From an uncultured Candidatus Saccharibacteria bacterium (lineage in GTDB: Bacteria; Patescibacteriota; Minisyncoccia; Phycocordibacterales; CAYGLL01): a stretch of 51,688 bases of DNA. The position numbers were made by a program, and so were the translations under genes. The DNA is taken from positions 1 through 51,688 of the forward strand of contig CAYGLL010000007.1 in NCBI GenBank assembly GCA_964350935.1. Direction: 5' to 3'. Shown in pieces: positions 1 through 51,688 of the stretch (the first letter of the stretch is position 1; the number at the start of each line of letters is the position of its first letter). The notes beneath the pieces are model-generated. The model had not been told where the DNA came from and did not search any database. It saw nothing but the letters and a program-made list of their open reading frames with translations.

Positions 1-429
1 GCCACATCGCCGAGCATCTTGAGTCAGGGATGATGTTCAGCTTCAAAGTCGAGTAGAACTCTTCACGAGGGCAAAAGAAATGATAAACAAAAAAAACGAT
101 AACGACGATATTTTTCCTTACTTCCGGATTTTGACCTACATGCCAGCGCTTAGGGGATCCTTTTTAAAAAGTATATACCCTCTAAAAGAGTCCCGTTTTT
201 TCGGGCTGGGGGGTTGGTTCCATAAGTGTCCGGCAAAAATATAGTGAGGGGCATGGTGGGGCAATCAGCGTGCTTCATCAGATCCGCCGGCTCTGCTATA
301 CTGGAAGCATACGAGTTTAGTTTTGCCTTATTTTAAGCGGTTAATGCGAGTTTTGCATCAACCTTAAGCTGTTGCCATTGTCGCAATTCTTCAAGAATTT
401 GGTTCCACTGAACTCGCACGAAGTCCACA

Positions 430-470
430 ATGATTCACAAGAACAGCCGGTGGCTGTTCTTGTGAATCAT
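430..470. other. perfect 19-bp hairpin (loop GGT)
   Basis: ATGATTCACAAGAACAGCC ggt GGCTGTTCTTGTGAATCAT, 15 nt upstream of element D. Confidence 0.8.
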
Positions 471-485
471 ATTGTGTGATCTATT

Positions 486-584
486 GGAATCGGACGGCGG
501 AGCAGTATTTTTAGCAAAAAATACTGCGAGCCGGTGCCCAGACCGAGGCGAGTGACTGGCGAGCCGAGAGTCGCGGGCGATTCC
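486..584 (+). repeat. structured intergenic element, divergent copy D
   Basis: GGAATCG GACGGCGGAGC [AGTATTTTT-AGCA-AAAAATACT] ...CGAGCCGAGAG...CGATTCC. Same P1 / GACG.. / hairpin / CGAGCCGAG / P1' order as copies A, B and E. Confidence 0.55.
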
Positions 585-634
585 CCATAGGTCCACCATT
601 TTGAAAGCGATTTTTTAAGTTCTTCCAAACCTCC

Positions 635-661
635 TTGACTAAAAAAATAAAACATTATAAT
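635..661 (+). promoter_or_regulatory. sigma-70-like promoter
   Basis: TTGACT-N15-TATAAT upstream of ORF 733. Confidence 0.5.
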
Positions 662-678
662 TTGTTTTCGGCGTCGTA

Positions 679-698
679 ATCAGGTTTGCAAACCTGAT
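679..698. promoter_or_regulatory. perfect 20-bp palindrome (candidate operator or 5' UTR hairpin)
   Basis: ATCAGGTTTG/CAAACCTGAT, 18 nt downstream of the TATAAT box and 35 nt before ATG 733. Confidence 0.5.
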
Positions 699-732
699 CG
701 CACATTTAAACTCAACAAAAGAAAGCGGAACT

Positions 733-1152
733 ATGAATCAAGCTCCTCCTGCCGAGATGAAGGTTTGGATTCCCGAAGTCCCGAAAAATCGAATCGAAGA
801 ACTTGCTCTGCGGATTAAGCCGGTCGTGGAGTTCAAAGGTAAGGGCAAATGTTACATCAAACCTGTTGACCTGTTCAAAGTTGCCTACACGTGGGGTGCA
901 AAAGCTGCCGAAAAAGCAACGAGACTGAAGTCTCTCTGTGAGATCGTCACGTATCACGGCTTTGGCTATTACGGGTTTTTCAAACCTTCCATTGCTGAAG
1001 TCTTAGCGCAAATTCCCGCAGAACTTTTGGAGAGGGTTGTTGCCTTCGAAATCACCAGAAGCCCTGAATCAGCAACCGATTTGAACCGTGAGCGCGAGGC
1101 ACTAAACGCGGGCTTTCACGTTGCAACCACAACGCTCTACGTTCGCGAGTAA
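733..1152 (+). CDS. hypothetical protein, 139 aa
   Basis: Intact ATG ORF between promoter-like TTGACT-N15-TATAAT (635-661) and hairpin+T7 terminator (1176-1212); no family recognised. Confidence 0.55.
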   Translation: MNQAPPAEMKVWIPEVPKNRIEELALRIKPVVEFKGKGKCYIKPVDLFKVAYTWGAKAAEKATRLKSLCEIVTYHGFGYYGFFKPSIAEVLAQIPAELLERVVAFEITRSPESATDLNREREALNAGFHVATTTLYVRE

Positions 1153-1175
1153 CCAAGCTCCGGTCCCCCTTTAAA

Positions 1176-1212
1176 CCTCGATCAGAACCACCATTCTGAT
1201 CGAGGTTTTTTT
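1176..1212 (+). terminator. intrinsic terminator
   Basis: 12-bp stem CCTCGATCAGAA/TTCTGATCGAGG followed by T7. Confidence 0.8.
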
Positions 1213-1234
1213 ATAAAACTGTGTAGCTTCTGCT

Positions 1235-2575
1235 CTACCTGAGCGGATTCCATAGTTTAAATACCGCAGATGGTTTTTTATAACTATAGCCGTACGTAAA
1301 GGGACTGGTAAGAACAAAGTTAACCATTGCAATCACGACAACTGCCGCAACTATTACGCGTACACTTTTATCTTTAAAAATGAGACCCGCCCAGCAAAAA
1401 AGAATCATTACTGCAAAAACCAACGCAGACATATAGTGATAGAGAAACATCGGTCGCGTAATAAAAATAAAGGGTAAAAAGTTTACTGAAAACATTAATA
1501 GTAGTAGCGCAAGTACACCCTCATTTCGTTCGGGAACCCTTTTTTTAAATAGCATTTGATAGAGACGTAAAAGTATAAAGACTGTAGCTGCAAGGACAGC
1601 AAGTGCTGAGAGAATATATACAAAAAGATTGCCCGTATAAAATATTTCCTGACGATAGCCTGCGGGAGAATTCATACCGATCCAGTATGAAATTGGTTTT
1701 GACATTATCGGCCATTCATACCACTTGCTCTGTGCAGGGTGCGAAGCCATATGCGTGTTTGCATAAATCATATCCCGGTGAGCTTTAGTCACCAGTGTCG
1801 GAAAATTGTTTACCTTAAGCGTACCCAAGACCGAGAAGTGAACAACGTAAACTAAAAGATAGGTACAGATAATCGGCATCAACACACCGAGCACAACACG
1901 AAAAAAAACTTTTTTTACTTCTAAAAATACGTGCTGGTACTTTTCCCGTAGAATCGACATAAGTTCAAACGTCGCAATGAGTAGTCCGTAAGAAAGGCCG
2001 GTCCATTTTATTGAAACAGCAGCCCCGGCAACAACTGCAGCGAGTATTTTTAGACTCATTAACTTTTTTTTCCTTGCAAAAAAATAGAGCGCAAGTGACG
2101 TTAGACCAAAAAGAAGCAACAAACTGTCCGGCATAGCAAAACGCGAAGCGACTACGAGTGAATTTTCATATATAAGAACAAGGGCAACACCGAGTCCGAC
2201 TGACTTCCCCACTCCCAAAAGACGAATTAACAGATACGCAACAACAGGAATGAGCGCGCCGGCAAGTCCGACAACAAAACGCAGATACAAATATGTTGGC
2301 GGAATTAAATGGTCGCCGATTGTTTTAAAATTATTGGGATCTTTGAGATCCCCTGCCCAACCGCCAATAGCAATGAGGAGTGCTCCGAGTGGCGGGTGTC
2401 CACTGAAAACATTACCCTTCGTGAGATACCCCGCGGCAAAACGCCCGTAGTAGGTTTCATCGAATACCACTTCAGCCGGATAACCAAAACTAAAAAAACG
2501 CAGATACGCGCTCAGAAAAAAAATGAGGAGAATAATTCCAACTTCGATCAATTTTTTTCGTCTACTAACCAGCAT
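1235..2575 (-). CDS. GT39/PMT-family membrane glycosyltransferase (polyprenyl-phosphate-sugar dependent)
   Basis: 446 aa with many TM helices; N-terminal loop VFDETYYGRFAAGYL...GHPPLG resembles the PMT_2/GT39 signature. Confidence 0.7.
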   Translation of the reverse strand: MLVSRRKKLIEVGIILLIFFLSAYLRFFSFGYPAEVVFDETYYGRFAAGYLTKGNVFSGHPPLGALLIAIGGWAGDLKDPNNFKTIGDHLIPPTYLYLRFVVGLAGALIPVVAYLLIRLLGVGKSVGLGVALVLIYENSLVVASRFAMPDSLLLLFGLTSLALYFFARKKKLMSLKILAAVVAGAAVSIKWTGLSYGLLIATFELMSILREKYQHVFLEVKKVFFRVVLGVLMPIICTYLLVYVVHFSVLGTLKVNNFPTLVTKAHRDMIYANTHMASHPAQSKWYEWPIMSKPISYWIGMNSPAGYRQEIFYTGNLFVYILSALAVLAATVFILLRLYQMLFKKRVPERNEGVLALLLLMFSVNFLPFIFITRPMFLYHYMSALVFAVMILFCWAGLIFKDKSVRVIVAAVVVIAMVNFVLTSPFTYGYSYKKPSAVFKLWNPLR

Positions 2576-2648
2576 GGCTTAGCAACATAACTCGATTCAT
2601 CACAAAATTGTAACATTCCCCATCTTCATATATAACCCCCTTGGGTAT

Positions 2649-2713
2649 ATATGCTCCTCGGCTCGGACACAAACATAAAGACATGCTTGTGTCTCTCGCT
2701 CTACGTCGCATAT
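2649..2713 (-). repeat. structured intergenic element, copy E (65 nt, inverted orientation)
   Basis: Reverse complement reads ATATGC GACGTAGAGCGAGA GACACAA..TTGTGTC CGAGCCGAGGA GCATAT. Confidence 0.85.
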
Positions 2714-2721
2714 AAAAAACC

Positions 2722-2780
2722 CGGGAAGGACCGCTGAAGGGAAACAGCTTACAAATGCAAGCTTCCAGCGGTCCTTCCCG
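2722..2780 (-). other. perfect 15-bp stem with 29-nt loop, followed on the minus strand by GGTTTTTT and then element E
   Basis: CGGGAAGGACCGCTG ... CAGCGGTCCTTCCCG. Confidence 0.75.
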
Positions 2781-2819
2781 AGCTTCTCTCTTTACCTCAT
2801 CTTGGCTAAGATACTATGT

Positions 2820-3713
2820 ATGGATTGTCTCGTGTCAACTCGACGAACTAATAAATACGTGGATCAACGAATTCGTCTCGCATTAACGCTTTTTGCAGTT
2901 ATTACTTATGCGCTCCCTGCTTTTGCTCAAGAAGAACGCGTTCACATTAAAAATGTTTCTCCTATAAAAACAGGTGACGCAATCGTAATCGAACTTGCCC
3001 TTTCGCCGCAAAATATTGAAAGTATTTTCTTTAATCGTAAATCTATGAACACATTTACTTACAAGGGAAAAACGATGCTGGTACTTCCCATACCAGGACG
3101 AGAATCTGCAGGACTACGAAAACTTGAGATTACCACCACAAACAAGGAAAAGATTACAGAAAACATAACGGTTAATTCCCGATCTTCGCAGGTCATAATA
3201 CTGCCAGTACCAAAAGCGATGAACGTAACCCCGCAAAAATTAGTCGAGAACCTGGGAACACAAAAAGTATCTATCGCCACAAATTTAAATCGAGGCTCAA
3301 ATGCGATTCTTGTTTCAAAACCATTTGGGTTACCTCTTGCTGACAACCGCTCGGTTAGCAGCCCTTACGGTGAGATTCGAAAAACCGGCAACGAATCCAT
3401 TCGCCACATTGGCGTCGATTTTGGCGGAAAAACAGGTTCAATCGTTTACGCTATTAATGACGGAAAAATTCTCGACGCATATACAGATCCTGTATATGGC
3501 AAGACAATCATTATTGATCACGGAGCTCGTATTTCGTCACTCTATATGCACCTCAACAGCATGTTCGTCGTCAAAGGTGCTACGGTAAAACAGGGAAACA
3601 AAATCGGAACGTTGGGTCAAACAGGGCTTGCAAGCGCTCCTCATCTCCACCTTTCAATCAAAATTGACGGCGAGTCTGTTGATCCACTTTCTTTTGTTCG
3701 TAATTTTAAATAG
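2820..3713 (+). CDS. M23/LytM-family metallopeptidase, secreted
   Basis: Signal peptide ending ALPAFA/QEE. C-terminal M23 motifs HIGVDF and SAPHLHLSIKIDGESVDP. Start moved to in-frame ATG 2820 (track start is TTG 2802). Confidence 0.85.
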   Translation: MDCLVSTRRTNKYVDQRIRLALTLFAVITYALPAFAQEERVHIKNVSPIKTGDAIVIELALSPQNIESIFFNRKSMNTFTYKGKTMLVLPIPGRESAGLRKLEITTTNKEKITENITVNSRSSQVIILPVPKAMNVTPQKLVENLGTQKVSIATNLNRGSNAILVSKPFGLPLADNRSVSSPYGEIRKTGNESIRHIGVDFGGKTGSIVYAINDGKILDAYTDPVYGKTIIIDHGARISSLYMHLNSMFVVKGATVKQGNKIGTLGQTGLASAPHLHLSIKIDGESVDPLSFVRNFK

Positions 3714-3721
3714 TCAGTAAC

Positions 3722-3751
3722 AAAAAAACCCGCCTCTCGATGAGAGGCGGG
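3722..3751. terminator. bidirectional intrinsic terminator (strong for the minus strand)
   Basis: A7 + CCCGCCTCT cgatg AGAGGCGGG + TTGTGT, between convergent genes. Confidence 0.75.
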
Positions 3752-3786
3752 TTGTGTACAAACGTACAAAACTTTACCGCTGAAAC

Positions 3787-4686
3787 CTACTTTTTCTTCA
3801 ACTCTTCCGGACGAAGTGTCCGGAAGGAGTCGGGATGCGTGAGGTTGAACTTGGCGATGTGCAAACGATGCTTCGGGTTGAAGCCCACTTCTTTTGCTTC
3901 TTCAACAATGCCTGTGAACTGCGGTGACTCCTTTACCTTCGTTGACATAGCACGACTATCAAGGTGGCGGTCGTAAACAATCCGCGAACCACGCTGACAG
4001 GTTGGATCACGATCATCATCGTAATACTGAGAGAGTACCGCAATACGGGTTCCGAGGAAAACCGCTTCCACCAGATCGTGAGTGACAAAGAGGATGGTCA
4101 GTTTGTGCTTTTCCCAGAGCTCAAGCAGCAAAACCTGCATCTGCTCGCGCGTACCAGGGTCCAGTGCCCCGAACGGTTCGTCCATAAGAAGAACCTCGGG
4201 TTTGAGGATCAAGGCTTGTGCAATGGCGACACGCTGCTGCATACCGCCAGAAAGTTGTCCCGGATACTTGTTGATCGCATCCGTAAGCCTCATCTGCTCG
4301 AGCATTTGATACACTTCAGCCTTCAGTTCCTTTCGGCCAAAGATGCGCCTCCCCAAAGGGTGACGCAGATCAAGACCCAGCATAACGTTGCCAAACACCG
4401 TGAGGTGCGGAAAGAGTGAGTACTTTTGGTACACAATCCCCCGTCGCGTATCTGCAAACCCAGCGGGCCGCCGATCAATTTCAAGAATTCCACGGTTCGG
4501 AATTTCCTGTCCGAGCGCGAGACGTAGGAATGTCGATTTGCCGCACCCCGAGGGTCCGACAAATGAAACAAAATCTCCGCGACGGACACAGAAATCCACG
4601 TTATCGAGAACTAACTTGTCCCCGTATCCGTGGTATATATCCTGCGCAAAAATGTGAGTTCTGTTGCTTTGGCGTAATTCGTGCAT
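3787..4686 (-). CDS. ABC transporter ATP-binding protein (NitT/TauT nitrate/sulfonate/taurine-type)
   Basis: Walker A GPSGCGKST, signature LSGGMQQRVAIAQAL, Walker B LLMDEPFGALD. Start taken at ATG 4686 just after the permease stop (track start 4728 overlaps the permease). Confidence 0.85.
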   Translation of the reverse strand: MHELRQSNRTHIFAQDIYHGYGDKLVLDNVDFCVRRGDFVSFVGPSGCGKSTFLRLALGQEIPNRGILEIDRRPAGFADTRRGIVYQKYSLFPHLTVFGNVMLGLDLRHPLGRRIFGRKELKAEVYQMLEQMRLTDAINKYPGQLSGGMQQRVAIAQALILKPEVLLMDEPFGALDPGTREQMQVLLLELWEKHKLTILFVTHDLVEAVFLGTRIAVLSQYYDDDRDPTCQRGSRIVYDRHLDSRAMSTKVKESPQFTGIVEEAKEVGFNPKHRLHIAKFNLTHPDSFRTLRPEELKKK

Positions 4687-4699
4687 AAGGATTCCTTTT

Positions 4700-5581
4700 T
4701 TACTTCTCAGCAAGCCAGTACCACGCATGACGCCATCGGCTAAAATACTTTAGAGACATATCAACGGTAAAACCGATGAGTGTAATCCAGAGTACGTACG
4801 GAATGATGACGTCCATTGCCATGTATCGTCGAACCAGAAAAATGCGGTATCCCAGACCTTCGGTTGAGGCGAGTCCCTCCGCAGCGATGAGAAACAGCCA
4901 CGAGGCTCCGAGGGAAAGACGAATCGCATCAATCAACCGCGGTTTAACCTGCGGGAGAATGATTCGATACACATAACCAAGTTGAGATGCGCCCATGGTG
5001 AGAGATTTTGTCAGCTGCTCTCGAGGAAGCTCGAGCACCGACTTTCGGATTGAGTGTGTGATGACCGGTGCAACACCAATAACTATTAGTGTTACTTTTG
5101 CCAGCTCACCGAGCCCGAAAACAACAAAGAGAATCGGTAAAAGCGCCAAAGGTGGCACAATCGCAGCGAAGGTGGCAACGGAATACAAACCCGCATCCAT
5201 GCCACGGAAGAGTCCCATATTCATTCCCAGGAAGAGACCGATCAGTGCGGCAATTGAAATTCCAAATGCCATACGTCTCACACTTGCGAAGGTATCGGCC
5301 CATAGGAGCCGTTTCCCTGTTCGAACATCCTCAGTGAATGCCATGCGTTTTATTGCCGCACCCATCTGAGTAAATGTGGGAAGAAGTTTGTCGTTGGGAT
5401 TTTCGCGATGTCGAGCCTGCGAAAGCAGACTGTAGACGATCACGAGCGCTACAAAAGGCAGAAGAGAAAGGAACCGTCCAAACTTTTTTCCCGGAACCGC
5501 ATGGACCCCCCAAAAACTGGGTATCCGATAGTCACGATCTAACCGTTCGACCTCAGAAGTAGGTGTTTCAGTATCTTTCAT
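4700..5581 (-). CDS. ABC transporter permease (SsuC/TauC/NrtB-like)
   Basis: Multi-TM protein directly upstream of the ATPase. Start at ATG 5581, downstream of promoter 5634-5661; the track extension to 5695 runs through promoter and terminator. Confidence 0.8.
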   Translation of the reverse strand: MKDTETPTSEVERLDRDYRIPSFWGVHAVPGKKFGRFLSLLPFVALVIVYSLLSQARHRENPNDKLLPTFTQMGAAIKRMAFTEDVRTGKRLLWADTFASVRRMAFGISIAALIGLFLGMNMGLFRGMDAGLYSVATFAAIVPPLALLPILFVVFGLGELAKVTLIVIGVAPVITHSIRKSVLELPREQLTKSLTMGASQLGYVYRIILPQVKPRLIDAIRLSLGASWLFLIAAEGLASTEGLGYRIFLVRRYMAMDVIIPYVLWITLIGFTVDMSLKYFSRWRHAWYWLAEK

Positions 5582-5633
5582 AGGGTGTTTCAGTAAAGTC
5601 CTGTCAAAGGACACGTTGGTGAATCTAAAAATG

Positions 5634-5661
5634 ATATTACATAAATTGGTATATTTGTCAA
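5634..5661 (-). promoter_or_regulatory. sigma-70-like promoter for permease plus ATPase genes
   Basis: Minus sense TTGACA AATATACCAATTTATG TAATAT (N16). Confidence 0.6.
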
Positions 5662-5672
5662 TACCAAGCTCG

Positions 5673-5707
5673 AAAACAAAAAACGCCCCAGTCATTACGA
5701 CTGGGGC
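5673..5707 (-). terminator. intrinsic terminator after the binding-protein gene
   Basis: GCCCCAGTC/GACTGGGGC stem followed on the minus strand by GTTTTTTGTTTT. Confidence 0.75.
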
Positions 5708-5722
5708 GCGCTCAGGGACAAT

Positions 5723-6808
5723 TTACTTGCCCCGCGAGACTTTTTCCATGTAGGAAGATTTGAACCTGAGTTTGACGTTCGCTTTCGAACCGATCACCGA
5801 GCCGTCCGGGAACTCGATCCCGATGGCATCTTTCGATTTCACGCCGTCACCGAGGAGGCCGTGATCGAAACTAAAGGTCCGAACATGTTCCATGGTCTTT
5901 TTGAGCTTCGGGCTCTTCACGAGCGCCGCAGCTTCAGCCGGATCATAGAACATGCGGGTAGTCTTCAGTTGTGACTTGAACTCTCCGAGCGTTCCGCCGG
6001 CAAACGCGGCCATGAACGCAATCATCTCTTCGGCTTTTGCGTCACCGCCTGACATGATCTTCATCGCCTCATACCACGAGTCGGTCAGGGCCTTTTTGAC
6101 ACCATCGGGCGCGCTCGTCTTCACCACCATGAGATCGATGATCTCTTCAGGGATGTTCGTCGAGCTATACACCTGGAGGGTGTTTGGTTCCTGCTTCACC
6201 TTGAGAAGCATGGGGTTATACGTAACCACGGCAGCCTTGGGTCCTCCACCTGCAAATGCGGCGGTAATGTCGGTATCGGTTGTGTTGAGGAGCGTTACAT
6301 CACGCTCGCGCAACTTCGTTTCCGATTCAAGACCACGAACCAGAAGGTAATGTGAGACGCCGCCAACACCGAGAAAGACCTTGCGACCTTTGATATCAGC
6401 GAGCGTCGTCCCATTCTTCAGTGCGACACCGTCGTTGCCGTTCGAGTAATCCCCAGCAATGAGGACTGTTGAGTCCACACCGCCGGCGCAAGGAATGTTC
6501 AGCGCGTCAATTTGGGTCATGGCGCAGCCGGCAATATCCTTGCCAACGGTGTACTGGTTGATCGACTCAATGTAGTCGTTGACGAGCTCGATCTTGATCT
6601 TCACGTTGTTTTTGGCAGCGTGCCGATCCATGATCCCCTGAGCACGAATGTATTCCCAGATCTCCCAGCCGGTGTAGTGCGACCAGAGCACCCGCCACGT
6701 AGTCGCGGAAGATGCGTCGGCAGCCCGAATCTGCTGAGTCGGAATCGCGAGGAAGGCGATGAGTGCGATGAGGAAGAGTGCTGTCAGTTTCAGTCTGTTC
6801 TGTTTCAT
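5723..6808 (-). CDS. ABC transporter substrate-binding protein (NMT1/SsuA/TauA-like)
   Basis: Signal peptide MKQNRLKLTALFLIALIAFLAIP from ATG 6808; periplasmic binding-protein-like body; own terminator at 5673-5707. Confidence 0.7.
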   Translation of the reverse strand: MKQNRLKLTALFLIALIAFLAIPTQQIRAADASSATTWRVLWSHYTGWEIWEYIRAQGIMDRHAAKNNVKIKIELVNDYIESINQYTVGKDIAGCAMTQIDALNIPCAGGVDSTVLIAGDYSNGNDGVALKNGTTLADIKGRKVFLGVGGVSHYLLVRGLESETKLRERDVTLLNTTDTDITAAFAGGGPKAAVVTYNPMLLKVKQEPNTLQVYSSTNIPEEIIDLMVVKTSAPDGVKKALTDSWYEAMKIMSGGDAKAEEMIAFMAAFAGGTLGEFKSQLKTTRMFYDPAEAAALVKSPKLKKTMEHVRTFSFDHGLLGDGVKSKDAIGIEFPDGSVIGSKANVKLRFKSSYMEKVSRGK

Positions 6809-6853
6809 TTCGTTTGTTTCTTTCTGTTCTGTGTTTTTGGTGATTGTTGTTTC

Positions 6854-6886
6854 GGGGCGGGTGTGACCAAAGGTCACACCCGCCCC
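6854..6886 (-). other. GC-rich perfect 15-bp hairpin between telA and the binding-protein gene
   Basis: GGGGCGGGTGTGACC aaa GGTCACACCCGCCCC; no U-tract follows on the minus strand. Confidence 0.8.
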
Positions 6887-6896
6887 CTCTGCCTTT

Positions 6897-8228
6897 TCAG
6901 GCCTTTGCTTCAGCAACGTCGAGATAATCCAATTTCAGAACCATCGGACGAGCACGCTCGCCCTTCTCGATTCGTTGAATGACTCTTTCAGTGCTTTCGG
7001 TAAGGTCGTGTACCTCACGGATACTCTGAGCCATTACTGGCAGAGCTTCCGTACGGAATTTTGAAAGGTCATTCAATGCACCTTCCAACTTGCCGAAGAC
7101 ATACTTCAAGGTCTCCATGTTAATGCGACGACCGACAGCGAGCTTGTGAATCTCAACACCCTGACCGGCGAGTGTATCGGCGGTATACCGCATGAGACTA
7201 TCGGTAGTGGCATCGAGCGCTGCGAGCTTGTCGAGGACAATCCTCTGACGAGTAAGCACCGTAGCGAGAACCACTGCAATAGTGAGTGCCGACCGAGTGA
7301 TGAGCTGTGCCCGCTCGATCCCGCGAATGACCTGCTTGTGGTTCTGACCCGCAATGTAGTAGGCCATGATACCCTGTTGATTGACTGCAAGCTGATCCTG
7401 CATATCCTGAATTCGCTGACGGCAGGGAAAGAGAAGCTCCTCCAGAATGAACTGGCGCTCTTCAGCTCCCTCAGCCATTCCGTTCGCCTCTGACTCAAGC
7501 AGTTCATCAACTGCCTGCGCAACCGCGATTGCTCGTGCGAGCGATCTCGTGGTTTCACGCATACTGGCTCGGTCTGTCGCCAAGGTCTCAATATCTCGAA
7601 GCATTTCCTTCTTGTCGTTTTCAAGCGAGTTGAAGATAGAATCGATAATCGAACCCTGACTTTGGTACTTGGTGAAGAACTTGTTGAGTGTTGTGCGAGC
7701 CTTACCGGGAAGAAACGGAACCCACGTAAAGAAGCGGCCAACTGAGCCGGGTTCCAGAATGCTGTACCCTGCGGGATTAATCTCATCGATCCTAACCTTA
7801 AGATTGACAATCGATGTACCGACGGCCTCACCAATGGGCGACTGCATCATCCGTGCCGCTGTCTGATCCAAGAGCTTGCTCTTGTGAGCTGACCTCTTTT
7901 GAAGGTCAAGGCCGATACCCTCAACTGCTGCTGAGCGTGCGGCGCGATCTTGTTCGGTCGCTGAACCGAGGTTGTCGAGAAGGTTCTTGACGATACCTTG
8001 GGCGGTTTTCTTAACTCGCGGATCTACCGCAGCCTGTTTTACCAGGTCTTTGGAATCAACGGCGCCAATTTCCCTCTTCAGAGACTCATCACCAGCTTTC
8101 AGTGCCTCAGTAACCGTTTCCGGTGAAGCGAAAGCTGTGCGTTTAGTAACTTCATCAGTGAGTCCGATCTGAGTAAGGACTGCTTTGTCCGGCTCAGCCT
8201 GTCTTACCATTGTTGCTTGTTCTTGCAT
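6897..8228 (-). CDS. telA: TelA/KlaA/YaaN-family toxic anion resistance-like protein
   Basis: 443 aa, all-helical. Core LNKFFTKYQSQGSIIDSIFNSLENDKKEMLRD matches my recollection of the TelA family signature. Sits next to an XpaC-like gene, as yaaN-xpaC does in Bacillus. Confidence 0.65.
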   Translation of the reverse strand: MQEQATMVRQAEPDKAVLTQIGLTDEVTKRTAFASPETVTEALKAGDESLKREIGAVDSKDLVKQAAVDPRVKKTAQGIVKNLLDNLGSATEQDRAARSAAVEGIGLDLQKRSAHKSKLLDQTAARMMQSPIGEAVGTSIVNLKVRIDEINPAGYSILEPGSVGRFFTWVPFLPGKARTTLNKFFTKYQSQGSIIDSIFNSLENDKKEMLRDIETLATDRASMRETTRSLARAIAVAQAVDELLESEANGMAEGAEERQFILEELLFPCRQRIQDMQDQLAVNQQGIMAYYIAGQNHKQVIRGIERAQLITRSALTIAVVLATVLTRQRIVLDKLAALDATTDSLMRYTADTLAGQGVEIHKLAVGRRINMETLKYVFGKLEGALNDLSKFRTEALPVMAQSIREVHDLTESTERVIQRIEKGERARPMVLKLDYLDVAEAKA

Positions 8229-8262
8229 CGTGTTATTTCCTTTCTGTTTTGGAAGTTTCGTT

Positions 8263-9126
8263 TTATTTTTCCTTCAGCATATCTGCGATTCCATCCGAAA
8301 CCGCGCTAAAGGTTCTTTTTCGGTTGGTGAGTTCAAGGAGCATTTCCATTGCCATCTGCATTTCTGACGATCCGTCGTCATCAATATGACACACTGCCAT
8401 AGCAGCCTTATCAAGGGCGGAGAGAGCTTCCTCGTTTTCAGCGATAAGCAAACTGACCTCATCCCTTGTCTGCGTAAACACTTTGAGACTTTCACGCTTT
8501 GCATTGAGTTCCCTGTCCTGAGCGACTGTCCGCTTTGGAAAATTTTCAAGCTCTGTGACTTCGCCCGCTAAGGTTTCAGTCTCTGTGCTTTCAATTCCCA
8601 GTAGAAGTGTGACGATTTGCTCAAGATTTTTTATGCCATTCTTGTAGAGCTCTTCAGCTGCTCCAAGAAAGCGACTGTGAGTGAGTTCACCTTTTCTCAG
8701 CTTTCGCTCGATTACTTCCTGAATATTTCCAAACTTTTCATCGAGGAGTGCGAGCTGGCGAGCGCCTTTTGAGCACCTCACCCGCTTGGTCAACTCTTTC
8801 TGCAACGTGTCGAGATATGCCTTTCGGATTTCATCGAACTCGGCATGAAGTCTCTGGTGATACCGGAGCCGGTAGTCATCTCCTTTTCCCAAAAGCTGGT
8901 AGAGGAAGTTAAACCCGCCGACGCTAATCACCACTCCGGCAACAATAGTTCCAATGACTGGTAGTGCGAGCGCCAGCGATGCCAAGAGCCCTACAACTCC
9001 AACACCCATCGGAATCAACGTACCGGGGTGCTGAATTATTTCACCCAAAACGACTCTGCGAGTAGCACCTTCACCGTAACTTTCAGGTGTAGGCGCCTGT
9101 GCTTGTCTTTCGGTTTTTTTGTTCAT
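8263..9126 (-). CDS. XpaC-like membrane protein (two TM helices plus helical cytoplasmic domain)
   Basis: Architecture (two adjacent TM helices, then a long helical region) and adjacency to telA. Start at ATG 9126 behind AGGAAT; track start is TTG 9150. Confidence 0.4.
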   Translation of the reverse strand: MNKKTERQAQAPTPESYGEGATRRVVLGEIIQHPGTLIPMGVGVVGLLASLALALPVIGTIVAGVVISVGGFNFLYQLLGKGDDYRLRYHQRLHAEFDEIRKAYLDTLQKELTKRVRCSKGARQLALLDEKFGNIQEVIERKLRKGELTHSRFLGAAEELYKNGIKNLEQIVTLLLGIESTETETLAGEVTELENFPKRTVAQDRELNAKRESLKVFTQTRDEVSLLIAENEEALSALDKAAMAVCHIDDDGSSEMQMAMEMLLELTNRKRTFSAVSDGIADMLKEK

Positions 9127-9265
9127 TATTATTCCTACATGGATTTTCAAAAAACAATGTGCAGCTAGTGCACCTTTGACTTATTCTGCACATTATTGCA
9201 ATTTTGTCAAGTATACGTTCTGCCTTTCTGTGGCCTACTTGAGGCCTCATTTACCACTCCTTTAG

Positions 9266-9300
9266 CAAAGAAAAAGGCCTCTCGCATTCACGAGAGGCCT
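9266..9300 (-). terminator. intrinsic terminator after 9309-10886
   Basis: AGGCCTCTCG/CGAGAGGCCT stem followed by TTTTTCTTTG on the minus strand. Confidence 0.75.
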
Positions 9301-9308
9301 TAAAAAAC

Positions 9309-10886
9309 TCAATACACTTCAGTGAGAAGAGTGATCTCCACCCGCCTGAGCCGAAAACCATACGCTCGGTCCGGCTCGTCCGGAAGACGTGGGAGCGGCC
9401 GTGAACCGCCATGCCCGACTGCGTACATTCGGTTGGGATCAACCGAATACGTCGCCTCGAAATACTTAGCGACAGCATCAGCCCGTTCCTTAGAAAGGAT
9501 TTTGCTCGTCTCCTCGTCACCACCAATGTCCGTGTGGCCGCTAACTCCGATTCGAAATGTCGGATAGTGCTTGATCTTTGCAGCGATTCTGTCGAGCTCC
9601 TCTTTTCCTTCAAGTGTAAGCTCTCCTGTTCCGCTCTTGAAGTTGATCGGTTCGATTTTCATCGTTCCAATCGGCTTCTGCATACGCCAAGCAGTTTCAG
9701 AGAGCACGGAGAACCGTGCTTCAATTCCCTGCCCCGTACCTAAAGCGGCAGGAGCAAGATTGGTGAAGCCGAATCTCACTCCAGACTTGTAGAGGTTTTT
9801 GATGAAGTCACTGTTGATGATGTGATACGGATTCTTTTTGGGAATCGGATGCGTAGAAAAGTCTTTCGCATCTATGAGAATCTCAACTGTCGATTCAATC
9901 GTATCAACAAGCCCCTGTTCGCCGGTCTGCCCTTGCGAAGAGATCCCAAACCAACTCTCAGCGTTTTCGGTAAGTGTGACCCACCGAACGCCTTGAATTG
10001 ATTTTTCCGCAACAACAGTCTTGACGTGCATTTCACTCGCAAACTCATTCCGCAAGTCGTCGCTGTTCGAGTTGTAGTATTTCAACACCCGAAAATATGC
10101 CTTCAGGAGGATATCGAGAGTCTCGGGATGTTCCTGAATGATCTTCCGATTGGCGATAGCGACATCAACAACGACACGTTTCGTTTGCTCGGTACCCAGT
10201 AGTTTTTCAACTCCCGGAATTTCGAGCGCTTTTGAAACGTCAGGCTCCCACAACACGGCGATCGATACCTTGCGGTTCTTAAGGAGATCAAGTGCCCCTT
10301 CAGAACCTTCGGTTTCAAGTCGCATTTTTGACGGAAGCGTACGAAGCACCGGAATATCGAAATGAGCGCCGGCAACCTTCAGCAAGTGATGACTCGCGGA
10401 ATTGGGGGTGAATGCAATTTTCTGAATCTTGTTGGTTTTTAAAGCCTCAAGATTCGGAAAAGCGTCTTTGTAGGCGCAAATAGCATCGCCCTTTGACTCA
10501 TCAATGACTGCGATGATCGCACCCGGATACTGAGCTTTAACTGCATTCAGAATATAGGTGTCGACCGTTGCTACGATGAGATCAAACTCGCCTTTCTCAA
10601 GGCGATCCATGCGACTTTTGTAGTCAGCCTTGTCGTCTTCGCAGACGAGAAGGTAACCCTCCCGAAGCATCTCTTTCTTGAGCCGTTGTGAACGCAACGG
10701 GAAATAGCCTGCCCACGAATCAACGCCGATGGTAATGCGACCCTTCGTCGCACGAGCATCGCTCGTTTCAATATCTGCCTTATTCTTGTTACGAGCCTTG
10801 AGGATTGGGGCCCCAAACTTGTAAACGAAGACGCCGATAATACCGACCACCACCGCAATGATGGTTATCAATGTTAGCTTTTTCAT
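9309..10886 (-). CDS. membrane-anchored binding-protein-like (NMT1/TauA-type) :: OmpA_C-like fusion protein
   Basis: N-terminal TM anchor; RITIGVDSWAGYFP... binding-protein body; C-terminal OmpA-like GHTDIGGDEETSKILSKERADAVAKYF...RLRRVEI. Confidence 0.7.
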   Translation of the reverse strand: MKKLTLITIIAVVVGIIGVFVYKFGAPILKARNKNKADIETSDARATKGRITIGVDSWAGYFPLRSQRLKKEMLREGYLLVCEDDKADYKSRMDRLEKGEFDLIVATVDTYILNAVKAQYPGAIIAVIDESKGDAICAYKDAFPNLEALKTNKIQKIAFTPNSASHHLLKVAGAHFDIPVLRTLPSKMRLETEGSEGALDLLKNRKVSIAVLWEPDVSKALEIPGVEKLLGTEQTKRVVVDVAIANRKIIQEHPETLDILLKAYFRVLKYYNSNSDDLRNEFASEMHVKTVVAEKSIQGVRWVTLTENAESWFGISSQGQTGEQGLVDTIESTVEILIDAKDFSTHPIPKKNPYHIINSDFIKNLYKSGVRFGFTNLAPAALGTGQGIEARFSVLSETAWRMQKPIGTMKIEPINFKSGTGELTLEGKEELDRIAAKIKHYPTFRIGVSGHTDIGGDEETSKILSKERADAVAKYFEATYSVDPNRMYAVGHGGSRPLPRLPDEPDRAYGFRLRRVEITLLTEVY

Positions 10887-10911
10887 AGTTGGTAAAGAAC
10901 ACTAACAGCTT

Positions 10912-10939
10912 AGATTACATAAAAAAAGCTTTTTGTCAA
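10912..10939 (-). promoter_or_regulatory. sigma-70-like promoter for 9309-10886
   Basis: Minus sense TTGACA AAAAGCTTTTTTTATG TAATCT (N16). Confidence 0.6.
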
Positions 10940-10962
10940 TATACCGTTCGGACAATTAAACT

Positions 10963-10995
10963 AAAGAAAAAGCGCCCCAAAAGCTTGGGGCGCTT
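10963..10995 (-). terminator. intrinsic terminator after the small ORF of the ATPase operon
   Basis: GCGCCCCAA/TTGGGGCGC stem followed by TTTTTCTTT on the minus strand. Confidence 0.75.
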
Positions 10996-11013
10996 ACTAA
11001 ACTCAGGCAGACA

Positions 11014-11193
11014 CTAACTTTCCTCCTTGTGCTTTTTGTCTTTACCCGCTCCCTTGAGCGCTTCTCCGAGCCGCTTCATCAACGGTTCAATGTCAGGCGC
11101 CTTTTCAGAGCGACGCTTAATTGGTGGCGGAGTAGTTTCCTCAGGACTAAGAGGTGGGGTTGTCTCGCGTTCGGTTCGTTGCTTACGTTTCAT
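11014..11193 (-). CDS. small Lys/Glu/Pro-rich, probably disordered protein (59 aa)
   Basis: ATG 11193 preceded by GAGGTG, which overlaps the ATPase stop codon (GCAGCATAAGAGGTGTTTATG). Followed by terminator 10963-10995. Confidence 0.45.
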   Translation of the reverse strand: MKRKQRTERETTPPLSPEETTPPPIKRRSEKAPDIEPLMKRLGEALKGAGKDKKHKEES

Positions 11194-11202
11194 AAACACC
11201 TC

Positions 11203-12912
11203 TTATGCTGCCGGTTGAACCGTGCTCGCCTTCAGGCATTTCGTAAGAGTCTTTTTGGACTCCTCAACAAGAATTTGGAAGTCGTCGTCGTAGTTTCCGT
11301 CACGTGACTCAACAAATGCACTGTCTGCCGCTGAAACGATGTCATCGAAGGTAATTCCCTCGGGAGTTCCGAGATTTTCAACATTGCGCCTGATTGCTAT
11401 CTCAGTCGCCCGCTCGACAATGTTTGCGATCATTGCTCCACTCAGAACATCGCCAAACGTAAACGGACGATCTTCCTTTTGACCGGCGTTATCAGTGAGC
11501 TCAAGGTCGAAAATCACACGCTTCGGACTGAAGACTTCAGTTGCAGCCTGTGCCGCAAGCCCTGCGAGTTCCAAACCTTCCCGCAGAAGCGTCTTCTTGA
11601 GATGAATCGCGAAGATCTGCCCGGCACCCTTTTGATTCCTCGGACGATCAACTTTCACTTTTCGATCGATACGTCCAGGACGGATAATTGCAGGATCCAA
11701 AACATCGGGACGATTCGTTGCGAGAATGATGAGCGCCGAGGATTCCTCGAGCCCATCCATCTCAGCAAGAAACGTCGGGACAATGGTCTTTTCAACGTCC
11801 GAACTGATACCGCTACCGCGCTTTGAAAGCAGAGCTTCCGCCTCATCGATGAAGATGGTCAGCGGGTAGCCATACTTTTTCTTGAACGCACGAGCAAGAT
11901 CGAAGATCTGTCGGATGACACCTTCAGGTTCGCCGACCCACTTGGTCAACATTTCGGGTCCCTTGATGCAGAGAAATCCGCCCGAAACATCTTTACTCGA
12001 CAAGAGTCGAGCACGTGCTGCTGCTGCACCTTTGGCGAGAAGTGTTTTACCGCAACCGGGAGGTCCGTAAATGAGAATTCCTTTGAGTGGCTTCCGCTTG
12101 TATTTTTTGTACAAGTCAGCGTGCACAATGGGAAACTCGATCGCCTGAATCATGACAGAGACGGCTGCATCCTGCCCACCGATATCCGCCCAGGTAAATT
12201 CGAGTTTTTCACTGAACTCAAACCGAGACTCGTCCTTGCCAATGTTGAGAAGAATGATACTTCCCGACTTATCGAGTACGACACGATCGCCGGCTTCAGG
12301 TGACTGCGTACGTCCCAATAAAACGACGCGGGCATTTCCCTGAAACTCAACCTCAACACGTCCGTTATCGAGAATCCGTTTGATCGTAGCGACCCCGCCC
12401 CAGAGTGAGTCCTCGATGACGTCCACAATCTGAAATGTCTTCATCGAGAGTCGCACTGTGTCTCCGGCCTTAAGACTCTTATCCACAGGAAGTTTCACCT
12501 CAAGCTCTCTGCCTTCATAGGCAACAACAACCGAGATACCCCGATCGAAGAGTTCAAGATCGCACTCACCAAGCACAAGCAGAGGGTCATCGTTTCGGGT
12601 TTCACCGATTCGATACTCGCCTTCAGCTCCGCTGTCAAAATGGACCGTAACCCACCCAGGACGTAGAGAATTCTTAATTGTACCGAGACCCATTTTACTG
12701 CTCTCAAGCTCTGCGCCCGGCCGAACAAAAACTCGAACACTCGGTGCAAAATCCTTTGGAGTCGGATTAAGGAGAACACCCTTGCCAATTCGCAGAACAG
12801 TACCAAGAGCAAACGGCTCGCCGGTAAGCTGGAGTATGCGGGCATGCTGTTTGAGAACCGTATCTCGCGACCTCTCAATTACGTCGCGTAACTGCGCATC
12901 ATGTTCAGTCAT
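11203..12912 (-). CDS. ARC/Mpa/PAN-type AAA+ ATPase (coiled coil + OB-like N-domain + single AAA module)
   Basis: Walker A GPPGCGKT and Walker B IFIDEAE. RGSGISSDVEKTIVPTFLAEMDG and NRPDVLDPAIIRPGRIDRKVKVDRP closely resemble the proteasomal-ATPase family as I recall it. The N-terminus has a short helix followed by ~220 aa of beta-rich sequence. Confidence 0.8.
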   Translation of the reverse strand: MTEHDAQLRDVIERSRDTVLKQHARILQLTGEPFALGTVLRIGKGVLLNPTPKDFAPSVRVFVRPGAELESSKMGLGTIKNSLRPGWVTVHFDSGAEGEYRIGETRNDDPLLVLGECDLELFDRGISVVVAYEGRELEVKLPVDKSLKAGDTVRLSMKTFQIVDVIEDSLWGGVATIKRILDNGRVEVEFQGNARVVLLGRTQSPEAGDRVVLDKSGSIILLNIGKDESRFEFSEKLEFTWADIGGQDAAVSVMIQAIEFPIVHADLYKKYKRKPLKGILIYGPPGCGKTLLAKGAAAARARLLSSKDVSGGFLCIKGPEMLTKWVGEPEGVIRQIFDLARAFKKKYGYPLTIFIDEAEALLSKRGSGISSDVEKTIVPTFLAEMDGLEESSALIILATNRPDVLDPAIIRPGRIDRKVKVDRPRNQKGAGQIFAIHLKKTLLREGLELAGLAAQAATEVFSPKRVIFDLELTDNAGQKEDRPFTFGDVLSGAMIANIVERATEIAIRRNVENLGTPEGITFDDIVSAADSAFVESRDGNYDDDFQILVEESKKTLTKCLKASTVQPAA

Positions 12913-12993
12913 AATATATCTGCCTTTGTTTTGTTAAAGACCCAGGTTTTTTTCGTCGATATGCACCAGGCACATCTTCTGAAAACTAAAGGC

Positions 12994-13021
12994 AAACTAG
13001 CATAAAATTATAAAAAGTCAA
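12994..13021 (-). promoter_or_regulatory. sigma-70-like promoter for the AAA+ ATPase operon
   Basis: Minus sense TTGACT TTTTATAATTTTATGC TAGTTT (N16). Confidence 0.5.
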
Positions 13022-13042
13022 TAGTCCTTACGCCTTCTCACT

Positions 13043-13077
13043 AAAAAGAAAAACCCTCCCCGCTTTTGCGAGGAGGG
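13043..13077 (-). terminator. intrinsic terminator after the vWA gene
   Basis: CCCTCC..GGAGGG stem followed by TTTTTCTTTTT on the minus strand. Confidence 0.7.
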
Positions 13078-13096
13078 TGAAGTGACACGGAACAAC

Positions 13097-13831
13097 TTAC
13101 TTCTGCGGCTTAAAGGAGTCTGACTCGGCAAGAACCGATTCGAGGCCCTTCTTGAGATCTCCGGGAGAGTTTGCATCCCGGTAGTTGATCTTCCCTGGCT
13201 GGTTCAACGAGTGGCCGCCACCGATGCAGAAACCCATCGTGTGAATCACCACGGGTGTCCCCGTGAGGATTTCTTTGACGATCTCACTCGGGTCCTGACC
13301 CATGTTGGCTTCGCCGTCGGTGACAACCACCAGGTGGTACTCACCATAGCCCAGTTGTCGGGCAGCCTGTCGTTTCACCTTCTCGTACGCGAGTGTGATT
13401 GAGTCCTTGAGCGGAGTGTTAGCTCGGGTGTCGGAGACATCGACCGCGCGGTTGAACTCTTTCCGGTTGTTTACGTTAAGAGGTACCCGCTCAGTAATGC
13501 CGTCACCATCGAAGACCAGAAGCCCGAGGTTGTCTTCAGGGTTAAGTCTTGAAGCGAACTCTTTGACGGCCCGCTTCGCAACTGCCGACTTGGACTCGCT
13601 GCCTGAGCAACCGCTGCTCGCCATACTCCCGGAACCGTCGAGAACGATGTAGAAATTTCGCCTCGTCTGTTCCGGATCAAGATCGGTGCTGTCGGTGCCA
13701 TACCACGCCTGCACTCCAAGAGTGCTCGTGCCGGCACTACTGCTCCCCGATCCCGTCGCATCTGCCGAATCTTTGCAGCCTGTAGAGAGGAGTAACCCAA
13801 GAATGAGTGTTGGAAACAGATATCTCATCAT
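13097..13831 (-). CDS. von Willebrand factor A (vWA) domain lipoprotein
   Basis: Lipobox LLLSTGC; MIDAS start FYIVLDGSGSM. Tandem ATGs at 13831/13828 lie right after AGGAGG and the upstream stop codon; the track start 13987 overlaps the upstream gene. Confidence 0.75.
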   Translation of the reverse strand: MMRYLFPTLILGLLLSTGCKDSADATGSGSSSAGTSTLGVQAWYGTDSTDLDPEQTRRNFYIVLDGSGSMASSGCSGSESKSAVAKRAVKEFASRLNPEDNLGLLVFDGDGITERVPLNVNNRKEFNRAVDVSDTRANTPLKDSITLAYEKVKRQAARQLGYGEYHLVVVTDGEANMGQDPSEIVKEILTGTPVVIHTMGFCIGGGHSLNQPGKINYRDANSPGDLKKGLESVLAESDSFKPQK

Positions 13832-13838
13832 GGCCTCC

Positions 13839-15533
13839 TTACTTGGCGGGAGTGAACACCGAGGCTTCGGCCTCGACGGGAACCAAACGGAATACAGCGC
13901 GCATGTTTGAGAGGAATTTCTCCTCGCTGTCAGGCCGCACCGGAATACCGTTCTGCATTCCTGTCTTCGGATTTGAGAACCCGACACCGCTCACGCCGAA
14001 CTGAGACGAATCAAGCGTATGCTTTTTTACGTTTGAAGCGTAATCAAGAACCGCCTGCCGAACGGCTGCGGCTCGTGAGAGAGAAAGGTTCCTTCCGCTC
14101 TGCGCAATCCGTTTGAGCACCGCATCAGGTGCATTGGTCTTTGCCGCATCAACATAGCCTGTTGGGTCGCTATGACCTTCGATACTGATGATCGCTCCGG
14201 CGTACGTAGTCGCAAGCTCAATCACCCGTTCGAAGTCCTCCTTGTAGGCTTCCGCGTCGAACGTTTGTTTGTTCGGCGGGAACTTCACCTCAAAGGTGAC
14301 CACGGCCGCTGCACCGAGCGTGCCGGCAGCGGTTTTCTTCGCGACAAACTGTGCAACCGCTTCCGGCTGGAAACGTGGAGCTTCCGCCATTGAGGTGTTG
14401 AAGAGACCTTGTTTCAGATCATCGTAATTGAGAACGCCATGCTCAAGGAGAACCGTTGACTTCAGGATGTTGAGTTTCATAAAGGCCTGCTGGATCTCAC
14501 TGTTGAGAGCCAGGAAGCCGCGCGGAAACGTCGGATCATTGAAGAACTTCACATTGCCGGGATAGCCGACAAACGTGCAGTCTGCATAGAGTCCTTTCAC
14601 GTCTTCAGTCATGTCCTTGGTGTCGAGAAGCATCAGTGCACTCGCAGGAAGCAGACGATCGAGCTCGGGCTTGCGGGCGGGGTCTTTCATGATTCGTGCG
14701 ACCTGTTCCTCTGCGAGGAGCAGGGCGTGCACAAACTTTTCAACCTCACCGCGATGAGACTCGAAGTACTCCTGACTACACACATAGACGTCGGGAATTG
14801 CCTGATTTGCAGTCAACGTGGAGAAGAGCGAACGAGCGCCCCGCACCGCCTTGTCACCGCTTACCAGTTCCTTGGCATCAGGCGAAATCACAAACGCCGC
14901 GTGGACATTTGGATCTTGCCTGAATGCTGCTCCCGGCGTGTTGTCGGTACCAGTAATGTCTTTGACGTATTTGATCGTAACATCCGTCGGAGAAAGATTT
15001 CCCCGCTTAAGAATCGTCGTGAGAAGATCGAGATGCGGGCCGTAAGCCTGAATCACGATTGTTTTCCCCCGAAGGTCCTCGATGCTGTTGATCCCGCTTT
15101 TAACGACGAGCACATCGCCACCCGATGACCATGTCATCTGGTAGACCGTGACCGGCCGCGTCCGCGGATCCTGATTGAGAAGTTCGGCTGCTTGATTCAA
15201 CATGCCGAGCGTAACCCGCAAGTAAGGACTCTGGCCGCCCATGTATCCCACCAGCTGATTGGTGAACACGTCCTGACGAACGAGCCTGAAGTTCAAGCCC
15301 TGCTTCGCAAAGATCGAGTTGGGCGCCGTGTTAGTGGCACTCCCGTTCCCGAAGATGGTGGCGATATCACCGCCCCACGTGATGATCGGGAGTTGATCCG
15401 CCGGACCGTTCCTGGTATAGGAGCGGACGGGGGTCTTCACGACATCACGAAGCGGCTTCTGTTCGATGTATTGAGCAGCATTAAGCGCGAGCGCCTGAAT
15501 GCAGAGGATAACTAACCACAGGTGTCTTTTCAC
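13839..15533 (-). CDS. secreted binding-protein-like :: OmpA_C-like fusion protein (paralogous architecture to 9309-10886)
   Basis: GTG start behind AGAAAGG; signal peptide; binding-protein-like body; C-terminal IEGHSDPTG...LSLSRAAAVRQAVLDY...MRAVFRLV is OmpA-like. Confidence 0.7.
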   Translation of the reverse strand: MKRHLWLVILCIQALALNAAQYIEQKPLRDVVKTPVRSYTRNGPADQLPIITWGGDIATIFGNGSATNTAPNSIFAKQGLNFRLVRQDVFTNQLVGYMGGQSPYLRVTLGMLNQAAELLNQDPRTRPVTVYQMTWSSGGDVLVVKSGINSIEDLRGKTIVIQAYGPHLDLLTTILKRGNLSPTDVTIKYVKDITGTDNTPGAAFRQDPNVHAAFVISPDAKELVSGDKAVRGARSLFSTLTANQAIPDVYVCSQEYFESHRGEVEKFVHALLLAEEQVARIMKDPARKPELDRLLPASALMLLDTKDMTEDVKGLYADCTFVGYPGNVKFFNDPTFPRGFLALNSEIQQAFMKLNILKSTVLLEHGVLNYDDLKQGLFNTSMAEAPRFQPEAVAQFVAKKTAAGTLGAAAVVTFEVKFPPNKQTFDAEAYKEDFERVIELATTYAGAIISIEGHSDPTGYVDAAKTNAPDAVLKRIAQSGRNLSLSRAAAVRQAVLDYASNVKKHTLDSSQFGVSGVGFSNPKTGMQNGIPVRPDSEEKFLSNMRAVFRLVPVEAEASVFTPAK

Positions 15534-15607
15534 GTGCTGTAACCTTTCTGTTGTTTGTTGTTTACCGTGTATTCAATTGAAAAGAGCATAGAAAATGCCC
15601 TGGTGTC

Positions 15608-15635
15608 ATATTACATAAAAAGCTCTCTATGTCAA
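15608..15635 (-). promoter_or_regulatory. sigma-70-like promoter for the 13839-15533 / vWA operon
   Basis: Minus sense TTGACA TAGAGAGCTTTTTATG TAATAT (N16); overlaps the stop of the upstream gene. Confidence 0.6.
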
Positions 15636-16177
15636 GTATTTCGTGGGTCTGGCGGCCGTGCGTCAAGCATGAGATTTGCTGAAGAAAGTATTAGTTCCTT
15701 TACGCGCTCGGGGTGGTGAGCATCAAGAATCGTAAAAGCCTTATGCTCCCCTGCCGTTTGAACAATAATGTTACCGAACTTCATCATCGTCCCCAAAACA
15801 CCCTTAATTTGAACGGTAATGTCCTGAATCCTATCAAGCCGCAAATTTGATATTTCCCGGTTAAAAAGGCCCTTCTGCTCAACATCAATCATCTGTTTAT
15901 TGGTAATGACCCACACATCTAAATAGTAGTTCGTCCAAATTAAAAACGAAACAACCCAGAGGCACAAAAGCCAGAGTGAATAGAAAAAAGAGAATAAAAT
16001 AAATGGATCGTTAAGATTGAGATTAAATCTGAGGAGGACAAGAGTGACTGCCTCATAAAAAAAGATCGGAGCACCCGCAAGCACAATGATAAAAAAACTC
16101 TCTGAAACAAGCACCCACCAGTGACGTCGTACGGTGGCGACAATTTTCTCGTCCGGATCTAATTTTAAAAAAATCAT
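15632..16177 (-). CDS. bPH_2 (YdbS/YdbT-like) membrane protein
   Basis: N-terminal TM helices followed by a PH-like domain. ATG 16177 avoids overlap with the upstream small ORF. Confidence 0.55.
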   Translation of the reverse strand: MIFLKLDPDEKIVATVRRHWWVLVSESFFIIVLAGAPIFFYEAVTLVLLRFNLNLNDPFILFSFFYSLWLLCLWVVSFLIWTNYYLDVWVITNKQMIDVEQKGLFNREISNLRLDRIQDITVQIKGVLGTMMKFGNIIVQTAGEHKAFTILDAHHPERVKELILSSANLMLDARPPDPRNT

Positions 16178-16184
16178 AAAATAG

Positions 16185-16418
16185 TTAGAGTGCAATGAGC
16201 GAGACAAGTGCTCCTAATACCAGAAACGCGGCAACGCCAAAATAAAGTATCTTTGCAATGTGCTCAACACGTGGATTCATACTGTACTTGCGCCAGTGAT
16301 ACAAATAAATAGAACTCATCACCGCAAAACCGATAATAACAACCGCAAACAAAAGAGGCAGATAAATTGAATTTTGAACTTCACCCAAAAGCTGATTAGC
16401 CTTATCAACTGTACTCAT
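16185..16418 (-). CDS. small two-TM membrane protein, 77 aa
   Basis: ATG ORF with two clear hydrophobic helices, tightly packed upstream of the bPH_2 gene. Confidence 0.45.
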   Translation of the reverse strand: MSTVDKANQLLGEVQNSIYLPLLFAVVIIGFAVMSSIYLYHWRKYSMNPRVEHIAKILYFGVAAFLVLGALVSLIAL

Positions 16419-16463
16419 GTGACTAAGTATATACTCACCCTTTCACCCAAACAACGAATATAC

Positions 16464-16491
16464 AAAACCGCCGTTCCTTTCGGAACGGCGG
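16464..16491 (-). terminator. intrinsic terminator after the RRM gene
   Basis: 10-bp stem CCGCCGTTCC/GGAACGGCGG followed by TTTTG on the minus strand. Confidence 0.7.
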
Positions 16492-16513
16492 CAATGTATC
16501 TAACGTGCGAAGC

Positions 16514-16804
16514 TTAGTAGCTGCCGCGGTCGTTAAATTCTCGGCGAGGAGGGCGGTCCGTTTTCGGACGTGCTTCATTGACGGTCAACTTGCGACCATC
16601 CATGTCCTGGCCATTGTACATATCGATTGCTTTTTGAGCATCTGCGTCCGCCATAGTGACGAATGCAAATCCGCGTGATCGGCCGGTCATCTTGTCCATC
16701 ATGACTGTTGCCTCCTCAACGCTGCCGGCTTTTGAAAAAGCCTCTTTCAAAGAATCGGATGTGGTGCTGTAAGGAAGATTCCCTACATACAATTTTTTTG
16801 CCAT
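16514..16804 (-). CDS. RRM-type RNA-binding protein
   Basis: RNP2 KLYVGNL and RNP1 RGFAFVTM; start at ATG 16804; terminator 16464-16491. Confidence 0.85.
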   Translation of the reverse strand: MAKKLYVGNLPYSTTSDSLKEAFSKAGSVEEATVMMDKMTGRSRGFAFVTMADADAQKAIDMYNGQDMDGRKLTVNEARPKTDRPPRREFNDRGSY

Positions 16805-16999
16805 TTCTTTTTCTCTTGTTGCTAAACTATCGTATCGACTACCTTCCACCGCACTTGAGAAACTGAAATGGTTCTCCAGCACTAGGAAACCTACGACGCC
16901 AACACTGTAGCATAATAAAGTGATTACGCAAGCTTCTTGTTAACAACGGCTTATGAATACACGCTATTCCAGCTTGGTCTTTTTTGTTACTATAGTCGC

Positions 17000-17989
17000 A
17001 TGTCTAAACATGAAGGAGGTAAGCTCTCAACTGAAAGCTATAAGGGTGTGCGGGATTTTTATCCTGAGGATATGGCTGTGCAGAATTATATTTTTGGAGT
17101 TTGGCGCAAAGTCGCTGAGGAATCAGGCTATCTTGAATACAGTGCATCAATTTTGGAATACGCAGATCTCTACCGAAGTAAAGGAAGCGATGAAATCGTT
17201 AATGAACAAATGTATACCTTTACAGATAAGGGCGATCGCGAAGTGGCACTTCGACCGGAAATGACACCGACACTCGCCCGCATGATTGCGGCACGTCGCA
17301 AAGGGTTGAAACTTCCCCTTCGTTGGTTTTCAATTCCAAACGTTTTTCGCTACGAACGGCCTCAGCGCGGACGAAAACGCGAACACTGGCAACTTAACTG
17401 TGATTTGATGGGAATTGCCGGTGTTGAGGCAGAAGTTGAAATCATTACCCTTGCGTACAAAATTATGCGAGCGTTTGACGCAAGGGATGAGGATTTTCTC
17501 ATTAAAATTAATGACCGTAGACTCTTCGATGAAATTTTTGTTGAAATAGGTGATGCATCACCAAGTACTAAAAAGGAAGTAATACGGCTCATAGATAGTA
17601 AGGAAAAAATAGATAATTTTGAGTCCGAGCTCAACCGCCATCTGGGACAAGAAAAAAAAGAGAAATTTCTTGAGTTACTTAAAACAAAAAAATCAACGCA
17701 TAGGCTTGATGAGTTAGGTGCTGTACTCCATACAAAAGGAGTTAAAAATTTTATTATTGATACCTCTATTGCGCGTGGATTCGACTATTACACAGGCGTT
17801 GTATTTGAGGTGTTCGACACGAACCCCGATAATCGTCGCTCGCTCTTCGGTGGTGGCCGCTACGATAACCTTTTAGAAATGTTTGGTGTCGAGCCAATTC
17901 CGACTGTAGGCTTTGGCATGGGTGATGTGACCATTCGCGACTTCCTCGAAACCCACCAACTCCCCCTTTCAAAACCCAAAACTAAGTAA
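17000..17989 (+). CDS. hisS: histidine--tRNA ligase, catalytic core only (no anticodon-binding domain)
   Basis: Class II motifs RPEMTP, FRYERPQRGRKREHWQ (motif 2) and GGGRYDNL (motif 3). The protein stops ~40 aa after motif 3. Start at ATG 17000. Confidence 0.8.
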   Translation: MSKHEGGKLSTESYKGVRDFYPEDMAVQNYIFGVWRKVAEESGYLEYSASILEYADLYRSKGSDEIVNEQMYTFTDKGDREVALRPEMTPTLARMIAARRKGLKLPLRWFSIPNVFRYERPQRGRKREHWQLNCDLMGIAGVEAEVEIITLAYKIMRAFDARDEDFLIKINDRRLFDEIFVEIGDASPSTKKEVIRLIDSKEKIDNFESELNRHLGQEKKEKFLELLKTKKSTHRLDELGAVLHTKGVKNFIIDTSIARGFDYYTGVVFEVFDTNPDNRRSLFGGGRYDNLLEMFGVEPIPTVGFGMGDVTIRDFLETHQLPLSKPKTK

Positions 17990-17991
17990 CC

Positions 17992-18570
17992 ATGCGAAAA
18001 ATAGTTTTTGACATCGAAACGAGAAACACGTTTCAGGAGACAGGCAGTGCTGACCCAGTGTCCCTTGATATTTCAATTGTGTGTCTCCATGACTCCGAAA
18101 CTGAAGAATACTCGAGCTACCTCCAGGAGGATTTTGGAAAACTTTGGCCTGTGATTGAAAAAGCCGATCTACTCATTACATTTAACGGAGATCACTTCGA
18201 TATTCCGCTTTTGAATAAATATTATTCGGGCGATCTTAGTAAAATTAAGAGTCTCGATATTTTAAAGGAAGTGCGTAACTCAATTGGCCGACGCGTTAAA
18301 CTCGACCAGATTGCCGAAGGAACCCTTGGAAAGAAAAAATCCGGTCACGGGCTTGAAGCGATTACCTGGTGGCGTAACGGCGAAATCGATAAAATAAAAA
18401 AATATTGTATTGATGATGTAAAAATCACCAAGGAAGTCTACGAATACGCTCTTAAACACAAGGAACTCAAATTTAAGGAGGGAGGAAAATTAAATAAAAT
18501 TCCGCTCCTCAATACTTCAAAATGGGAAGTTGTTGAACACGCAGCGCTAACTCACACGCTTCCGTTTTAA
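17992..18570 (+). CDS. DEDD-type RNase H-fold 3'-5' exonuclease
   Basis: FDIET (Exo I), NGDHFDIPLL (Exo II), YCIDDV (Exo III). ATG lies 2 nt after the hisS stop. Confidence 0.6.
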   Translation: MRKIVFDIETRNTFQETGSADPVSLDISIVCLHDSETEEYSSYLQEDFGKLWPVIEKADLLITFNGDHFDIPLLNKYYSGDLSKIKSLDILKEVRNSIGRRVKLDQIAEGTLGKKKSGHGLEAITWWRNGEIDKIKKYCIDDVKITKEVYEYALKHKELKFKEGGKLNKIPLLNTSKWEVVEHAALTHTLPF

Positions 18571-18574
18571 TTTC

Positions 18575-18617
18575 CTCGCATTCATCCTCATAGCTTCGCT
18601 ATGAGGATGAATGCGAG
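18575..18617. other. perfect 19-bp hairpin with CTTCG loop at the 5' edge of locus C
   Basis: CTCGCATTCATCCTCATAG cttcg CTATGAGGATGAATGCGAG, 5 nt after the exonuclease stop; no T-tract. Confidence 0.8.
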
Positions 18618-18618
18618 A

Positions 18619-19000
18619 GGAACGGGAAGGGTGTCGGGGAATGAAACGCAGGTTGACTGCGTTTCATCGGGTTCGCGAAGCGAAAGTGCCGTTGCTGAGC
18701 AAAGCGAAGCAGGCACTACGCGAGGAGTTTTCACTACAGGAACTGTCCACTCATTGGGTCTTTGCTCCGCAAAGCCCTCAATGAGTCTTGCGGTGTGGGT
18801 CCCACCCCACACCTCACCCGTGGCGGAATGCAGTGAGCGACTTTACGTTCTTAGGAGCGACCTACATCTCTCCGAGTGAAACGAGATAGAGATGGGAAGT
18901 GCCTGTGGTGCGAAGCAACTTAGAAAGTAAGAAGTGCCCTTGTGGCACGAAGCGAGCGCTGAAAACCGAGGGGTTTTCAGAATAAATCCGCTCGCCTAAT
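18619..19000 (+). repeat. hairpin-dense non-coding locus C, built from modules related to the element family
   Basis: Shares AGTGAGCGAC, AGTGCCCTTGTGGCACGAA and AACCGAGGGG blocks in the same order as copy B. Contains a 35-nt tandem unit at 18896-18916 / 18931-18953 and three GCGAAGC heptamers. Confidence 0.6.
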
Positions 19001-19040
19001 GCCTCGTCAGCTTGCTGCGCTGATTGGACGAGCGGAATTT
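18984..19040 (-). terminator. long hairpin / probable terminator after the ZIP gene
   Basis: AAATCCGCTCG...CGAGCGGAATTT, with an alternative inner pairing CTCGTC/GACGAG; T-rich on both sides. Confidence 0.45.
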
Positions 19041-19043
19041 ATT

Positions 19044-19790
19044 TTAGTGTCCGGCAATGCTGATTACCGCATATAACACTCCCATACCAAGGACTGTCGC
19101 GATAGTTGTCCAATAGGTTGGATGTTTGTGATGACTTTCTGGTAAAAGATCACTCGCGCCAATATAAAGAAAGAATCCACAAAATATAGCGAGAATAATT
19201 GAAAGAGTTTTTTCTTGAACGGTAAAAAGAAAAGTTGAAAATATACCAATTGTCGGTGCGATCGCACCTATAAACACCCAGCGTAATGCCTTTTGCTTCG
19301 TTCCTTGATTCCGTAATACCATACTGACCGTATTAATACCGTCAGAAAAATCATGTACGAGTACTGCAAATGTCACCACAAAACCAACGGCGCTTGAAAC
19401 CTGAAATGCGAAACCTATTGCAACACCGTCAAGAAAACTATGCAGCGCGAGGCTCCCTGCCCCCAGCAGCTGACGACTTGAATTAACAGTATTGTGGTGT
19501 TCGTTTTCACAGTTGTCGTCATTATGACCGTGACCAATGAAAATTCGATCGAGAATCATGTAAATAACAAATCCCAGGGCGGCTATTGTCATAACTCCAT
19601 GTGCATCAATCGAGCCCTCGCCTAATTCTAGGGCCTCAGGCAAAAGATCAAAGAACGCCACCGCAACAACGGCACCGGCACTAAAGCCAAGTACGAGATG
19701 CAGTTTATCTCGAAATTTTATTGCAAAAAACCCGCCCAGAAGCGTCATAACAAAAGCTCCAATTCCTATGAGTAGTAACGATACTGTCAT
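19044..19790 (-). CDS. ZIP-family divalent metal transporter (ZupT-like)
   Basis: ~8 TM helices, His-rich loop HGHNDDNCENEHH, VLVHDFSDG motif; start at ATG 19790. Confidence 0.8.
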   Translation of the reverse strand: MTVSLLLIGIGAFVMTLLGGFFAIKFRDKLHLVLGFSAGAVVAVAFFDLLPEALELGEGSIDAHGVMTIAALGFVIYMILDRIFIGHGHNDDNCENEHHNTVNSSRQLLGAGSLALHSFLDGVAIGFAFQVSSAVGFVVTFAVLVHDFSDGINTVSMVLRNQGTKQKALRWVFIGAIAPTIGIFSTFLFTVQEKTLSIILAIFCGFFLYIGASDLLPESHHKHPTYWTTIATVLGMGVLYAVISIAGH

Positions 19791-19867
19791 GCAAAAAGTA
19801 TAGCACAGCATTGCCGAAGCACTCTGTCACGTGGTAAAATTCGGCGACTTAATACTAATTAATATTT

Positions 19868-20665
19868 ATGGAACCACAAACTCCGAAATCCAGTAACTCG
19901 AGCATTCCCCTCGCCATTATTGTTGCTGGTCTAATTATTGCCGGAGCCATTTACCTTAAAGATAAGCGCGTTGATCTCCCCGTGACGCCGCCTGAGCAAG
20001 GGGCACCTGTTTCGCGCGATATGATTATCCCCGCCCTTGCTTCAACTGATCACCTCGAAGGAAATCCGAACGCGCCTGTTATCTTCTTTGAGTACTCCGA
20101 CTTTGACTGTCCATTCTGCCGCACTTTTTACCCGGTGACACAACAACTGCTCAATACATACGGAAAGGATGGAAAAATGTCGCTTGTCTATAGACATTTT
20201 CCGTTAAATGAACTTCACCCAAATGCACATAAAAAGGCAGAGGCGAGTGAGTGTGCAAACGAACTTGGTGGTAGCGACTTGTTTTGGAAATTTTCTGAAG
20301 CTTTGTTCAAGGGAGCACCTGCGCACGGCAACGACCCAACACCCGAACTCGTTGATGCAGCAAAAAAACTTGGCCTCAATGAAACACAATTTAAGTCATG
20401 CTTAACATCAGGAAGATATATTGATCTTGTTGATAAACAGTACAATGATGCAGTTTCAAGCGGAGGCCGCGGAACACCGTACAACATTCTTGCGGTAAAC
20501 AAAAAAATTACTGAGGAAATGGAAGCTAAGTTCGCCTCAATTTTTGCCAAATATCCGAGCGGCACCTACACGGTTTCAACCGATCGTATGCGTCTTGCGT
20601 TAAACGGTGCGCTTTCATTCGACAGCATTAAACAGGCGATGGATCTTCTGACTGCTGGAAAATAA
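19868..20665 (+). CDS. DsbA-family thioredoxin-fold protein, membrane-anchored
   Basis: N-terminal TM anchor and CPFC active site in YSDFDCPFCRTF; terminator 20684-20707. Confidence 0.8.
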   Translation: MEPQTPKSSNSSIPLAIIVAGLIIAGAIYLKDKRVDLPVTPPEQGAPVSRDMIIPALASTDHLEGNPNAPVIFFEYSDFDCPFCRTFYPVTQQLLNTYGKDGKMSLVYRHFPLNELHPNAHKKAEASECANELGGSDLFWKFSEALFKGAPAHGNDPTPELVDAAKKLGLNETQFKSCLTSGRYIDLVDKQYNDAVSSGGRGTPYNILAVNKKITEEMEAKFASIFAKYPSGTYTVSTDRMRLALNGALSFDSIKQAMDLLTAGK

Positions 20666-20683
20666 AAGCTGTATTTTCAAAAA

Positions 20684-20707
20684 ACTCGCCCAAGTGGCGA
20701 GTTTTTT
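20684..20707 (+). terminator. intrinsic terminator after the DsbA-like gene
   Basis: ACTCGCC caagt GGCGAGT followed by T6. Confidence 0.75.
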
Positions 20708-20739
20708 GTTTGAAGTATATAGTTGATGCAGATCAATCT

Positions 20740-20970
20740 ATGAAAACAAAACTCTCCGACCATTCTGAGGAAGGTGCATTTCGGGGCCCTTTCGAAGCAA
20801 CGTTTACTGCCCTCGGTTCGCTCTTTGTCCTCATCGCGATAATTCCCGGTCTCCCGATTCTCTATTTCAGCGGGAATAAGTCTCTTTTTTTGTGGGCGGG
20901 AATAATCGGACTTGTCCTCATTTTCACTCGCATCATTCTCTTTGTTCTCGAACGGCTGGGAAAATGGTGA
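20740..20970 (+). CDS. small two-TM membrane protein
   Basis: ATG 20740 lies after terminator 20684-20707 (track TTG 20710 sits directly at the terminator); two hydrophobic helices. Confidence 0.4.
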   Translation: MKTKLSDHSEEGAFRGPFEATFTALGSLFVLIAIIPGLPILYFSGNKSLFLWAGIIGLVLIFTRIILFVLERLGKW

Positions 20971-20976
20971 GGAATT

Positions 20977-23900
20977 TCAACCGCGTGACTTCTCGTCACG
21001 CGGTTTTCTAACTATTTCCGCAAGCTCGCAAAAAGAGCACTTTTTGTCATCACACGTTTTGTTCCAAAAATCAAAACTATAAATTTGTTGACCAACGCGT
21101 AACACTTCACTGCGAACACTTTGAACATCTGCTGACGTTACCTCAAACCTCTCTCGTTTATACTTTCCAGCACTTCCCGGCTCAACAAAATCAATCTCAC
21201 CGGAAACCATCGTGTACTTCCCTTTTTCATACTGATCAAGAAGTAACTTGTAGAAATCGAGCTGACGTTTTATGTTGCCTTCCGAATCCTTTGTCTCACC
21301 GATGATTTCATTTCGCGACTTTGGTTTTCCTGTTTTATAATCAACAACGTTAACACGCCCGCTCTCATCGAGAAGCTCGAGCTTGTCAAGACGTCCCTTA
21401 AGGAGCAAATTTACTCCCGGCATAAGTTCGATAAAAATACCGGCGATATTAAACTCAGTAATTGTGTTTCTAAAAAATGTTTCCCGATACGTTTTATAAT
21501 AACCGGTGAGTGCTTTAACTCCCCTATTCAACAAATCACGAAATTCGTGCTCTCCCAGAGGCTGGCGGAGTAAATTTCGCTCAAAAGCAGAAACAACATC
21601 CTCGAGCGTGTACTCCTTCTCACCCCTCAAAGAATCAAAAAGTTCTTTAAGTGCAGCGTGCACAGCATTTCCAAACAACAAATATCCTTCGGGGGTCTGT
21701 GGTATGCGTATCAAATTAGTGAAAAAATATCTCCAGGGGCAGGAAAGATAGTTATTGAGTGCGGTCACCGAAAGTCCTTCCTCAAGAAAAACCTTACATA
21801 AATATTCCTGATTTCGAAGATCCAGTGTTTGCTCTCCCTGTACGGGCCCACTTTTCGCAACAGAAATTGACTTAACATCAGGAATTGCCGACTTTGGAAC
21901 TATTACAATATCTTTTTTATCAAGCTCTTCAACAAACATGCTAGGCAACCCCGGTTTACCATCCTTTCCGAGAATGCTGTATGAAATAGTAACTCCCTGA
22001 CGTGCACGCGTCAGGGCAACATAAAAAAGTCGTCGTTCATCTTCAGCATCATCACCATCAAGAAAGCGCTCGCCATAGATCGGAAGCTTAAAAAGATCAC
22101 GCGAGCGTTTATTGCCCCAGTGACCGTCGCGCGCGCCGGTAATAAAAACATGATTGAATTCAAGACCTTTTGATCGATGCGCGGTCATGAGTTGTACGGC
22201 AGATGCAAAACGAGGTTTTTGCCTCGAACCAATACGAACCTCATAACGTTCAAGGGTTTCAAGAAAAAGAATAAAATCGCGAAGAGCATAATTTTTATGA
22301 TTTTCCTGCAATCGCCTGATCTCACCAAGAACGGCGTCATACTTCTCAAGCTTTAAAATTGCATCAGAGCGCTCAAGCGTATACGAAACAAATCCAGATT
22401 CATGGGCAATAGTTTCAAATACTGAAAGTGCACTCTCATTTTTTGCGAGTTTCCCCCACGTTAAAAAGTTTTTTGAGAATGATTTCCAGAGAGATGCATC
22501 TCCTTCGATACCGGCAAACTCAAGTAATTTTTTATCTGCAATGACATCAATAATAGAGCGACGCTCTTTAGCAGCAAACCTGATTACTTTCCAAACTTCC
22601 AAATGCGGGAGCTTAAGAAAATCGAAGTGAAGCACGTTAGCTATTAATTCGGAATTATTTGGATTCTCAACCGCCCGTACCAACCACAATAAACGACGCA
22701 CATACGCATCAGAAAAAGCATCGTCGTCAGAAAGAACGACGTGAGGCACACTTTGATTGCGAAGCGCCTCGGATAGGAGGGCGGCATCTCGATTGTCTCG
22801 ATAAATTAAAGCAATTTCGTGAGGTGCTATTCCTTCGGTAATGAGACGCGCAATCGACTCCGCCACATATGCCACCTCCTGTTCAAGACTTTCAAGTTCA
22901 GCAAAAAAAATATGCTTTGTAGGAGGCACACGCTTGGAAACAAGCGGGACAGGTTCTAAAACACTTTTGTTATTTACAATAAGTGCATGTGAAGTATCAA
23001 GAATTGCCTGCGTGGAGCGATAGTTCTCTTCCAGAGCAATCTGCCGCGCACTCGGATATTTTTTCTTAAAAAACAAAAAATTTTCGAGAGAGGCTCCCTG
23101 AAAGCGGTAGATCGCCTGTTTCTCATCACCCACAATAAAAAGGTTAGGTTCTTCATGGAAACTTGAAAGAAGTTCCAAAAGCCGGTTTTGTGCATTATTA
23201 GCGTCCTGATGTTCGTCGGCGAGAATATACTGAAACTCTTCCTGCAAGATGAGAAGGAACTCGGGCTTCGCTGAGAGTGTTGCCACCACCTCAACAATCA
23301 TATCGTCGTAGTCATACAATTTACGTTCCCGCAGCTTCTTTTCATACAACTCATACACACTCAGAAGCTCATGGTTTTTGTCGATGCGCTTTTTTATTTT
23401 TTCAAACTCACCCTTGAGTTTCCCCTTGTATACCCCTTTTTCATGATACTTATCAGGTAATTCATCAAATAGCTTTTTTTCCTCCCCGATAAGGCGTTCA
23501 AAATCCTTAACTGAAATATTTTCTCGTTTTATATCCGAAATGGCGCCTAGAAGTGGGCGAACATAGTAAAAAAGATTCCCGTGTGGTTTTAAAATATCAA
23601 ACTGCTCGCGTTCAAGAATCTCTTCAAGAATGCGAATCTGATCTAAAATTCCGGCCGAAAGTGAACCGACAATGCGTGGAAACTCTTCCGGATATGTCTG
23701 AATCAATTCATTACAAAAACTATGGAACGTGTGGATGTTTACCTTATACGCGAGAGGGCCGATCACTTCGACCAGCTTCTGTCTCATTGAGTGAACTCCA
23801 GACTCGGTAAATGTAAGCGCGAGAATCGAATCGGGCGACGTGTCGGTCTTTTTTAAAATGTTTGCAATGCGAAGCGTGAGTATCGTCGTCTTTCCTGTCC

Positions 23901-24003
23901 CCGGCCCCGCAATAACCATAACTGGGCCCTCAATTGCGTCCACCGCCTCACGTTGCTTTGTATTAAGCCGTTTATACTGAGCCTCAAATTCCTTTGAAAT
24001 CAT
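20977..24003 (-). CDS. UvrD/PcrA-type helicase fused to a C-terminal PD-(D/E)XK (Cas4/AddB-like) nuclease
   Basis: Walker A GPGTGKTT and DEHQD motif II. C-terminal ~250 aa has VDYKTGK plus a Cys set (LSCPW ... CDDKKCSFC) typical of Fe-S nuclease domains. Confidence 0.8.
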   Translation of the reverse strand: MISKEFEAQYKRLNTKQREAVDAIEGPVMVIAGPGTGKTTILTLRIANILKKTDTSPDSILALTFTESGVHSMRQKLVEVIGPLAYKVNIHTFHSFCNELIQTYPEEFPRIVGSLSAGILDQIRILEEILEREQFDILKPHGNLFYYVRPLLGAISDIKRENISVKDFERLIGEEKKLFDELPDKYHEKGVYKGKLKGEFEKIKKRIDKNHELLSVYELYEKKLRERKLYDYDDMIVEVVATLSAKPEFLLILQEEFQYILADEHQDANNAQNRLLELLSSFHEEPNLFIVGDEKQAIYRFQGASLENFLFFKKKYPSARQIALEENYRSTQAILDTSHALIVNNKSVLEPVPLVSKRVPPTKHIFFAELESLEQEVAYVAESIARLITEGIAPHEIALIYRDNRDAALLSEALRNQSVPHVVLSDDDAFSDAYVRRLLWLVRAVENPNNSELIANVLHFDFLKLPHLEVWKVIRFAAKERRSIIDVIADKKLLEFAGIEGDASLWKSFSKNFLTWGKLAKNESALSVFETIAHESGFVSYTLERSDAILKLEKYDAVLGEIRRLQENHKNYALRDFILFLETLERYEVRIGSRQKPRFASAVQLMTAHRSKGLEFNHVFITGARDGHWGNKRSRDLFKLPIYGERFLDGDDAEDERRLFYVALTRARQGVTISYSILGKDGKPGLPSMFVEELDKKDIVIVPKSAIPDVKSISVAKSGPVQGEQTLDLRNQEYLCKVFLEEGLSVTALNNYLSCPWRYFFTNLIRIPQTPEGYLLFGNAVHAALKELFDSLRGEKEYTLEDVVSAFERNLLRQPLGEHEFRDLLNRGVKALTGYYKTYRETFFRNTITEFNIAGIFIELMPGVNLLLKGRLDKLELLDESGRVNVVDYKTGKPKSRNEIIGETKDSEGNIKRQLDFYKLLLDQYEKGKYTMVSGEIDFVEPGSAGKYKRERFEVTSADVQSVRSEVLRVGQQIYSFDFWNKTCDDKKCSFCELAEIVRKPRDEKSRG

Positions 24004-24034
24004 AAGGCGATTATAGCATGGATATAAGCCGTTA

Positions 24035-24062
24035 TTGACAAATCTTTAAAAATATGTAATAT
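24035..24062 (+). promoter_or_regulatory. sigma-70-like promoter for ORF 24185
   Basis: TTGACA AATCTTTAAAAATATG TAATAT (N16). Confidence 0.6.
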
Positions 24063-24184
24063 AGTTAATGGATTAGCCGCCGACTATTCTAGATTGTGGA
24101 AAAATCCTTGAGCCTGAAAGCTCTTGGGTGGCCTGAAAGCCCGCATTCTCGGAAAGGCACATTGAAAGAAAGTGAGTTAACAAC

Positions 24185-24871
24185 ATGCGCGCAAGCGAAC
24201 TACTGGCAGACAGTTTCATCACTGGAAAAATTCCCGCGTTCCTCACCAATCATTGGGCATTCGTCAACAAAGTTCGCCCCGAAGGAATGCGTAAGGCTGT
24301 GGATAAATACTACCAAGCAGAGTCAACCAAAGGAAAACTGTTTTGGGGTATGTTCTGGACCTTCATCCCAGCAGCGATACTCACAATTCTCGGTCTCCTT
24401 GGTATTGGACTGAACCTGTGGGCCCAAGAAGAAACTGGACGGACAGACTGGCCTCCAGTATGGTGGCTTTTCGGTCTCTCGCTCACCTTCTTCATCGTCT
24501 GTTTTCTGCTCTGGCGAAAAGAGAGAAAAATTGAGCTAAAGTTTCCCCAGCAGTGGGGCCATTATGCCCAGGACTTAGAGGCCTTCTTCAAACTGCTTCT
24601 TCGAGACGATAACGCACCTTGGTGGTCCTGGATTGTCGAATACAGGGGGATAGAGAAAAATGAGGAGGGTTTGAAAAAAAATGTGGTAGAAGCACTTAAC
24701 CGTCTCGCCGCACAAATTGTCCACAAACAAAAAACTGGCGAACCCTCGGGAGCGCTCAAGGATTGTTTCGACGGCCTCCTGAAACGTGCCCAAAAGTTCG
24801 GTCTGACCACCGCAACTGCGCGCACCTTCTTTGAGGAGGCCGAAAAGGAAAGCTGGTACTACCAGATCTGA
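24185..24871 (+). CDS. hypothetical two-TM protein, 228 aa
   Basis: ATG ORF with its own TTGACA-N16-TAATAT promoter (24035-24062) and terminator (24901-24937); no family recognised. Confidence 0.5.
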   Translation: MRASELLADSFITGKIPAFLTNHWAFVNKVRPEGMRKAVDKYYQAESTKGKLFWGMFWTFIPAAILTILGLLGIGLNLWAQEETGRTDWPPVWWLFGLSLTFFIVCFLLWRKERKIELKFPQQWGHYAQDLEAFFKLLLRDDNAPWWSWIVEYRGIEKNEEGLKKNVVEALNRLAAQIVHKQKTGEPSGALKDCFDGLLKRAQKFGLTTATARTFFEEAEKESWYYQI

Positions 24872-24900
24872 CCACTACATTCGTTCTTTGAATTACACGC

Positions 24901-24937
24901 AACCGCGCGACCCCTTGGTCGCGCGGTTTTTCTTTTT
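24901..24937 (+). terminator. intrinsic terminator after ORF 24185
   Basis: 12-bp stem AACCGCGCGACC/GGTCGCGCGGTT followed by TTTTTCTTTTT. Confidence 0.8.
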
Positions 24938-24941
24938 AAAA

Positions 24942-26504
24942 CTAACGAACCGGGACTGAAAACGAAAACGTGCTTCCCTTTCCCTTTCCTTCGGATGAAA
25001 CCTGAAGCGATCCTTCATGGTGGGAAATAATCTGACGTGCTAAATAGAGTCCCACACCCAAACCCTCTGTATCGAGTTTTTTCTGATCATCACCGCGATA
25101 AAAACGTTCAAAAACTCGCCCCAAATCCTCCCGGGCCATTCCCACCCCTGTATCTTTAATCTCGCATATTGTTTTGTCCTGATCCTGCCATAAGCGTACA
25201 GAAACCTTTCCGCCCGCAGGAGTATAGTTAACAGCATTATCCAATAGTATCTGGAGTACAAATTTAATGCGTGTTGCATCAATCTTCGCTGTCAGATGCG
25301 CGCGCATATCCTTTTCAAGAGTTATTTTTTTGTCCTCAATTTTTTTGGCATAGTCAGCCAAAACCTCCGTCAAAAAACTTGAAAAATCAACAACCTCAAA
25401 TTTATAGAGGTAGTTCTTACTTTCAGTTTCTGAAACCCCCACCAGAAGATTGGTAAGTTCGGTAAGGCGAGTTGTGGAATGCTGTATGTCAATCAAATCT
25501 TTCTTTGTCTCCTCACCTACGTTGCGCTGAAGTGCATTTTCGCTTGCCCATTTGATATGAGTAAGCGGCGTGCGGAATTTATGTGTCGCAACATTAATAA
25601 ACTCATATTTTAAGATGTCCACCTCTTTAATTTTTCGCCAGACAAAAATACCGATAGTAACCGTCACTAACGAAATAAGAAACGGAAAGAACCACAAAGG
25701 AAACTCCGGAACTCTTGTCAAAATATAGTTGTTAGCAAGACTAACCAAACTTGTGAGAAATCCCATGAGAATGACCAGAAGTGCATACACAAGCGCTTTC
25801 TTAGCCACCACTCGAATATCCATAAGATCAAACTTAACCACCGCGTAGGCAAATGGCACTGCAAACAAAACACCGAAGTAGCTTGCCCATGCCGGATCAA
25901 CAGGTATGTTATACACCAATAAAATAGCCACACTTCCAAAAGCGTAACCGAGCAAAAAACTCACAAAAAAATATTTTAAACGATTTTGAAGCCCGCGGAC
26001 ACTTGTTGGATAGACGCGAATGATATGAATGAAAAAATAGAGCGGCACCAACATATTTGAGAATACCCTCATGATCCAGTGGTAGGGGCCCGGAACATAG
26101 TAGTTCAAAAAATACAGTTTGGAACGGGAGTCTAAGAGAAAGAAGTCCGGAAAAATAAGATAAAAAATAAAAAGTGCGGCAGAGACAGTATAAATAATCA
26201 TGAGCGGCATTTTTTCCTCTTTTAACTTTCCGGTCACCGCAAACGTACAATGTGCAAAAAAACAGGAAAGAAAAATATTCGCCAAATTAAACATTAATAC
26301 ATTTCGGGAAAGATGCGGATCACGGATATTTACTCCAATAAGATGCGAGACCGTAAAAACGCCGACCGAAATAAAACCCAAAATGAGCATTCTGTTTGCC
26401 ACTTTGCTGTGATCTTTAATATAGACAAAAAGAGCAAGCCCAAGAAAAGCGATCGACGTAAGCGTGAAGCCGGCGTTATGGAGAAAAAGGTTGACGTTAA
26501 TCAC
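24942..26504 (-). CDS. membrane sensor histidine kinase
   Basis: ~7 TM N-terminal region, H-box ATHKFRTPLTHI, HATPase boxes LLDNAVNYT / DTGVGM / GLGVGL; GTG start. Confidence 0.8.
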   Translation of the reverse strand: MINVNLFLHNAGFTLTSIAFLGLALFVYIKDHSKVANRMLILGFISVGVFTVSHLIGVNIRDPHLSRNVLMFNLANIFLSCFFAHCTFAVTGKLKEEKMPLMIIYTVSAALFIFYLIFPDFFLLDSRSKLYFLNYYVPGPYHWIMRVFSNMLVPLYFFIHIIRVYPTSVRGLQNRLKYFFVSFLLGYAFGSVAILLVYNIPVDPAWASYFGVLFAVPFAYAVVKFDLMDIRVVAKKALVYALLVILMGFLTSLVSLANNYILTRVPEFPLWFFPFLISLVTVTIGIFVWRKIKEVDILKYEFINVATHKFRTPLTHIKWASENALQRNVGEETKKDLIDIQHSTTRLTELTNLLVGVSETESKNYLYKFEVVDFSSFLTEVLADYAKKIEDKKITLEKDMRAHLTAKIDATRIKFVLQILLDNAVNYTPAGGKVSVRLWQDQDKTICEIKDTGVGMAREDLGRVFERFYRGDDQKKLDTEGLGVGLYLARQIISHHEGSLQVSSEGKGKGSTFSFSVPVR

Positions 26505-26526
26505 CTATCCATCATAACAAACAAGA

Positions 26527-26549
26527 CCCCGGTTACTATCCGGGGTTTT
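26527..26549. terminator. terminator-like hairpin between rpoD and the kinase gene, directly 5' of element A on the plus strand
   Basis: CCCCGG ttactat CCGGGG followed by TTTT (plus) or TCTTGTTTG (minus). Confidence 0.5.
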
Positions 26550-26553
26550 GTTG

Positions 26554-26618
26554 ATTAGCGACGTAGAGTGAGAGAAATGAAGAATTCTTATTTTTCATTT
26601 CCGAACCGAGAAGCTAAT
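26554..26618 (+). repeat. structured intergenic element, copy A (65 nt)
   Basis: ATTAGC GACGTAGAGTGAGA GAAATGAA..TTCATTTC CGAACCGAGAA GCTAAT, 23 nt from the rpoD stop. Confidence 0.85.
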
Positions 26619-26641
26619 ATAAGGCTTAAATACCGCTTTTA

Positions 26642-27829
26642 TTAGTAGCTCTTAAGTTTTGATATTTTTTCGTGCTGGCGAATTTTTTCGTGGGCTTTTG
26701 CTTCGATCTGGCGGATACGCTCACGGGTAACGCCGAATTTCTGGCCAACCTCTTCGAGTGTGTGTGTAATACCGTCCATAAGCCCATGACGCATCTCAAG
26801 AATCCTCTGCTCTTTATCTGAAAGATCTTCAAGAATTTCACGCACCTGATCACGCAAAATACGACGTGATGCTTCCTGGTCTGGAGACAGAATCTTATCA
26901 TCAAAAAGAAAATCTCCGAGGGTTGATCGTCCATCATCACTATCATCGCCAACCGGACTCTCGAGTGATACGGTGTCCTGATCAATCTTTTCGATTTGGT
27001 AAATTTTATCGGTATCAACTCCCATTTCAATTCCAATTTCCTCCGGTAACGGGTCACGTCCCAAATCCTGCGACAGACGTCGTACTACTTGTTTATATTT
27101 AGCAATGGTCTCAACCATGTGAACCGGAACACGAATGGTGCGCGACTGATCAGCGAGAGCACGCGTGATAGCCTGGCGAATCCACCAGGTTGCGTAGGTT
27201 GAAAACTTGTAACCTTTTTTCCAGTCAAACTTATCAACCGCCTTAAAGAGACCGAGGTTTCCTTCCTGAATAAGATCGAGAAGTGTTAAATCAGGACTGC
27301 GCCCAACGTATTTTTTTGCAATCGAAACAACGAGACGTAGGTTTGCGCGAGCAAGCAAATTTTTTGCTTCGTCGTCACCTTTTTCAATCCGCTTTGCAAG
27401 TTCTTTTTCCTCAGCTGCATTGATGAGGGGGTACTGTCCAATCTCTTTCAAATACATTTGGATAGAATCGTACGAGGAATCGCTCTTTGAGTAACCATAC
27501 TGCTTTGTCTGTTTTTCTTCCTGCTGGATTTCAAGCATTCCCCCTCCCTCAAGAACGTCAATACCGGCCACGCTAAACTTTTCATACAACGTATCGAGGA
27601 ACGAAATATCATTTTCAATAGTCGGAAATTCTCGCAAAATTTCATCATACGTCACAAAGCCTCGCTCTTTACCCTTAGCAATCAAACGGTCGGCTTTGCG
27701 ATCAAAATCCTGAGCCTTTTTTGAAGCACTTTTTTGTGGAACAGCAGGCTGCTTTTTAGACACAGCCTTCTCAGGCGTTTTCTTTTTGGCGACTTTTTTA
27801 ACCGATTTTTTTGTATTTTTTTTCTTCAT
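26642..27829 (-). CDS. rpoD: RNA polymerase sigma-70 factor RpoD
   Basis: Lys-rich N-terminus; region 2 YATWWIRQAITRA; region 4.2 TLEEVGQKFGVTRERIRQIEAKA. Confidence 0.9.
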   Translation of the reverse strand: MKKKNTKKSVKKVAKKKTPEKAVSKKQPAVPQKSASKKAQDFDRKADRLIAKGKERGFVTYDEILREFPTIENDISFLDTLYEKFSVAGIDVLEGGGMLEIQQEEKQTKQYGYSKSDSSYDSIQMYLKEIGQYPLINAAEEKELAKRIEKGDDEAKNLLARANLRLVVSIAKKYVGRSPDLTLLDLIQEGNLGLFKAVDKFDWKKGYKFSTYATWWIRQAITRALADQSRTIRVPVHMVETIAKYKQVVRRLSQDLGRDPLPEEIGIEMGVDTDKIYQIEKIDQDTVSLESPVGDDSDDGRSTLGDFLFDDKILSPDQEASRRILRDQVREILEDLSDKEQRILEMRHGLMDGITHTLEEVGQKFGVTRERIRQIEAKAHEKIRQHEKISKLKSY

Positions 27830-27834
27830 AAATT

Positions 27835-27941
27835 ATTAGCGACGTAGAGTGAGCGACCTTGTTTGATTTATCAGACAAGGAGTACCCTTGTGGTATGAAA
27901 TGGGAAATTTTTATTTTTCATTTCCGAACCGAGGAGCTAAT
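27835..27941 (+). repeat. structured intergenic element, copy B (107 nt = copy A layout plus 42-nt two-hairpin insertion)
   Basis: Same ends and loops as copy A; begins 5 nt from the rpoD start codon. Confidence 0.85.
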
Positions 27942-28027
27942 ATAAGAGTTACCTTACCTGAGACTATACCGACCATACGTCATATTCCTGGAATTATACT
28001 GATCTCTATTACTAATAAATACTGCTT

Positions 28028-29773
28028 TTATTTTCGTTCCTTCAGCTGAATTTCGTTGATTTTTTTTGAAACGTCCTGCGACCTCTTCAGGAGTGACATT
28101 GCTTTTAAGTGATCGTGCTCCCGTTCGACCTTGTCTATCTCAATTATCAGTCCTGCAAGTTCTGCTTTAAGGTATTCAAGATGGATATCGTTTAATAGTC
28201 GGCTAATATCCTCAGAAATGACTTGCGATGTATCATAATACGCTTCTGCCTCAAAAATCAATCTTTGCTGAGCCTCCTCCTCAATGTTCTTTAAAAACTG
28301 ACTCCCTCGCGATCCCCCTGAAATCTGGTCCCATTCTTTAAGAACAGTATCCGGGTCTCGCGCCGGCGATTTTGTTGTTTTAAGCCATAAAATGACCCCA
28401 GTCAGGCGTTGCTCGAGAAAATCTTTTCGATCAAACGCAACACGTTCCGATCCTACTTTAACAGCGATTTCTTCGCCTCCCGATGAACCAGCTTTGGCAA
28501 GCACACTGTCACGAGATATATGAGCGAGATCCTTCCATAAGGCGTCGTCTTTAATTCGTGTCATTTTTGATATTTCACTGATGAAATGTGACTGCACGAC
28601 CGAACTTTCAATAAGTGACACCAGGGGCAACACCTCGTGTGTAACACGACGGGCCAAAACCCTGCCGTCGGTCGCTTCTTTTACTGCGCGCTCGGCGAAA
28701 AAAGTAATAACGTGATTTGATTCCTTGATTACTGCCTTAATTACCTCAAGTCCGTGGCGCGCAATATCTGCAGGATCTTGCCCGTCCGGAAAAAGTGCAA
28801 TCTTAACTTCCATGCCTTGCGCGAGGGTAAGTACCGATGCTCGATATGCCGCTTTCAAACCCGCCGCGTCACCATCATACGCAAGAATCATATTAGAAGA
28901 GAGACGGCGCACCAATTCAATCTGTTCGAACGAAAGAGCGGTTCCCGACGTTGCTACGACATTAGTAAGTCCAACCTGATGTGACATAACGAGATCCATC
29001 TGACCCTCAACCAGTATCGAGTAGCCGAATTTTCTCATGCCGTCTTTTGCCTTATCAAAACCGTAGAGTACTTTTGATTTGGTGAAGATCGGCGTCTCGG
29101 GACTATTCAAATATTTCGGTTCGTTTTCTTCCTGGTTTAAAATTCTTCCTGAGAAAGCAACAATGCGACCAGAACTATCGAAGATGGGAAACTGGATGCG
29201 CCCGCGGAAACGATCATACACTGTTTTGCCGTCATCGGATTTTTTTATGAGCCCCGCCTTCTCCATCTCCCCCTGCGTATATCCACGCGAAGAAAGGTGC
29301 GTTCCGAGTGCGCGCCACTCTTTTGGCGCAAACCCCAAACGCCATTTTTCAAATGAAGCCTGATTTAATCCGCGTTTGAGAAGATACTCGCGGGCGGCAG
29401 TTTCCGTTGTTAAGTTTGACTCGAACCATCGCGACGCCTCTTCCATGATTTCGTACAACTTGTCCTTCTCGCTCTTTAAAGTCGGGTTTTCTTTTACAAT
29501 CTCAACACCCGCACGCGCAGCCAGAGTTTTGAGTGCGCCCAGAAAATCAGTTCCCTCAAACTGCTCAACGAAAGTGAACATGTCCCCTTTCATGCCGCAT
29601 CCAAAACAATAGAACGTGCCCCGGTTGGGTGACACGAAAAAGGATGGCGTCTTTTCGTGATGAAAAGGACACCGTGCCTTGTAACTCGAACCGGCTTTCT
29701 CAAGCTTGATTGAACCTCCGATCACGTCAACGATCGAAAGCCGGTCTTTAATTTGTTCTACAGTTGAAGACAT
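28028..29773 (-). CDS. dnaG: DNA primase DnaG
   Basis: CHC2 zinc finger CPFHHEKTPSFFVSPNRGTFYCFGCG; TOPRIM EGQMDL...YDGDAAG. Confidence 0.9.
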   Translation of the reverse strand: MSSTVEQIKDRLSIVDVIGGSIKLEKAGSSYKARCPFHHEKTPSFFVSPNRGTFYCFGCGMKGDMFTFVEQFEGTDFLGALKTLAARAGVEIVKENPTLKSEKDKLYEIMEEASRWFESNLTTETAAREYLLKRGLNQASFEKWRLGFAPKEWRALGTHLSSRGYTQGEMEKAGLIKKSDDGKTVYDRFRGRIQFPIFDSSGRIVAFSGRILNQEENEPKYLNSPETPIFTKSKVLYGFDKAKDGMRKFGYSILVEGQMDLVMSHQVGLTNVVATSGTALSFEQIELVRRLSSNMILAYDGDAAGLKAAYRASVLTLAQGMEVKIALFPDGQDPADIARHGLEVIKAVIKESNHVITFFAERAVKEATDGRVLARRVTHEVLPLVSLIESSVVQSHFISEISKMTRIKDDALWKDLAHISRDSVLAKAGSSGGEEIAVKVGSERVAFDRKDFLEQRLTGVILWLKTTKSPARDPDTVLKEWDQISGGSRGSQFLKNIEEEAQQRLIFEAEAYYDTSQVISEDISRLLNDIHLEYLKAELAGLIIEIDKVEREHDHLKAMSLLKRSQDVSKKINEIQLKERK

Positions 29774-29811
29774 GGTTCGCGAGAGGCATCACACCTCGAC
29801 ACGTTACTACC
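29217..29811. repeat. tandem duplication unit 1 (595 bp, dnaG 5' end plus 38-nt leader)
   Basis: Identical by eye to 29812-30406. ORF-track proteins at 29376 and 29971 are identical with a 595-nt offset. TACA microhomology at all three junction points. Confidence 0.9.
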
Positions 29812-30368
29812 TACACTGTTTTGCCGTCATCGGATTTTTTTATGAGCCCCGCCTTCTCCATCTCCCCCTGCGTATATCCACGCGAAGAAAGGTGCGTTCC
29901 GAGTGCGCGCCACTCTTTTGGCGCAAACCCCAAACGCCATTTTTCAAATGAAGCCTGATTTAATCCGCGTTTGAGAAGATACTCGCGGGCGGCAGTTTCC
30001 GTTGTTAAGTTTGACTCGAACCATCGCGACGCCTCTTCCATGATTTCGTACAACTTGTCCTTCTCGCTCTTTAAAGTCGGGTTTTCTTTTACAATCTCAA
30101 CACCCGCACGCGCAGCCAGAGTTTTGAGTGCGCCCAGAAAATCAGTTCCCTCAAACTGCTCAACGAAAGTGAACATGTCCCCTTTCATGCCGCATCCAAA
30201 ACAATAGAACGTGCCCCGGTTGGGTGACACGAAAAAGGATGGCGTCTTTTCGTGATGAAAAGGACACCGTGCCTTGTAACTCGAACCGGCTTTCTCAAGC
30301 TTGATTGAACCTCCGATCACGTCAACGATCGAAAGCCGGTCTTTAATTTGTTCTACAGTTGAAGACAT
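29811..30368 (-). pseudogene. truncated duplicate of the dnaG 5' end (185 aa: zinc finger plus start of the polymerase domain)
   Basis: Amino-acid sequence identical to DnaG residues 1-185. It ends at a TAG created at the duplication junction (29811-29813). Confidence 0.65.
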
Positions 30369-30406
30369 GGTTCGCGAGAGGCATCACACCTCGACACGTT
30401 ACTACC
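29812..30406. repeat. tandem duplication unit 2 (595 bp)
   Basis: See unit 1. Confidence 0.9.
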
Positions 30407-30425
30407 TACAACTGACTTTTAAACA

Positions 30426-33400
30426 CTATTCCTCCTCAGTAACTTCCGGCGCGTGAAGAGCTGCGCTCAATTCCGTGACCAACTTATTCTTCGGACTTCC
30501 CTTCATACCGGTGCCGGCGGGGATAAGACGACCGATGATAACGTTTTCCATAAGACCTACGAGATGATCGGTGTTACCCCGGATAGCCGCATTAATGAGC
30601 ATGCGGGTTGAATTCTGAAAAGATGCTGAAGAAAGGAAACTACGCCGAGAAAGTGAAACTTCAGTGATTCCCATGATGGTTGCTTCCGCTTTCGCAGCGG
30701 TCTTACCTGATTTCTCAATGCGCTGATTTTCAAGATGAAGTTCGCGTTCATTAACAACGTCACCAATTGAGAAATGAGTATCTCCCGGATCTTTAACACG
30801 GTGACGTGAGAACATTTGTCGAACAATAACCTCGATATGCTTACGGGAAACCGCCTCACCCTGAAGCTCGTAGAGTCGGTTAACATCAGTAATGATGTAC
30901 TGTTGCGTGCGCTCGCGGCCGGCGTACTTGAAGAGTTCATCGAGGTCAGCTGATCCGTCAGTTAAGAAGTCACCTTTCTTAACAGAGTCGCCCACTTTTA
31001 CGAGCGGAACGCGGCGCCAGTGAACTTCATACTCTGTCTCCGCCGATTTCTTTTTACCTTTTTCAGTTGCGTTCGAGAGAACGACAATAACTTTTTCTTT
31101 TCCGAGATCTTTGATGTCAGTTACCGTACCGTCGATGTGACAAATAACAGCAGGATTCTTTGGCTCGCGCTTTTCAAAAACTTCTTCAACGCGCGGCAAA
31201 CCCTGTGTGATGTCTCCGCCGATTGACGCTGTACCTCCGGCATGGAACGTACGCATCGTAAGCTGAGTACCTGGCTCTCCAATAGCCTGAGCTGCGACTG
31301 TTCCCACCGCCTCACCAATTCCAATGAGTTGGTTGCGACCAAGATCGTATCCGTAACATTTAACACAGACACCCTGAGTTGCCTCGCAGGTCATCGGTGA
31401 GCGCACAGAAACCTTGGTGACATTCGCTGCCTCAATCGCCTGCGCATCATGCTTTGAGATCAAGTGACTTTTCTTAAACAAAACCTTGCCCTTGGGGTCT
31501 TCGGCATCTTCCGCGAGAATACGGCCTTTGATGTTTCGAGACATCGGAATCTCAATACCGGACGAACTGTCCTTTCCAATCCATACACCAGCCTTTGTTC
31601 CACAGTCTTCTTCTTCAATCATAACGTCCTGAGAAACAACGAAAAGTTTACGGGTGAGGTAGCCGGCCTTTGCAGTGTTGAGCGCTGTGTCGGTCAAACC
31701 CTTACGTGAACCGTGAGTGGTAATGAAGTACTCAATCGGGGTCAAACCCGCCTTGTTTGATGAGAGAATAGGAAACTCGATGGTCTCACCGGCAATGTTT
31801 GCGATCAAACCCTTCATACCGGCCATGTTGGTGATCTGAGTCAAGGTTCCACGGGCACCTGAAAGAACCATGTCCGCAACGGAACCGTTCTTATCCAAGG
31901 TGTCAGGAATAAGTTTTTCAACTTTGCTCTTTGCATCGTGCCAGATTTCTATATTTTTGCGCAGACGCTCGTCATGCGAAAGCAATCCCTGATTGTACTG
32001 ATCCAATGCTTCACGAGCCTCTTTTTTCGCATCAATAACAATCTTCTTCTTGTCCTCAGGTTCTTTGATATCGTCAATTCCCCACGTAACACCAGAACGT
32101 GTTGCATACTCGAAACCAAGCTTCTTGATACGATCGAGCATTTCAGGGACATGGTCATAACCATAGCGGTCAATAAGATCGTCAGCGAGCGCCGTGATGC
32201 GCTTACGGGTAATTTCCTGGTTTATGTACGGGTAATCAGAAGGCAAAACGCTATTGAAGATGAGACGGCCGATTGATGTTTTGAAAGCGCGGCCTTTGAA
32301 CTCATCAAATTTCTTTTCCTCCGTTCCCAATACCAGAACCTCGGCGCGTGTATCGACAACTCCGAAATCGCGTGCGGTCATCGCACTGTGCGGCGTCGAG
32401 AACAACTTTCCTTCGCCTTTCAATCCCTTAATGATCTTCGTCATCCAGAATGTTCCGAGTACGATGTCGAGCTTCGCGGTGACGATTGGTTCACCGTTTC
32501 CAGGCTTCAAGATGTTTTTGTCGGCAGCCATAATCTCTCGGGCCTCTGTTTGGGCCTCAACTGAAAGAGGAACGTGAACAGCCATTTGGTCTCCGTCGAA
32601 GTCAGCGTTAAACGCGGTACAAACAAGCGGATGAATCTGAATAGCATTACCTTCAATCAAGATCGGCTTAAATGCCTGAATGCCGAGGCGGTGAAGTGTC
32701 GGAGCGCGGTTCAAGAGCACGTGTTTATCGGAAATGACTTCTTCGAGAATCGCCCAAACTTCCGGAATTCCCTCTTCTATCAAACGGCTTGCGCCACGAA
32801 TATTGTATGCCAACTCTTTCTTCAGAAGTCCTGAAATAACGAATGGTTTAAAGAGTTCGAGCGCCATATGCTTCGGAAGTCCGCACTGGTTGAGCTTGAG
32901 ATCGGGTCCGACAACGATAACTGAACGGCCTGAGTAGTCCACGCGCTTACCGAGAAGGTTCTGGCGAAAGAGTCCTCGTTTACCCTTGAGGTTGTCCGAA
33001 AGTGATTTCAGCGGTCGACGCTGTGCCTGTGAGAGGGCTCCCTGTGACGCGCTACCGTGACGAATTGAGTTATCGATCAAAGAGTCAACAGCCTCCTGCA
33101 AAATACGCTTCTCGTTTCGGAGAATAACTTCAGGCGCTGAAATTTCTTTCAACTTCTTCAAACGATTGTTACGGTTGATGACACGACGATAAAGGTCGTT
33201 TACATCTGAGGTGGCATAGCGACCACCGTCGAGGGGAACCATTGGACGAAGTGCTGGTGGAATAACAGGAATCTTGGTCAAAAACATCCACTCCGGGCGA
33301 ACTCCCGCAGCGATCATGGCGCGCAAAACTGAAAGACGCTTATTAAGCTTTTCGCGCTCAATTGAGCTTGCGTCTTCAAGTGCGACTTCAAGTTTTTTGA

Positions 33401-34109
33401 CTAGCAATTTAAGATCCAGATTTTTACAAATATCGTAGAGTGCTTCAGCACCAATCTCAGCCTCAAAAAGCGTGCCGTATTTAACGGAATAATTGTGGTA
33501 AGAAAGCTCATCAAGAACGGTTCCCACTTTAATCACTTCAATATCCTTCTTGGTCTTCAGGAAGAGTTCTTTCAATGATTCCTTTCCCTTCTCGTCGTTC
33601 AATGTTTTTGCCTTTGACTTGTATTCTGAATCGAGATCTTTAAGAATGCGTCCGCGCTCGTCTTCAGCAACCGCAGTAACAATGTAACCCGCGAAGTAGG
33701 CAACCTTTTCAAGGTCGCCAGCGCTCATACCAAGCACGAGTGCGATGCGGGAAGGAACGCTGCGCAAGAACCAGATGTGTGCAACCGGCGTTGCAAGCTC
33801 GATGTGTCCCATACGTTCACGACGAACAATAGAGCGCGTAATCTCAACGCCACATTTTTCACAGACAATTCCCTTGTAACGAATACCGCGATACTTTCCA
33901 CAGTAACATTCGTAATCCTTATCGGGACCGAATATTTTTTCGTCGAACAAACCGCTCTTTTCAGAACGCTGTGTTCGATAGTTGATTGTTTCAGGACGAG
34001 TAACCTCACCAAATGACCATTCCTTAATACGTTCAGGCGAAGCGAGCTTCAGTGTGATCGAATCGAAGTCCATTGACGGTCCTTGAATTTTTTTATTGTG
34101 TGTATTCAT
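30426..34109 (-). CDS. rpoC: DNA-directed RNA polymerase subunit beta'
   Basis: 1227 aa; catalytic NADFDGDQM; zinc-binding CYCGKY...CEKCGVE. Confidence 0.92.
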
Positions 34110-34120
34110 GGTTGTAGATA

Positions 34121-37100
34121 TTATTTGCCGTCAATTGTCCCTTCCCTACGCCTGAGGTCGACATCAAGCGCTAATCCGCGAAGTGTATTCAAGAGGACGT
34201 TAAACGAAGCCGGTACATTTGAGTGATCCAATCGCTCACCTTTGATGATCGCATCGAAGGTTTGTGAGCGACCGACAATATCGTCTGACTTTACCGTAAG
34301 CATTTCACGCAAAGTGTAAGCTGAGCCGTGACCCAAGAGTGCCCAGACTTCCATTTCTCCGAAGCGCTGTCCTCCGCCCTGAGCCTTTCCTCCCAACGGT
34401 TGCTGCGTGATGAGAGAGTACGGGCCAATAGAGCGCATGTGAATCTTATCTTCAACCATGTGGTGGAGTTTGAGGATGTACATGTAACCAACGGCAATGC
34501 GTTGATCGAAACCCTCACCATTGCGTCCATCGTAAAGCTGCATCTTACCATCAGGACTCATACCAGCTTTCACGAGCTCTTCCTTGATTTCAGTATCAGT
34601 TGCTCCGGTGAATGGCGGAACGATCGCTTGATAGTTCAAAGCATTTGCCGCATAGCCCAAGTGAAGTTCCAAAATCTGTCCGAGGTTCATACGTGATGGC
34701 ACACCTAAGGGTGTCAAAATAACATCAACCGGTCGGCCGTCGGGCATAAATGGCATATCTTCTTCAGGAAGAATGCGTGAGATAACACCTTTGTTTCCGT
34801 GACGTCCGGCGAGCTTGTCACCCACTGAAACACTGCGGAGTTGCGCGACCTCAATATGAATACGCTTGATGATTCCTGACTCAAGTTTGTCACCTTTTTC
34901 GCGAGAGAAAATTTTAACGCTGATCACGCGGCCGCGCTTTCCATTTTCCATGCGCTTCGACGTATCTTTAACATCACGCGCCTTCTCACCGAAAAGACTG
35001 CGGAGCAATCGCTCTTCGGGAGTAAGTTGCGACTCACCCTTCGGTGTAATTTTACCTACCAAAATATCACCCGGACGAACCTCCGCACCAACGCGGATAA
35101 CGCCGTCCTCGTCCAAGTTCTTAAGTTTTGCTTCACCAACATTTGGAATATCGTGAGTAGTGATTTCCGGACCGAGTTTGGTATCGCGGACGTTTACCAC
35201 AAACTCTTCAGCATGAATTGAGGTAAAGCGACTTTGTTTTACCACGCGCTCTGAAAGAATAATCGCGTCTTCGTAGTTTGAACCTGACCAGGTCATAAAA
35301 GCAACGAGCATGTTTTGACCGAGAGCCATTTGTCCGCGATCTGAAGTCGAGGTGTCAGCAAGAACATCACCTCTCTTAACTTTCTGATCGAGGTCAACAG
35401 AAGGTCGCTGATGGAATGCCGTAAAACCGTTCGTTCGGTTGAAGGTTACGAGTTTGTACTCGTGCTCTTTTCCTTTCGAATTTTTAACTCTGATTTTATT
35501 TGCATCAACGTACGTAACAACTCCGTCCTCTTCAGTAATAATGAGGCGGCCGCTATCGCGAGCACCGATTTCTTCGATTCCGGTTGCAACAAGCGGCGCC
35601 TGCGGAACGATACATGGCGTAGCCTGTTTCTGCATGTTTGATCCCATCAATGCGCGGTTAGCGTCATCGTGGTTCAGAAACGGGATCATCGAGGTGGCAA
35701 TTGAAAATGCCTGGTTCGTAGCAACATCGATGTAGTCAACTTTAGCCTTCGAAACGAGATCAGGCTTGCCGTTGTAGCGAACCTCAACTTCATCTTCAAT
35801 AATGTTGCCGTCCTTGTCGTACGGAGTAGCTGCGTGACCAATATTATAACTCTCTTCTTCAAGTGCATTTAAGTACTGAACCTCGCTCGTAATCTTGCCG
35901 TTTTTAACTTTAGCGTACGGAGTTTCAATCATACCGAACTCATTAATACGAGCGTAGATCGAAAGACGCAGAATGAGACCGATGTTCGGACCTTCTGGCG
36001 TGTGGATCGGACAGAGGCGGCCATAGTGTGACGGGTGAACGTCACGGACCTCAAAGCCTGCGCGCTCACGTGTGAGTCCGCCCGGGCCGAGGGCTGAGAG
36101 CGTGCGTAAGTGTTCAAGCTCAGCAAGAATATTTTCCTGCTGCATAAACTGTGATAACTGGTTAGTAGTGAAAAATTCTTTGATACGAGCCTGCAGCGGT
36201 TTTGGTGAAATAAACTGAACCGGCATGGTGACATCGCTCTCGATCGTCGACATACGGTCCTGAATATTGCGGCGCATCTGTGACATACCAACGCGAATCT
36301 TCTGCTGGAGAAGTTCTCCTACATAACGCACGCGGCGTGAACCCAAGTGGTCGATGTCGTCCTCGAGTGAGTCGGGGTTTGCATTCAACGCAACAATGTT
36401 CGAGATGATAAATGCAAGATCCTTGGTGTCGATGGTGCGGCGAGCCATCGCTTTGTCCTCAAGAGACAATCCGAAACGCTTGTTAAACTTAAATCGTCCC
36501 ACCTTTGAAATGTCGTAGCGCTCTTCACTAATGATTGTTTTGAAAAATTCACGAGCGTTGTCTGCCGTTGCAAGATCTCCATCGCGCAATCGTTTGTAGA
36601 TCTCGATAAATGCATCGCTTTGAGTTTTTGCGTGGTCTTTAGCGACGATTGCTTCAATAATAGCCTTAGCCTTAGGATCCTGGTCGAAAAGCTTGATGAT
36701 GTCCTGGTCTGTTTGTGCTCCCAATGCGCGCAGCAATGAGGTAACCGGGAACTTTCTCTTGCGGTCGATGCGCACGTAGATGACACCGTCCGCCTCGCTT
36801 TCGATCTCAATCCATGCACCGCGCGACGGAATGATCTTTCCGCCGAAGTAGCGCTGACCTTTGATTTCACCTGATGTGAAAAAGACACCGAACGAGCGCG
36901 CGAGCTGCGGAACAATAACGCGCTCGATACCACTGATGACGAAAGTTCCGTGATTGGTCATCAACGGAAAATCAGCAAGGAAAATTTCCTGCTCTTTGCT
37001 GGTGCCCAATGTCTTATTCTTAAGTTTGATGGTTACTTTAAGTGAGCCATCGTAGCCAAGCTTGTTGGCTTTGGCGAAATGCTCATCAAACTTTGGTTCT

Positions 37101-37297
37101 GAAAGTTTGAAACCGGTGAATTCTAGTTCAAACTTTTTCTCAGAGTAGTCTTTAATCGGAGAGAACTCCTTGAATACTTCCGCGAGACCTTCTTTAATGA
37201 GCCACTTGAACGAGTCGATCTGTGACTCAACCAGATTAGGTGCCGGCACCAACGGCTCCTTAAATCGGCTGAAGTACTTCTTTTGTAATTTGATCAT
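34121..37297 (-). CDS. rpoB: DNA-directed RNA polymerase subunit beta
   Basis: 1058 aa; GRHGNKGV and LGGKAQGGGQRFGEMEVWAL motifs. Confidence 0.92.
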   Translation of the reverse strand: MIKLQKKYFSRFKEPLVPAPNLVESQIDSFKWLIKEGLAEVFKEFSPIKDYSEKKFELEFTGFKLSEPKFDEHFAKANKLGYDGSLKVTIKLKNKTLGTSKEQEIFLADFPLMTNHGTFVISGIERVIVPQLARSFGVFFTSGEIKGQRYFGGKIIPSRGAWIEIESEADGVIYVRIDRKRKFPVTSLLRALGAQTDQDIIKLFDQDPKAKAIIEAIVAKDHAKTQSDAFIEIYKRLRDGDLATADNAREFFKTIISEERYDISKVGRFKFNKRFGLSLEDKAMARRTIDTKDLAFIISNIVALNANPDSLEDDIDHLGSRRVRYVGELLQQKIRVGMSQMRRNIQDRMSTIESDVTMPVQFISPKPLQARIKEFFTTNQLSQFMQQENILAELEHLRTLSALGPGGLTRERAGFEVRDVHPSHYGRLCPIHTPEGPNIGLILRLSIYARINEFGMIETPYAKVKNGKITSEVQYLNALEEESYNIGHAATPYDKDGNIIEDEVEVRYNGKPDLVSKAKVDYIDVATNQAFSIATSMIPFLNHDDANRALMGSNMQKQATPCIVPQAPLVATGIEEIGARDSGRLIITEEDGVVTYVDANKIRVKNSKGKEHEYKLVTFNRTNGFTAFHQRPSVDLDQKVKRGDVLADTSTSDRGQMALGQNMLVAFMTWSGSNYEDAIILSERVVKQSRFTSIHAEEFVVNVRDTKLGPEITTHDIPNVGEAKLKNLDEDGVIRVGAEVRPGDILVGKITPKGESQLTPEERLLRSLFGEKARDVKDTSKRMENGKRGRVISVKIFSREKGDKLESGIIKRIHIEVAQLRSVSVGDKLAGRHGNKGVISRILPEEDMPFMPDGRPVDVILTPLGVPSRMNLGQILELHLGYAANALNYQAIVPPFTGATDTEIKEELVKAGMSPDGKMQLYDGRNGEGFDQRIAVGYMYILKLHHMVEDKIHMRSIGPYSLITQQPLGGKAQGGGQRFGEMEVWALLGHGSAYTLREMLTVKSDDIVGRSQTFDAIIKGERLDHSNVPASFNVLLNTLRGLALDVDLRRREGTIDGK

Positions 37298-37626
37298 GCG
37301 CGCTACTTTTTAACCAACGTATTAAAAATAAGGCCCCTTCCTCCTCCACCACGCACTAGACACCAAAACAAAACGCCTTTTAGTAATCTAAAAGGTGTCG
37401 TATGTAACTTTCCTCTAACTATTTAAAGTGATTGTATCGCAAGATGGGATATACCCCTGCCTCATAATGTGACGCATCAGCCATTACACAATCTTGCATC
37501 GTTTAGATAAGTGTACTCGAATGTGGTGAGTTGTCAACAGTTTTTCTTGCCTTTTGAAAATATTTCCGATTCAAACTAAATAAAGGCCTCTATTTAAGGG
37601 TTTAACAGCCTATGCTGGAGACAAAG

Positions 37627-38274
37627 TTATCCCCGTTTCTTCATCTTCCATTCATCAATCTTGGCGCGATGCCCCGAAAGCAACACTTTCGGCACTCGAT
37701 ACTTTTTTTCTTTCCAGACAAACACTTCGGGTCGTGTATAGACCTCCGATGAAGAAACCCGCTCCTCTTCGCGTGAATCAAAATTTCCGAGCACTCCTTC
37801 AATCTGTCGTGCGACACAATCAATGACGGCCATCGCCGGCAACTCGCCGCCTGTCAAAACATAAGGACCGACTGAAAGCTCCTCAGCTTTAAAAATTTTT
37901 TTGACACGGGCATCGATCCCCTCATAGCGACCACATACTAAAATAATATGTTTGAATTTTTCTGCCATCTGCTTTGCATCATTTGTTTCAAACTGTTTTC
38001 CGCCGGGAGACAAAATAAAAATTCCTACTTTTTTATTTCGTGTTTTTTTCTTTGCAGCCTCAATCGCCCGTACGAACGACTCCGCCTCCAACACCATCCC
38101 CGGTCCTCCGCCATACGGCGGTCGGTCAACCCGACGATGTTTGTCTTTCGTAAATGCTCGCGGATTATAAAAAGTAACCTTAATTTTTTTATCTGTTATT
38201 GCGCGACTCAAAATCGACTCGCCTAAATACGAATCAAATGAAGCGGGAAACAATGTAATAATATGAAATTTCAT
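37627..38274 (-). CDS. trmD: tRNA (guanine37-N1)-methyltransferase
   Basis: YGGGPGMVL, CGRYEGIDARV and GGELPAM motifs. Confidence 0.9.
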   Translation of the reverse strand: MKFHIITLFPASFDSYLGESILSRAITDKKIKVTFYNPRAFTKDKHRRVDRPPYGGGPGMVLEAESFVRAIEAAKKKTRNKKVGIFILSPGGKQFETNDAKQMAEKFKHIILVCGRYEGIDARVKKIFKAEELSVGPYVLTGGELPAMAVIDCVARQIEGVLGNFDSREEERVSSSEVYTRPEVFVWKEKKYRVPKVLLSGHRAKIDEWKMKKRG

Positions 38275-38301
38275 TGACAGAAATAAATATTACTGTATTG
38301 T
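38274..38301 (+). promoter_or_regulatory. sigma-70-like promoter of an orphan plus-strand unit
   Basis: TTGACA GAAATAAATATTACTG TATTGT (N16), divergent from trmD. Confidence 0.5.
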
Positions 38302-38634
38302 CATATCGGTGTCAAAAAGATCCTTACGAGCAAATTCGCATCAGAAAAAACTTCTCGTGCTGAACGGACACTTCGTATTCGCATCTGCAACTGGTTTGAT
38401 AGGCTCTCTGACAGTGGTAGAAATATTTTTGGTGACTGGGCAACGTATGAAAATGCTCCGGCACTTCAAAACTTGGCTTTGAAGCAACTTCACAGGGGAC
38501 TCCGGAATGTCAGCATACGAAAACTTCGCGCCGCATTTCCCCACCTTCTGCAAAGTATTCGCTCTTCTGAAAGTGGCTGGCGAATCCTTGAATACATCGC
38601 GCCAGCATCCTAGTACTGTTAGCGTCCTTTAAAT

Positions 38635-38659
38635 CCCACCCTGATCGGTGGGGTTTTTT
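38635..38659 (+). terminator. intrinsic terminator of the orphan plus-strand unit
   Basis: CCCACC ctgatc GGTGGG followed by T6. Confidence 0.7.
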
Positions 38660-38663
38660 AATT

Positions 38664-38686
38664 AAAAACCTCAGCCGTAGCTGAGG
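38664..38686 (-). terminator. intrinsic terminator after GNAT 38712-39149
   Basis: CCTCAGC cgta GCTGAGG followed by T5 on the minus strand. Confidence 0.75.
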
Positions 38687-38711
38687 TTGTAACTATCTCC
38701 GAACACCTGTT

Positions 38712-39149
38712 TCATGATCTATCACACTGAAATCGATACACACCCGCCTTACGCCTCTTGAAACCAAGACGCCGGTACATTCGCTTCACCTCAATACGAG
38801 TCGACGTAGAAACAAGCTCAATCCGTTTGAAATCAGAGGACTGGGCAATCTTCAGAACAAACTCCATCAACTCCTCCTCAGTTTCACTTCCGCGAACATT
38901 GTTGTTAACCGCCAAATCCTCTATGAGACACACTCGTCCAGAGAGCTTTGTAATACGCACGAGGGTTGCCATTCCGACAATATAGCCGCGGTCATTTCGC
39001 ACAACAATGAGAGTATGAGCTTTCATTCCACGCTCAATGTCCTCTCTGAACACCGGTGCGTGACTCAACTGCATTGTTAAAAGTCGCAAACAACTTACAT
39101 CGTGCTCGGCAAGTGTTGGAGGGTTAAAAATCTCGTACTTTGCTTCCAC
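38712..39149 (-). CDS. GNAT-fold protein with degenerate acetyl-CoA loop
   Basis: Paralogous to 39294-39719, but the R-x-x-G-x-G loop reads VRGSETEE; GTG start behind AGGAAA. Confidence 0.55.
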   Translation of the reverse strand: MEAKYEIFNPPTLAEHDVSCLRLLTMQLSHAPVFREDIERGMKAHTLIVVRNDRGYIVGMATLVRITKLSGRVCLIEDLAVNNNVRGSETEEELMEFVLKIAQSSDFKRIELVSTSTRIEVKRMYRRLGFKRRKAGVYRFQCDRS

Positions 39150-39176
39150 AGGTTTCCTTTCTCTTTTCTATAGATG

Positions 39177-39204
39177 AGACTACATCTTCAATTTTATTTG
39201 TAAA
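39177..39204 (-). promoter_or_regulatory. cassette promoter 1 (GNAT 38712-39149)
   Basis: Minus sense TTTACA-N16-TAGTCT within the shared module TTTCTTTACAAA...TCTCA...AGAAAAGAGAAAGG. Confidence 0.55.
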
Positions 39205-39232
39205 GAAAAAAGCCGATCAGAAATAATCGGCT
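39205..39232 (-). terminator. intrinsic terminator after GNAT 39294-39719; its T-tract runs into the next -35 box
   Basis: AGCCGAT..ATCGGCT followed by TTTTTTCTTTACA on the minus strand. Confidence 0.7.
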
Positions 39233-39293
39233 TAAGAGTCTTCCGACTTCCGAAAATGAGTACTACCGCCTTTGCTCACATCGACTACACACT

Positions 39294-39719
39294 TCAAAAC
39301 GTAAGACGGTACACATTGGTATCCCGCTTCTTAAAACCAATACCCTCGTAGAGGCGCACTGCCGCACCATCGGTGGAACGAGTGGTAAGGTCAAGGAGTG
39401 ACATGCCGCTCTCTTTTGCATACCAGACCACTTTCTTCATGAGAATTTTTCCAATTCCCCTGCCGCGGTACTTTTTACACACACTAACATCCTGAACAGA
39501 GCCGTATTCCTTGCCCGCAAGAAAAATGGGTACCAACGTTGTTACGGCAATAATCCTTTCTCCTTCGTTCCTCACCACAAACATCTGATTGTGTGTTGCG
39601 GCAGCAACAACAGAATTGATAGTAATGATTCGCTTAGGTGAAAGCTCGAGCGTAGTTTTGATAATATCCTGTATGTCTAGCTCGATTAGCGGTTCTGCGT
39701 AGAAAAGTTCACATTCCAT
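39294..39719 (-). CDS. GNAT-family N-acetyltransferase
   Basis: 141 aa; motif A VCKKYRGRGIGKILM; C-terminal YEGIGFKK. Confidence 0.75.
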   Translation of the reverse strand: MECELFYAEPLIELDIQDIIKTTLELSPKRIITINSVVAAATHNQMFVVRNEGERIIAVTTLVPIFLAGKEYGSVQDVSVCKKYRGRGIGKILMKKVVWYAKESGMSLLDLTTRSTDGAAVRLYEGIGFKKRDTNVYRLTF

Positions 39720-39740
39720 AACATTCCCTTTCTACAAATG

Positions 39741-39768
39741 AGACTATCGAATTTTAATATTTTGTAAA
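39741..39768 (-). promoter_or_regulatory. cassette promoter 2 (GNAT 39294-39719)
   Basis: Minus sense TTTACA-N16-TAGTCT, same module. Confidence 0.55.
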
Positions 39769-39790
39769 GAAAAACCGCCCTCTTGGACGG
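39769..39790 (-). terminator. intrinsic terminator after ORF 39804-40034
   Basis: CCGTCC aaga GGGCGG (one G-U pair) followed by TTTTTCTTTACA on the minus strand. Confidence 0.6.
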
Positions 39791-39803
39791 CTTGACCCTG
39801 TTC

Positions 39804-40034
39804 TCACTCGGGAGCAAAGCAGGTCCCGTTTGTGCAGATTTGAACTGCTGGGTGATTGAGTGGAAACAAGTCAGTGTGGTCAAAGAGCACCAGAAGCAAT
39901 GTTCGAAAATGTTCGCGCCTTGTAGAGCTCATTCTCATGCCTTCAAGCGCGTCCCAGAAATCTTCGCTTTCAACTTTCGAAATGCAGTAAAGTCTGAACC
40001 AGGCGGTAAATGCATCAAAGGGGTCACGTATCAT
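39804..40034 (-). CDS. small hypothetical protein, 76 aa
   Basis: ATG 40034 lies behind the shared promoter-leader module (40060-40087) and AGAAAG; terminator 39769-39790. Confidence 0.4.
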   Translation of the reverse strand: MIRDPFDAFTAWFRLYCISKVESEDFWDALEGMRMSSTRREHFRTLLLVLFDHTDLFPLNHPAVQICTNGTCFAPE

Positions 40035-40059
40035 ACATTTCTTTCTTTTTTCTACTGTG

Positions 40060-40087
40060 AGAATACACCTTGGGTCTCTTTTGTAAA
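40060..40087 (-). promoter_or_regulatory. cassette promoter 3 (ORF 39804-40034)
   Basis: Minus sense TTTACA-N16-TATTCT, same module. Confidence 0.55.
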
Positions 40088-40112
40088 GAAAAAGCCGGCA
40101 GATTGTGCCAGC
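40088..40112 (-). terminator. intrinsic terminator after ORF 40121-40414
   Basis: GCTGGCA caatc TGCCGGC (one mismatch) followed by TTTTTCTTTACA on the minus strand. Confidence 0.6.
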
Positions 40113-40120
40113 TTCAAAAC

Positions 40121-40414
40121 TCACTTCTTTTCAGCTTTCCTTCTCATTCCCCTTAGAACAACAAACACAAAGTACAAAACAATGGCGGAGACGCACGCAA
40201 TGTTTATTTGACTCCTTGAGCGCCCGGTCCAGCTCGAAAGCCTATCACCAAAACTGCTGAAAGCCGCAAACGAGGTGAAGACCATAAGGAAAGTTGTAGT
40301 AAGCAGAACGCGGAAAAAGATCCTGCAACTGTTATCCGAACGTGGGTGGCCTCCGAACGAGAGTACGGAACTAACCACCACGACAAGGGTTAACGCGAGG
40401 GCGATATACAGCAT
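40121..40414 (-). CDS. small three-TM membrane protein, 97 aa
   Basis: ATG 40414 lies behind the shared promoter-leader module (40443-40470) and GAGAAAGG; terminator 40088-40112. Confidence 0.45.
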   Translation of the reverse strand: MLYIALALTLVVVVSSVLSFGGHPRSDNSCRIFFRVLLTTTFLMVFTSFAAFSSFGDRLSSWTGRSRSQINIACVSAIVLYFVFVVLRGMRRKAEKK

Positions 40415-40442
40415 AGTTGAGCCTTTCTCTTTTCTGATTCTG

Positions 40443-40470
40443 AGATTACAGCGTTTTAAAATTTTGTAAA
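40443..40470 (-). promoter_or_regulatory. cassette promoter 4 (ORF 40121-40414)
   Basis: Minus sense TTTACA-N16-TAATCT, same module. Confidence 0.55.
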
Positions 40471-40584
40471 GAAGTACAATAGCACAAATGCCGGCTCTCG
40501 CCGGCATTTGTTCCTTCTTTTCCTCCTCCAAAAGATTTAAGTATCCTTTGAACGAGTTAGCGAAGCGCTTTAGTGAAAAGATAC

Positions 40585-40899
40585 TTAAATCTTCAAATCA
40601 TCCATTGCTTCGTCGACAGTCTTTGCTCCTGACTTAGGTGGGGGACGTGTGCTGCCTTCCGGTTCATTGATTTTCAAATTAACGCGAGCGTTATTTTTCA
40701 TACCAACGACACGAAGAAGCGTACGGATAGCCTTTGCAGTATTACCCGTGCGGCCAATGATCTTACCCATATCAGCTGGGTTAACTGAAAGTGTAAGTAA
40801 TACTCCCATCTCATCGACGGTACGGTTGATTTTGACATCATCCGGAGCGTCTACCAATGACTTAACTAAAAATTCAAGAAACTGTGCATCTCGTTCCAT
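40585..40899 (-). CDS. KH-domain RNA-binding protein (YlqC/UPF0109-like)
   Basis: MGKIIGRTGNTAKAIRTLL KH GXXG loop; usual partner of rpsP in the rpsP operon. Confidence 0.8.
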   Translation of the reverse strand: MERDAQFLEFLVKSLVDAPDDVKINRTVDEMGVLLTLSVNPADMGKIIGRTGNTAKAIRTLLRVVGMKNNARVNLKINEPEGSTRPPPKSGAKTVDEAMDDLKI

Positions 40900-41081
40900 A
40901 TTCTGTTTAGGTTAGCTGTATAAATGTCCTGCGGCGACTCTCTTTCTATTTTCGACCTCTGTGCGAAATTATTGAACGCACGTAATCCCTCGTTGCCGCT
41001 CACCTAAGTATATATCACACAACACAAAAGGCAAACAAACAAAAACGCGGAGCCTTAGCTTCGCGTTTGAAAAACCCTGGG

Positions 41082-41591
41082 TCAATTATATCTTCCACCG
41101 CCTCCGCAGTTTCCTGCTTGATCCCCTTCAAACTCAAAAAATGGTGGGTGCTGCTTTTCTGGCTCTCTCATCTTCTGCTTGCCGGGTTCACCTGCTGGAT
41201 ACAATTTTCTGAGGTCAACTGGCGGCAAATCTTGTTGCGTTGGTGGAGGCTCACCGTTCGGACCTGATGCGCCATTGTCCATCCAAGACTGAAACTTTAA
41301 GTGCTGCAAATAATCTCCCGGGCTCGGATTACCGCCGCGGAAATCCTCCATCACGTGGTATTGCCCAATTTCGCGAACTGAAATCTTTACACCATTTGAA
41401 AGGGTAATCTCGTGACCGAAAATCTTTTCGAGAATGACTTTCACAAACCAGGTATTGTGCGTAAGCGTACGATGACGGAGATCTCCAAAAGTTTCGCCGC
41501 TTGAATCCATGAGCTCATGGATTTTAATGTAGTCGTCAGTTGTGCCACCCCAGCGGGCAACACTTTGCCGGGCATGCTCAATCGGTACCAT
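41082..41591 (-). CDS. hypothetical protein, 169 aa, with Pro/Gly-rich tail
   Basis: ATG behind AAAGGAA. The N-terminal ~105 aa look globular. There is a faint resemblance to a phage-associated DUF that I cannot verify. Confidence 0.5.
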   Translation of the reverse strand: MVPIEHARQSVARWGGTTDDYIKIHELMDSSGETFGDLRHRTLTHNTWFVKVILEKIFGHEITLSNGVKISVREIGQYHVMEDFRGGNPSPGDYLQHLKFQSWMDNGASGPNGEPPPTQQDLPPVDLRKLYPAGEPGKQKMREPEKQHPPFFEFEGDQAGNCGGGGRYN

Positions 41592-41643
41592 AGTGTTCCT
41601 TTACATTGGTTGTTAAGAACTGTTTAACGTATTTTTAACATAC

Positions 41644-41671
41644 AAAAACCCCCTTGAACAGGAGGTTTTTT
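41644..41671. terminator. weak bidirectional terminator after rpsP
   Basis: A5 + imperfect CCCCCTT..AGGAGG hairpin + T6. Confidence 0.45.
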
Positions 41672-41687
41672 AAAATTTAAAAGTTAG

Positions 41688-42059
41688 TTACGCGGCCGCT
41701 GCTGGAGCTGGTGGTGCTTCTGCTACAGGAGTTTCGGCTGGTTTTGCTGCTGCTTTTGGAGCCTCTTCCTTTGCTTTTGGTTTACGTTTTGGAAGTGCGT
41801 CCTGTTTCTTTCCTGTGAGCACTTTGCTATCGATCAAAAGATTGTGAGCTGTGATTGAAACTTGAGCACCTTTTGAAATCCAGTGCTTAATACGCTCGCC
41901 ATTGACGTGGTTATCCGGAGCTTTATCACCGCGAAAATCATGGTGGCCCAAGACCTCAAGAAAACGGCCGCTCTTAGTTGAGTTTTGTTTATCAGTTAAA
42001 ACAACCCGAAACGAAGGGTTGTTCTTACGGCCGACGCGCTGTAACCGAATCATTAACAT
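41688..42059 (-). CDS. rpsP: 30S ribosomal protein S16 with Ala/Pro/Lys-rich C-terminal tail
   Basis: MLMIRLQRVGRKNNPSFRVV N-terminus from ATG 42059; the track extension to 42176 overlaps the next gene. Confidence 0.85.
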   Translation of the reverse strand: MLMIRLQRVGRKNNPSFRVVLTDKQNSTKSGRFLEVLGHHDFRGDKAPDNHVNGERIKHWISKGAQVSITAHNLLIDSKVLTGKKQDALPKRKPKAKEEAPKAAAKPAETPVAEAPPAPAAAA

Positions 42060-42144
42060 GTGTTGTGAGATACTACCAAAGTGTGTCCCGAGCGTCAAAT
42101 TTAGAAAAACCGCCTGTAAAGACAGACGGTCTGAATAGTGGAAC

Positions 42145-42615
42145 CTACTGACGCCAAATTGAGAAACTCCCATCAAGGGTGTTTATGAGCATCGCCTCCC
42201 CTTGGGTTAGCTTTTCCTTGCGAATTTTCCTTCCCAACATTACATCGGCATAGTGGTTTGGAAGTGCAAAAGCCAATTCATCGTGCGTACATAAGACGAC
42301 AACATCGGCTTTACTCTCAAGCGACAGGAGTAGATCGCATATCTCTCTGAGAGCCCTCTCAAAATCAGTCCGATCGTCTGAGAAGAGAAAATCATGGAAC
42401 TCAACATCGATGAGACTTTGACCAACCAATTCAGCAAGAGGAGTGATGGTTCGCTCCGTTCTACCTTTCTTTGAGCTGTGGAAAGAAAACCGCTGTGTAG
42501 GCGCAAACTCGGACGCAAATTTTTCTTTGAGTTTTTCTACCTGTTTCAAACCGACCTCTGAAAGACGGTTTTCACCTTCCGGATTACAGTGTCGAATTAC
42601 TAAAAGTTGTTTCAT
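42145..42615 (-). CDS. histidine phosphatase superfamily protein (SixA/PGAM-like)
   Basis: N-terminal LLVIRHCNPEG resembles the RHG catalytic motif; ATG 42615 preferred over TTG 42624. Confidence 0.45.
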   Translation of the reverse strand: MKQLLVIRHCNPEGENRLSEVGLKQVEKLKEKFASEFAPTQRFSFHSSKKGRTERTITPLAELVGQSLIDVEFHDFLFSDDRTDFERALREICDLLLSLESKADVVVLCTHDELAFALPNHYADVMLGRKIRKEKLTQGEAMLINTLDGSFSIWRQ

Positions 42616-42676
42616 ATTCTTCAAGAAGGATATGCTAACAGGAGTGGGCTTGTCAATACGACCAAAACGTGATAGG

Positions 42677-44638
42677 ATGTTTTCAATGTCAAAAAAATCT
42701 ACTCATATACATAAAAACCCGAAAACTATCACGGGCACTATTTTTCTTACCTCCAAATCTACCGGCTACATAACAGCCGAAGGTTTTAAAGAAGACATTG
42801 AGATCTCGCCCGACAATCTAAACACCGCGCTCCACAAGGACGAGGTTCAAATTACCGTTGGCGGAAAATCACGCTTCGGACGTATTCAGGGCCGTGTTAC
42901 TAAAATAATTAAACGTGCGAAGCAATCATTCGTGGGAACCATTGCGCTACGTGATCGAACCTATGTTCTCGTTCCTGATGACCGCAAGTGCTACGTCGAA
43001 ATAGAGATTCCGGAAAAATTCCGCGTACAAGCAAAAGATGGTGACAAGGCTCTCGTAAAAATCATCCGCTGGGAAAATCCGAGCATGAATCCTCTTGGAT
43101 CCGTTGAGAAAGTCATTGGTCGCAAAGGCGACAACAATGCCGAAATGCACTCAATTGCACTTGAACGTGGTTTTAGCGCAGACTTCCCTGCCCAAGTTAT
43201 GGCTGAAGCTGAGGAGCTCAAAAGACAAAATCCTCACCTGCTCGAGGTTGAAATTCCTAAACGTCGCGACTTCCGAAAAGTGTTGACCTTCACCATTGAC
43301 CCTGTTGACGCCAAAGACTTTGACGACGCTATCTCATACCTTGAGCTCCCTAACGGGCACGTTGAAATCGGTGTTCATATCGCTGACGCATCGCATTACG
43401 TTCGACCACGCACCGCACTCGACAAAGAAGCGCAGGAACGGCAGCTCTCGGTTTATCTTGCCGATCGAACGATCCCTATGCTTCCACACATTCTTTCAAA
43501 TGATCTCTGTAGCCTCAACCCGCATGAAGACAAACTCACCTTCAGTGCCGTTTTTGAAATGGACAAAGCCGGCATAGTTCACAAACGTTGGTTTGGTAAG
43601 ACGGTTATAAACTCAGCTCATCGCTTTACCTATGAAGACGCACAGAAAGCTATTGTGACTCCGACTGAAAAATATCATCACGAACTTACGTCACTTAACG
43701 AAATTGCTAAAAAACTTCAGCATAAAAAATTTGCCGCTGGCGCAATCAACTTCGAAAAAGATGAGGTTAAGGTTGAAGTTGATGCAACAGGAAAGCCCGT
43801 TCGTATCTATAAAAAGAAACGTTTTGATGCGCATAAGCTCGTCGAGGAGTATATGCTTCTCGCCAACCGCGAAGTCTCCGAGTTCGTTTTCCGCGGCCAC
43901 GAAAAACAAAAAATTCGGGGCGCACTCGTTTATCGTATTCACGATCTTCCCGATAAAGAAAAAGTAAAAGCTTTGGGCATTTTCGTTAAAGCACTTGGCT
44001 ACGATCTGCCAATTGCAAAATCAGGAAAAATCTCACCAAAAGATATCAATGCGCTCCTCAAACAAGTTGAAGGTAAGGCTGAAGAGGCGCTCGTAAAGAC
44101 CGCCGCTATCAGAACCATGGCAAAAGCAATTTACTCGACGAAAAATATTGGCCACTTCGGACTCGCGTTTGAGTTTTACTCACACTTTACCTCCCCAATC
44201 AGGCGTTATCCGGACACCCTGGTTCATCGTATCCTTGCACAACACCTGAACCGTTCTCCTATAGCCAAACATGAAATCGAGGCCTACGAGCATTTGTGCC
44301 GCAGAGCAACCGAGCGCGAGATCGATGCCGCTGAAGCTGAGCGCGAATCCATAAAAATGAAACAGGTGGAGTACATGCAGGAACACATCGGAAAAACGTT
44401 CGACGGAATTATTTCCGGTGTTACCGACTGGGGCATTTACGTTGAAGAGAATAAAACCGGCGCGGAGGGCATGATTAAACTGCGCGATCTTGGCGACGAC
44501 TACTTCTCACTCGACGAAAAAAACTATACCGTTGTCGGCGAAAAAACAAAGAAAAAGTATCGTCTGGGTGACACTGCGCGCATCAAACTTCTCGCCGCTG
44601 ACCCTGAACGTAAAACACTTGATTTTGAACTGGTGTAG
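42677..44638 (+). CDS. rnr: ribonuclease R (RNB family exoribonuclease with C-terminal S1 domain)
   Basis: RNB motifs IDPVDAKDFDDAIS and HFTSPIRRYPD; C-terminal S1-like domain. Start at ATG 42677 or 42686; the track start 42443 overlaps the divergent gene. Confidence 0.85.
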   Translation: MFSMSKKSTHIHKNPKTITGTIFLTSKSTGYITAEGFKEDIEISPDNLNTALHKDEVQITVGGKSRFGRIQGRVTKIIKRAKQSFVGTIALRDRTYVLVPDDRKCYVEIEIPEKFRVQAKDGDKALVKIIRWENPSMNPLGSVEKVIGRKGDNNAEMHSIALERGFSADFPAQVMAEAEELKRQNPHLLEVEIPKRRDFRKVLTFTIDPVDAKDFDDAISYLELPNGHVEIGVHIADASHYVRPRTALDKEAQERQLSVYLADRTIPMLPHILSNDLCSLNPHEDKLTFSAVFEMDKAGIVHKRWFGKTVINSAHRFTYEDAQKAIVTPTEKYHHELTSLNEIAKKLQHKKFAAGAINFEKDEVKVEVDATGKPVRIYKKKRFDAHKLVEEYMLLANREVSEFVFRGHEKQKIRGALVYRIHDLPDKEKVKALGIFVKALGYDLPIAKSGKISPKDINALLKQVEGKAEEALVKTAAIRTMAKAIYSTKNIGHFGLAFEFYSHFTSPIRRYPDTLVHRILAQHLNRSPIAKHEIEAYEHLCRRATEREIDAAEAERESIKMKQVEYMQEHIGKTFDGIISGVTDWGIYVEENKTGAEGMIKLRDLGDDYFSLDEKNYTVVGEKTKKKYRLGDTARIKLLAADPERKTLDFELV

Positions 44639-44769
44639 TGCAATACTCACAGAGGACGCTCTGCGCGTTCTCACGAAACCCAAACGAAAGGAAAACGCAT
44701 GGAATACTCCCATAAACAGATCGAATCGGTTGAGATTGAATTCTAAACTGGTTTGCTCTGGTGATTACA

Positions 44770-44802
44770 CCGGTTTCCCGTAGGGGAAACCGGCTTTTTT
44801 TT
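44770..44802 (+). terminator. intrinsic terminator after rnr
   Basis: CCGGTTTCCC gtag GGGAAACCGG followed by CT8. Confidence 0.8.
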
Positions 44803-44854
44803 ATTCACAAAAATGATACAGTAGCTCCAGAACCTCAACCAAAAGGATAAAGGT

Positions 44855-45166
44855 ATGTCCATTGAAGCCGTCAGTCCAGAACAAGCGCTGAAAATGCAAA
44901 CCGAAGCGTTTGCAAAACTCAAAAAAGGATCACTGTTTAGCATCGCGAACAACCGCTTTTTTATTGCGGTCGAAAAGCACGAGGATCGTGTCGAGGCAAT
45001 CGAACTTACCGACGAGAATCGCCTTCAAATTCTTTTTGGTGGGAAACTTTTGAGCTCTACACTCCCATTCAATGAGCTTCGCTGCCTCCACACATACAAC
45101 TACGAAGATATACTCCGTCACGCACGCATGATGCAGGAAGTCCGAAATCGCCGGGGCCAATCTTAG
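44855..45166 (+). CDS. hypothetical protein, 103 aa
   Basis: ATG behind AAAAGGATAAAGG, flanked by terminators 44770-44802 and 45193-45218. Confidence 0.45.
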   Translation: MSIEAVSPEQALKMQTEAFAKLKKGSLFSIANNRFFIAVEKHEDRVEAIELTDENRLQILFGGKLLSSTLPFNELRCLHTYNYEDILRHARMMQEVRNRRGQS

Positions 45167-45192
45167 TTGACCTTAACAATTGTCTCGACGTA

Positions 45193-45218
45193 ACTGGTTC
45201 CCGAACGGAACCAGTTTT
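45193..45218 (+). terminator. intrinsic terminator after ORF 44855
   Basis: ACTGGTTCC cgaac GGAACCAGT followed by a TTTTATTTTATTTT run. Confidence 0.75.
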
Positions 45219-45236
45219 ATTTTATTTTATCGAGAT

Positions 45237-45265
45237 TTGACAGTTTTATTAATTTGTGATATTCT
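45237..45265 (+). promoter_or_regulatory. sigma-70-like promoter
   Basis: TTGACA-N17-TATTCT. Confidence 0.45.
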
Positions 45266-45272
45266 GCTCATC

Positions 45273-45557
45273 GTGAATGTCCTTTTAACACTAGCTGCAC
45301 ACAAACTCAGGATTGGAAAACGGCGAAAGAAACCTAAGAAAAGTCCTACTGCCCGGGCGTGGAAAATCCTGCGGATCTGTCGCCAAGGCAAAGATCCCCA
45401 AATGACCGCCGCACATCCAAAAGTCATCGCCGCCGCTAAAATCGTCGGCCCCGATCGAGCTCTCGCCTTTCTCTTAAAAAAACAGCTGGCCGGCGAAAAC
45501 GACATCATGACACGCCGACGCAGAATGGATGGGAGTCTCTGCTCACGCAACGCGTGA
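45273..45557 (+). CDS. small basic hypothetical protein (start uncertain: GTG 45273 or ATG 45402)
   Basis: Lies between promoter-like TTGACA-N17-TATTCT (45237-45265) and terminator 45566-45591. An antisense ORF of similar size exists, so coding status is weak. Confidence 0.3.
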   Translation: MNVLLTLAAHKLRIGKRRKKPKKSPTARAWKILRICRQGKDPQMTAAHPKVIAAAKIVGPDRALAFLLKKQLAGENDIMTRRRRMDGSLCSRNA

Positions 45558-45565
45558 GCGCGTAA

Positions 45566-45591
45566 CTCGAACCGGGGAGGTTCGAGTTTTT
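45566..45591 (+). terminator. intrinsic terminator
   Basis: CTCGAACC gggga GGTTCGAG followed by T5. Confidence 0.75.
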
Positions 45592-45619
45592 CTTATATTA
45601 CTGATAAAATTATAACGAT

Positions 45620-48502
45620 ATGGAACAGCCGCCAGAAGAAGTCCTGAAGGAACAAAACGCGGTTTCGCGTTCAAAGCTTGAAGACATTATTCAGGATCGA
45701 AAAACGACATTACGTGAAAGTGTCGAAACAACGTCCGACCTTGCATGGGTAAACGAGCTTCCTGCTGAGCAACAAGAACTCGCACAGAAAAATATTGACC
45801 TTTTATCTCTTCTAAACGGCCACAAGGGTGCTGATCTCCGAAGGGTAGTAAGCGGAGGCGGTACACCAGAAGCACAACACGTTCAAAACCTTCTGGAATG
45901 GTCGCGACAACTCGCTTCCGGAAGCAATCCCGATAACACTCCGCTTTTTGAACAAATACCGCCCTGTCTCAGCAGGGCGAGCGAAACTTCGCTCTACGAA
46001 AAAATTGTTTTCCTGGAAAAATATCCTGAAACACCCCGTGATTCAATCGGTGAAGAAATCCAGAGGGAAACAGCCCGTGCGCTCGGTATTGAAAGCGAGA
46101 AATGGATTGATCTTATCAATCCCCTGTTTAATGACCCTAAAGCGGCCGGAGAAGTTATCGATCGGGTAGGTTTTATTCCCGAAGAACTCTACACCAAGAA
46201 AAAATTCAAAAGCGTTGATTCGAAAAAAATCGTCGCTCTTACCGACGAGCTTCGTAAGCTTGAAAACTCTGCACTTGACCGCGAGGCTCTGCATGAACGA
46301 GCGCGCGTGATCAATCATTTTTTTATTTCTCGACGAGCGGAGCAACTTCGCGCAAAAGAACGTGATAATGTGACGCTCGACTCAAACGGTATTTCCGTAA
46401 ATCTTATCGGCTTCAACTCCCACCTTCCCTATGGACTTATTGACGATGAAACAATTACAGAACTCGAACGCGGAAACTGGATGCCGACTCAAAGTATCAC
46501 TGAAATCAGAATCCAAAAAGCGAAGTCGAACAACGAACATAACCTCGTTGTAGAAATAAAAGAGGTCCAAGGTGAGAAATTCGGCAGTGTGTTGGAAATT
46601 GCTAACCGAGACAGTTTTTTCAAACTCCTCTCTGCGGGAAGCGCGGGGAAGATCGCGGAAAAAATAATCGCCGGGCGACTGGTGATCCCGGATGCGTGGA
46701 TCGAATCCGCGCAGTCTCAAAACGAGCATGCCGACCTTGTGGCTCTGGCTGAAGAAATAACCTCGCATATTAGTGGGGAAGCACCGAGCGAAGAACCGAC
46801 AAAGCCTGTGGGTTATGAAGGGGTGCACGGGATTGATGACGCTTACCAGGTTCGATCGAAAATACTTAACGATCCGGCATACTATAACGTCATCAAGATA
46901 GTTCAGAACTTTCTTTCTAACCTGTCCGCTTCGTCGGCCCCTGATGAATACATGGCCTTTCGTGGACACTACAAAAAATCACGTGAAGGCGATCAGCATT
47001 CGTTTATTGAAACGATCAAAAACGGCAGACTGGCACGCGTTCTTATCAATGAAGACAAACACATTCCGCCAACCCTTAAAGAAAATCTCGCGCGACTTCC
47101 GGTTTTTGACCGAAATGCGTACGAAAACCTTGAAGCAGCTCTTCGAACGTTCGACTCGTTTTCTCGCTCGCTCGCGCGCATTGAACTCTTGGCGACCGAA
47201 CTCACTACCGGTCCTCAACCGCGTTCCCCTGAGGAGCAGGACCTATTTATCGATTCCGCTCAAAACTGTCTCCACTTTATTCTCACTAACGTCTCAGAGG
47301 TACACATCGAAGCCGAATCTTTGTACGAAAAAGTGAAAACTCCGTCACCCGAACCTGGATCGATGAGTGCGTTCATTTCCCTATTACAAAACGCCCGTAC
47401 ACGGTATGCAGAGTTCCTCTACAAAAACATCCTTTCTCAAAACCATTTTGAAGAGAGGTTTTCACCAGAAGTTAAGGCTTTGGATATTCAATTTGGCGAT
47501 GCATTCATAGACGGAGCGCTTGAAAAATGCCCGAAGGGTTACGATGAGGCTTTAAGCCGTATTCCTTTCAAGAGTCGCGTCGTCACTGTCGATTACAAAC
47601 TCGAAGATCCAAGCGAGACAATCCCCTTTCACATTGAAGAGTCCTGCCTCGATGCACTGCGCCTCAACCGTAACCGACCGCTCATTAACATCATTGGAGG
47701 ATGTAAACATCTCGATTCAGGAAAAAATCCTTTGGAAACAATGAGTGAGGCCGTAGTCAGTGTTGCTCATAAACACAAAGCCAACGTGGGAGTTCCTGGA
47801 ACTCAATCGGGAATCGGGACGGTTTTTGGAAAACAGAACATCCACTACCAGGAACACTTCGACCACTTGCCTCACGCCGAACAAGCTCACTTTTTCTCCA
47901 TTAACCCCGGCGGCAGTGTTTATTTCCCCGGTAATACGTTCATAGAGCCCGGGGCGGAATCGGTGTATGCAAACACCACAGTAGACACGCTTGCAACGCC
48001 CGTACCTGCCGAATGGAATAAAAAAGGTTTGGAAAAATATACCTCGAAGTATCTTACCCACATCGCATACATGGAGGCCTTGTACCACCGAATGAGCGTT
48101 GGTCAAAAACATGTCATGGTAGTCGGTAATGGCGGTCTTTATAGCATCATGGAAATAAATGAATCGCTCAAAAAGAATGCTGGACTCATTTTGGTAAAAG
48201 ATACGGGCCGATTCGCTGAGGCGGCTTCCGCACTTGTTCCACACCTCAGTGAGATTCTTGCATCTACAGAACCAGATACTCTAATCATCGATCTGGTAAA
48301 GAAAACACTTGATGAAAAAAGTTCCGAAGAATTTTTTAAAAAGGATTTTGGTTTTCAACGTGAGCCTGAAAACGACGACTACAAGGTGTACCGCGACTAT
48401 TTTATGAAATTCCTTACACTTGCCCACGAGAAATCTTCCCGAATTTCTGTCACGGATCTCAACTCTCTTCAATTTACCCTCGACAACGCACTCCAACCTT
48501 AA
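45620..48502 (+). CDS. large cytoplasmic protein with C-terminal SLOG/LSDAT-like (TRPM-type) domain
   Basis: 960 aa, no TM. The C-terminal ~280 aa carry INIIGGCKHL, VGVPGTQSGIGTVFG, VMVVGNGGLYSIMEI and LILVKDTGRFAEAAS, the strand-Gly-rich-loop pattern of SLOG/LOG-like Rossmannoid domains. Confidence 0.5.
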   Translation: MEQPPEEVLKEQNAVSRSKLEDIIQDRKTTLRESVETTSDLAWVNELPAEQQELAQKNIDLLSLLNGHKGADLRRVVSGGGTPEAQHVQNLLEWSRQLASGSNPDNTPLFEQIPPCLSRASETSLYEKIVFLEKYPETPRDSIGEEIQRETARALGIESEKWIDLINPLFNDPKAAGEVIDRVGFIPEELYTKKKFKSVDSKKIVALTDELRKLENSALDREALHERARVINHFFISRRAEQLRAKERDNVTLDSNGISVNLIGFNSHLPYGLIDDETITELERGNWMPTQSITEIRIQKAKSNNEHNLVVEIKEVQGEKFGSVLEIANRDSFFKLLSAGSAGKIAEKIIAGRLVIPDAWIESAQSQNEHADLVALAEEITSHISGEAPSEEPTKPVGYEGVHGIDDAYQVRSKILNDPAYYNVIKIVQNFLSNLSASSAPDEYMAFRGHYKKSREGDQHSFIETIKNGRLARVLINEDKHIPPTLKENLARLPVFDRNAYENLEAALRTFDSFSRSLARIELLATELTTGPQPRSPEEQDLFIDSAQNCLHFILTNVSEVHIEAESLYEKVKTPSPEPGSMSAFISLLQNARTRYAEFLYKNILSQNHFEERFSPEVKALDIQFGDAFIDGALEKCPKGYDEALSRIPFKSRVVTVDYKLEDPSETIPFHIEESCLDALRLNRNRPLINIIGGCKHLDSGKNPLETMSEAVVSVAHKHKANVGVPGTQSGIGTVFGKQNIHYQEHFDHLPHAEQAHFFSINPGGSVYFPGNTFIEPGAESVYANTTVDTLATPVPAEWNKKGLEKYTSKYLTHIAYMEALYHRMSVGQKHVMVVGNGGLYSIMEINESLKKNAGLILVKDTGRFAEAASALVPHLSEILASTEPDTLIIDLVKKTLDEKSSEEFFKKDFGFQREPENDDYKVYRDYFMKFLTLAHEKSSRISVTDLNSLQFTLDNALQP

Positions 48503-48518
48503 ACTCCTCAAAGGAAAA

Positions 48519-48552
48519 CCGCCGCGTGCTCGAAAGCACGCGGCGGCGTTTT
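48519..48552. terminator. bidirectional terminator between the SLOG-domain gene and the NDT-like gene
   Basis: 12-bp stem CCGCCGCGTGCT/AGCACGCGGCGG, flanked by AAAA and CGTTTTA. Confidence 0.75.
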
Positions 48553-48642
48553 ATCTGCTTTAAGGGCAGACGTCATAGTTCCGTCAGAAGCTAGTCTGAC
48601 AGACTTATGATTGCTTTCGTCTACCCGTGGGCAGACAAAAGC

Positions 48643-49125
48643 TTACTTGTTCAGAACACTGATGATGTGACTCGTGGCGGTTTCCGCGTTGGTGAACACG
48701 CGACAGTTCGCCGTATGGCGGCTGGCGAGTTCACGCAGGTAGTTGCGCGCCCGGTTGAGATCCTTCAACTCACGGCCGGTGATCACCTGACCCTGGACTT
48801 CCGTCTTGTCCGGAATGTCGTCGATCACGAGCGCCACACTGCGGCCACTGACGACGTACTCGGTCGCTTCGAGAATCGAGGCAACCGCACGAGTCTGGCC
48901 GTCAATGATGAAGAGGAGCTCCTGTGACTCGGCCTTCGCAACCGCCTCAACCTCGGCAATACCGCCCTTGATGCCCTCGGCCTTGTACTGGGCGTCCAAC
49001 TCGCTGTAATTGGGCACCTGCGGGTTGTAAAACGCAACCCCCTCTCCCGTAAGGAGCGGGATGGAAACGTCAGTGCGCCAGGTCGTAGGATCGCAGGAAC
49101 CGCCCAGGAATACTTGCTTTTTCAT
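48643..49125 (-). CDS. nucleoside 2-deoxyribosyltransferase-like (Nuc_deoxyri_tr2 / DNPH1-like) protein
   Basis: VFLGGSCDPTTWRTDVSIPLL...GVAFYNPQV N-terminus and later SILEATEY acidic motif; markedly G+C-rich. Confidence 0.5.
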   Translation of the reverse strand: MKKQVFLGGSCDPTTWRTDVSIPLLTGEGVAFYNPQVPNYSELDAQYKAEGIKGGIAEVEAVAKAESQELLFIIDGQTRAVASILEATEYVVSGRSVALVIDDIPDKTEVQGQVITGRELKDLNRARNYLRELASRHTANCRVFTNAETATSHIISVLNK

Positions 49126-49216
49126 GTTGTAACTGTGCCTTTCTGTTCTGTATTGTTGATGTACATCTCAAGCTGTTATGTGCCTTGAGCACCCGATGTC
49201 TAGTCGGATAAAAATG

Positions 49217-49245
49217 AAACTAGCATATTATTGACAGTTTGTCAA
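49217..49245 (-). promoter_or_regulatory. sigma-70-like promoter for the NDT-like gene
   Basis: Minus sense TTGACA AACTGTCAATAATATGC TAGTTT (N17); the ATGCTAGTTT end is shared with promoter 12994-13021. Confidence 0.5.
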
Positions 49246-49250
49246 TAATA
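49226..49250. promoter_or_regulatory. 11-bp inverted repeat overlapping the -35 box of the NDT-like gene promoter
   Basis: TATTATTGACA gtt TGTCAATAATA. Confidence 0.6.
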
Positions 49251-49254
49251 TTAC

Positions 49255-49286
49255 ACATAAATAAAATGGCCCACCTGAGCCATTTT
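49255..49286 (-). terminator. probable terminator after smc
   Basis: AAAATGGC ccacctga GCCATTTT followed by ATTTATGTG on the minus strand. Confidence 0.45.
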
Positions 49287-49309
49287 ATCCGACGCTCTAA
49301 ATTAAGCCT

Positions 49310-51562
49310 CTACTTGGCAACCACAACCGCTTCTTCAAAAGCAATAGAAAGAAGCTTAGAAATGCCGTCCCCGCCCATCGTTACGCCGTACAAAACCCCG
49401 GCACGAGACATAGTCTCGCGATTGTGTGTAATCAAAATAAGCTGAGAGAGCTTTGAAAGGCTCACGATCATATCGCCATACTTACGCGAGTTTGCTTCGT
49501 CGAGTGCTGCATCAGTTTCATCAAGAATAATAAAGGGTGGTGGATTAACCTGCGACATAGCAAAGAGAAGCGCGATCGACGTGAGTGCGCGTTCACCGCC
49601 TGAAAGCATCTGAAGCGCCTTAATTTTCTTGTGCGGCAAATTTACTTTGATATCAATTCCCTCTTCAACCTCGGCATCTTCTTCTGTCTCAAGAGAAATT
49701 CCCTCGGCAAGCGCCAGTGCTTCGTCAGTTTCACTACGGCGTCGTTTTTCCTGCTTTACTACCTCAAGGGACGCCTGCCCTCCTCCGAACATAAGTGCAA
49801 AAAATTTCTGAAACTCATCATTAATTTTTTTTACACCTGCCTTAAATTCAGTATCAATTTTAAGCGAAAGTTCAGCAATTAAAACCCTGAGATTTTCAGC
49901 TGAGGTATGAAGATCGGCAAGTTCTTTTTCAAAAAACTCATTGCGGGCCGCAACCTCATCATGCTCTTTTTTAATTTCAGCACCACCTGCAATTCCTGAC
50001 TCTTCAAGTCGGATTTTGATCTTCTCAATAGTTCTGCGCCGATCAAGCTGAGCCTGGCGATCCTCATACCCCTCGTATGTGGCCGACGCAACACCCAGGA
50101 GCTCCGTTCCCAACAGCGCGCCTGCTTCCATAAGCTCACGTTTGTAATCGTCTTCCTCTACACGCAGACGATCTTCTTCAGCTTTTAAAATTGAAAGCTT
50201 CGAATGAAGTTCCTGCTGCTCGGCAATAATACGAAAAACCGACTTCTCAGCCTCCATTGTTCCCTCTTTCTCCTTTTCAATCTCGCGCTTTAATGCAGCG
50301 AGAGCACCCTGTTGTTTCTTTTCCTCCTGCTCAACACGATGAATTTCGCTTTCAGTATTTTTTTTCTTTTCCTGCAAATCGCTAACGAGTGACTCGAGCT
50401 CTTCGATTCGCTTTACATTAAGTGCAGTTTTGCGCTCTTTAACAAATTTCTGAATAAGATCACGGATAAAAAACAGTGTTTTTTGAATTACGGAAAGATC
50501 ATTTGCATCTTTTGCTTTATCAGCCTCATCTTCAATAACACGTCGTAAATCTTCAACCTCAGAGAGTAGTACGGTCTTCCCTTCATCCTGCGAAGTTGCG
50601 TCTTTTTCTTTTTTAAGACTTCGGTCATGCCATGAATGCTCACCTTCGATACGACCCAACTCACGCGAAAGCGAATCTTTCTCAGACCGGAGTTCCGCAA
50701 TATGTTTTTCAAGTGAAATAATCTGAACACTCTCAACACTCTGTACTTTTGACTCAGCGAGGACTCTTTTGACATCAGCAAGTTCTTTTTCAAGATCGTG
50801 TAAGCGCTTTTCCGGCTCATGCTTAGCAGTCTTCAATCGTTCGTGACTCCCGTGTACATACTGTTCCTCCCGCGACAAATACTCTTTGTAAAGATCGGCG
50901 AGCGTCTTTCGGAGTTCAAAGGCCTTCTCGAGTTTCTCCATCTGCTTCTTCAAAAACCTGAGATGTGGCGCAATTTCTTTTTGAAGTGCCACCACTCGCT
51001 CGACATTCTCGTCAGTCTTTTCAAGCTTCTTTTCACTCTCCTCGCGTTTCCACTGATAGATCTTCAGGCCGAGCGCCTCTTCAACAATTTCGCGTCGCTC
51101 TTTGATGTTGGCATTCAAAATACGGTCAGCCTCGCCCTGGGAAATAATGTGATGACCTGAGGGTCCAACGTGCGCAGCCGCCAAAATTTCAACAATATCC
51201 TTAAGGCGAACAAGACTTCCGTTAATAAGATACTCGTTCACACCATCACGATGAACCACACGCTCAAGTGAGACTTCTTCAAAATCAATGTTGAGCATCT
51301 TCGCGCGGTTATCGAAAGTAACTTTAACCGAAGCGCGATTTCCACGTGACGCTGACTTCCCACCATTAAAGATAAGATCCTCTCCGCGTTTTCCACGCAT
51401 CGATTTAATCGACTGCTCACCCAGCACAAACTGAAATGCCTCTGCGACGTTCGATTTTCCGGAACCATTAGGGCCGACAATTGCTGTAATGGGAGTATTA
51501 AACAAAAGTTCGGTCTTCTTGCCGAACGATTTAAAACTGCTTATCTCCAAAGACTTCAACAT
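49310..51562 (-). CDS. smc: SMC-family ATPase, short form without recognisable hinge domain
   Basis: N-terminal head FKSFGKKT...GPNGSGKSN...LGEQS; C-terminal head LSGGERALTSIALLFA and IILDETDAALD; only 750 aa. Confidence 0.8.
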   Translation of the reverse strand: MLKSLEISSFKSFGKKTELLFNTPITAIVGPNGSGKSNVAEAFQFVLGEQSIKSMRGKRGEDLIFNGGKSASRGNRASVKVTFDNRAKMLNIDFEEVSLERVVHRDGVNEYLINGSLVRLKDIVEILAAAHVGPSGHHIISQGEADRILNANIKERREIVEEALGLKIYQWKREESEKKLEKTDENVERVVALQKEIAPHLRFLKKQMEKLEKAFELRKTLADLYKEYLSREEQYVHGSHERLKTAKHEPEKRLHDLEKELADVKRVLAESKVQSVESVQIISLEKHIAELRSEKDSLSRELGRIEGEHSWHDRSLKKEKDATSQDEGKTVLLSEVEDLRRVIEDEADKAKDANDLSVIQKTLFFIRDLIQKFVKERKTALNVKRIEELESLVSDLQEKKKNTESEIHRVEQEEKKQQGALAALKREIEKEKEGTMEAEKSVFRIIAEQQELHSKLSILKAEEDRLRVEEDDYKRELMEAGALLGTELLGVASATYEGYEDRQAQLDRRRTIEKIKIRLEESGIAGGAEIKKEHDEVAARNEFFEKELADLHTSAENLRVLIAELSLKIDTEFKAGVKKINDEFQKFFALMFGGGQASLEVVKQEKRRRSETDEALALAEGISLETEEDAEVEEGIDIKVNLPHKKIKALQMLSGGERALTSIALLFAMSQVNPPPFIILDETDAALDEANSRKYGDMIVSLSKLSQLILITHNRETMSRAGVLYGVTMGGDGISKLLSIAFEEAVVVAK

Positions 51563-51688
51563 ATATTGGGAAATTATAGCCTGTTCATCTCAATAAAAAA
51601 AGTTATATCTATTCAGCTCTTTATCATGTTTTACGTATAACGGTCAATAGCTTCTGACCACTTCATGTATTTTCTCTTGCGGCGTTTT

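Follow-up and report, generated by a model that had tools for sequence, protein, structure and literature searches.

In the window analysed here, by which we mean the whole 51,688-nt stretch of DNA, the minus strand at 2649-2713 can be folded into two helices separated by a purine-rich loop, which raises the question of whether this segment is a functional RNA or a dispersed mobile element. A sequence-only reading had described it as an inverted third copy (E) of a 65-nt layout, had taken a strong hairpin followed by this layout as the repeat unit, and had pointed to a GTAG next to a hairpin as the sign of a REP/BIME-like element recognised by RAYT-type transposases. The window itself is of the Paceibacteria chromosome type: it holds dnaG, rpoD, rpoB/C-sized ORFs and ribosomal genes, and the relatives of its RpoD carry Paceibacterota labels.

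Copies of the element in the window

The rod of copy E, read on the minus strand from 2713 to 2649, is ATATGC-GACGTAGAGCGAGA-(GACACAAGCATG-TCTT-TATGTTTGTGTC)-CGAGCCGAGGA-GCATAT, with the P2 hairpin in parentheses. It follows the architecture P1-GACGTAGAGYGAGN-P2-CGARCCGAGRA-P1', which is also found at 26554-26618 (copy A) and 27835-27941 (copy B). Copies E and A share an identical 6+14+28+11+6 layout and differ at 3 of the 25 loop positions, the other 22 being the same, while P1 and P2 are wholly different in sequence with complementarity kept. A covariance model (R1), built from 79 relatives and run on the 51.7-kb window with filters off, matched copies E (82 bits), A (81 bits) and B (23 bits) and nothing else. 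The third copy is thus confirmed both by its sequence and by its R1 score. The layout previously given for copy A also stands, but its numbering had to be moved one base to the left.

The copy E rod has a folding energy of -27.5 kcal/mol (z = -5.7), and the opposite strand folds more weakly (-17 kcal/mol, z = -2.8). Contrary to the sequence-only reading, these 65 nt are only the left half of the element, whose second hairpin (P3) runs to about 2630. The full span of copy E is 2711-2630 on the minus strand plus the target TTTAT, with a 2-nt ambiguity at the 3' end (2630 or 2632), and the last two bases of this target (A and T) form the two outer pairs of P1. A tRNA-like reading of GGTTCAATACC was rejected, because GGTTC and a distal GGAACC form P3; the window contains no tRNAs. 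Rfam 15 gave no match anywhere in the window at the gathering threshold, and at E ≤ 10 the region 2560-2830 yielded generic hairpin (miRNA-type) matches to the flanking hairpin only.

Without its target, copy A occupies 26556-26642 and lies between the rpoD stop codon (26642-26644, minus strand) and the rpoD terminator hairpin, antisense to rpoD. Copy B, at 27837-28031 without its target, is degenerate: it scores only 23 bits because a 42-nt insertion at about 27855-27896 interrupts its rod, and its right half (P3) carries a second insertion of about 72 nt. The 42-nt insertion is hairpin-forming (GACCTTGTTTGATTTATCAGACAAGGAGTACCCTTGTGGTAT), and a similar one is present in another genome at a different position of the element (L039, about 72-113), both directly after ...GAG. 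It may be a second, still smaller mobile hairpin that targets the first element. The GC skew of window 1-51688 is negative throughout and most genes lie on the minus strand, so the window is probably part of a single replichore. Of the three copies, E alone lies on the G-rich strand, while A and B lie on the C-rich one.

Table 1. Positions of the element copies, their parts and tandem arrays (window coordinates, except for the three array loci, which keep their own numbering; the slash marks a junction).
Feature	Position	Strand	Basis
Copy E, target pentamer TTTAT	2712-2716	-	directly 5' of the element; family-wide flank composition
Copy E, rod	2649-2713	-	sequence and pattern matches; fold z = -5.7; covariance model R1 82.3 bits, E = 4.7e-27; covariation
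Copy E, P1 5' strand	2713-2708	-	
Copy E, 5' loop strand GACGTAGAGCGAGA	2707-2694	-	
Copy E, P2 hairpin	2693-2666	-	
Copy E, 3' loop strand CGAGCCGAGGA	2665-2655	-	
Copy E, P1'	2654-2649	-	
Copy E, right half: short P3 hairpin ATACCC-AAG-GGGGTTATAT, terminal TATAT	2630-2648	-	family comparison after P1' and folds
Flanking terminator-like hairpin, 15-bp perfect core, and T6 (outside the element)	2717-2785	-	
Copy A	26551-26642	+	covariance model 80.8 bits; fold; comparison with L120 and L121
Copy A, target TTGAT	26551-26555	+	
Copy A, rod	26554-26618	+	
Copy A, P3 ATAAGGC..GCTTTTAT	26619-26642	+	
Copy B, degenerate	27832-28031	+	covariance model 22.8 bits (split match); gap of about 195 nt in the alignment with three relatives
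Copy B, target ATTAT	27832-27836	+	
Copy B, rod	27835-27941	+	
Copy B, right half, ending GCTTTTAT	27942-28031	+	
Tandem array, L172	1450-1700		joined exactly at ...TATAT/TAGC
Tandem array, L197	1-420		joined exactly at ...TATAT/TAGC
Tandem array, L180	1500-1834		joined exactly at ...TATAT/TAGC

A dispersed family with a covarying fold

One-genome-per-species contigs were scanned with the pattern GACGTAGAGNGAGN{15,45}CGANCCGAG, which gave at least 119 stretches. About 110 of these are from low-GC Patescibacteria MAGs and have a proper P1 and P2, and about nine of the stretches listed are high-GC chance matches without stems. The hosts include Parcubacteria/Paceibacteria such as Kaiser-, Yonath-, Vogel-, Zambryski- and Campbellbacteria, and further Doudna-, Komeili- and Buchananbacteria. 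An independent metagenome scan, anchored on the 3' half alone (CGAGCCGAGGAGCTAATATA), gave at least 120 loci. Combined, both scans comprise at least 205 distinct copies, nearly all in Patescibacteria MAGs. The 52-kb window holds 3 copies, and the sequence flanking copies in other genomes, about 0.8 Mb in all, holds about 10 extra ones, suggesting tens of copies per genome as a rough estimate. No copy was found in plasmids and phages; the one viral match falls within coding sequence on a contig of 67% GC and was discarded as a chance one. The motif strings occur in no paper of the literature searched, and a literature search on REP/RAYT, IS200/IS605 MITEs and structured repeats in CPR likewise returned nothing. 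TIGR-Tas arrays were considered and set aside, being tandem guide arrays beside a Tas gene, unlike the dispersed units here. The family is undescribed: neither Rfam 15 nor the plasmids, phages and papers searched contain a match.

The 25-nt loop is conserved over several candidate phyla. Among the matches listed for the 3'-anchored scan, the 5' loop strand is exact in 63 of 105 copies and has one mismatch in 25, ten of these being a C to T change that gives U·G; four or more mismatches or a shortened strand were seen in 9 of the 105. The core is therefore very strongly conserved, yet decaying copies exist. In the alignment of 79 sequences, the proposed structure is 91.8% paired, compared with 75% in shuffles and 32-49% with slid partners, and P2 alone is 97.3% paired. 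Double-change cells number 277, versus 69 ± 6 in shuffles. Both helices are thus real, as had been proposed from the compensatory changes between copies A and E. Furthermore, RNAalifold independently finds P2 and three pairs within the 'internal loop'. One loop-internal pair covaries (CG 64, UA 9, UG 5), and the divergent copy L081 has a G-C to A-U swap at another loop pair. This allows the loop to be read as an almost uninterrupted helix, in which C-G/G-C pairs are parted by GA/AG blocks and a GUA/GA block; in three dimensions, these would correspond to tandem sheared G·A pairs and a bulged-G module. In P2, the GACGTAG strand has 50 G·U against 10 A·C, and this excess indicates that the GACGTAG strand is the one that folds.

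The whole element is non-coding and about 85-200 nt long. On the folding strand (the GACGTAGAG strand) it forms two adjacent hairpins, the left rod and the right P3. The rod consists of P1 (ATTAGC with GCTAAT, or similar), the purine-rich quasi-continuous 'internal loop' and P2, and GTAG is situated at loop positions 4-7, between P1 and P2. The 5' strand of P3 varies (ATAnAGG.., AAACCG.., ATTGTA.. and others), and its 3' strand is the end of the element (TTTAY, TATAY or CATAT). In the P3 loop, 0, 1 or 2 'AATACC + GC-hairpin' modules are present, plus other hairpins, and this variation leads to the range of total lengths. Calling the 3' ends by ungapped complementarity was unreliable in AT-rich DNA, and 42 ends were curated by hand. 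The unit starts at P1 and contains neither a promoter nor a terminator of its own. Its 5' end (TAGCGACG...) shows no complementarity to its 3' end (...GGNNCCTTTAT), so that terminal inverted repeats are lacking.

Two further features of the hairpins were observed. In L061, L069, L109 and L001, GC-rich hairpins (CCTGCC...GGCAGG and others) follow CCGAG of the 3' loop strand, and this shared point marks either a hot spot for insertions or a place where expansion is tolerated. The heptamer GCGAAGC, a classic and unusually stable DNA mini-hairpin, occurs within the elements (L001-L119 and the window) 13 times on the top strand and twice on the bottom strand, 5.6 times the background, and is frequent as AGCGAAGCGAA within P2 or P3 loops.

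Insertion polymorphism, target and genomic setting

The REP/BIME-like mobile element that had been offered as the alternative to a functional RNA pointed in the right direction, since orthologous sites differ between close relatives, being empty or holding a sense or an antisense copy. Presence/absence polymorphism was found both between dnaG and rpoD and behind rpoD. The three closest relatives, with RpoD identities of 94, 88 and 85%, all lack copy B. Their dnaG-rpoD gap is 3-18 nt, compared with 198 nt in the window, of which about 195 nt are copy B, and deleting copy B gives back ...CGA AAA TAA TTT ATG..., as in the relatives. Behind rpoD, the window and the relatives L120 and L121 have the RpoD C-terminus KLKSY-stop in common; the site is empty in L121, whereas L120 carries a sense copy and the window the antisense copy A. 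These two copies are independent insertions. The L120 copy starts within the rpoD stop codon (AGT TAT/TAG CGACG...). In the window, copy B parts the dnaG stop from the rpoD start codon, between which there are 3 nt in the closest relative, L120. The rpoD ATG is now 7 nt from the left end of copy B, the reverse complement of which reads GCTAATAATTT-ATG, and rpoD expression must pass through, or begin within, antisense copy B.

Across the at least 205 distinct copies, the 5' flank at positions -4 to -1 is T (93%), T (94%), A (97%) and Y (99%), the last being T in 89% and C in 10%, and T-richness is back to background by about -9. In L120 the flank bases are the rpoD codons AGT TAT, and the flank variants (TTTAT, ATTAT, CTTAT, GTTAT, TTGAT, ..TAC) are more variable than the element's own 3' end. 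Therefore, the flank bases come from the target. Identity from junction to junction is 35% at +2 and 13% at +3, and because matching stops there, no target duplication is present. The 5' Y equals the terminal Y in 40 of the 42 curated copies (33 T/T, 7 C/C); both are able to pair with the same R in P1', and only one position varies. A longer target duplication, or guide pairing through P1, was considered in view of 5-7 nt of identity in the window copies and L120, and was rejected, as family-wide the identity ends after TAY(+T).

Tandem arrays of two to three head-to-tail units with different P2 stems, joined ...CTATAT/TAGCGACG..., were found in L172, L197, L180, L073, L070 and L029. Such arrays would be expected if insertion works well behind the TAY with which an element ends. 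Where one genome holds identical copies, their flanks are unrelated. The usual landing site is T-rich intergenic DNA, including U-tracts of terminators, the ends of genes and the TAY at which a resident copy stops, and for copy E the source of the TTTAT target is the T-tract of the hairpin at 2717-2785. An exact search in metagenomes for the predicted empty site of copy E (...GGGTTTTTTAT/ATGAAGATGG) gave no match.

The hairpins noted upstream of the copies do exist, with T6 following the hairpin before copy E and TTTT the one before copy A, but the idea that hairpin and element together are the repeat unit has to be given up. Directly upstream, 26% of copies have a terminator-like hairpin, compared with 15% of TTTAY sites chosen at random (odds ratio 1.9, p = 0.007). 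Since only 26% of copies have one, and identical copies have unrelated flanks, the hairpin is host flank and not part of the unit. No further copy of the 2717-2785 hairpin was found in 124 loci, and the long hairpins at 430-470, 18575-18617 and 2717-2785 have no sequence in common. 'Copy D' (about 476-600) and 'locus C' (18575-18900), previously listed as members, gave no match to R1 even with filters off and none to Rfam apart from generic hairpins at permissive thresholds, and are not counted here. 'Copy D' (window 430-600, plus strand) has two parts, a hairpin at 430-470 with 19 perfect base pairs and a 3-nt loop, and a separate multi-branch structured region at 476-600 (-54.6 kcal/mol, z = -4.9), which has only short strings in common with the element (GACGG.GGAGC, CGAGCCGAGAG) and may be another structured repeat or RNA. 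'Locus C' (plus strand) has a perfect 20-bp hairpin with a 3-nt loop, followed by a GC-rich region with GCGAAGC-type strings, whose fold shows no significant gain over shuffles (z = -1.6).

Orientation relative to the flanking genes is mixed (++ 22, -- 17, +- 17 and -+ 11), and in a larger set the flanking genes are co-oriented in 175 cases and opposed in 124. In 105 copies the top strand coincides with the G-rich strand, against 58 in which it does not (p = 3e-4), a bias that is confounded with gene co-orientation; where skew and gene strand disagree, the counts are 20 versus 15. The 203 flanking ORFs fall into 184 clusters, none of them transposase-like, and the genes between neighbouring copies are ordinary ones (glycosyltransferase, GAPDH, peptidoglycan hydrolase and others). 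Within 2.5 kb of about 230 copies, the commonest families are EF-G, M23 peptidase, tRNA synthetase, thioredoxin reductase and RpoD, all of housekeeping type and in varying positions and orientations. The PMT protein beside copy E has no homologue above 35% identity. A leader or riboswitch of the PMT or M23 genes was rejected because of the mixed orientation and the unrelated neighbours. More generally, mixed orientation and the lack of a conserved partner gene argue against the functional RNA acting in cis on neighbouring genes that had been considered earlier.

Proposed mechanism, alternatives and related systems

Taken as a whole, the element is probably a non-autonomous, site-specific, single-strand-folding mobile element of Patescibacteria (CPR) that is moved in trans. 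In the proposed mechanism, a trans-acting enzyme encoded elsewhere would recognise the conserved loop and cut 3' of TAY at both junctions, after which a further (T)TTAY would receive the element on its 3' side, leaving neither a duplicated target nor inverted ends. Both junction TAYs would pair with the same central strand, P1', as an internal guide, and the circle junction predicted for copy E is ...TATAT/ATGCGACG. The folded molecule would be DNA, and the enzyme would most likely be an HUH/Y1-type single-strand DNA transposase, as in IS200/IS605 and REP-RAYT. We favour such an enzyme because the element folds on one strand, has two end hairpins and a fixed short target word, and shows neither duplication nor inverted repeats, and also because the cut-site base seems to covary with an internal base in a multi-copy, non-coding unit. 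This combination of features is the logic of HUH/Y1 single-strand transposons (IS200/IS605) and of REP-RAYT. The G-rich-strand bias and the GCGAAGC enrichment are weak hints of folding at the DNA level.

Several observations have to be set against this enzyme type. No transposase or recombinase is present in the window, and no neighbour family recurs near the approximately 230 copies. A phmmer search with a provisional IS200 TnpA query sequence detected no homologue in about 4,000 ORF segments near copies, and no parent element with an ORF between rod and P3 was seen in the family comparison. The HUH model is also disfavoured by cut sites that abut or lie inside stems, unlike IS608, where they are 10-19 nt from the hairpins. 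Moreover, most hairpins bound by transposases require less than a conserved loop of 25 nt, which would suit an RNA-protein interaction as well, and the G·U excess fits RNA as well as single-stranded DNA. There is a slim chance that the purine-rich rod is itself an active guide-like or catalytic RNA or DNA that directs self-insertion via TAY pairing, or else the recognition module of a novel CPR-wide enzyme class. If the rod were active or the enzyme class new, the element would represent a new minimal class of mobile elements, long kept in the smallest bacterial genomes.

In a less likely explanation, the element would work mainly as a structured RNA, for example as a decoy or scaffold that binds protein, as a signal for processing or stability, or in a guide-like role, and its dispersal would be secondary. 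The putative tandem sheared G·A and bulged-G GUA/GA module of its purine-rich loop could bind a conserved CPR protein. The strong covariation with its G·U excess, the loop conservation across candidate phyla, the hairpin expansions at fixed positions, as in many structured RNAs, and the many copies within transcription units (e.g. between the rpoD stop and terminator or between dnaG and rpoD) would all agree with this. However, orientation to transcription is mixed, with sense and antisense copies at one site; the unit begins at P1 and brings neither promoter nor terminator; and neither genomic position nor partner gene is conserved. Single copies decay or are interrupted and thus are not individually maintained, Rfam offers no match, and the three-dimensional motif is a putative one. 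A further alternative is the notion of conserved leader or terminator DNA of adjacent genes, or of an assembly artefact. Copies do often abut start or stop codons and terminators, but presence/absence and inversion at orthologous sites contradict this notion, the roughly 200 flanking ORFs are mostly unrelated, and the element occurs in hundreds of independent assemblies; we consider it barely credible.

A true REP/REPIN system, with a single-copy, vertically inherited RAYT (a domesticated Y1 transposase) recognising GTAG beside a hairpin, would account for extragenic, multi-copy units that fold on one strand and contain an invariant GTAG. It would also be in line with long persistence across a superphylum, as has been reported for REPIN-RAYT systems. 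The specific link to RAYTs drawn from GTAG is not supported, however, given that this motif is inside the internal loop instead of 5' of a palindrome, that multiple copies are tandem-direct or kilobases apart, with no inverted doublets (REPINs) seen, and that there is no recurrent flanking gene and no IS200-like match near the approximately 230 copies. RAYT genes are typically flanked by REPs, and the search for a RAYT/TnpA-like gene found none in the window and none among the ORFs near those copies. The literature searched likewise contained nothing on RAYTs in Patescibacteria, and we regard such a system as improbable. Slightly more doubtful still is a site-specific mode in which a tyrosine recombinase of the integron-attC or Xer type, or some other recombinase, would act on the folded hairpins and excise the element as a circle, with the TTAY sites in P1 and P3 serving as cores. 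Its sequence outcome would be identical to that of the HUH model, and TAY direct repeats at both ends, each within a stem, as well as arrays of different units with the same junction are compatible with it. Nevertheless, RYYYAAC/GTTRRRY core sites are absent, no integrase or cassette ORFs are nearby, and the conserved loop sequence is unlike attC, in which structure is conserved and sequence is not.

CPR/Patescibacteria genomes are about 1 Mb in size, tightly packed and thought to be repeat-poor. Here, several candidate phyla with such streamlined genomes have retained a mobile element that is site-specific and under structural constraint, and it inserts even into 3-nt spacers of essential operons (dnaG-rpoD). 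With the covariance model, intergenic regions of CPR genomes can be annotated or masked, and the element itself is a ready marker for strain-level insertion polymorphism. It also points to a trans-acting enzyme, either an HUH transposase or a new one, with an unusually well-defined recognition site made up of the 25 conserved loop bases and the TTAY cut site. Once this enzyme is found, the mechanism would be directly testable in vitro with short oligonucleotides.

A comparison with the PATEs, non-autonomous derivatives of IS200/IS605 that TnpA (Y1, HUH) moves by 'peel-and-paste' single-strand transposition, shows the same lack of terminal inverted repeats and target duplication, the same insertion 3' of a fixed tetra- or pentanucleotide, here (T)TTAY, and likewise end hairpins on a single folding strand. 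IS608 targets TTAC and ISDra2 targets TTGAT, the latter being the word that precedes copy A of the window. Two further parallels may exist: a cut-site base that covaries with an internal base (40 of 42 here, with one variable position and a geometry unlike IS608), and an orientation bias towards the G-rich strand, here confounded with gene orientation. In contrast to IS200/IS605, no TnpA, TnpB or ORF-bearing parent was found, the two hairpins are dissimilar, and the cut sites lie in or next to stems and share one central strand. The 25-nt conserved internal loop and the use of the element's own 3' end as a target, giving tandem arrays, are further differences. Classical MITEs (Correia, RUP, ERIC) are also small, non-coding and dispersed, with single-strand structure and insertion polymorphism. 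They have terminal inverted repeats and target duplications (for example TA), and both features were tested and are missing here. Integron attC sites differ by their R''/R' core (RYYYAAC / GTTRRRY), which the present element lacks, and its neighbours are housekeeping genes.

The element resembles the pneumococcal BOX (boxA-boxB(n)-boxC) and the enterobacterial BIMEs in being a mosaic without an encoded protein. The mosaic consists of a constant left module, variable inner hairpins (AATACC + GC hairpin, or GAGCGAAGCGAA hairpins) and a constant closing end. It differs from them in its host group and in its defined insertion site and polymorphism, and we know of no sequence relation between them. 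With REP/REPIN-RAYT it shares short, extragenic, multi-copy GTAG hairpins, often at gene ends near terminators, as well as lineage persistence and the movement in trans that we propose. It departs from them in its loop-internal GTAG, the lack of inverted doublets, the precise TTAY target, a roughly estimated tens instead of hundreds of copies per genome, and the lack of any RAYT seen beside the copies. The enzyme features that define the REP and PATE families were not found in the sampled sequence, and the element is best filed as REP/PATE-like, not as a member of either.

Follow-up and report, generated by a model that had tools for sequence, protein, structure and literature searches.

The gene block described here, which lies in a contig stretch of 51,688 nucleotides (the window), contains ten genes, eight of which recur together at 152 distinct loci spread over at least eight phyla, and it is virtually certain that they form a conserved functional gene cluster. 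The explanation that we prefer, with about even confidence, is that the block represents a cell-envelope cluster that is widespread and horizontally mobile, here with an optional AAA+ gene inserted, and that it encodes an envelope-spanning TelA module coupled to guanidinium-type solute import. The features of the block, from its upper to its lower border, are as follows.

3787-15533, minus: gene block, ten ORFs
15608-15635, minus: promoter-like TTGACA-N12-TATGTAAT upstream of L, upper block border
13839-15533, minus: L, exported, 564 aa; TauA/SsuA/NMT1-type binding domain and C-terminal OmpA-like domain
13097-13831, minus: V, vWA lipoprotein with complete MIDAS site (PF00092, 3.5e-12)
13053-13078, minus: terminator, end of L-V unit (11-bp stem, 8 G-C pairs, T-run)
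11203-12912, minus: A, ARC/Mpa/PAN-type AAA+ unfoldase (coiled coil, beta/OB domains, one AAA module)
11014-11193, minus: 59-aa ORF directly downstream of the AAA+ gene, annotated as a gene in the ENA copy of the contig
10970-10995, minus: terminator, end of AAA+/59-aa unit (hairpin, T-run)
10912-10939: promoter-like exact copy of TTGACA-N12-TATGTAAT, before S
9309-10886, minus: S, 525 aa; N-terminal membrane anchor, TauA-fold binding domain, OmpA-like peptidoglycan-binding domain
9274-9301, minus: terminator, end of S unit (hairpin, T-run)
8263-9126, minus: X, 287 aa; predicted cytoplasmic N-terminus, 2-TM hairpin (~34-79), ~200-aa helical cytoplasmic domain
6897-8228, minus: T, TelA, toxic anion resistance family (PF05816, 172 bits, 1.9e-50)
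6854-6886, minus: perfect 15-bp stem-loop between TelA stop and B start (dG -36.2 kcal/mol, z -6.5)
5723-6808, minus: B, free periplasmic binding protein, guanidine/urea-carboxylase-associated NitT/TauT family (TIGR03427, 404.6 bits, cut-off 333.9)
5683-5709, minus: terminator, end of X-T-B unit (hairpin, T-run)
5634-5661: promoter-like exact copy of TTGACA-N12-TATGTAAT, before P
4700-5581, minus: P, ABC importer permease, TauC/SsuC/NrtB-like (PF00528, 3.2e-19; TauC, 1.4e-27)
3787-4686, minus: C, ABC ATPase (PF00005, 5.2e-31)
3727-3753, minus: terminator, end of P-C unit and lower block border (hairpin, T-run)

Computed across the whole window, the G+C content is 0.511 in the block and 0.452 in the rest of the contig, GC3 is 0.48-0.68 in the block genes and 0.35-0.46 in the flanking genes (0.49-0.51 in rpoB/rpoC), and the tetranucleotide correlation with the rest of the contig is 0.53-0.60 within the block and above 0.9 outside. 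The G+C and tetranucleotide profile is not flat; the block deviates in all three measures and is compositionally foreign to its contig. This observation confirms the distinct block, unlike its neighbours, reported in the first-pass annotation, whose interpretation is partly supported overall. All its genes are indeed on the minus strand, but we found ten ORFs and not eleven, and ten are also what the annotation itself had listed. Our search of the window agreed that the borders are unmarked: there are no tRNA genes in the window, and neither an integrase nor convincing flanking direct repeats at the block borders.

Five G+C-rich minus-strand hairpins of 11-12 bp, each with a T-run, match exactly the five transcription units proposed earlier. 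The lowest had been called a bidirectional terminator at 3722-3751; the hairpin exists, but its T-run is on the minus-strand side only. The promoter proposed at 15608-15635 is a genuine promoter-like site; the block has it three times in exactly the same form, and a fourth exact copy lies at 24035. The stem-loop between TelA and B is without a U-tract. The start of P was set at M39 because a longer ORF would cross the terminator and promoter.

The 152 distinct copies were derived from 80 genome loci and 80 metagenome loci, and the carriers belong to Patescibacteria, Verrucomicrobiota, Gamma/Betaproteobacteria, Desulfobacterota, Elusimicrobiota, Bacteroidota and Nitrospirota. Carriers that can be cultured include Desulfosarcina variabilis, Desulfogranum japonicum DSM 18378 and Thalassolituus maritimus. 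The order of the cluster is L-V-S-X-T-B-P-C, seen in Paceibacterota, Gammaproteobacteria and Syntrophobacteraceae, and the rearranged clusters are circular permutations in which neighbours are kept (T-B-P-C-L-V-S-X, P-C-L-V-S-X-T-B and B-P-C-L-V-S-X-T). Among the 68 loci with enough flank to judge presence, L and V are each found in 68, X adjoins S in at least 60, TelA is found in 58 and B/P/C in 54-55. L-V-S(-X) is the invariant core, its proteins being 45-55% identical across phyla, and S, a relative of which is present in 208 species genomes, is the hallmark gene. The proposal that the genes belong together is borne out by this conserved co-occurrence and order. Conversely, the synteny survey refutes a chance juxtaposition, in which a mosaic of unrelated operons (transporter, TelA, wall proteins) would share one island; five separate transcription units and components that are individually common would be expected of such a mosaic, but the same eight genes in the same or circularly permuted order at 152 distinct loci leave it practically no credence. 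No paper describing the combination was found, the 2012 Ter/TelA analysis being outside what was searchable, and PADLOC has neither a model for the gene combination nor one that matches any core protein. As had been supposed, the eight-gene cell-envelope cluster seems to be undescribed.

Domain content suggests that L and S are TauA-fold ligand-binding proteins tethered to peptidoglycan via OmpA-like domains, S being additionally membrane-anchored by its N-terminal helix. In L, the binding domain is matched by PF09084 (28 bits) and TIGR01728 (1.3e-12), a signal-like hydrophobic segment spans residues 5-23, and the GHSD...LSLSRA motif is conserved together with many binding-domain residues (69 homologs); its OmpA match is weak (PF00691, 18.8 bits, below cut-off), and the domain contains an insertion. 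The OmpA domain of S scores 58 bits with PF00691, its AF2 model (pLDDT 85) resembles TauA 6ssy (TM-score 0.80, E 7e-14), and between phyla its full-length homologs share 44-54% identity. Conservation among homologs extends to the motifs with which the OmpA domains bind peptidoglycan. V is predicted to be a lipoprotein located outside the membrane, with its metal-dependent vWA adhesion site (MIDAS) intact: a lipobox-like LSTGC follows MMRYLFPTLILGLL, and DGSGS...T...D is at least 95% conserved across 75 homologs, along with two conserved Cys residues.

X, encoded beside TelA, is predicted to cross the membrane twice and to have a long helical domain in the cytoplasm. It has no match in Pfam or NCBIfam, and its family, which is without a Pfam model, has 600 representatives at E <= 1e-3. 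The earlier label "XpaC-like" had to be dropped, as the XpaC model PF10112 is matched by 0 of 52 and 0 of 150 X relatives in HMM tests. TelA is predicted to be soluble, cytoplasmic and all-helical, with three long helices and one conserved hydrophobic helix (residues 307-332); the AF2 model has three helices of ~70 residues each at moderate confidence (pLDDT 67) and no significant PDB fold match. A scaffold role for TelA is a published prediction (PMC7824862). At one locus, genes for PspA, YqiJ and flotillin lie immediately upstream of the cluster.

TelA and vWA proteins are Ter-system components implicated in phage and colicin resistance (PMC7824862), and the block had been linked to Ter-type systems. 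The link holds for TelA but goes no further, since TerA, TerB, TerC and TerD are absent from the cluster and V is an exported lipoprotein, not a cytoplasmic TerY/TerF-like protein. Conceivably, the block could still be a Ter-like system for phage defence or conflict, in which TelA beneath and vWA above the membrane would act as a barrier, the AAA+ would be the NTPase and the patchiness would come from defence-island dynamics. Besides the implicated components, the patchy distribution, the signs of transfer and the weak similarity of A to IetA/IteA and TRIP13 models agree with this. Nevertheless, we consider it very unlikely: no PADLOC model matches the core proteins, a nuclease, toxin or other effector is absent, defence genes diversify fast whereas this core keeps its identity and fixed order across phyla, and the clusters are flanked by housekeeping genes and not by defence islands.

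B-P-C is predicted to be a NitT/TauT-type ABC importer whose binding protein comes from a family now known for guanidine uptake; the first-pass annotation had the class right but missed the specific family of B. The WSHYTGW and GDxSNGNDG motifs of B are conserved (52 homologs), and an ortholog at locus L005 reaches 494 bits with TIGR03427. In Thalassolituus (L043), a Guanidine-I riboswitch (89 bits) is followed by a paralog that shares 47% identity with B and is as similar to B as Thalassolituus' own B ortholog. Guanidine is bound by the NitT/TauT binding protein GimA through Trp/Phe and Asp residues, the KD being 97 nM (PMC12704784). Trp/Tyr and Asp/Glu clusters are conserved in B, S and L; BLAST detected no mutual similarity among the three binding-domain proteins, so that a common ligand is a guess. 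A guanidine riboswitch was found inside the cluster neither in the window nor in 18 other loci, and no guanidine-degrading enzyme (guanidinase, hydrolase or carboxylase) is linked or present in the window. Guanidine import is therefore without obvious purpose, and the real ligand may differ. The same data bear on whether uptake could be the main function, with L and S as wall-bound antennae that concentrate guanidine or a related nitrogen compound for high-affinity scavenging by B-P-C, and TelA and X merely shielding the membrane from the imported chaotrope. The family of B, the riboswitch-controlled paralog, the precedent of GimABC and at least six loci with L-V-S(-X) and B-P-C but no TelA are consistent with this. 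However, import is not an invariant part, because about 13 of the 68 loci keep L-V-S-X-T without B-P-C nearby; neither a catabolic gene nor a riboswitch is linked, and guanidine nitrogen would be of little use to Patescibacteria lacking a hydrolase or carboxylase. We regard an uptake-centred role as unlikely.

A matches TIGR03689 over its full length (residues 4-538) with a score of 315 bits, which falls short of the cut-off (505), and also PF00004 (6e-30) and the OB domain PF16450 (26 bits); of the single PDB matches that include the N-domain, the longest is to Mpa 5kwa (residues 143-538). The sequence contains Walker A (GPPGCGKT), Walker B (DEAE) and pore-loop (KWVG) motifs, and the C-terminus (...VQPAA) is without the penultimate-Tyr docking motif. 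The 59-aa ORF lacks homologs at all other cluster loci, shows weak alignment to small ORFs after stand-alone ARC-like genes, and is possibly a lineage-specific, degenerate Pup-like partner. The first-pass view of both as integral parts is contradicted by the survey: an ARC-like AAA+ occurs in 24 of the 152 loci, in Patescibacteria and Verrucomicrobiota only, and is absent from 128, its placement varies (V-[A-]-S, S-[A+]-X or upstream of L), and the small ORF is unconserved. The nearest full-length relatives of A are stand-alone genes arranged as AAA+ - small ORF - DUF1360 (DUF1360 recorded in three of four such loci, L002, L090 and L092), with resolvase/integrase genes near two of the four (L090 and L092), and A could for this reason be a passenger. 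The two genes would then be an unrelated module inserted between V and S and acting independently, e.g., as an unfoldase of general use in Patescibacteria together with a Pup-like partner. In keeping with this, the unit has its own promoter-like site and terminator, and its co-oriented V-[A+ s+]-S layout is unique among the loci seen. An independent passenger is nonetheless improbable, as ARC-like genes in 24 loci of two phyla, in three positions and both orientations, are hard to explain without linkage selection, a second, unrelated AAA+ of the classical type is found upstream of L, in divergent orientation, at 16 further loci in other phyla, and A is as foreign in composition as the other block genes. 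The cluster most closely related to that of the window also has an ARC-like AAA+. We lean towards the AAA+ being an optional, functionally linked accessory of the cluster.

The G+C excess of the cluster is 0.05-0.09 in low-G+C Patescibacteria hosts only and ~0 in other hosts (38 to 69% G+C). A neighbour-joining tree without support values puts the Patescibacteria copies in two places and groups the window's copy with Paceibacterota and Verrucomicrobiota. There is a good probability that this low-G+C Patescibacteria-like genome acquired the cluster horizontally; the promoter motif of the block is also used by a native gene, which is indicative that the transfer was not very recent.

Returning to the envelope-spanning TelA module, we propose a mechanism from domain content and gene order that is tentative and, as worded, rather doubtful. 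L, S and V would together make up a receptor assembly anchored in the wall, and its ligand would be small and cationic (guanidinium-type) or a like wall-borne group. The membrane helices of S and X would relay ligand occupancy or envelope distortion to a TelA scaffold at the inner membrane face, which would stabilise or remodel the membrane, while free solute would be imported by B-P-C. After recruitment in Patescibacteria and Verrucomicrobiota, the ARC-type unfoldase would most likely disassemble or reset the X/TelA assembly, and in this genome, which may have received the cluster through horizontal transfer, it would be paired with the lineage-specific 59-aa partner. No experiments on any cluster member were found in the literature.

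Comparisons with known systems place the cluster near several of them. Like Ter/TelA systems (terZABCDEF, kilA klaA-telA-telB, Bacillus xpaC-yaaN), the block has a bona fide TelA (PF05816), and it shares a vWA protein with Ter clusters, though here as an exported lipoprotein. Firmicutes xpaC precedes yaaN/telA (PMC6811118), and here TelA is preceded by X, a small membrane protein whose cytoplasmic domain is helical. The block differs by two peptidoglycan-anchored binding proteins and an ABC importer, neither of which was found with TelA in the searchable papers (the 2012 Ter/TelA analysis being outside this scope). The pairing of a helical membrane-face protein with a classical AAA+ in some lineages may resemble the logic of ESCRT-III/PspA and Vps4-type AAA+, although TelA has no significant fold match to ESCRT-III. 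MoxR-vWA (Bat) modules likewise combine a vWA protein with an ATPase, but the AAA+ here is not MoxR-type and the two would lie on opposite sides of the membrane. A shares the coiled coil, OB domain(s), single AAA module and intact pore loop of ARC/Mpa/PAN and matches TIGR03689 and Mpa structures over nearly its full length, but it falls below the equivalog cut-off and lacks the C-terminal docking motif, and the window has no 20S proteasome, PafA or Dop. As in Pup systems, a small basic/helical ORF lies directly downstream, but it is unconserved and lacks the GGQ/GGE end of Pup. Compared with MotB/Pal/YiaD-type anchors, S is built like MotB (N-terminal membrane helix, C-terminal OmpA-like domain) and keeps the canonical D...R peptidoglycan-binding motif; it differs in the complete TauA-fold binding domain between anchor and OmpA domain, and the cluster is without a MotA/TolQ-type channel partner. 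Compared with GimABC and the guanidine (formerly urea) carboxylase-associated importers (TIGR03427), the ligand of B is only predicted and no guanidine riboswitch, guanidinase or carboxylase is linked; B nevertheless scores above the family cut-off, its site has the same kind of aromatic and acidic residues, and P and C are of the same transporter class, the transporter here being embedded in a TelA/wall-protein cluster.

From our analysis of the contig, 10 consecutive minus-strand genes were found to fill positions 3787-15533 of the window; the first-pass annotation had stated eleven, while its own listing also came to ten:

15533-13839, minus strand: L, signal peptide, NMT1/SsuA-type binding domain and weak OmpA domain (Pfam, NCBIfam)
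13831-13097, minus strand: V, vWA lipoprotein (Pfam, NCBIfam)
12912-11203, minus strand: A, AAA+ protein aligned with TIGR03689 over residues 4-538, with a proteasomal-ATPase OB domain
11193-11014, minus strand: 59-aa ORF, directly after A in transcription order
10886-9309, minus strand: S, membrane anchor, binding domain and OmpA domain (58 bits)
9126-8263, minus strand: X, without match in Pfam/NCBIfam
8228-6897, minus strand: T, TelA (172 bits)
6808-5723, minus strand: B, binding protein above the TIGR03427 cut-off (405 vs 334 bits)
5581-4700, minus strand: P, permease
4686-3787, minus strand: C, ABC ATPase

The block had been described as compositionally distinct, and G+C and tetranucleotide profiling extended the difference over its whole length: G+C is 0.511 in the block against 0.452 in the rest of the contig, GC3 is 0.48-0.68 against 0.35-0.46 outside, and the tetranucleotide correlation with the rest of the contig is 0.53-0.60 in the block and >0.9 elsewhere. 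The block thus has the atypical composition of a genomic island; there is no tRNA in the window, no recombinase among the annotated ORFs and no border repeat, as the first-pass annotation had noted for integrase, tRNA and flanking direct repeats. The nearest homologs of the block proteins carry the names Paceibacterota, Parcubacteria, Kerfeldbacteria and Sungbacteria, and elsewhere the contig encodes compact RNA polymerase subunits (rpoB, 1058 aa; rpoC, 1227 aa), a PMT-type glycosyltransferase and dnaG-sigma70; on these grounds the host is probably a member of the Patescibacteria (CPR). Elsewhere in the window, a 185-aa ORF (29811-30368) directly upstream of the full-length dnaG (28028-29773) repeats the DnaG zinc-ribbon and the start of the catalytic core, and the sole Pfam match of a 960-aa protein (45620-48502) is a prokaryotic SLOG domain (LSDAT_prok) near the C-terminus, a domain typical of nucleotide-sensing conflict systems.

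Five strong minus-strand terminator hairpins split the block into exactly the five transcription units that had been proposed. The border hairpin (3727-3753), previously read as a bidirectional terminator at 3722-3751, is present, but its T-run lies on one side only. An exact TTGACA-N12-TATGTAAT motif was found upstream of L, S and P, the copy ahead of L coinciding with the promoter predicted earlier, and also upstream of one native gene at 24035; the four exact copies are:

5634-5661: in the block
10912-10939: in the block
15608-15635: in the block, ahead of L
24035-24060: outside the block, preceding a native 228-aa gene without assigned function

The foreign block uses host-type promoters, which suggests that it did not arrive very recently. 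A perfect 15-bp G+C-rich stem-loop without a U-tract (dG -36 kcal/mol, z -6.5) occupies 6854-6886, between the stop codon of TelA and the start of B; via transcript processing or stability, it may determine how much binding protein is made relative to X/TelA.

The conservation of the cluster was estimated from the relatives of S, whose homologs are full-length, 44-54% identical and spread over many phyla. A scan of one genome per species gave 208 species with relatives, from which the best 80 loci were kept, and a metagenome scan with an alignment as query added 80 further loci (the same scan with a single-protein query found no close relatives). Window proteins were mapped onto both sets by tblastn, giving 152 distinct loci, 68 with flank enough to judge gene presence. 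All 68 of these carry L and V, at least 60 carry X, 58 carry T and 54-55 carry B, P and C; two apparent absences of X proved to be divergent X genes, and all eight genes are present in 46 loci. L-V-S(-X) is the invariant core, and TelA and the importer are each absent in a minority of loci. Gene maps of three lineages unrelated to one another agreed in the neighbours: one contig each from Paceibacterota and Gammaproteobacteria, and a Syntrophobacteraceae chromosome in which the two cluster halves are swapped. The rearranged clusters are circular permutations of one order. Carriers include Patescibacteria lineages, Verrucomicrobiota, Gamma- and Betaproteobacteria, Elusimicrobiota and many Desulfobacterota (among them cable bacteria, Desulfosarcina variabilis, Desulfogranum japonicum DSM 18378 and Desulfomonile), together with a Crocinitomicaceae genome (Bacteroidota), a magnetotactic Nitrospirota genome and Thalassolituus maritimus. 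The proposal that these genes form a joint cluster is borne out by their co-occurrence in 152 loci of many phyla; with the genes found together so widely elsewhere, the notion that they never co-occur outside this genome decisively fails, and chance juxtaposition is refuted.

Several further genes were noticed around the cluster. In one subclade of Paceibacterota, S is followed by a conserved 103-aa ORF (55-65% identical), whether or not the AAA+ gene is there (L173:4960-5271, L003:11712-12023, L093:2052-2327); the window has no such ORF. In 13 Desulfobulbia/Desulfobacterales/Elusimicrobia loci (e.g., L063:6185-7210), a radical-SAM protein with a distant likeness to the archaeosine enzyme RaSEA (TIGR01210, 115 bits, below cut-off) recurs just upstream of the cluster. 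In a gammaproteobacterial copy (L005:4002-7150), L is immediately preceded on its own strand by genes for PspA, YqiJ and flotillin, a membrane-stress context.

Only where the host is a low-G+C member of the Patescibacteria is the cluster richer in G+C than its flanks (by 0.05-0.09); in other hosts, ranging from 38 to 69% G+C, the two agree. As the cluster tracks host G+C elsewhere, its composition is not intrinsically constrained, and the copies in Patescibacteria look horizontally acquired. In a concatenated L+V+S neighbour-joining tree (no support values), the window grouped with two Paceibacterota copies and Verrucomicrobiota, and another Patescibacteria pair was placed elsewhere.

On the wall side, the AF2 model of S (pLDDT 85) has a helix at the N-terminus, a domain of the TauA/SsuA fold (TM-score 0.80 to 6ssy) and an OmpA-like peptidoglycan-binding domain (PF00691, 58.2 bits vs 27.2; motif GHTD...LSKERA), and its conserved residues include Asp/Trp/Tyr/Glu clusters. 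L scored 18.8 bits against PF00691, below cut-off, with its peptidoglycan-contact motif GHSD...LSLSRA (LSxxRA) kept in 69 homologs and its binding-domain motifs conserved. No significant pairwise BLAST similarity was found among the binding proteins L, S and B, leaving shared ancestry unsupported by BLAST. The vWA domain of V (PF00092, 47 bits) carries a DxSxS...T...D MIDAS whose five residues are each at least 95% conserved in 75 homologs, and V has two conserved Cys; the lipoprotein signal and the conserved Cys pairs indicate that it is exported. The first-pass likening of V to TerY was therefore not upheld, since an exported, non-cytoplasmic lipoprotein without Ter, kinase or phosphatase partners is not TerY/TerF-like; its best NCBIfam matches are weak and BatA-type.

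TelA, recognized already at first pass, is a clear member of PF05816 (172.3 bits, cut-off 30, profile positions 13-331 of 332), and its homologs are labelled toxic anion resistance, KlaA or YaaN by the sources. Since the early 1990s, TelA has been tied to resistance against tellurite, bacteriocins, antibiotics and phages; to our knowledge, it has neither a mechanism nor a solved structure and has gone unexplained for three decades. The TelA model (pLDDT 67) has three helices of ~70 residues each, and residues 307-332 form a conserved hydrophobic helix. An ESCRT-III/PspA fold was considered and dropped, as the Foldseek matches were confined to coiled-coil, BAR and chemoreceptor structures and none was significant (best E 0.019, TM-score <0.3). 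X, a TM hairpin followed by a ~200-aa helical domain, belongs to a family of 600 representatives at 50% clustering for which no Pfam model and no relative of solved structure was found. It had been called XpaC-like; HMM tests with PF10112 gave a match in 0/52 cluster homologs at E <=0.1 and in 0/150 family representatives at E <=0.01, and the likeness is confined to architecture and the place before telA. A marginal match to LemA (E 0.056) disappeared with a larger profile.

TerB, TerC and TerD-family proteins were found neither in the ten block proteins nor in the Pfam-annotated related loci, so that of the Ter-type tie suggested at first pass, TelA itself is what remains. A Ter-like defence system is highly improbable: the cluster has no effector, evolves slowly, and its core proteins have no significant PADLOC match. 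PADLOC 2.0 HMMs gave no significant match for L, V, S, X, T, B or P; the matches listed were S to ZorB/MotB-type OmpA (E 0.0073), X to LeoBC (E 0.00094) and otherwise generic AAA/ABC ATPase likeness. With such marginal or generic matches, membership in known anti-phage defence systems was rejected.

B scored 404.6 bits against TIGR03427 (cut-off 333.9), P best matched TauC, SaoP, NrtB and SsuC, all below equivalog cut-offs, and C is PF00005, which places B-P-C among NitT/TauT importers of the guanidine/urea-carboxylase-associated subfamily. The TIGR03427 family was first defined via linkage to urea carboxylase (now guanidine carboxylase); our literature search on it returned nothing relevant. 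In Thalassolituus maritimus, a Guanidine-I riboswitch (RF00442, 89 bits; L043:20614-20729) lies ~6 kb downstream of the cluster and directly precedes a second, separate TIGR03427-type gene, 47% identical to the window B; it was the sole riboswitch detected. Binding of guanidine at 97 nM, via Trp/Phe and Asp residues, is documented for GimA, a binding protein of the NitT/TauT type (PMC12704784). Searches for Guanidine-I, -II and -III riboswitches were negative for the window, also at E <=1 over 3500-16500, and for the clusters in 18 loci, and a functional GimABC-like guanidine importer was not accepted, as the operon lacks a guanidine riboswitch or degrading genes. That the system as a whole is centred on uptake appears unlikely.

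The AAA+ protein has an ARC/PAN-type architecture of N-terminal coiled coil, OB domain (PF16450, 26 bits) and single AAA module (PF00004, 105 bits) with an aromatic pore loop (KWVG) and Walker A/B motifs, and its residues 143-538 match the Mpa structure 5kwa. It scored 315.4 bits against TIGR03689, below the cut-off of 504.75, and its C-terminus (...TVQPAA) lacks the penultimate Tyr; 20S prcAB, pafA/dop and pup were absent among the window ORFs scanned (at least 139 aa), and the 59-aa ORF has no Pfam Pup match. We therefore rejected membership of the protein among the proteasomal (pupylation-linked) ATPases on the score, the missing docking motif and the absence of 20S/PafA/Dop from the window. 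Of the ARC-type unfoldase placed in the system at first pass, the ARC/PAN architecture stood and TIGR03689 equivalog membership and core status did not. An ARC-like gene lies within the cluster in 24/152 loci, all Patescibacteria or Verrucomicrobiota, in the V-S gap on the opposite strand, in the S-X gap on the same strand or upstream of L. In the closest relative of the window cluster (L173), it sits between S and X on the same strand, and the co-oriented V-A-S layout is unique to the window among the loci surveyed. The ARC-type unfoldase is accessory yet recurrent.

A second classical AAA+ protein (~499 aa; AAA + lid_3), whose ~250-aa N-terminal domain was assigned to no known domain, is encoded divergently upstream of L in 16 loci without an ARC-like gene, belonging to Proteobacteria, Desulfobacterota and Elusimicrobiota:

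L088:5697-7196, minus strand: second AAA+, as an example
L027, L034, L039, L050, L053, L055, L056, L062, L065: second AAA+, also
L076, L122, L127, L145, L146, L153, L162, L171: second AAA+, further listed loci

Two AAA+ families are linked to the cluster repeatedly and independently of position, which argues for a functional tie; a mere passenger insertion of the AAA+ gene appears unlikely.

The window AAA+ carries an extra N-terminal segment of ~80 aa and, this segment included, aligns end to end with a stand-alone gene of L002. Its nearest full-length relatives are stand-alone ARC-like AAA+ regions:

L002:10001-12443
L090:8001-10601
L091:8001-10151
L092:7799-10422

A small ORF follows the AAA+ gene in all four of these loci, a DUF1360 membrane protein gene follows in L002, L090 and L092 (with a CPYC motif in L090 and L092), and both L090 and L092 have recombinase genes nearby. 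The small ORFs are of 56-77 aa, with a basic N-terminus, a Pup-like 'EID..LL' helix and a C-terminal Cys-x-Cys, and one matched Pfam Pup at E 0.058. This arrangement could possibly serve for tagging or as an adaptor, in the manner of Pup, in bacteria that have no proteasome; our literature search on Pup-like proteins in Patescibacteria returned nothing relevant. Other clusters hold no equivalent of the 59-aa ORF, and a search for a conserved small ORF after cluster-embedded AAA+ genes found none. The neighbour-joining tree of the AAA+ proteins is too star-like to place the window copy with or apart from the other cluster-embedded copies.

At the level of sequence, the predicted topology and domain content, the intact binding and anchoring motifs, the intact ATPase and the conserved gene order are established. 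On these we tentatively propose an envelope mechanism, which we consider possible and somewhat doubtful, in which a small cationic ligand or wall group would be bound by a wall-anchored L/S/V assembly, S and X would link this assembly through the membrane to TelA at the inner face, free solute would be taken up by B-P-C, and X/TelA would be remodelled by the AAA+ protein. Quite unlikely, in our estimate, is a bolder form, in which L-V-S-X-T(-B-P-C) would be an ancient, hitherto unrecognised envelope-spanning machine: binding domains tethered to peptidoglycan would respond to damage of the wall or to a cationic (guanidinium-type) signal and would govern a polymer of TelA at the inner face of the membrane, which classical AAA+ unfoldases would recycle (the ARC-type in Patescibacteria/Verrucomicrobiota, the second family elsewhere), a logic that parallels ESCRT-III/Vps4. 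Were this so, TelA would gain a defined partner set and a mechanism.

Through the cluster, TelA is given fixed partners across phyla: on the outside two binding proteins anchored in the wall and a MIDAS lipoprotein, then a membrane adaptor, a transporter of predictable ligand class and, in some lineages, an unfoldase; with several carriers culturable, TelA function becomes a testable question. The fusion of a binding protein to OmpA is a new class of domain architecture with hundreds of members, the cluster is an example of a complex envelope system entering streamlined Patescibacteria genomes, and the Pup-like small proteins beside ARC-type ATPases in bacteria without proteasomes offer a further lead. 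In line with the first pass, to which no such described system was known, the full-text literature searched held no description of this gene combination; a 2012 Ter/TelA neighbourhood analysis lay outside that search, and an earlier prediction there is possible. We file the cluster as related to TelA-centred membrane-stress systems. It shares with known TelA/Ter loci TelA and the theme of TelA with a membrane partner, whereas it lacks Ter genes and adds two binding-protein::OmpA fusions, an exported MIDAS lipoprotein and the X family, all new as TelA partners. With guanidine transporters it shares the importer class, and with ARC/Mpa the ATPase architecture, the use of the AAA+ protein being facultative in the cluster.

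Follow-up and report, generated by a model that had tools for sequence, protein, structure and literature searches.

An apparently undescribed structured multi-copy element of ultrasmall Patescibacteria (CPR) with three copies in one genomic window

Described interspersed repeats and how the element compares

The REP/BIME–RAYT systems of Proteobacteria are built on multi-copy extragenic imperfect palindromes that lie in both orientations near 3′ ends and terminators, are recognized as folded single strands and feature a GTAG string. The element described here, represented by three copies (A, B and C) in the window, i.e., the whole 51,688-nt stretch of DNA that was analyzed, resembles them in these respects. 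However, whereas the REP palindrome spans ~20–40 nt, the first domain of the element (D1) measures 65 nt and encloses an invariant internal loop of 14/11 nt. Within one genome the stems of D1 vary from copy to copy, but its loops stay the same throughout the superphylum, which is the opposite of the situation in REPs, and its GTAG lies inside a loop rather than 5′ of the hairpin. Moreover, the 192 neighbors examined include no RAYT-like gene with copies on either side: the pairs of inverted copies at two loci (L111 and L112) instead flank housekeeping genes, with GAPDH, RpiB and secreted proteins as the products. Given the 65-nt hairpin, the differing stems of A and C and the lack of a RAYT gene locally, we did not assign the element to the REP/RAYT class.

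The ssDNA-based PATEs of the IS200/IS605 type offer a second, more tentative parallel. They bear a hairpin near each end, fold in a strand-specific manner, lack an evident target duplication, insert 3′ of a short sequence that the right end resembles, form head-to-tail arrays and show a bias toward the lagging-strand template. The element, with D1 on its left, a second domain (D2) on its right and TTTAY at its right end, likewise folds in a strand-specific manner and forms head-to-tail arrays, and it may share the other traits. In contrast to PATEs, the vicinity of the copies yielded no Y1 transposase or TnpB bearing matching ends, and the left end of the element is far more elaborate than the known TnpA-binding hairpins. 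The strand bias is also weak: the G-rich strand, presumably the lagging-strand template, is the folding one in 60 copies versus 34 (p ~0.01), a modest bias that is confounded with gene orientation, and in the window itself A and B run against the overall skew, being on the C-rich strand.

The ERIC/IRU, Correia (NEMIS), BOX and RUP sequences are likewise structured, modular intergenic repeats of ~100–200 nt that occur in either orientation, are variably present at orthologous loci and are co-transcribed with their neighbors. Unlike the CPR element, in which the loops alone are conserved, and this at phylum-level distances, they are restricted to a genus or family and conserved over their whole sequence. 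Correia and RUP additionally have terminal inverted repeats and target duplications, whereas the ends of the element are direct (TTTAY). A DDE-type MITE was rejected on the same grounds, namely ends that are direct (TTTAY at both) and not inverted, and a signal of copy-specific duplication into P1, the outer stem of D1, of 2.59 versus 2.45 under permutation. As this lies weakly above permutation, guide–target pairing or target duplication into P1, which A, C and the copy at locus L120 had suggested, is not claimed.

Class C group II introns share with the element an insertion site just after intrinsic-terminator hairpins and T-runs; yet the element, at no more than ~200 nt, has no GUGYG 5′ end, domain V/VI or reverse-transcriptase ORF. 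TIGR-Tas arrays, with conserved stems and variable loops, are the reverse of it. An integron attC was set aside in view of the commonest P1 of the family, ATTAGC/GCTAAT, and the lack of cassette arrays; T-box, Y RNA, SRP, group II intron and bridge-RNA were similarly dropped, along with attC, as their defining features are missing.

Patescibacteria, with their tiny, gene-dense genomes, make up much of bacterial diversity; we know of hardly any descriptions of non-coding elements in them. The preliminary description of this DNA had not recognized the loops as those of any known family, and the Rfam check agrees: Rfam 15 gave no gathering-level match anywhere in the window and, in permissive scans of the copy A region and eight loci with full units, no match on the element. 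A search of the literature on CPR non-coding RNAs and repeats, and for the motif strings, found no relevant description. We regard it as an apparently undescribed structured multi-copy element of these organisms.

Anatomy of the unit and its copies in the window

From 5′ to 3′ the unit consists of a (T)TTA lead, D1, a directly abutting D2 and a TTTAY end. D1 comprises P1, a fixed GA-rich internal loop and an inner stem, P2. D2 is a helix closed by A/T-rich strands, with one to three hairpins inside and AAUACC junction motifs; it was described by inspection and from an 11-sequence alignment because automatic best-stem delimitation is too noisy in AT-rich sequence. Counting from the GACG, the lead has T at −9 (74%), −8 (97%) and −7 (95%) and A at −6 (97%), and many D2 domains, about one-third of those with a readable closing stem, end in CCTTTAT or CCTATAT. 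The preliminary description, which rested on A and B, had presented a 65-nt structured element: the fold is real, but the complete unit is longer and the 65 nt make up no more than its 5′ domain, and copy C, the TTTA lead 5′ of P1 and the second domain 3′ of P1 had been missed.

D1 of copy A (26554–26618, plus strand; 80.9 bits, E 7e-26 with the family model R1) folds at −19.2 kcal/mol (z −4.5) and reads ATTAGC, the 5′ loop GACGTAGAGTGAGA, a 12-bp P2 capped by a TCTT loop, the 3′ loop CGAACCGAGAA and GCTAAT; P1 pairs 26554–26559 with 26613–26618, and P2 pairs 26574–26585 with 26590–26601. The minimal D2 (26619–26643, plus strand; ATAAGGCTTAAATACCGCTTTTATT) has the same ends as D2 of copy B and forms a weak hairpin with an AAUACC loop and TTTAT at its end, the final bases overlapping the reverse-complement TAA stop of rpoD. 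As first reported, copy A is antisense to rpoD (sigma-70; 26642–27829, minus strand), which lies between A and B, and is situated 23 nt from its stop codon (26642–26644), with a hairpin and T-run before it at 26520–26552. This terminator-like, bidirectional hairpin (z −6.1; plus strand −21.6 kcal/mol, minus strand −16.9 kcal/mol) would in the simplest view be the terminator of rpoD, with copy A located between it and the rpoD stop.

D1 of copy B (27835–27941, plus strand), also antisense to rpoD, is 5 nt from the rpoD ATG (27827–27829), where no Shine–Dalgarno sequence is visible. It has the ends and loops of A and, as claimed, a 42-nt insertion: this module (27854–27896) sits after GAGTGAG, between the 5′ loop and P2, and recurs elsewhere within the element at locus L038. 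Of the two extra hairpins that had been proposed for it, the first (CCTTGTTTGA/TCAGACAAGG) is present in the minimum-free-energy fold and the second is absent there. D2 of copy B (27942–28032, plus strand) is degenerate and expanded, beginning with ATAAGAG and ending with AAATACTGCTTTTATT; its fold is unstable (z +1.3), and it overlaps the reverse-complement TAA stop of dnaG (primase; 28028–29773, minus strand), the gene upstream of rpoD. The dnaG–rpoD spacer, 198 nt here, is occupied by this antisense copy. The similarity between A and B is confined to the stretch from ATTAGC through GCTTTTATT, and their flanks carry no duplication.

D1 of copy C (2649–2713, minus strand; 82.5 bits, E 2e-26 with R1) folds at −26.7 kcal/mol (z −6.0) and reads ATATGC, GACGTAGAGCGAGA, GACACAAGCATG-tctt-TATGTTTGTGTC, CGAGCCGAGGA and GCATAT. 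Relative to A, both P1 and P2 differ and covary and the internal loops are the same, with a Y–R pair in the loop that covaries as well (U–A in A, C–G in C). The minimal D2 (2630–2648, minus strand; ATACCCAAGGGGGTTATAT) can be extended to pair with the 3′ strand of P1, giving the alternative hairpin CATATATACCC/GGGTTATATATG. The flanking genes code for a PMT (1235–2575, minus strand) and a peptidase M23 (2802–3713, plus strand). As this intergenic region is divergent, the long GC-rich hairpin followed by TTTTTT directly 5′ of copy C (2714–2779, minus strand) does not serve to terminate a gene; one possibility is that it represents a solo D2 left by an upstream unit that was lost. The three window copies sit in a 3′ UTR, an intercistronic spacer and a 5′ UTR, all inside transcription units. 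The chance expectation in the window is 0.03 for the 19-mer half of the element and 0.00 for the 23-mer half; a scan of the window for tRNA and tmRNA found none.

Further copies had been predicted, and besides C an exact-pattern scan recovered at least 119 matches, of which ~110 come from MAGs belonging to many CPR classes; among the matches listed, the hosts are Saccharibacteria, many Parcubacteria lineages and Doudna-, Komeili-, Buchanan- and Shapirobacteria. The one match in viral contigs lies inside a GC-rich gene and was judged to be due to chance. The proposal of a structured family is borne out by the alignment of 77 distinct copies from the pattern scan, in which loop invariance is partly imposed by the search pattern: 92% of cells are paired versus 32–49% in slid controls, the covariation score is 0.48 versus 0.17 for shuffles, and 18 of 23 pairs display compensatory changes. 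Copies that were not pre-selected keep the loops too, with compensatory change even within the loop (G16A with C60U at L080). The strand with GACGTAGAG folds with z −4.5 to −6.0 and its complement with z −2.3 to −3.4. An early argument from wobble positions had favored folding of the plus strand of A and B, and it extends to the family: P2 of the 77 distinct members holds 34 G·U/U·G against 7 A·C/C·A oppositions, and hence the GACGTAGAG strand is the folding strand. Selection appears to act on the fold of this one strand in a single-stranded form, be it ssDNA or RNA.

Some 25 nucleotides of the loops do not vary between Saccharibacteria, Parcubacteria and Shapirobacteria. Judged by their sequence, they would form two tandem sheared G·A pairs, a bulged-G (loop-E-like) module CGUAG/CGAG and a covarying mini-helix of 2–3 bp. 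The 5′ loop resembles loop E of bacterial 5S rRNA (GAUGGUAG). As in loop E/sarcin–ricin modules, 5′-CGUAG-3′/5′-CGAG-3′ is placed between Watson–Crick pairs, and the two 5′-GA/5′-GA steps would fit; unlike in those modules the context is not ribosomal, and the match is one of sequence pattern only. Tandem G·A and bulged-G motifs are typical of functional RNAs. Invariance of the loops across Saccharibacteria, Shapirobacteria and Parcubacteria is unusual conservation for a selfish repeat and thus a point against that reading.

Proposed spread of the element and competing readings

The reading that we prefer, with a probability of about 0.5, is that an interspersed element which is non-autonomous and CPR-specific has been proliferating and that A, B and C each represent one insertion of it. 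One MAG (JAYUPL01) holds four 100%-identical D1 copies on separate contigs (L003, L005, L036 and L107), and CAYIHW01 has four near-identical 160-nt units (two at L023 and one each at L039 and L101). At L072, L069 and L028 units stand in head-to-tail tandems, joined without a spacer. Many copies are found directly after a terminator T-run, at a stop codon or, as with B, 5 nt from a start codon. Their context varies too: they adjoin genes in either orientation, and clustering of the 192 neighboring proteins gave 179 clusters, with RpoD as the sole recurring family. Such spread would reflect active transposition, probably by way of a single-stranded intermediate. The invariant loop nucleotides would then be the site at which a protein acting in trans docks in order to copy or move the element. 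New copies would settle in the short AT-rich intergenic stretches that compact genomes leave, whether 3′ of a T-run, at a stop codon or between a stop codon and a terminator; either orientation would occur, with no obvious duplication of the target site. We tentatively prefer an IS200/IS605-like "peel and paste" of ssDNA as the sub-mechanism, which is possible at best; an RNA-mediated route is less likely than this and improbable. The insertion boundaries and the absence of target duplication rest on the comparison of paralogous copies: no empty counterpart of a filled site turned up within the species, the other, independent assemblies of the window species being identical and having contig breaks within B and within A.

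The loops are fixed across CPR lineages, yet copies are gained and lost between close relatives. If the element is mobile, this would suggest a conserved mobilizing activity in organisms thought to be poor in transposons; the element would then also be a marker for genome dynamics and account for the recurrent assembly breaks in CPR MAGs. In a radius of ~4 kb around ~125 copies, no transposase, recombinase or reverse transcriptase recurs, no autonomous form with an ORF between D1 and D2 was seen, and the local survey of these copies found no TnpA(Y1) ORF with the same ends after D1. This absence of a partner enzyme among the neighbors speaks against mobility.

Alternatively, the copies could be a multi-copy family of small structured ncRNA genes acting in trans, e.g., by scaffolding or sponging a CPR protein, with D1 as the functional body and D2 with UUUAUU as a terminator-like 3′ end. 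We consider this unlikely, even though the strong covariation and strand specificity, the RNA-type loop motifs and the likeness of D2 to a hairpin followed by a U-rich tract would suit such genes. So would the independence of orientation from the neighbors, as is seen for free-standing genes (34 sense, 27 antisense, 18 convergent and 16 divergent copies among the matches listed). On the other hand, the composition upstream of −10 is flat and hence no promoter is conserved at any fixed distance; units start right after T-runs, at stop codons (L120) or 5 nt from a start codon in an operon (B), which leaves no room for a promoter, and tandem units are joined without a spacer. Furthermore, in 86 related rpoD loci (~525 kb) full copies are almost absent, compared to three in the 52-kb window, and the element is therefore dispensable and patchy. 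If it were nevertheless an RNA with a cellular role, it would constitute a new structured RNA class limited to CPR.

We would give slightly less credence still to a REP- or ERIC-like cis element within mRNA or DNA that was spread by recombination and retained by the host as useful, be it in stabilizing 3′ ends, insulating or punctuating operons or binding a nucleoid or RNA-processing protein. The location of all three window copies inside transcription units, the tight fit between genes and next to terminators, and the long-term conservation of the loops are all consistent with such a role. However, the fold is selected on one strand while sense and antisense copies number 34 and 27, 16 copies are situated between divergent genes, in promoter regions that seldom harbor REPs, and the distribution is patchy among close relatives. 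Canonical terminators persist beside the element, and so it is not itself the terminator. An intrinsic terminator had also been considered and rejected: D1 is followed by D2 and not by a U-tract, separate terminators flank the element, and there are antisense and divergent copies. A cis-regulatory leader or riboswitch was discarded on the near-balance of sense and antisense copies and the lack of a coherent gene set downstream, where genes as heterogeneous as those for S19, S12, S6, IF1, GreA, MurC, GAPDH, UppS and others are found.

It also seems rather improbable that D1 represents a functional RNA module that is new, ancient and specific to CPR (a self-cleaving ribozyme class or an RNP docking site) that either drives RNA-mediated, SINE-like spread or acts as a trans-acting multi-copy ncRNA. 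The specifically retroelement-like version, in which D1 would release or tag the element RNA, either as a new self-cleaving ribozyme or as a module for recruiting a reverse transcriptase, is more doubtful. Its appeal lies in the ~25 fixed internal-loop nucleotides between covarying stems and in the scattered, orientation-independent and sometimes tandem copies, a pattern seen for the hammerhead, twister, hatchet and HDV-like ribozymes, and in the abrupt beginning of the conserved sequence at UUUA, 5′ of P1. However, no Rfam ribozyme model matches, D1 forms just one hairpin and shows no sign of a pseudoknot or junction, target-site duplications and a 5′-truncated series were not seen, and there is no reverse transcriptase within ~4 kb of the copies.

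The rpoD flanks

The preliminary description had the element bracketing rpoD; as a functional tie, this did not hold up. The three closest relatives (RpoD 94%, 88% and 85% identical) lack copy B and have dnaG–rpoD spacers of 3, 15 and 2 nt, and copy B is therefore a lineage-specific insertion. The regions of six relatives and 80 metagenomic loci together contain one full copy at rpoD, with none in three further relatives or the 80 metagenomic rpoD loci. In the closest relative, rpoD is followed by an element whose orientation is opposite to that of copy A. Downstream of rpoD, the copy is antisense in the window but sense at L120, where P2 differs as well; the L120 copy overlaps the stop codon and is followed by a canonical terminator. 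Both insertion and orientation are polymorphic.

That the element is a cis- or antisense regulator of rpoD, as its two copies here and the units at rpoD in L072, L057 and L120 could suggest, is exceedingly improbable and was rejected as largely refuted by the 86 unbiased rpoD loci: none of the 80 metagenomic loci and one of the six relatives have a full copy, the orientation differs between the window and L120, and >95% of family members adjoin unrelated genes. Hence, rpoD is a bystander, and the position of the copies around it is incidental and without regulatory meaning. The covariance model R1 can be used for annotation and should prevent copies from being mistaken for gene-specific regulators.

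The rpoD flanks are nonetheless over-represented among the loci that were selected for the element: in addition to the window, an antisense unit lies between dnaG and rpoD at L072 (Doudnabacteria), and sense units follow rpoD at L057 and L120. The sole explanation that we offer for this recurrence among element-selected loci is a sequence preference.

Copies of the element and their distribution

The sequence described for the two copies flanking rpoD was confirmed on the window. The hairpin domain (D1: P1 stem, fixed internal loops, P2 stem) of copy A occupies 26554-26618 on the plus strand and reads ATTAGC-GACGTAGAGTGAGA-12-bp P2 with a TCTT loop-CGAACCGAGAA-GCTAAT; that of copy B (27835-27941, plus) has the same ends and loops and a 42-nt insertion at 27854-27896. 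The spacing is also as first claimed: copy A ends 23 nt from the stop of rpoD (26642-27829, minus) and copy B starts 5 nt from its ATG. Copy A sits between the stop of that gene and its terminator, and a strong hairpin and T-run (26520-26552) is found on the 5′ side of the copy; copy B sits within the dnaG-rpoD operon (dnaG, 28028-29773, minus). A mismatch-tolerant search recovered copy C (2649-2713, minus), absent from the preliminary description. It lies where two genes diverge, upstream of that for a PMT-family glycosyltransferase (1235-2575, minus); the other encodes a peptidase M23 (2802-3713, plus). By chance, the two element halves are expected 0.03 and 0.00 times in the window. Copy C has the same loops as copies A and B, and its stems covary fully: P1 (ATATGC/GCATAT) and P2 (GACACAAGCATG/TATGTTTGTGTC) differ in sequence from copy A while keeping their pairing, and within the loop one position changes together with its partner (U...A in copies A and B, C...G in copy C).

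Looking for further copies in relatives, and for covariation among them, had been proposed from the outset. Our scan of one genome per species (185,579 species) with the pattern GACGTAGAGNGAG-N18-48-CGANCCGAG matched at least 119 stretches. Roughly 110 of the matches listed are in Patescibacteria (CPR) MAGs: Saccharibacteria, Doudna-, Komeili- and Buchananbacteria, Minisyncoccia, one Shapirobacteria, and numerous lineages of Parcubacteria/Paceibacteria (Kaiser-, Yonath-, Zambryski-, Nomura-, Lloyd-, Vogel- and Campbellbacteria). About nine others among those listed are GC-rich, come from Actinobacteria, Proteobacteria and others, lack P1 and P2, and are what chance predicts. No Rfam 15 family matches the element, and a literature string search found no occurrence of its motif strings. 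The 51.7-kb window has no tRNA or tmRNA genes and no Rfam families at the gathering threshold.

Folding of the hairpin domain

Covariation was scored on the family alignment A1 (77 distinct copies) over P1, loop, P2 and five intra-loop pairs. Standard pairs fill 92% of cells, against 32-49% when partners are slid by 1-3 columns; 18 of the 23 pairs show compensatory change, and the covariation score is 0.48 versus 0.17 for shuffles, with none of 500 shuffles reaching 0.48. The family is real and strongly structured, and it has apparently not been described before. The wobble positions had been read as showing that the plus strand folds, and the alignment bears this out: P2 contains 34 G·U/U·G cells versus 7 A·C/C·A cells, so that the GACGTAGAG strand is the one selected to fold, and the folding z values agree (-4.5 to -6.0 for this strand, -2.3 to -3.4 for its complement).

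A1 was seeded with an exact-match pattern, which imposed the loop invariance in that set; copies found by the family covariance model R1 alone were therefore inspected. Most of these retain the loops, and a few (L090, L006, L028) are decayed. In locus L080 G16A is paired with C60U, and L029 has G·U at the same pair; these changes support the pairing predicted within the loop. Two copies (L115:1477-1548 and L117:627-693) represent a D1 sister variant that has the shorter loops TAGCGAG...CGAGCGA with the same TTA lead and D2 type as the main family, suggesting that the loop is modular, with the P2-proximal GAG/CGAG part as its shared core. Judged from sequence, the loop stack would begin with a tandem G·A step beside P1 and a C-G pair, continue through a bulged-G/loop-E-like module (CGUAG/CGAG), and end in a mini-helix of 2-3 bp, in which one A is bulged, followed by another tandem G·A step beside P2.

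A recurring cap, GAGCGAAGCG(A/G)A, is found in the P2 loop of seven loci (L012, L033, L045, L065, L088, L090, L114) and at hairpin 2 of D2 in L058, L088, L096 and L100. It contains GCGAAGC, an exceptionally stable DNA mini-hairpin sequence, and by this analogy hints at folding as ssDNA.

The full unit and its insertion at rpoD

The unit is larger than the 65-nt hairpin, comprising a conserved 5′ lead and a second domain, D2, on the 3′ side. Counted from GACG, the lead has T at -9 (74%), -8 (97%) and -7 (95%) and A at -6 (97%); farther upstream composition is flat. D2 abuts the 3′ side of P1 with no spacer. Its A-rich opening strand (ATAAAGG, ATATAGG or GAAACC) pairs with a closing CCTTTAT, CCTATAT or GGTTTAC, and the stem encloses either a small AAUACC loop or one to three GC-rich hairpins after AAUACC, which is replaced by AACGCC in GC-rich lineages. 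GAGCGAAGCGAA often caps the middle one of these hairpins, and an alignment of 11 sequences shows covariation in hairpins 1 and 3. D2 is minimal in copies A and C; that of copy B is expanded and thermodynamically not stable. Units may join head to tail with nothing between, as in L072 (...GGAACCTTTATT|AACGACGTAGAG), L069 and L028. Similarity between copies A and B runs from ATTAGC to GCTTTTATT; beyond these limits the two are unrelated, and no flanking duplication is visible. TTTAY is common to the lead and the 3′ end, and this repeat extends copy-specifically into P1 in copies A and C and in L120, the closest relative, but across 107 copies the extension is only weakly above permutation (2.59 versus 2.45, z about 2.5).

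Three side observations concern these structures. The 42-nt module of copy B, CGACCTTGTTTGATTTATCAGACAAGGAGTACCCTTGTGGTAT, recurs near-unchanged in L038, from another Paceibacteria MAG, at another position in the element, just 3′ of the D1 CCGAG and again directly after GAG; it may be an optional module of the structure, or else a separate mini-insertion nested in it. A long GC-rich hairpin with TTTTTT adjoins copy C on its upstream side, at 2714-2779 (minus), where no gene ends; it may be a solo D2 whose upstream unit has been lost, or else a structure resembling an attenuator, downstream of a promoter-like TTGACA-N17-TAGTAT. Short GC-rich perfect palindromes recur in CPR loci (CCTGCCTGCCGGCAGGCAGG in L068, L062 and L111; CCGCCTCTGGCGG-type in L108, L114 and L039), some of them inserted in the element itself, 3′ of CCGAG and before the 3′ strand of P1, and look like another small repeat family.

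The preliminary description had the element bracketing rpoD, but as a functional tie this does not hold. The window organism is a Paceibacteria, and the dnaG-rpoD spacer measures 3, 15 and 2 nt in its three closest relatives (RpoD 94%, 88% and 85% identical) versus 198 nt in the window; copy B is therefore an insertion. In L120 an element (11166-11262) directly follows rpoD in the sense orientation, whereas copy A, at this site in the window, is antisense and has a different P2; the L120 element provides the TAG stop of rpoD from its P1 and is followed by a canonical terminator. The rpoD regions of L121, L122 and three more relatives have no element, and 80 further metagenomic rpoD loci (404 kb) yielded no full copy and one fragment. 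Among loci chosen for carrying the element, RpoD is the sole neighbour that recurs: in a Doudnabacteria MAG (L072:1478-1650) a tandem lies antisense between dnaG and rpoD, mirroring copy B, and L057 (~1880-1980) has a sense copy just after rpoD. The rpoD flanks are a possible insertion hot spot. We attribute the recurrence to a putative sequence preference, a candidate explanation suited by the T-runs opposite the Lys-rich 5′ end of rpoD and by the C-terminal ...AGT TAT TAG, which resembles TTATTAG.

Context, turnover and nature of the element

In 8-kb blocks around the matches, with simple ORF calls, the copies are oriented almost at random with respect to the flanking ORFs (34 sense, 27 antisense, 18 between convergent and 16 between divergent genes) and the neighbours are mutually unrelated (192 proteins in 179 clusters). 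About a quarter of the copies begin directly after a terminator-like hairpin whose T-run runs into the TTTA lead; others overlap a stop codon or come after a promoter. Of 94 cases, 60 have the locally G-rich strand as the folding strand (p about 0.01), a bias that is suggestive at most because GC skew in these loci correlates strongly with gene direction.

MAG JAYUPL01 has four identical D1 copies, each on a contig of its own, and CAYIHW01 has four near-identical units of 160 nt; like the assembly breaks, these are signs of recent spread. Two independent metagenome assemblies of the window species start inside copy B (L124) or end inside copy A (L125), so that the repeat fragments CPR assemblies. 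Density is patchy, with 3 copies per 52 kb in the window, whereas the rpoD regions of relatives have 1-2 in roughly 525 kb.

Given this context independence, presence/absence and orientation polymorphism among close relatives, identical within-genome copies, tandems and patchiness, a non-autonomous proliferating repeat fits far better than a gene-specific regulator or essential RNA. That one strand's fold is selected, with loops fixed and stems free, points to recognition in single-stranded form. It resembles IS200/IS605-type ssDNA elements in having no inverted termini, no target duplication seen, tandem arrays, a right end like a T-rich target and a weak strand bias, but its D1 is far more elaborate than the hairpins that transposases are known to bind. 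The 8-kb blocks yielded no cognate enzyme and, within about 4 kb of the copies, no recurrent transposase-like family. The RNA-like loop motifs and phylum-spanning conservation would also suit an RNA that acts in trans, a REP-like host function or a retroelement with a ribozyme, any of which the element may be.

Apart from the element, a block of about 12 kb (~3787-15533) has a G+C of 0.48-0.53 versus about 0.43-0.45 adjacent to it, and has genes for an ABC transporter (NMT1-like binding protein, permease, ATPase), TelA, an OmpA-domain protein, an AAA ATPase and a VWA protein. The block is flanked by the bPH_2 and peptidase M23 genes and is probably an acquired island, since those two adjoin in L120; the far half of the window reaches a G+C of 0.47-0.48.

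Follow-up and report, generated by a model that had tools for sequence, protein, structure and literature searches.

A predicted terminator-promoter-leader module recurs before four small genes between khpA and trmD in a Paceibacteria chromosome

Results

The khpA-trmD interval holds four consecutive small genes

The window analyzed here is the whole 51.7-kb stretch, a segment of a Paceibacteria (CPR) chromosome in which the backbone order rpsP, khpA, trmD is kept, and the genes of interest lie between the last two (Table 1). In relatives, khpA is 60–83% identical and trmD normally follows a median of 157 nt beyond it. An initial annotation of this DNA had proposed comparing the rpsP–trmD synteny of relatives, and both the gap and its cargo do vary: the gap measures 2,311 nt in the window versus the 157-nt median of 67 relatives, and about one-quarter of the relatives carry varied cargo there, which by lineage includes a PBECR2 nuclease, a helicase, and a subtilase. 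These observations support a variable slot between khpA and trmD, with cargo that depends on the lineage.

The same order of rpsP, a khpA-like gene, and trmD is found in the rpsP-(KH protein)-rimM-trmD-rplS operon of E. coli, B. subtilis, and other bacteria, but the copy in the window is broken by four predicted terminators, trmD has a predicted promoter of its own, and neither rimM nor rplS was found in the rpsP-khpA-trmD stretch; no rimM-sized gene would fit the slot of a typical relative. A DUF6915 gene in the neighborhood matches a phage protein family.

Table 1. Features of the khpA-trmD interval, listed in the direction of the minus strand. Positions are those of the window; promoters, leaders, and terminators are predictions.
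Feature	Position	Strand	Description
khpA	40585–40899	−	KH-domain RNA-binding protein; conserved upstream border of the slot; Pfam KH_KhpA-B, E 6e-21
Hairpin after khpA	40484–40511	−	12-bp stem; −23.2 kcal/mol, z −7.2; scored as a terminator on the plus strand only
Module copy 4	40415–40473	−	TTC; −35 TTTACA (40470–40465); 16-nt spacer with TG; −10 TAATCT (40448–40443); CA; leader AGAAAAGAGAAAGGCTCAACT
97-aa ORF	40121–40414	−	Three hydrophobic segments, basic C-terminus; orphan, coding status uncertain
Terminator of 97-aa unit	40091–40115	−	Intrinsic; −16.3 kcal/mol; T-tract enters the next −35
Module copy 3	40035–40090	−	−35 TTTACA (40087–40082); −10 TATTCT (40065–40060); CA; leader AGAAAAAAGAAAGAAATGT
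76-aa protein	39804–40034	−	Helical; small family found between khpA and trmD in other Paceibacteria
Terminator of 76-aa unit	39772–39793	−	Intrinsic; −15.3 kcal/mol
Module copy 2	39720–39771	−	−35 TTTACA (39768–39763); −10 TAGTCT (39746–39741); CA; leader AGAAAGGGAATGTT
GNAT2	39294–39719	−	141 aa; Pfam Acetyltransf_1, E 3e-14; intact RGRGIG acetyl-CoA motif
Terminator of GNAT2	39210–39233	−	Intrinsic; −12.6 kcal/mol
Module copy 1	39150–39207	−	−35 TTTACA (39204–39199); −10 TAGTCT (39182–39177); CA; leader AGAAAAGAGAAAGGAAACCT; GTG start
GNAT1	38712–39149	−	145 aa; diverged paralogue of GNAT2, 29% identity; Pfam E 1e-9
Terminator of GNAT1	38667–38688	−	Intrinsic, array end; −17.8 kcal/mol; no module after it
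Plus-strand unit	38287–38656	+	Unexplained; promoter-like site 38274–38301; terminator 38631–38656
trmD promoter	38287–38315	−	Own promoter, consensus TTGACA-17-TAATAT; ends 12 nt ahead of the ATG
trmD	37627–38274	−	Conserved downstream border of the slot; Pfam tRNA_m1G_MT, E 8e-40

The cargo had been described as two GNAT paralogues, a soluble 76-aa protein, and a 97-aa protein with three transmembrane segments, and the identity of the GNATs and the hydropathy of the other two agree with this description. Proteins of the GNAT superfamily have the GNAT fold and the acetyl-CoA-binding motif A, (Q/R)xxGxG/A. GNAT2 has both, and GNAT1 has the fold only; its acetyl-CoA loop is degenerate and reads RGSETE instead of RGRGIG, and its activity may have been lost. 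The best named model for GNAT2 is NCBIfam rimI (TIGR01575). Its score of 42.2 bits, and the 19.6 bits of GNAT1, fall short of the 86.4-bit equivalog cut-off, so the likeness of the GNATs to RimI is a resemblance only. The nearest homologues of GNAT2 are 37–42% identical, and an exact-protein look-up found nothing on record for it. GNAT2 shares a C-terminal signature, KKRDTNVYR, with the GNAT that occupies the slot of one relative (L028).

The 76-aa protein lacks strongly hydrophobic stretches, and its AF2 model consists of four helices (pLDDT 76) with no fold match in the PDB below E = 1; a lectin match from a PDB sequence profile was rejected as spurious. An exact look-up found nothing on record and a word-index homologue search was empty, but phmmer gave six matches among 1.84 billion representatives (E 1e-8 to 6e-4). 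Homologues lie in a khpA-X-trmD context in three other lineages (L082, L084–86, and L087–90). The homologue in L082, which is among the closest relatives found in the analysis, has a terminator upstream, a promoter-like site with the Shine-Dalgarno TAGAAAGG, and a terminator downstream. Thus two of the cargo types recur as slot residents in other Paceibacteria, the 76-aa family in three lineages and a GNAT with the same C-terminal signature in one relative, but no relative has all four array genes. The initial annotation had stated that its claim would fall if relatives carried the four genes in fixed order as a conserved operon, and this recurrence of two types goes some way toward that condition.

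In a word-index search of 5.8 billion proteins, the 97-aa ORF hit only itself, and the Pfam, NCBIfam, PADLOC, and PHROGs searches gave it no match below E = 0.09. Its codon score of −0.19 is lower than that of every training window, and as judged from its sequence the coding of this putative gene is unsupported by codon usage or homology.

The small gene directly upstream of GNAT2 resembles the arrangement of the type II GNAT/RHH pairs TacAT, AtaRT, and KacAT, and the 76-aa protein might be read as an antitoxin that counters GNAT2 as TacA does TacT, within a toxin-antitoxin or defense islet; the slot of relative L070 holds the toxin-like PBECR2. We regard this reading as extremely unlikely. 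A terminator and a promoter are predicted between the 76-aa gene and GNAT2, which would place them on separate transcripts, and the array lacks RHH/DUF1778: the 76-aa protein has no hit to it and an all-helical model. The 76-aa family also occurs where no GNAT is found, in L082 and L084, and in L088 the neighbor is a 154-aa protein with no GNAT hit. The two GNATs are shorter than those of the known pairs and are most like RimI. The initial annotation had suggested a search of defense and toxin databases, which did not place the cargo in any such family: the best PADLOC matches were partial (E 0.01–0.05, with none below 0.01), and no NCBIfam GNAT-toxin model was hit.

Beyond the array, the insertion contains a plus-strand unit with a 109-codon open frame (38287–38613) whose first ATG, GTG, or TTG comes only at 38473. 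It had no match in Rfam, Pfam, or the relatives, and the 358-nt stretch folds no better than shuffles (z −0.76). An Rfam scan gave nothing at gathering thresholds, only sub-threshold noise (E up to 1), and a tRNA search found none. An antisense 142-aa ORF (39783–40211, plus strand) was set aside as spurious on its codon score and its lack of signals.

The same promoter-leader module precedes each array gene

The 11-mer TTCTTTACAAA occurs exactly four times in the window, always on the minus strand (39197–39207, 39761–39771, 40080–40090, and 40463–40473), and the composite pattern TTCTTTACAAA-N14-TANTCTCA has four exact matches in 51.7 kb versus 0.00 expected from 100 dinucleotide shuffles. All four composite matches precede the four consecutive array genes, and neither the 11-mer nor the composite pattern is found at the roughly 40 other genes of the window. 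The recurrence of one module before these genes, the confinement of its word to the array, and its layout of TTTACA, 16 nt, TAnTCT, and CA were all claims of the initial annotation, and each is borne out; a TG at −15/−14 is present in three of the four copies.

Promoters of the sigma-70 type have hexamers like TTGACA and TATAAT, 16–18 bp apart, upstream of a gene. The TTTACA-16-TA(G/T/A)TCT sequence fits this description in all four copies and lies in the consensus frame of the window, where the other promoters read aTTGACAAA-N14-TGTAATAT; with TTGACAAA, a 16-nt spacer, and TGTAAT, these promoters share the frame of the module. The AGAAAGG Shine-Dalgarno in the module leader is likewise the one used by other window genes, so the purine-rich ribosome-binding site described at first is present, but it is generic in the window and not specific to the module. 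As judged from these motifs, the skeleton of the module is the ordinary sigma-70 promoter of this genome, as predicted, joined to its ordinary Shine-Dalgarno.

Only the four copies have the TTC flank, a −35 whose third position is T where the other promoters have G, and the TCT+CA at the −10; three of them also have the leader stretch AGAAAA(G/A)AGAAAG. The promoter scan gave 11 further promoter-like sites, each with a G at −35 position 3 and without a TTC flank before it, which argues that the four modules are a distinct sub-family and not random draws. All four copies have the same non-consensus bases, whereas their spacers differ. Over 33 nt that include the spacer, copies 2 and 4 agree at 82% of positions, and the 14-nt leader AGAAAAGAGAAAGG is identical in copies 1 and 4 (14/14), so the similarity of the copies reaches positions that no consensus requires. 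The window also has a second shared module of this sort, upstream of rpoD and of a histidine kinase.

For sigma-70 promoters, the transcription start is expected 6–9 nt downstream of the −10. In each module, the predicted start would be the A of a YAG triplet, 7–8 nt past the −10 (a putative CAG in copy 4). A "start element" and an AG-rich initial region have been described for Terrabacteria (PMC12641261), and the predicted YAG and AG-rich initial transcript of the module would fit that pattern. The sequencing runs found to contain the locus are all DNA, and the promoters, start sites, and terminators given here are predictions.

One reading of these data is that the module is nothing special, a common weak-promoter form of the genome that neighboring genes share by chance or through compact overlap of terminators with −35 boxes. 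The generic frame and Shine-Dalgarno fit this, as does the use of TAATCT as a −10 at 10939 and the abutment of terminators and promoter-like sequence before the DUF6915 gene and in L082 and L088. The module would then be a generic promoter, the condition under which the initial annotation would have given up its claim, but within the window, the 51.7 kb of the genome that the count covers, it is absent from the other ~40 genes, although more copies may lie elsewhere in this genome; in addition, copy 4 retains TTCTTTACAAA without an abutting T-tract, and the likeness of spacers and leaders exceeds the consensus. We consider this reading very unlikely.

The non-consensus bases conserved in the four copies could equally well reflect a bound regulator. 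In a co-regulated mini-regulon, TTCTTTACAAA, TGTAnTCTCA, and the AGAAAAGAGAAAG leader would be kept for a dedicated factor, such as a transcription factor or alternative sigma factor, or an RNA-binding protein that targets the leader, and the four genes would be switched together, which is compatible with common descent of the copies. The identity of these bases where spacers differ, their absence from the other promoters of the window, and the KH RNA-binding protein gene directly upstream all speak for such a factor, but the conserved parts of the module are exactly its −35, extended −10, start element, and Shine-Dalgarno. Neither an additional operator-like or palindromic element nor conservation of the spacer, a frequent seat of repressors, was seen, and the array contains no regulator gene; the sole sigma factor in the window is a standard rpoD. 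On balance, we think a mini-regulon unlikely.

A hairpin with a T-tract follows each array gene

All four array genes are followed by a GC-rich hairpin with a T-tract, as expected of intrinsic terminators, and no shuffle folds as well. It had been claimed that for copies 1–3 the T-tract of the preceding terminator runs into the −35 box, and the positions of the hairpins confirm this: the T-tracts continue into TTCTTTACA, and the three hairpins fold at −12.6 to −16.3 kcal/mol (z −3.9 to −5.9). The hairpin after khpA lies 12 nt upstream of copy 4 and, with no clean T-tract behind it on the minus strand, is probably weak as a terminator in that direction, as the initial annotation had implied by limiting the T-tract claim to copies 1–3. 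Three hairpins share AAGC(C/T)G...CGG(C/T)TT, but similar terminators are found elsewhere in the window and in relatives, and we rejected the hairpins as homologous parts of the module. From these features, we predict that the four genes are separate transcription units and not an operon.

The module was found only at this locus

Heterogeneous cargo in self-contained units, a slot that varies among relatives, and the phage-family match of the neighboring DUF6915 protein could suggest mobile or exchangeable cassettes, in which module and gene are captured by site-specific or module-mediated recombination, like an integron whose cassettes bring their own promoters. Integron cassettes are normally promoterless, have attC sites of 57–141 bp at their ends, and adjoin intI and attI. 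The array resembles integron arrays in that short genes of unrelated function lie on one strand with an imperfect or perfect inverted repeat behind each, but it differs in that its genes have predicted promoters of their own, its repeats are plain 22–28-nt perfect-stem terminators, and it has no integrase; the verdict on attC is drawn from the length and form of the repeats and from the promoters. Pfam scans of the window ORFs found no integrase, transposase, or other recombinase in 51.7 kb.

Searches outside the window also argue against mobility. The initial annotation had proposed looking for the module in related genomes, and this search came back empty in 1.3 Mb of relatives (80 related loci). 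A strict motif scan of metagenome contigs, with the window's own contig outside the set, gave one chance hit in AT-rich coding sequence, and a search of metagenome contigs with module copy 1 at 80% likeness returned the locus itself only. A scan of viral contigs gave 11 single motif hits without hairpin or leader, which we attribute to chance. There was no similarity to phages or plasmids, no G+C anomaly or shift in composition, and no presence/absence variant in the three metagenome runs that contain the locus. One khpA-to-trmD joint in run X1 that appeared to skip 2310 nt consisted of short low-identity matches of other community members and was not a population variant. The 76-aa and GNAT types are, moreover, syntenic in distant relatives. 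Taken together, mobile or exchangeable cassettes are highly improbable, and of the original proposal of a cassette-style array rather than an operon, the separate predicted units and the variable slot stand, but exchange of cassettes is unsupported.

Repeats that bring expression signals to unrelated genes are known, as in the Correia elements of Neisseria, and in this respect the module is similar. MITE-like repeats have many dispersed copies, terminal inverted repeats, and target-site duplications. The module differs in having no terminal inverted repeats or target duplications and in having its four copies at one locus, with none in the 80 related loci and only single metagenome and viral hits, which fall in AT-rich sequence that looks coding and have neither hairpin nor leader.

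Discussion

We favor a lineage-specific expansion of the slot as the probable explanation of this locus, in which the module was copied locally and four insulated monocistronic units were kept by selection. In each unit, a weak housekeeping promoter of the sigma-70 type would drive a transcript whose leader of 14–21 nt is all-purine and is essentially the Shine-Dalgarno AGAAAGG alone, followed by a short gene and closed by the GC-rich hairpin terminator; in units 1–3, its T-tract would also form the 5′ flank of the −35 that follows. The four modules would descend from one ancestral expression module of 60–90 nt that spread by local duplication, the GNAT duplication included, while selection kept the functional blocks and the spacers and hairpin sequences drifted. 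The outcome would be that unrelated genes come under the same modest expression and, if there is any, the same regulation, insulated from each other and from rpsP-khpA upstream, with trmD having gained a promoter of its own.

Tandem small-gene paralogues with duplicated promoter modules are found in the same neighborhood in L044 and L048, which indicates that local copying of a gene with its promoter happens in this group. There, as at our locus, a promoter/leader block (27–50 nt, in L044 with the terminator) is repeated near the same conserved cluster. However, their cargo is all paralogous, and whole-unit duplication explains it, whereas paralogy at our locus is limited to the two GNATs. The other two cargo genes, for the 76-aa and 97-aa proteins, are unrelated to the GNATs, so whole-unit duplication is insufficient for all four copies and either module-only copying or replacement of the cargo must be assumed.

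A stronger version of this idea, which we consider rather improbable, is that the module is a portable expression adaptor, a terminator-promoter-leader piece of ~60–90 nt that is copied without a dedicated recombinase before any ORF in the slot. If this were true, raw sequence in the khpA-trmD hot spot would become an expressed and insulated mini-gene, and the orphan 97-aa ORF, with its non-genic codon usage, could represent de novo gene birth through such an adaptor in a minimal CPR genome.

We conclude that the locus is real but fairly ordinary and lineage-specific, that it is not a mobile cassette system, and that it reveals no new mobile element, defense system, or mechanism. To our knowledge, almost nothing about the organization of transcription in CPR/Patescibacteria comes from experiments. 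The locus is a clean natural case in which one minimal expression unit is used again and again, four times in all, by genes that are unrelated. As predicted, this unit has a terminator that overlaps the −35, then an extended −10, a YAG start, and a purine leader of 14–21 nt, and the module might be put to use as a compact, insulated part for expression. The 76-aa protein defines a small, previously unnamed family tied to the khpA-trmD position, and the locus marks the Paceibacteria backbone rpsP-khpA-trmD-rpoB as a hot spot where small accessory genes are found. The copy-and-keep history, if true, would show how promoters spread locally in reduced genomes.

A repeated module in front of four short genes

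We inspected the minus strand of 38,664-40,510 directly, and the same module stands upstream of each of the four consecutive minus-strand genes between khpA and trmD, as the initial annotation had described. Across the 51,688-nt window TTCTTTACAAA has exactly four occurrences, all on the minus strand and all within the array, and the composite TTCTTTACAAA-N14-TANTCTCA gives four exact matches vs 0.00 expected (100 dinucleotide-preserving shuffles). The likeness among the copies extends into unconstrained positions: over 33 nt, spacer included, copy 2 matches copy 4 at 82%, and the leaders of copies 1 and 4 are identical (14/14). A consensus scan for a hairpin followed by a T-tract also bore out the earlier reading that the T-tract of the preceding terminator abuts the -35 box of copies 1-3, while the hairpin next to copy 4 lacks a clean T-tract on the minus strand. 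The four terminators fold at -12.6 to -17.8 kcal/mol, which no shuffle matched.

Features of the array and of the surrounding window
Feature	Position	Strand	Basis or remark
GNAT1	38712-39149	minus	
GNAT2	39294-39719	minus	
76-aa protein	39804-40034	minus	
97-aa ORF	40121-40414	minus	three hydrophobic segments
TTCTTTACAAA, copies 1-4	39197-39207, 39761-39771, 40080-40090, 40463-40473	minus	exact word count, whole window
Hairpin + T-tract terminators	40115-40091, 39793-39772, 39233-39210	minus	consensus scan; tail TTCTTTACAA or TTTTCTTTAC
Hairpin + T-tract terminator after last gene	38688-38667	minus	consensus scan
Hairpin after khpA	40484-40511	minus	-23 kcal/mol; 12 nt from copy 4
Promoters with common frame (examples)	24035	plus	pattern scan
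Promoters with common frame (examples)	15635, 10939, 5661, 49245	minus	pattern scan
Unrelated genes with AGAAAGG	gene ends 8228, 15533, 49125		upstream-region comparison
Stop-free frame, 109 codons	38287-38613	plus	no ATG/GTG/TTG before 38473
Terminator of plus-strand unit	38631-38656	plus	good
DUF6915 gene	41082-41591		between rpsP and khpA; also matches phrog_8143
Histidine-phosphatase-like gene (weak)	42145-42624		between RNase R and rpsP
Full primase dnaG	28028-29773		
Truncated second dnaG copy	29811-30368		185 aa; zinc ribbon and part of catalytic core; ahead of full primase

Generic and private parts of the module

We scanned the entire window with the pattern TT[GT]ACA-N15-18-TAnnnT. 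The other good promoters have a common frame, aTTGACAAA-N14-TGTAATAT, with a 16-nt spacer, so the AAA after the -35 box, the spacing and the TG before the -10 box are the house style of this genome. When the upstream regions of all ~44 ORFs were compared, AGAAAGG was also found 8-15 nt before several unrelated start codons, and thus the purine leader carries the genome's normal Shine-Dalgarno sequence. In relatives this takes the form TAGAAAGG or TAGAAAGGAGG, a motif able to pair with a 16S 3′ tail of the B. subtilis type; the window itself contains no 16S gene.

Private to the four copies are the TTC flank, the TCT in the -10 box combined with CA directly after it, a T rather than G at -35 position 3 (4/4 copies vs 0/11 other sites in the same scan), and, in copies 1, 3 and 4, AGAAAA(G/A)AGAAAG. 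From these comparisons we conclude that the four modules are related copies forming a distinct promoter sub-family, not four random draws from the genome's promoters.

A variable slot between khpA and trmD

All 80 loci returned by a TrmD search belong to CPR MAGs of the Paceibacteria type (with Zambryski-, Taylor- and Nomurabacteria labels); they are at most 69% identical and share the window's backbone of RNase R (divergent), rpsP, khpA, trmD and rpoB. Over 67 loci, khpA and trmD lie a median of 157 nt apart (minimum 6 nt), against 2,311 nt in the window; the distance exceeds 500 nt in 16/67, and the cargo of such expanded slots is heterogeneous. It includes a ~130-aa family (L009, L016, L036), a 148-aa protein (L012, L036), a GNAT (L028, with a weaker match in L023), a ~365-aa secreted protein (L036, L038, L042), a helicase (L040) and a subtilase (L061). 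Because a protein with a PBECR2 (Barnase/EndoU/RelE-like) nuclease domain sits there in L070 (about 9284-9643), the slot can host toxin-like genes. The extra genes of L036 and L088 lie only 10-35 nt apart, operon-like, and the fully insulated layout of the window is therefore not the rule. In the 80 related loci tblastn detected a counterpart of neither the DUF6915 gene nor the histidine-phosphatase-like gene; accessory genes are thus interspersed throughout the RNase R-rpsP-khpA-trmD backbone of this genome.

In two relatives, L044 (7840-9050) and L048 (11423-14440), small membrane-protein genes adjoining the same conserved cluster have paralogues in tandem or close by, and promoter/leader blocks are duplicated with them (35 nt and 27 nt, respectively); in L044 so are the terminators. 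Inside the khpA-trmD insertion of the window, a plus-strand stretch (38274-38660) combines a promoter-like site with the 109-codon frame and its terminator; it matches nothing in Pfam, Rfam or the relatives and might represent a small RNA, a gene with an unusual start or one that has decayed.

The cargo proteins

The four ORFs are as heterogeneous as first described. The 76-aa protein had no homologue in a word-index search, and an exhaustive phmmer search of 1.84 billion representatives gave six matches (E 1e-8 to 6e-4). Homologues P0005 (L082), P0007 (L084-86) and P0009 (L087-90) are encoded between khpA and trmD, immediately after khpA. By KhpA (82%) and TrmD, L082 belongs to the closest relatives, and L088 is among the most distant (52% TrmD), so the family is an old, patchily retained resident of the slot. 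Two other members (L083 and the P0008 contig) directly follow a Cyt-b5-domain gene and a DoxX gene, which hints at a second conserved context. The AF2 model has four helices (pLDDT 76), with no PDB relative by fold or by sequence.

In GNAT2 the RGRGIG motif is intact. Of the named models RimI fits it best, with a score well under the cut-off; its closest homologues show just 37-42% identity, and both they and the slot GNAT of L028 share its C-terminal signature LGFKKRDTNVYR. GNAT1 is 29% identical to GNAT2 and reads RGSETE in place of the acetyl-CoA-binding (Q/R)xxGxG/A loop, and is thus probably a degenerate paralogue that may have lost catalytic activity. The 97-aa ORF is an orphan whose codon score, -0.19, is lower than that of any 80-codon window in the training genes; the score of the 76-aa gene is low as well (-0.16), yet its homologues attest that this gene is real. 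None of the four proteins matched PADLOC profiles, and a PADLOC defence system was rejected; their PHROGs matches were to generic acetyltransferase families only.

Mobility and known systems

The initial annotation called the array cassette-style, and in the mobile sense this did not hold. Pfam scans of the window's ORFs revealed no integrase, transposase or other recombinase, G+C across the array (43-48%) is similar to that of the flanks, searches of phage and plasmid collections with the 2.3-kb insertion gave no match, and none of the 80 related loci contains the module. The strict motif matched metagenome contigs once, inside AT-rich coding sequence, and an 18-base motif gave 11 isolated matches in viral contigs, all of them lacking both hairpin and leader; we rejected these as chance. 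The locus is present in three metagenome runs of one study at 5-9x, without variants, and a contig that seemingly skipped the whole array was traced to other community members, which match in short stretches at 80-87% and have khpA next to trmD.

An integron was rejected, as the array has no intI and no attC and its units bear promoters. A GNAT/RHH toxin-antitoxin pair was likewise rejected: there is no RHH, a terminator and promoter separate the genes, and the 76-aa partner family also occurs without a GNAT. A MITE was rejected as well. The array resembles a set of ordinary sigma-70 units, each with an intrinsic terminator, and forms a variable islet inside the classical rpsP-trmD cluster. 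The feature is thus real and was correctly described, and the reading as accessory genes in a variable slot, not an operon, holds, each gene having its own predicted promoter and terminator; only the mobile connotation falls away.

Other repeated stretches in the window

A perfect tandem duplication (29217-30410; 595-nt unit, 599 nt identical at offset 595) spans the dnaG 5′ end and upstream region and gives rise to the truncated second copy; it could be very recent or an assembly artefact. Upstream of rpoD (26642-27829) and of the adjacent histidine kinase gene (24942-26504), both on the minus strand, stands a second shared block of ~75 nt (26554-26628 and 27835-27951; 87-95% identity). Within it are the inverted repeat GAAATGAA..TTCATTTC and the block CTCACTCTACGTCGCTAAT, and it may act as a common regulatory or leader element.

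Proposed unit, transcription and history

Each unit would be a self-contained monocistronic cassette in the engineering sense, running from a terminator hairpin, whose T-tract would double as the 5′ flank of the -35 box in units 1-3, through TTTACA, a 16-nt spacer with TG, TAnTCT, a 5-6-nt discriminator starting with CA, and a YAG triplet, to an all-purine 14-21-nt leader with AGAAAGG, the start codon and the gene. Transcription is predicted to start at the A of YAG. A survey of 49 species including a CPR bacterium described, for Terrabacteria lineages, a "start element" (YRR/YRY) and an AG-rich initial region (PMC12641261), with which the predicted start and AG-rich initial transcript would agree. 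No RNA runs holding the locus were found.

The four terminators would cut ancestral khpA-trmD co-transcription, and in line with this a separate consensus promoter, TTGACA-17-TAATAT, serves trmD and stops 12 nt short of the ATG. The consensus promoters of trmD (38274-38315) and the histidine-phosphatase-like gene (42615-42656) end ~3-12 nt before the likely start, which suggests that these mRNAs are leaderless or near-leaderless, unlike the Shine-Dalgarno leaders of the four array genes.

No two of the cargo proteins exceed 29% identity, yet the module has kept its functional blocks identical and its spacers have drifted, which argues that selection maintains the blocks. The target of such selection may be either a fixed, modest strength of the promoter or a regulator common to the units. 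As history we favor local copying of one expression module: GNAT1 and GNAT2 are a duplication, L044 and L048 show such duplicated blocks in the same neighborhood, and the window has the further shared block before rpoD and the histidine kinase. We consider it improbable that the module was copied ahead of ORFs that had newly arrived or arisen, a scenario for which the orphan 97-aa ORF would be a candidate. What is unusual is that unrelated genes draw on a single compact terminator-promoter-leader module.
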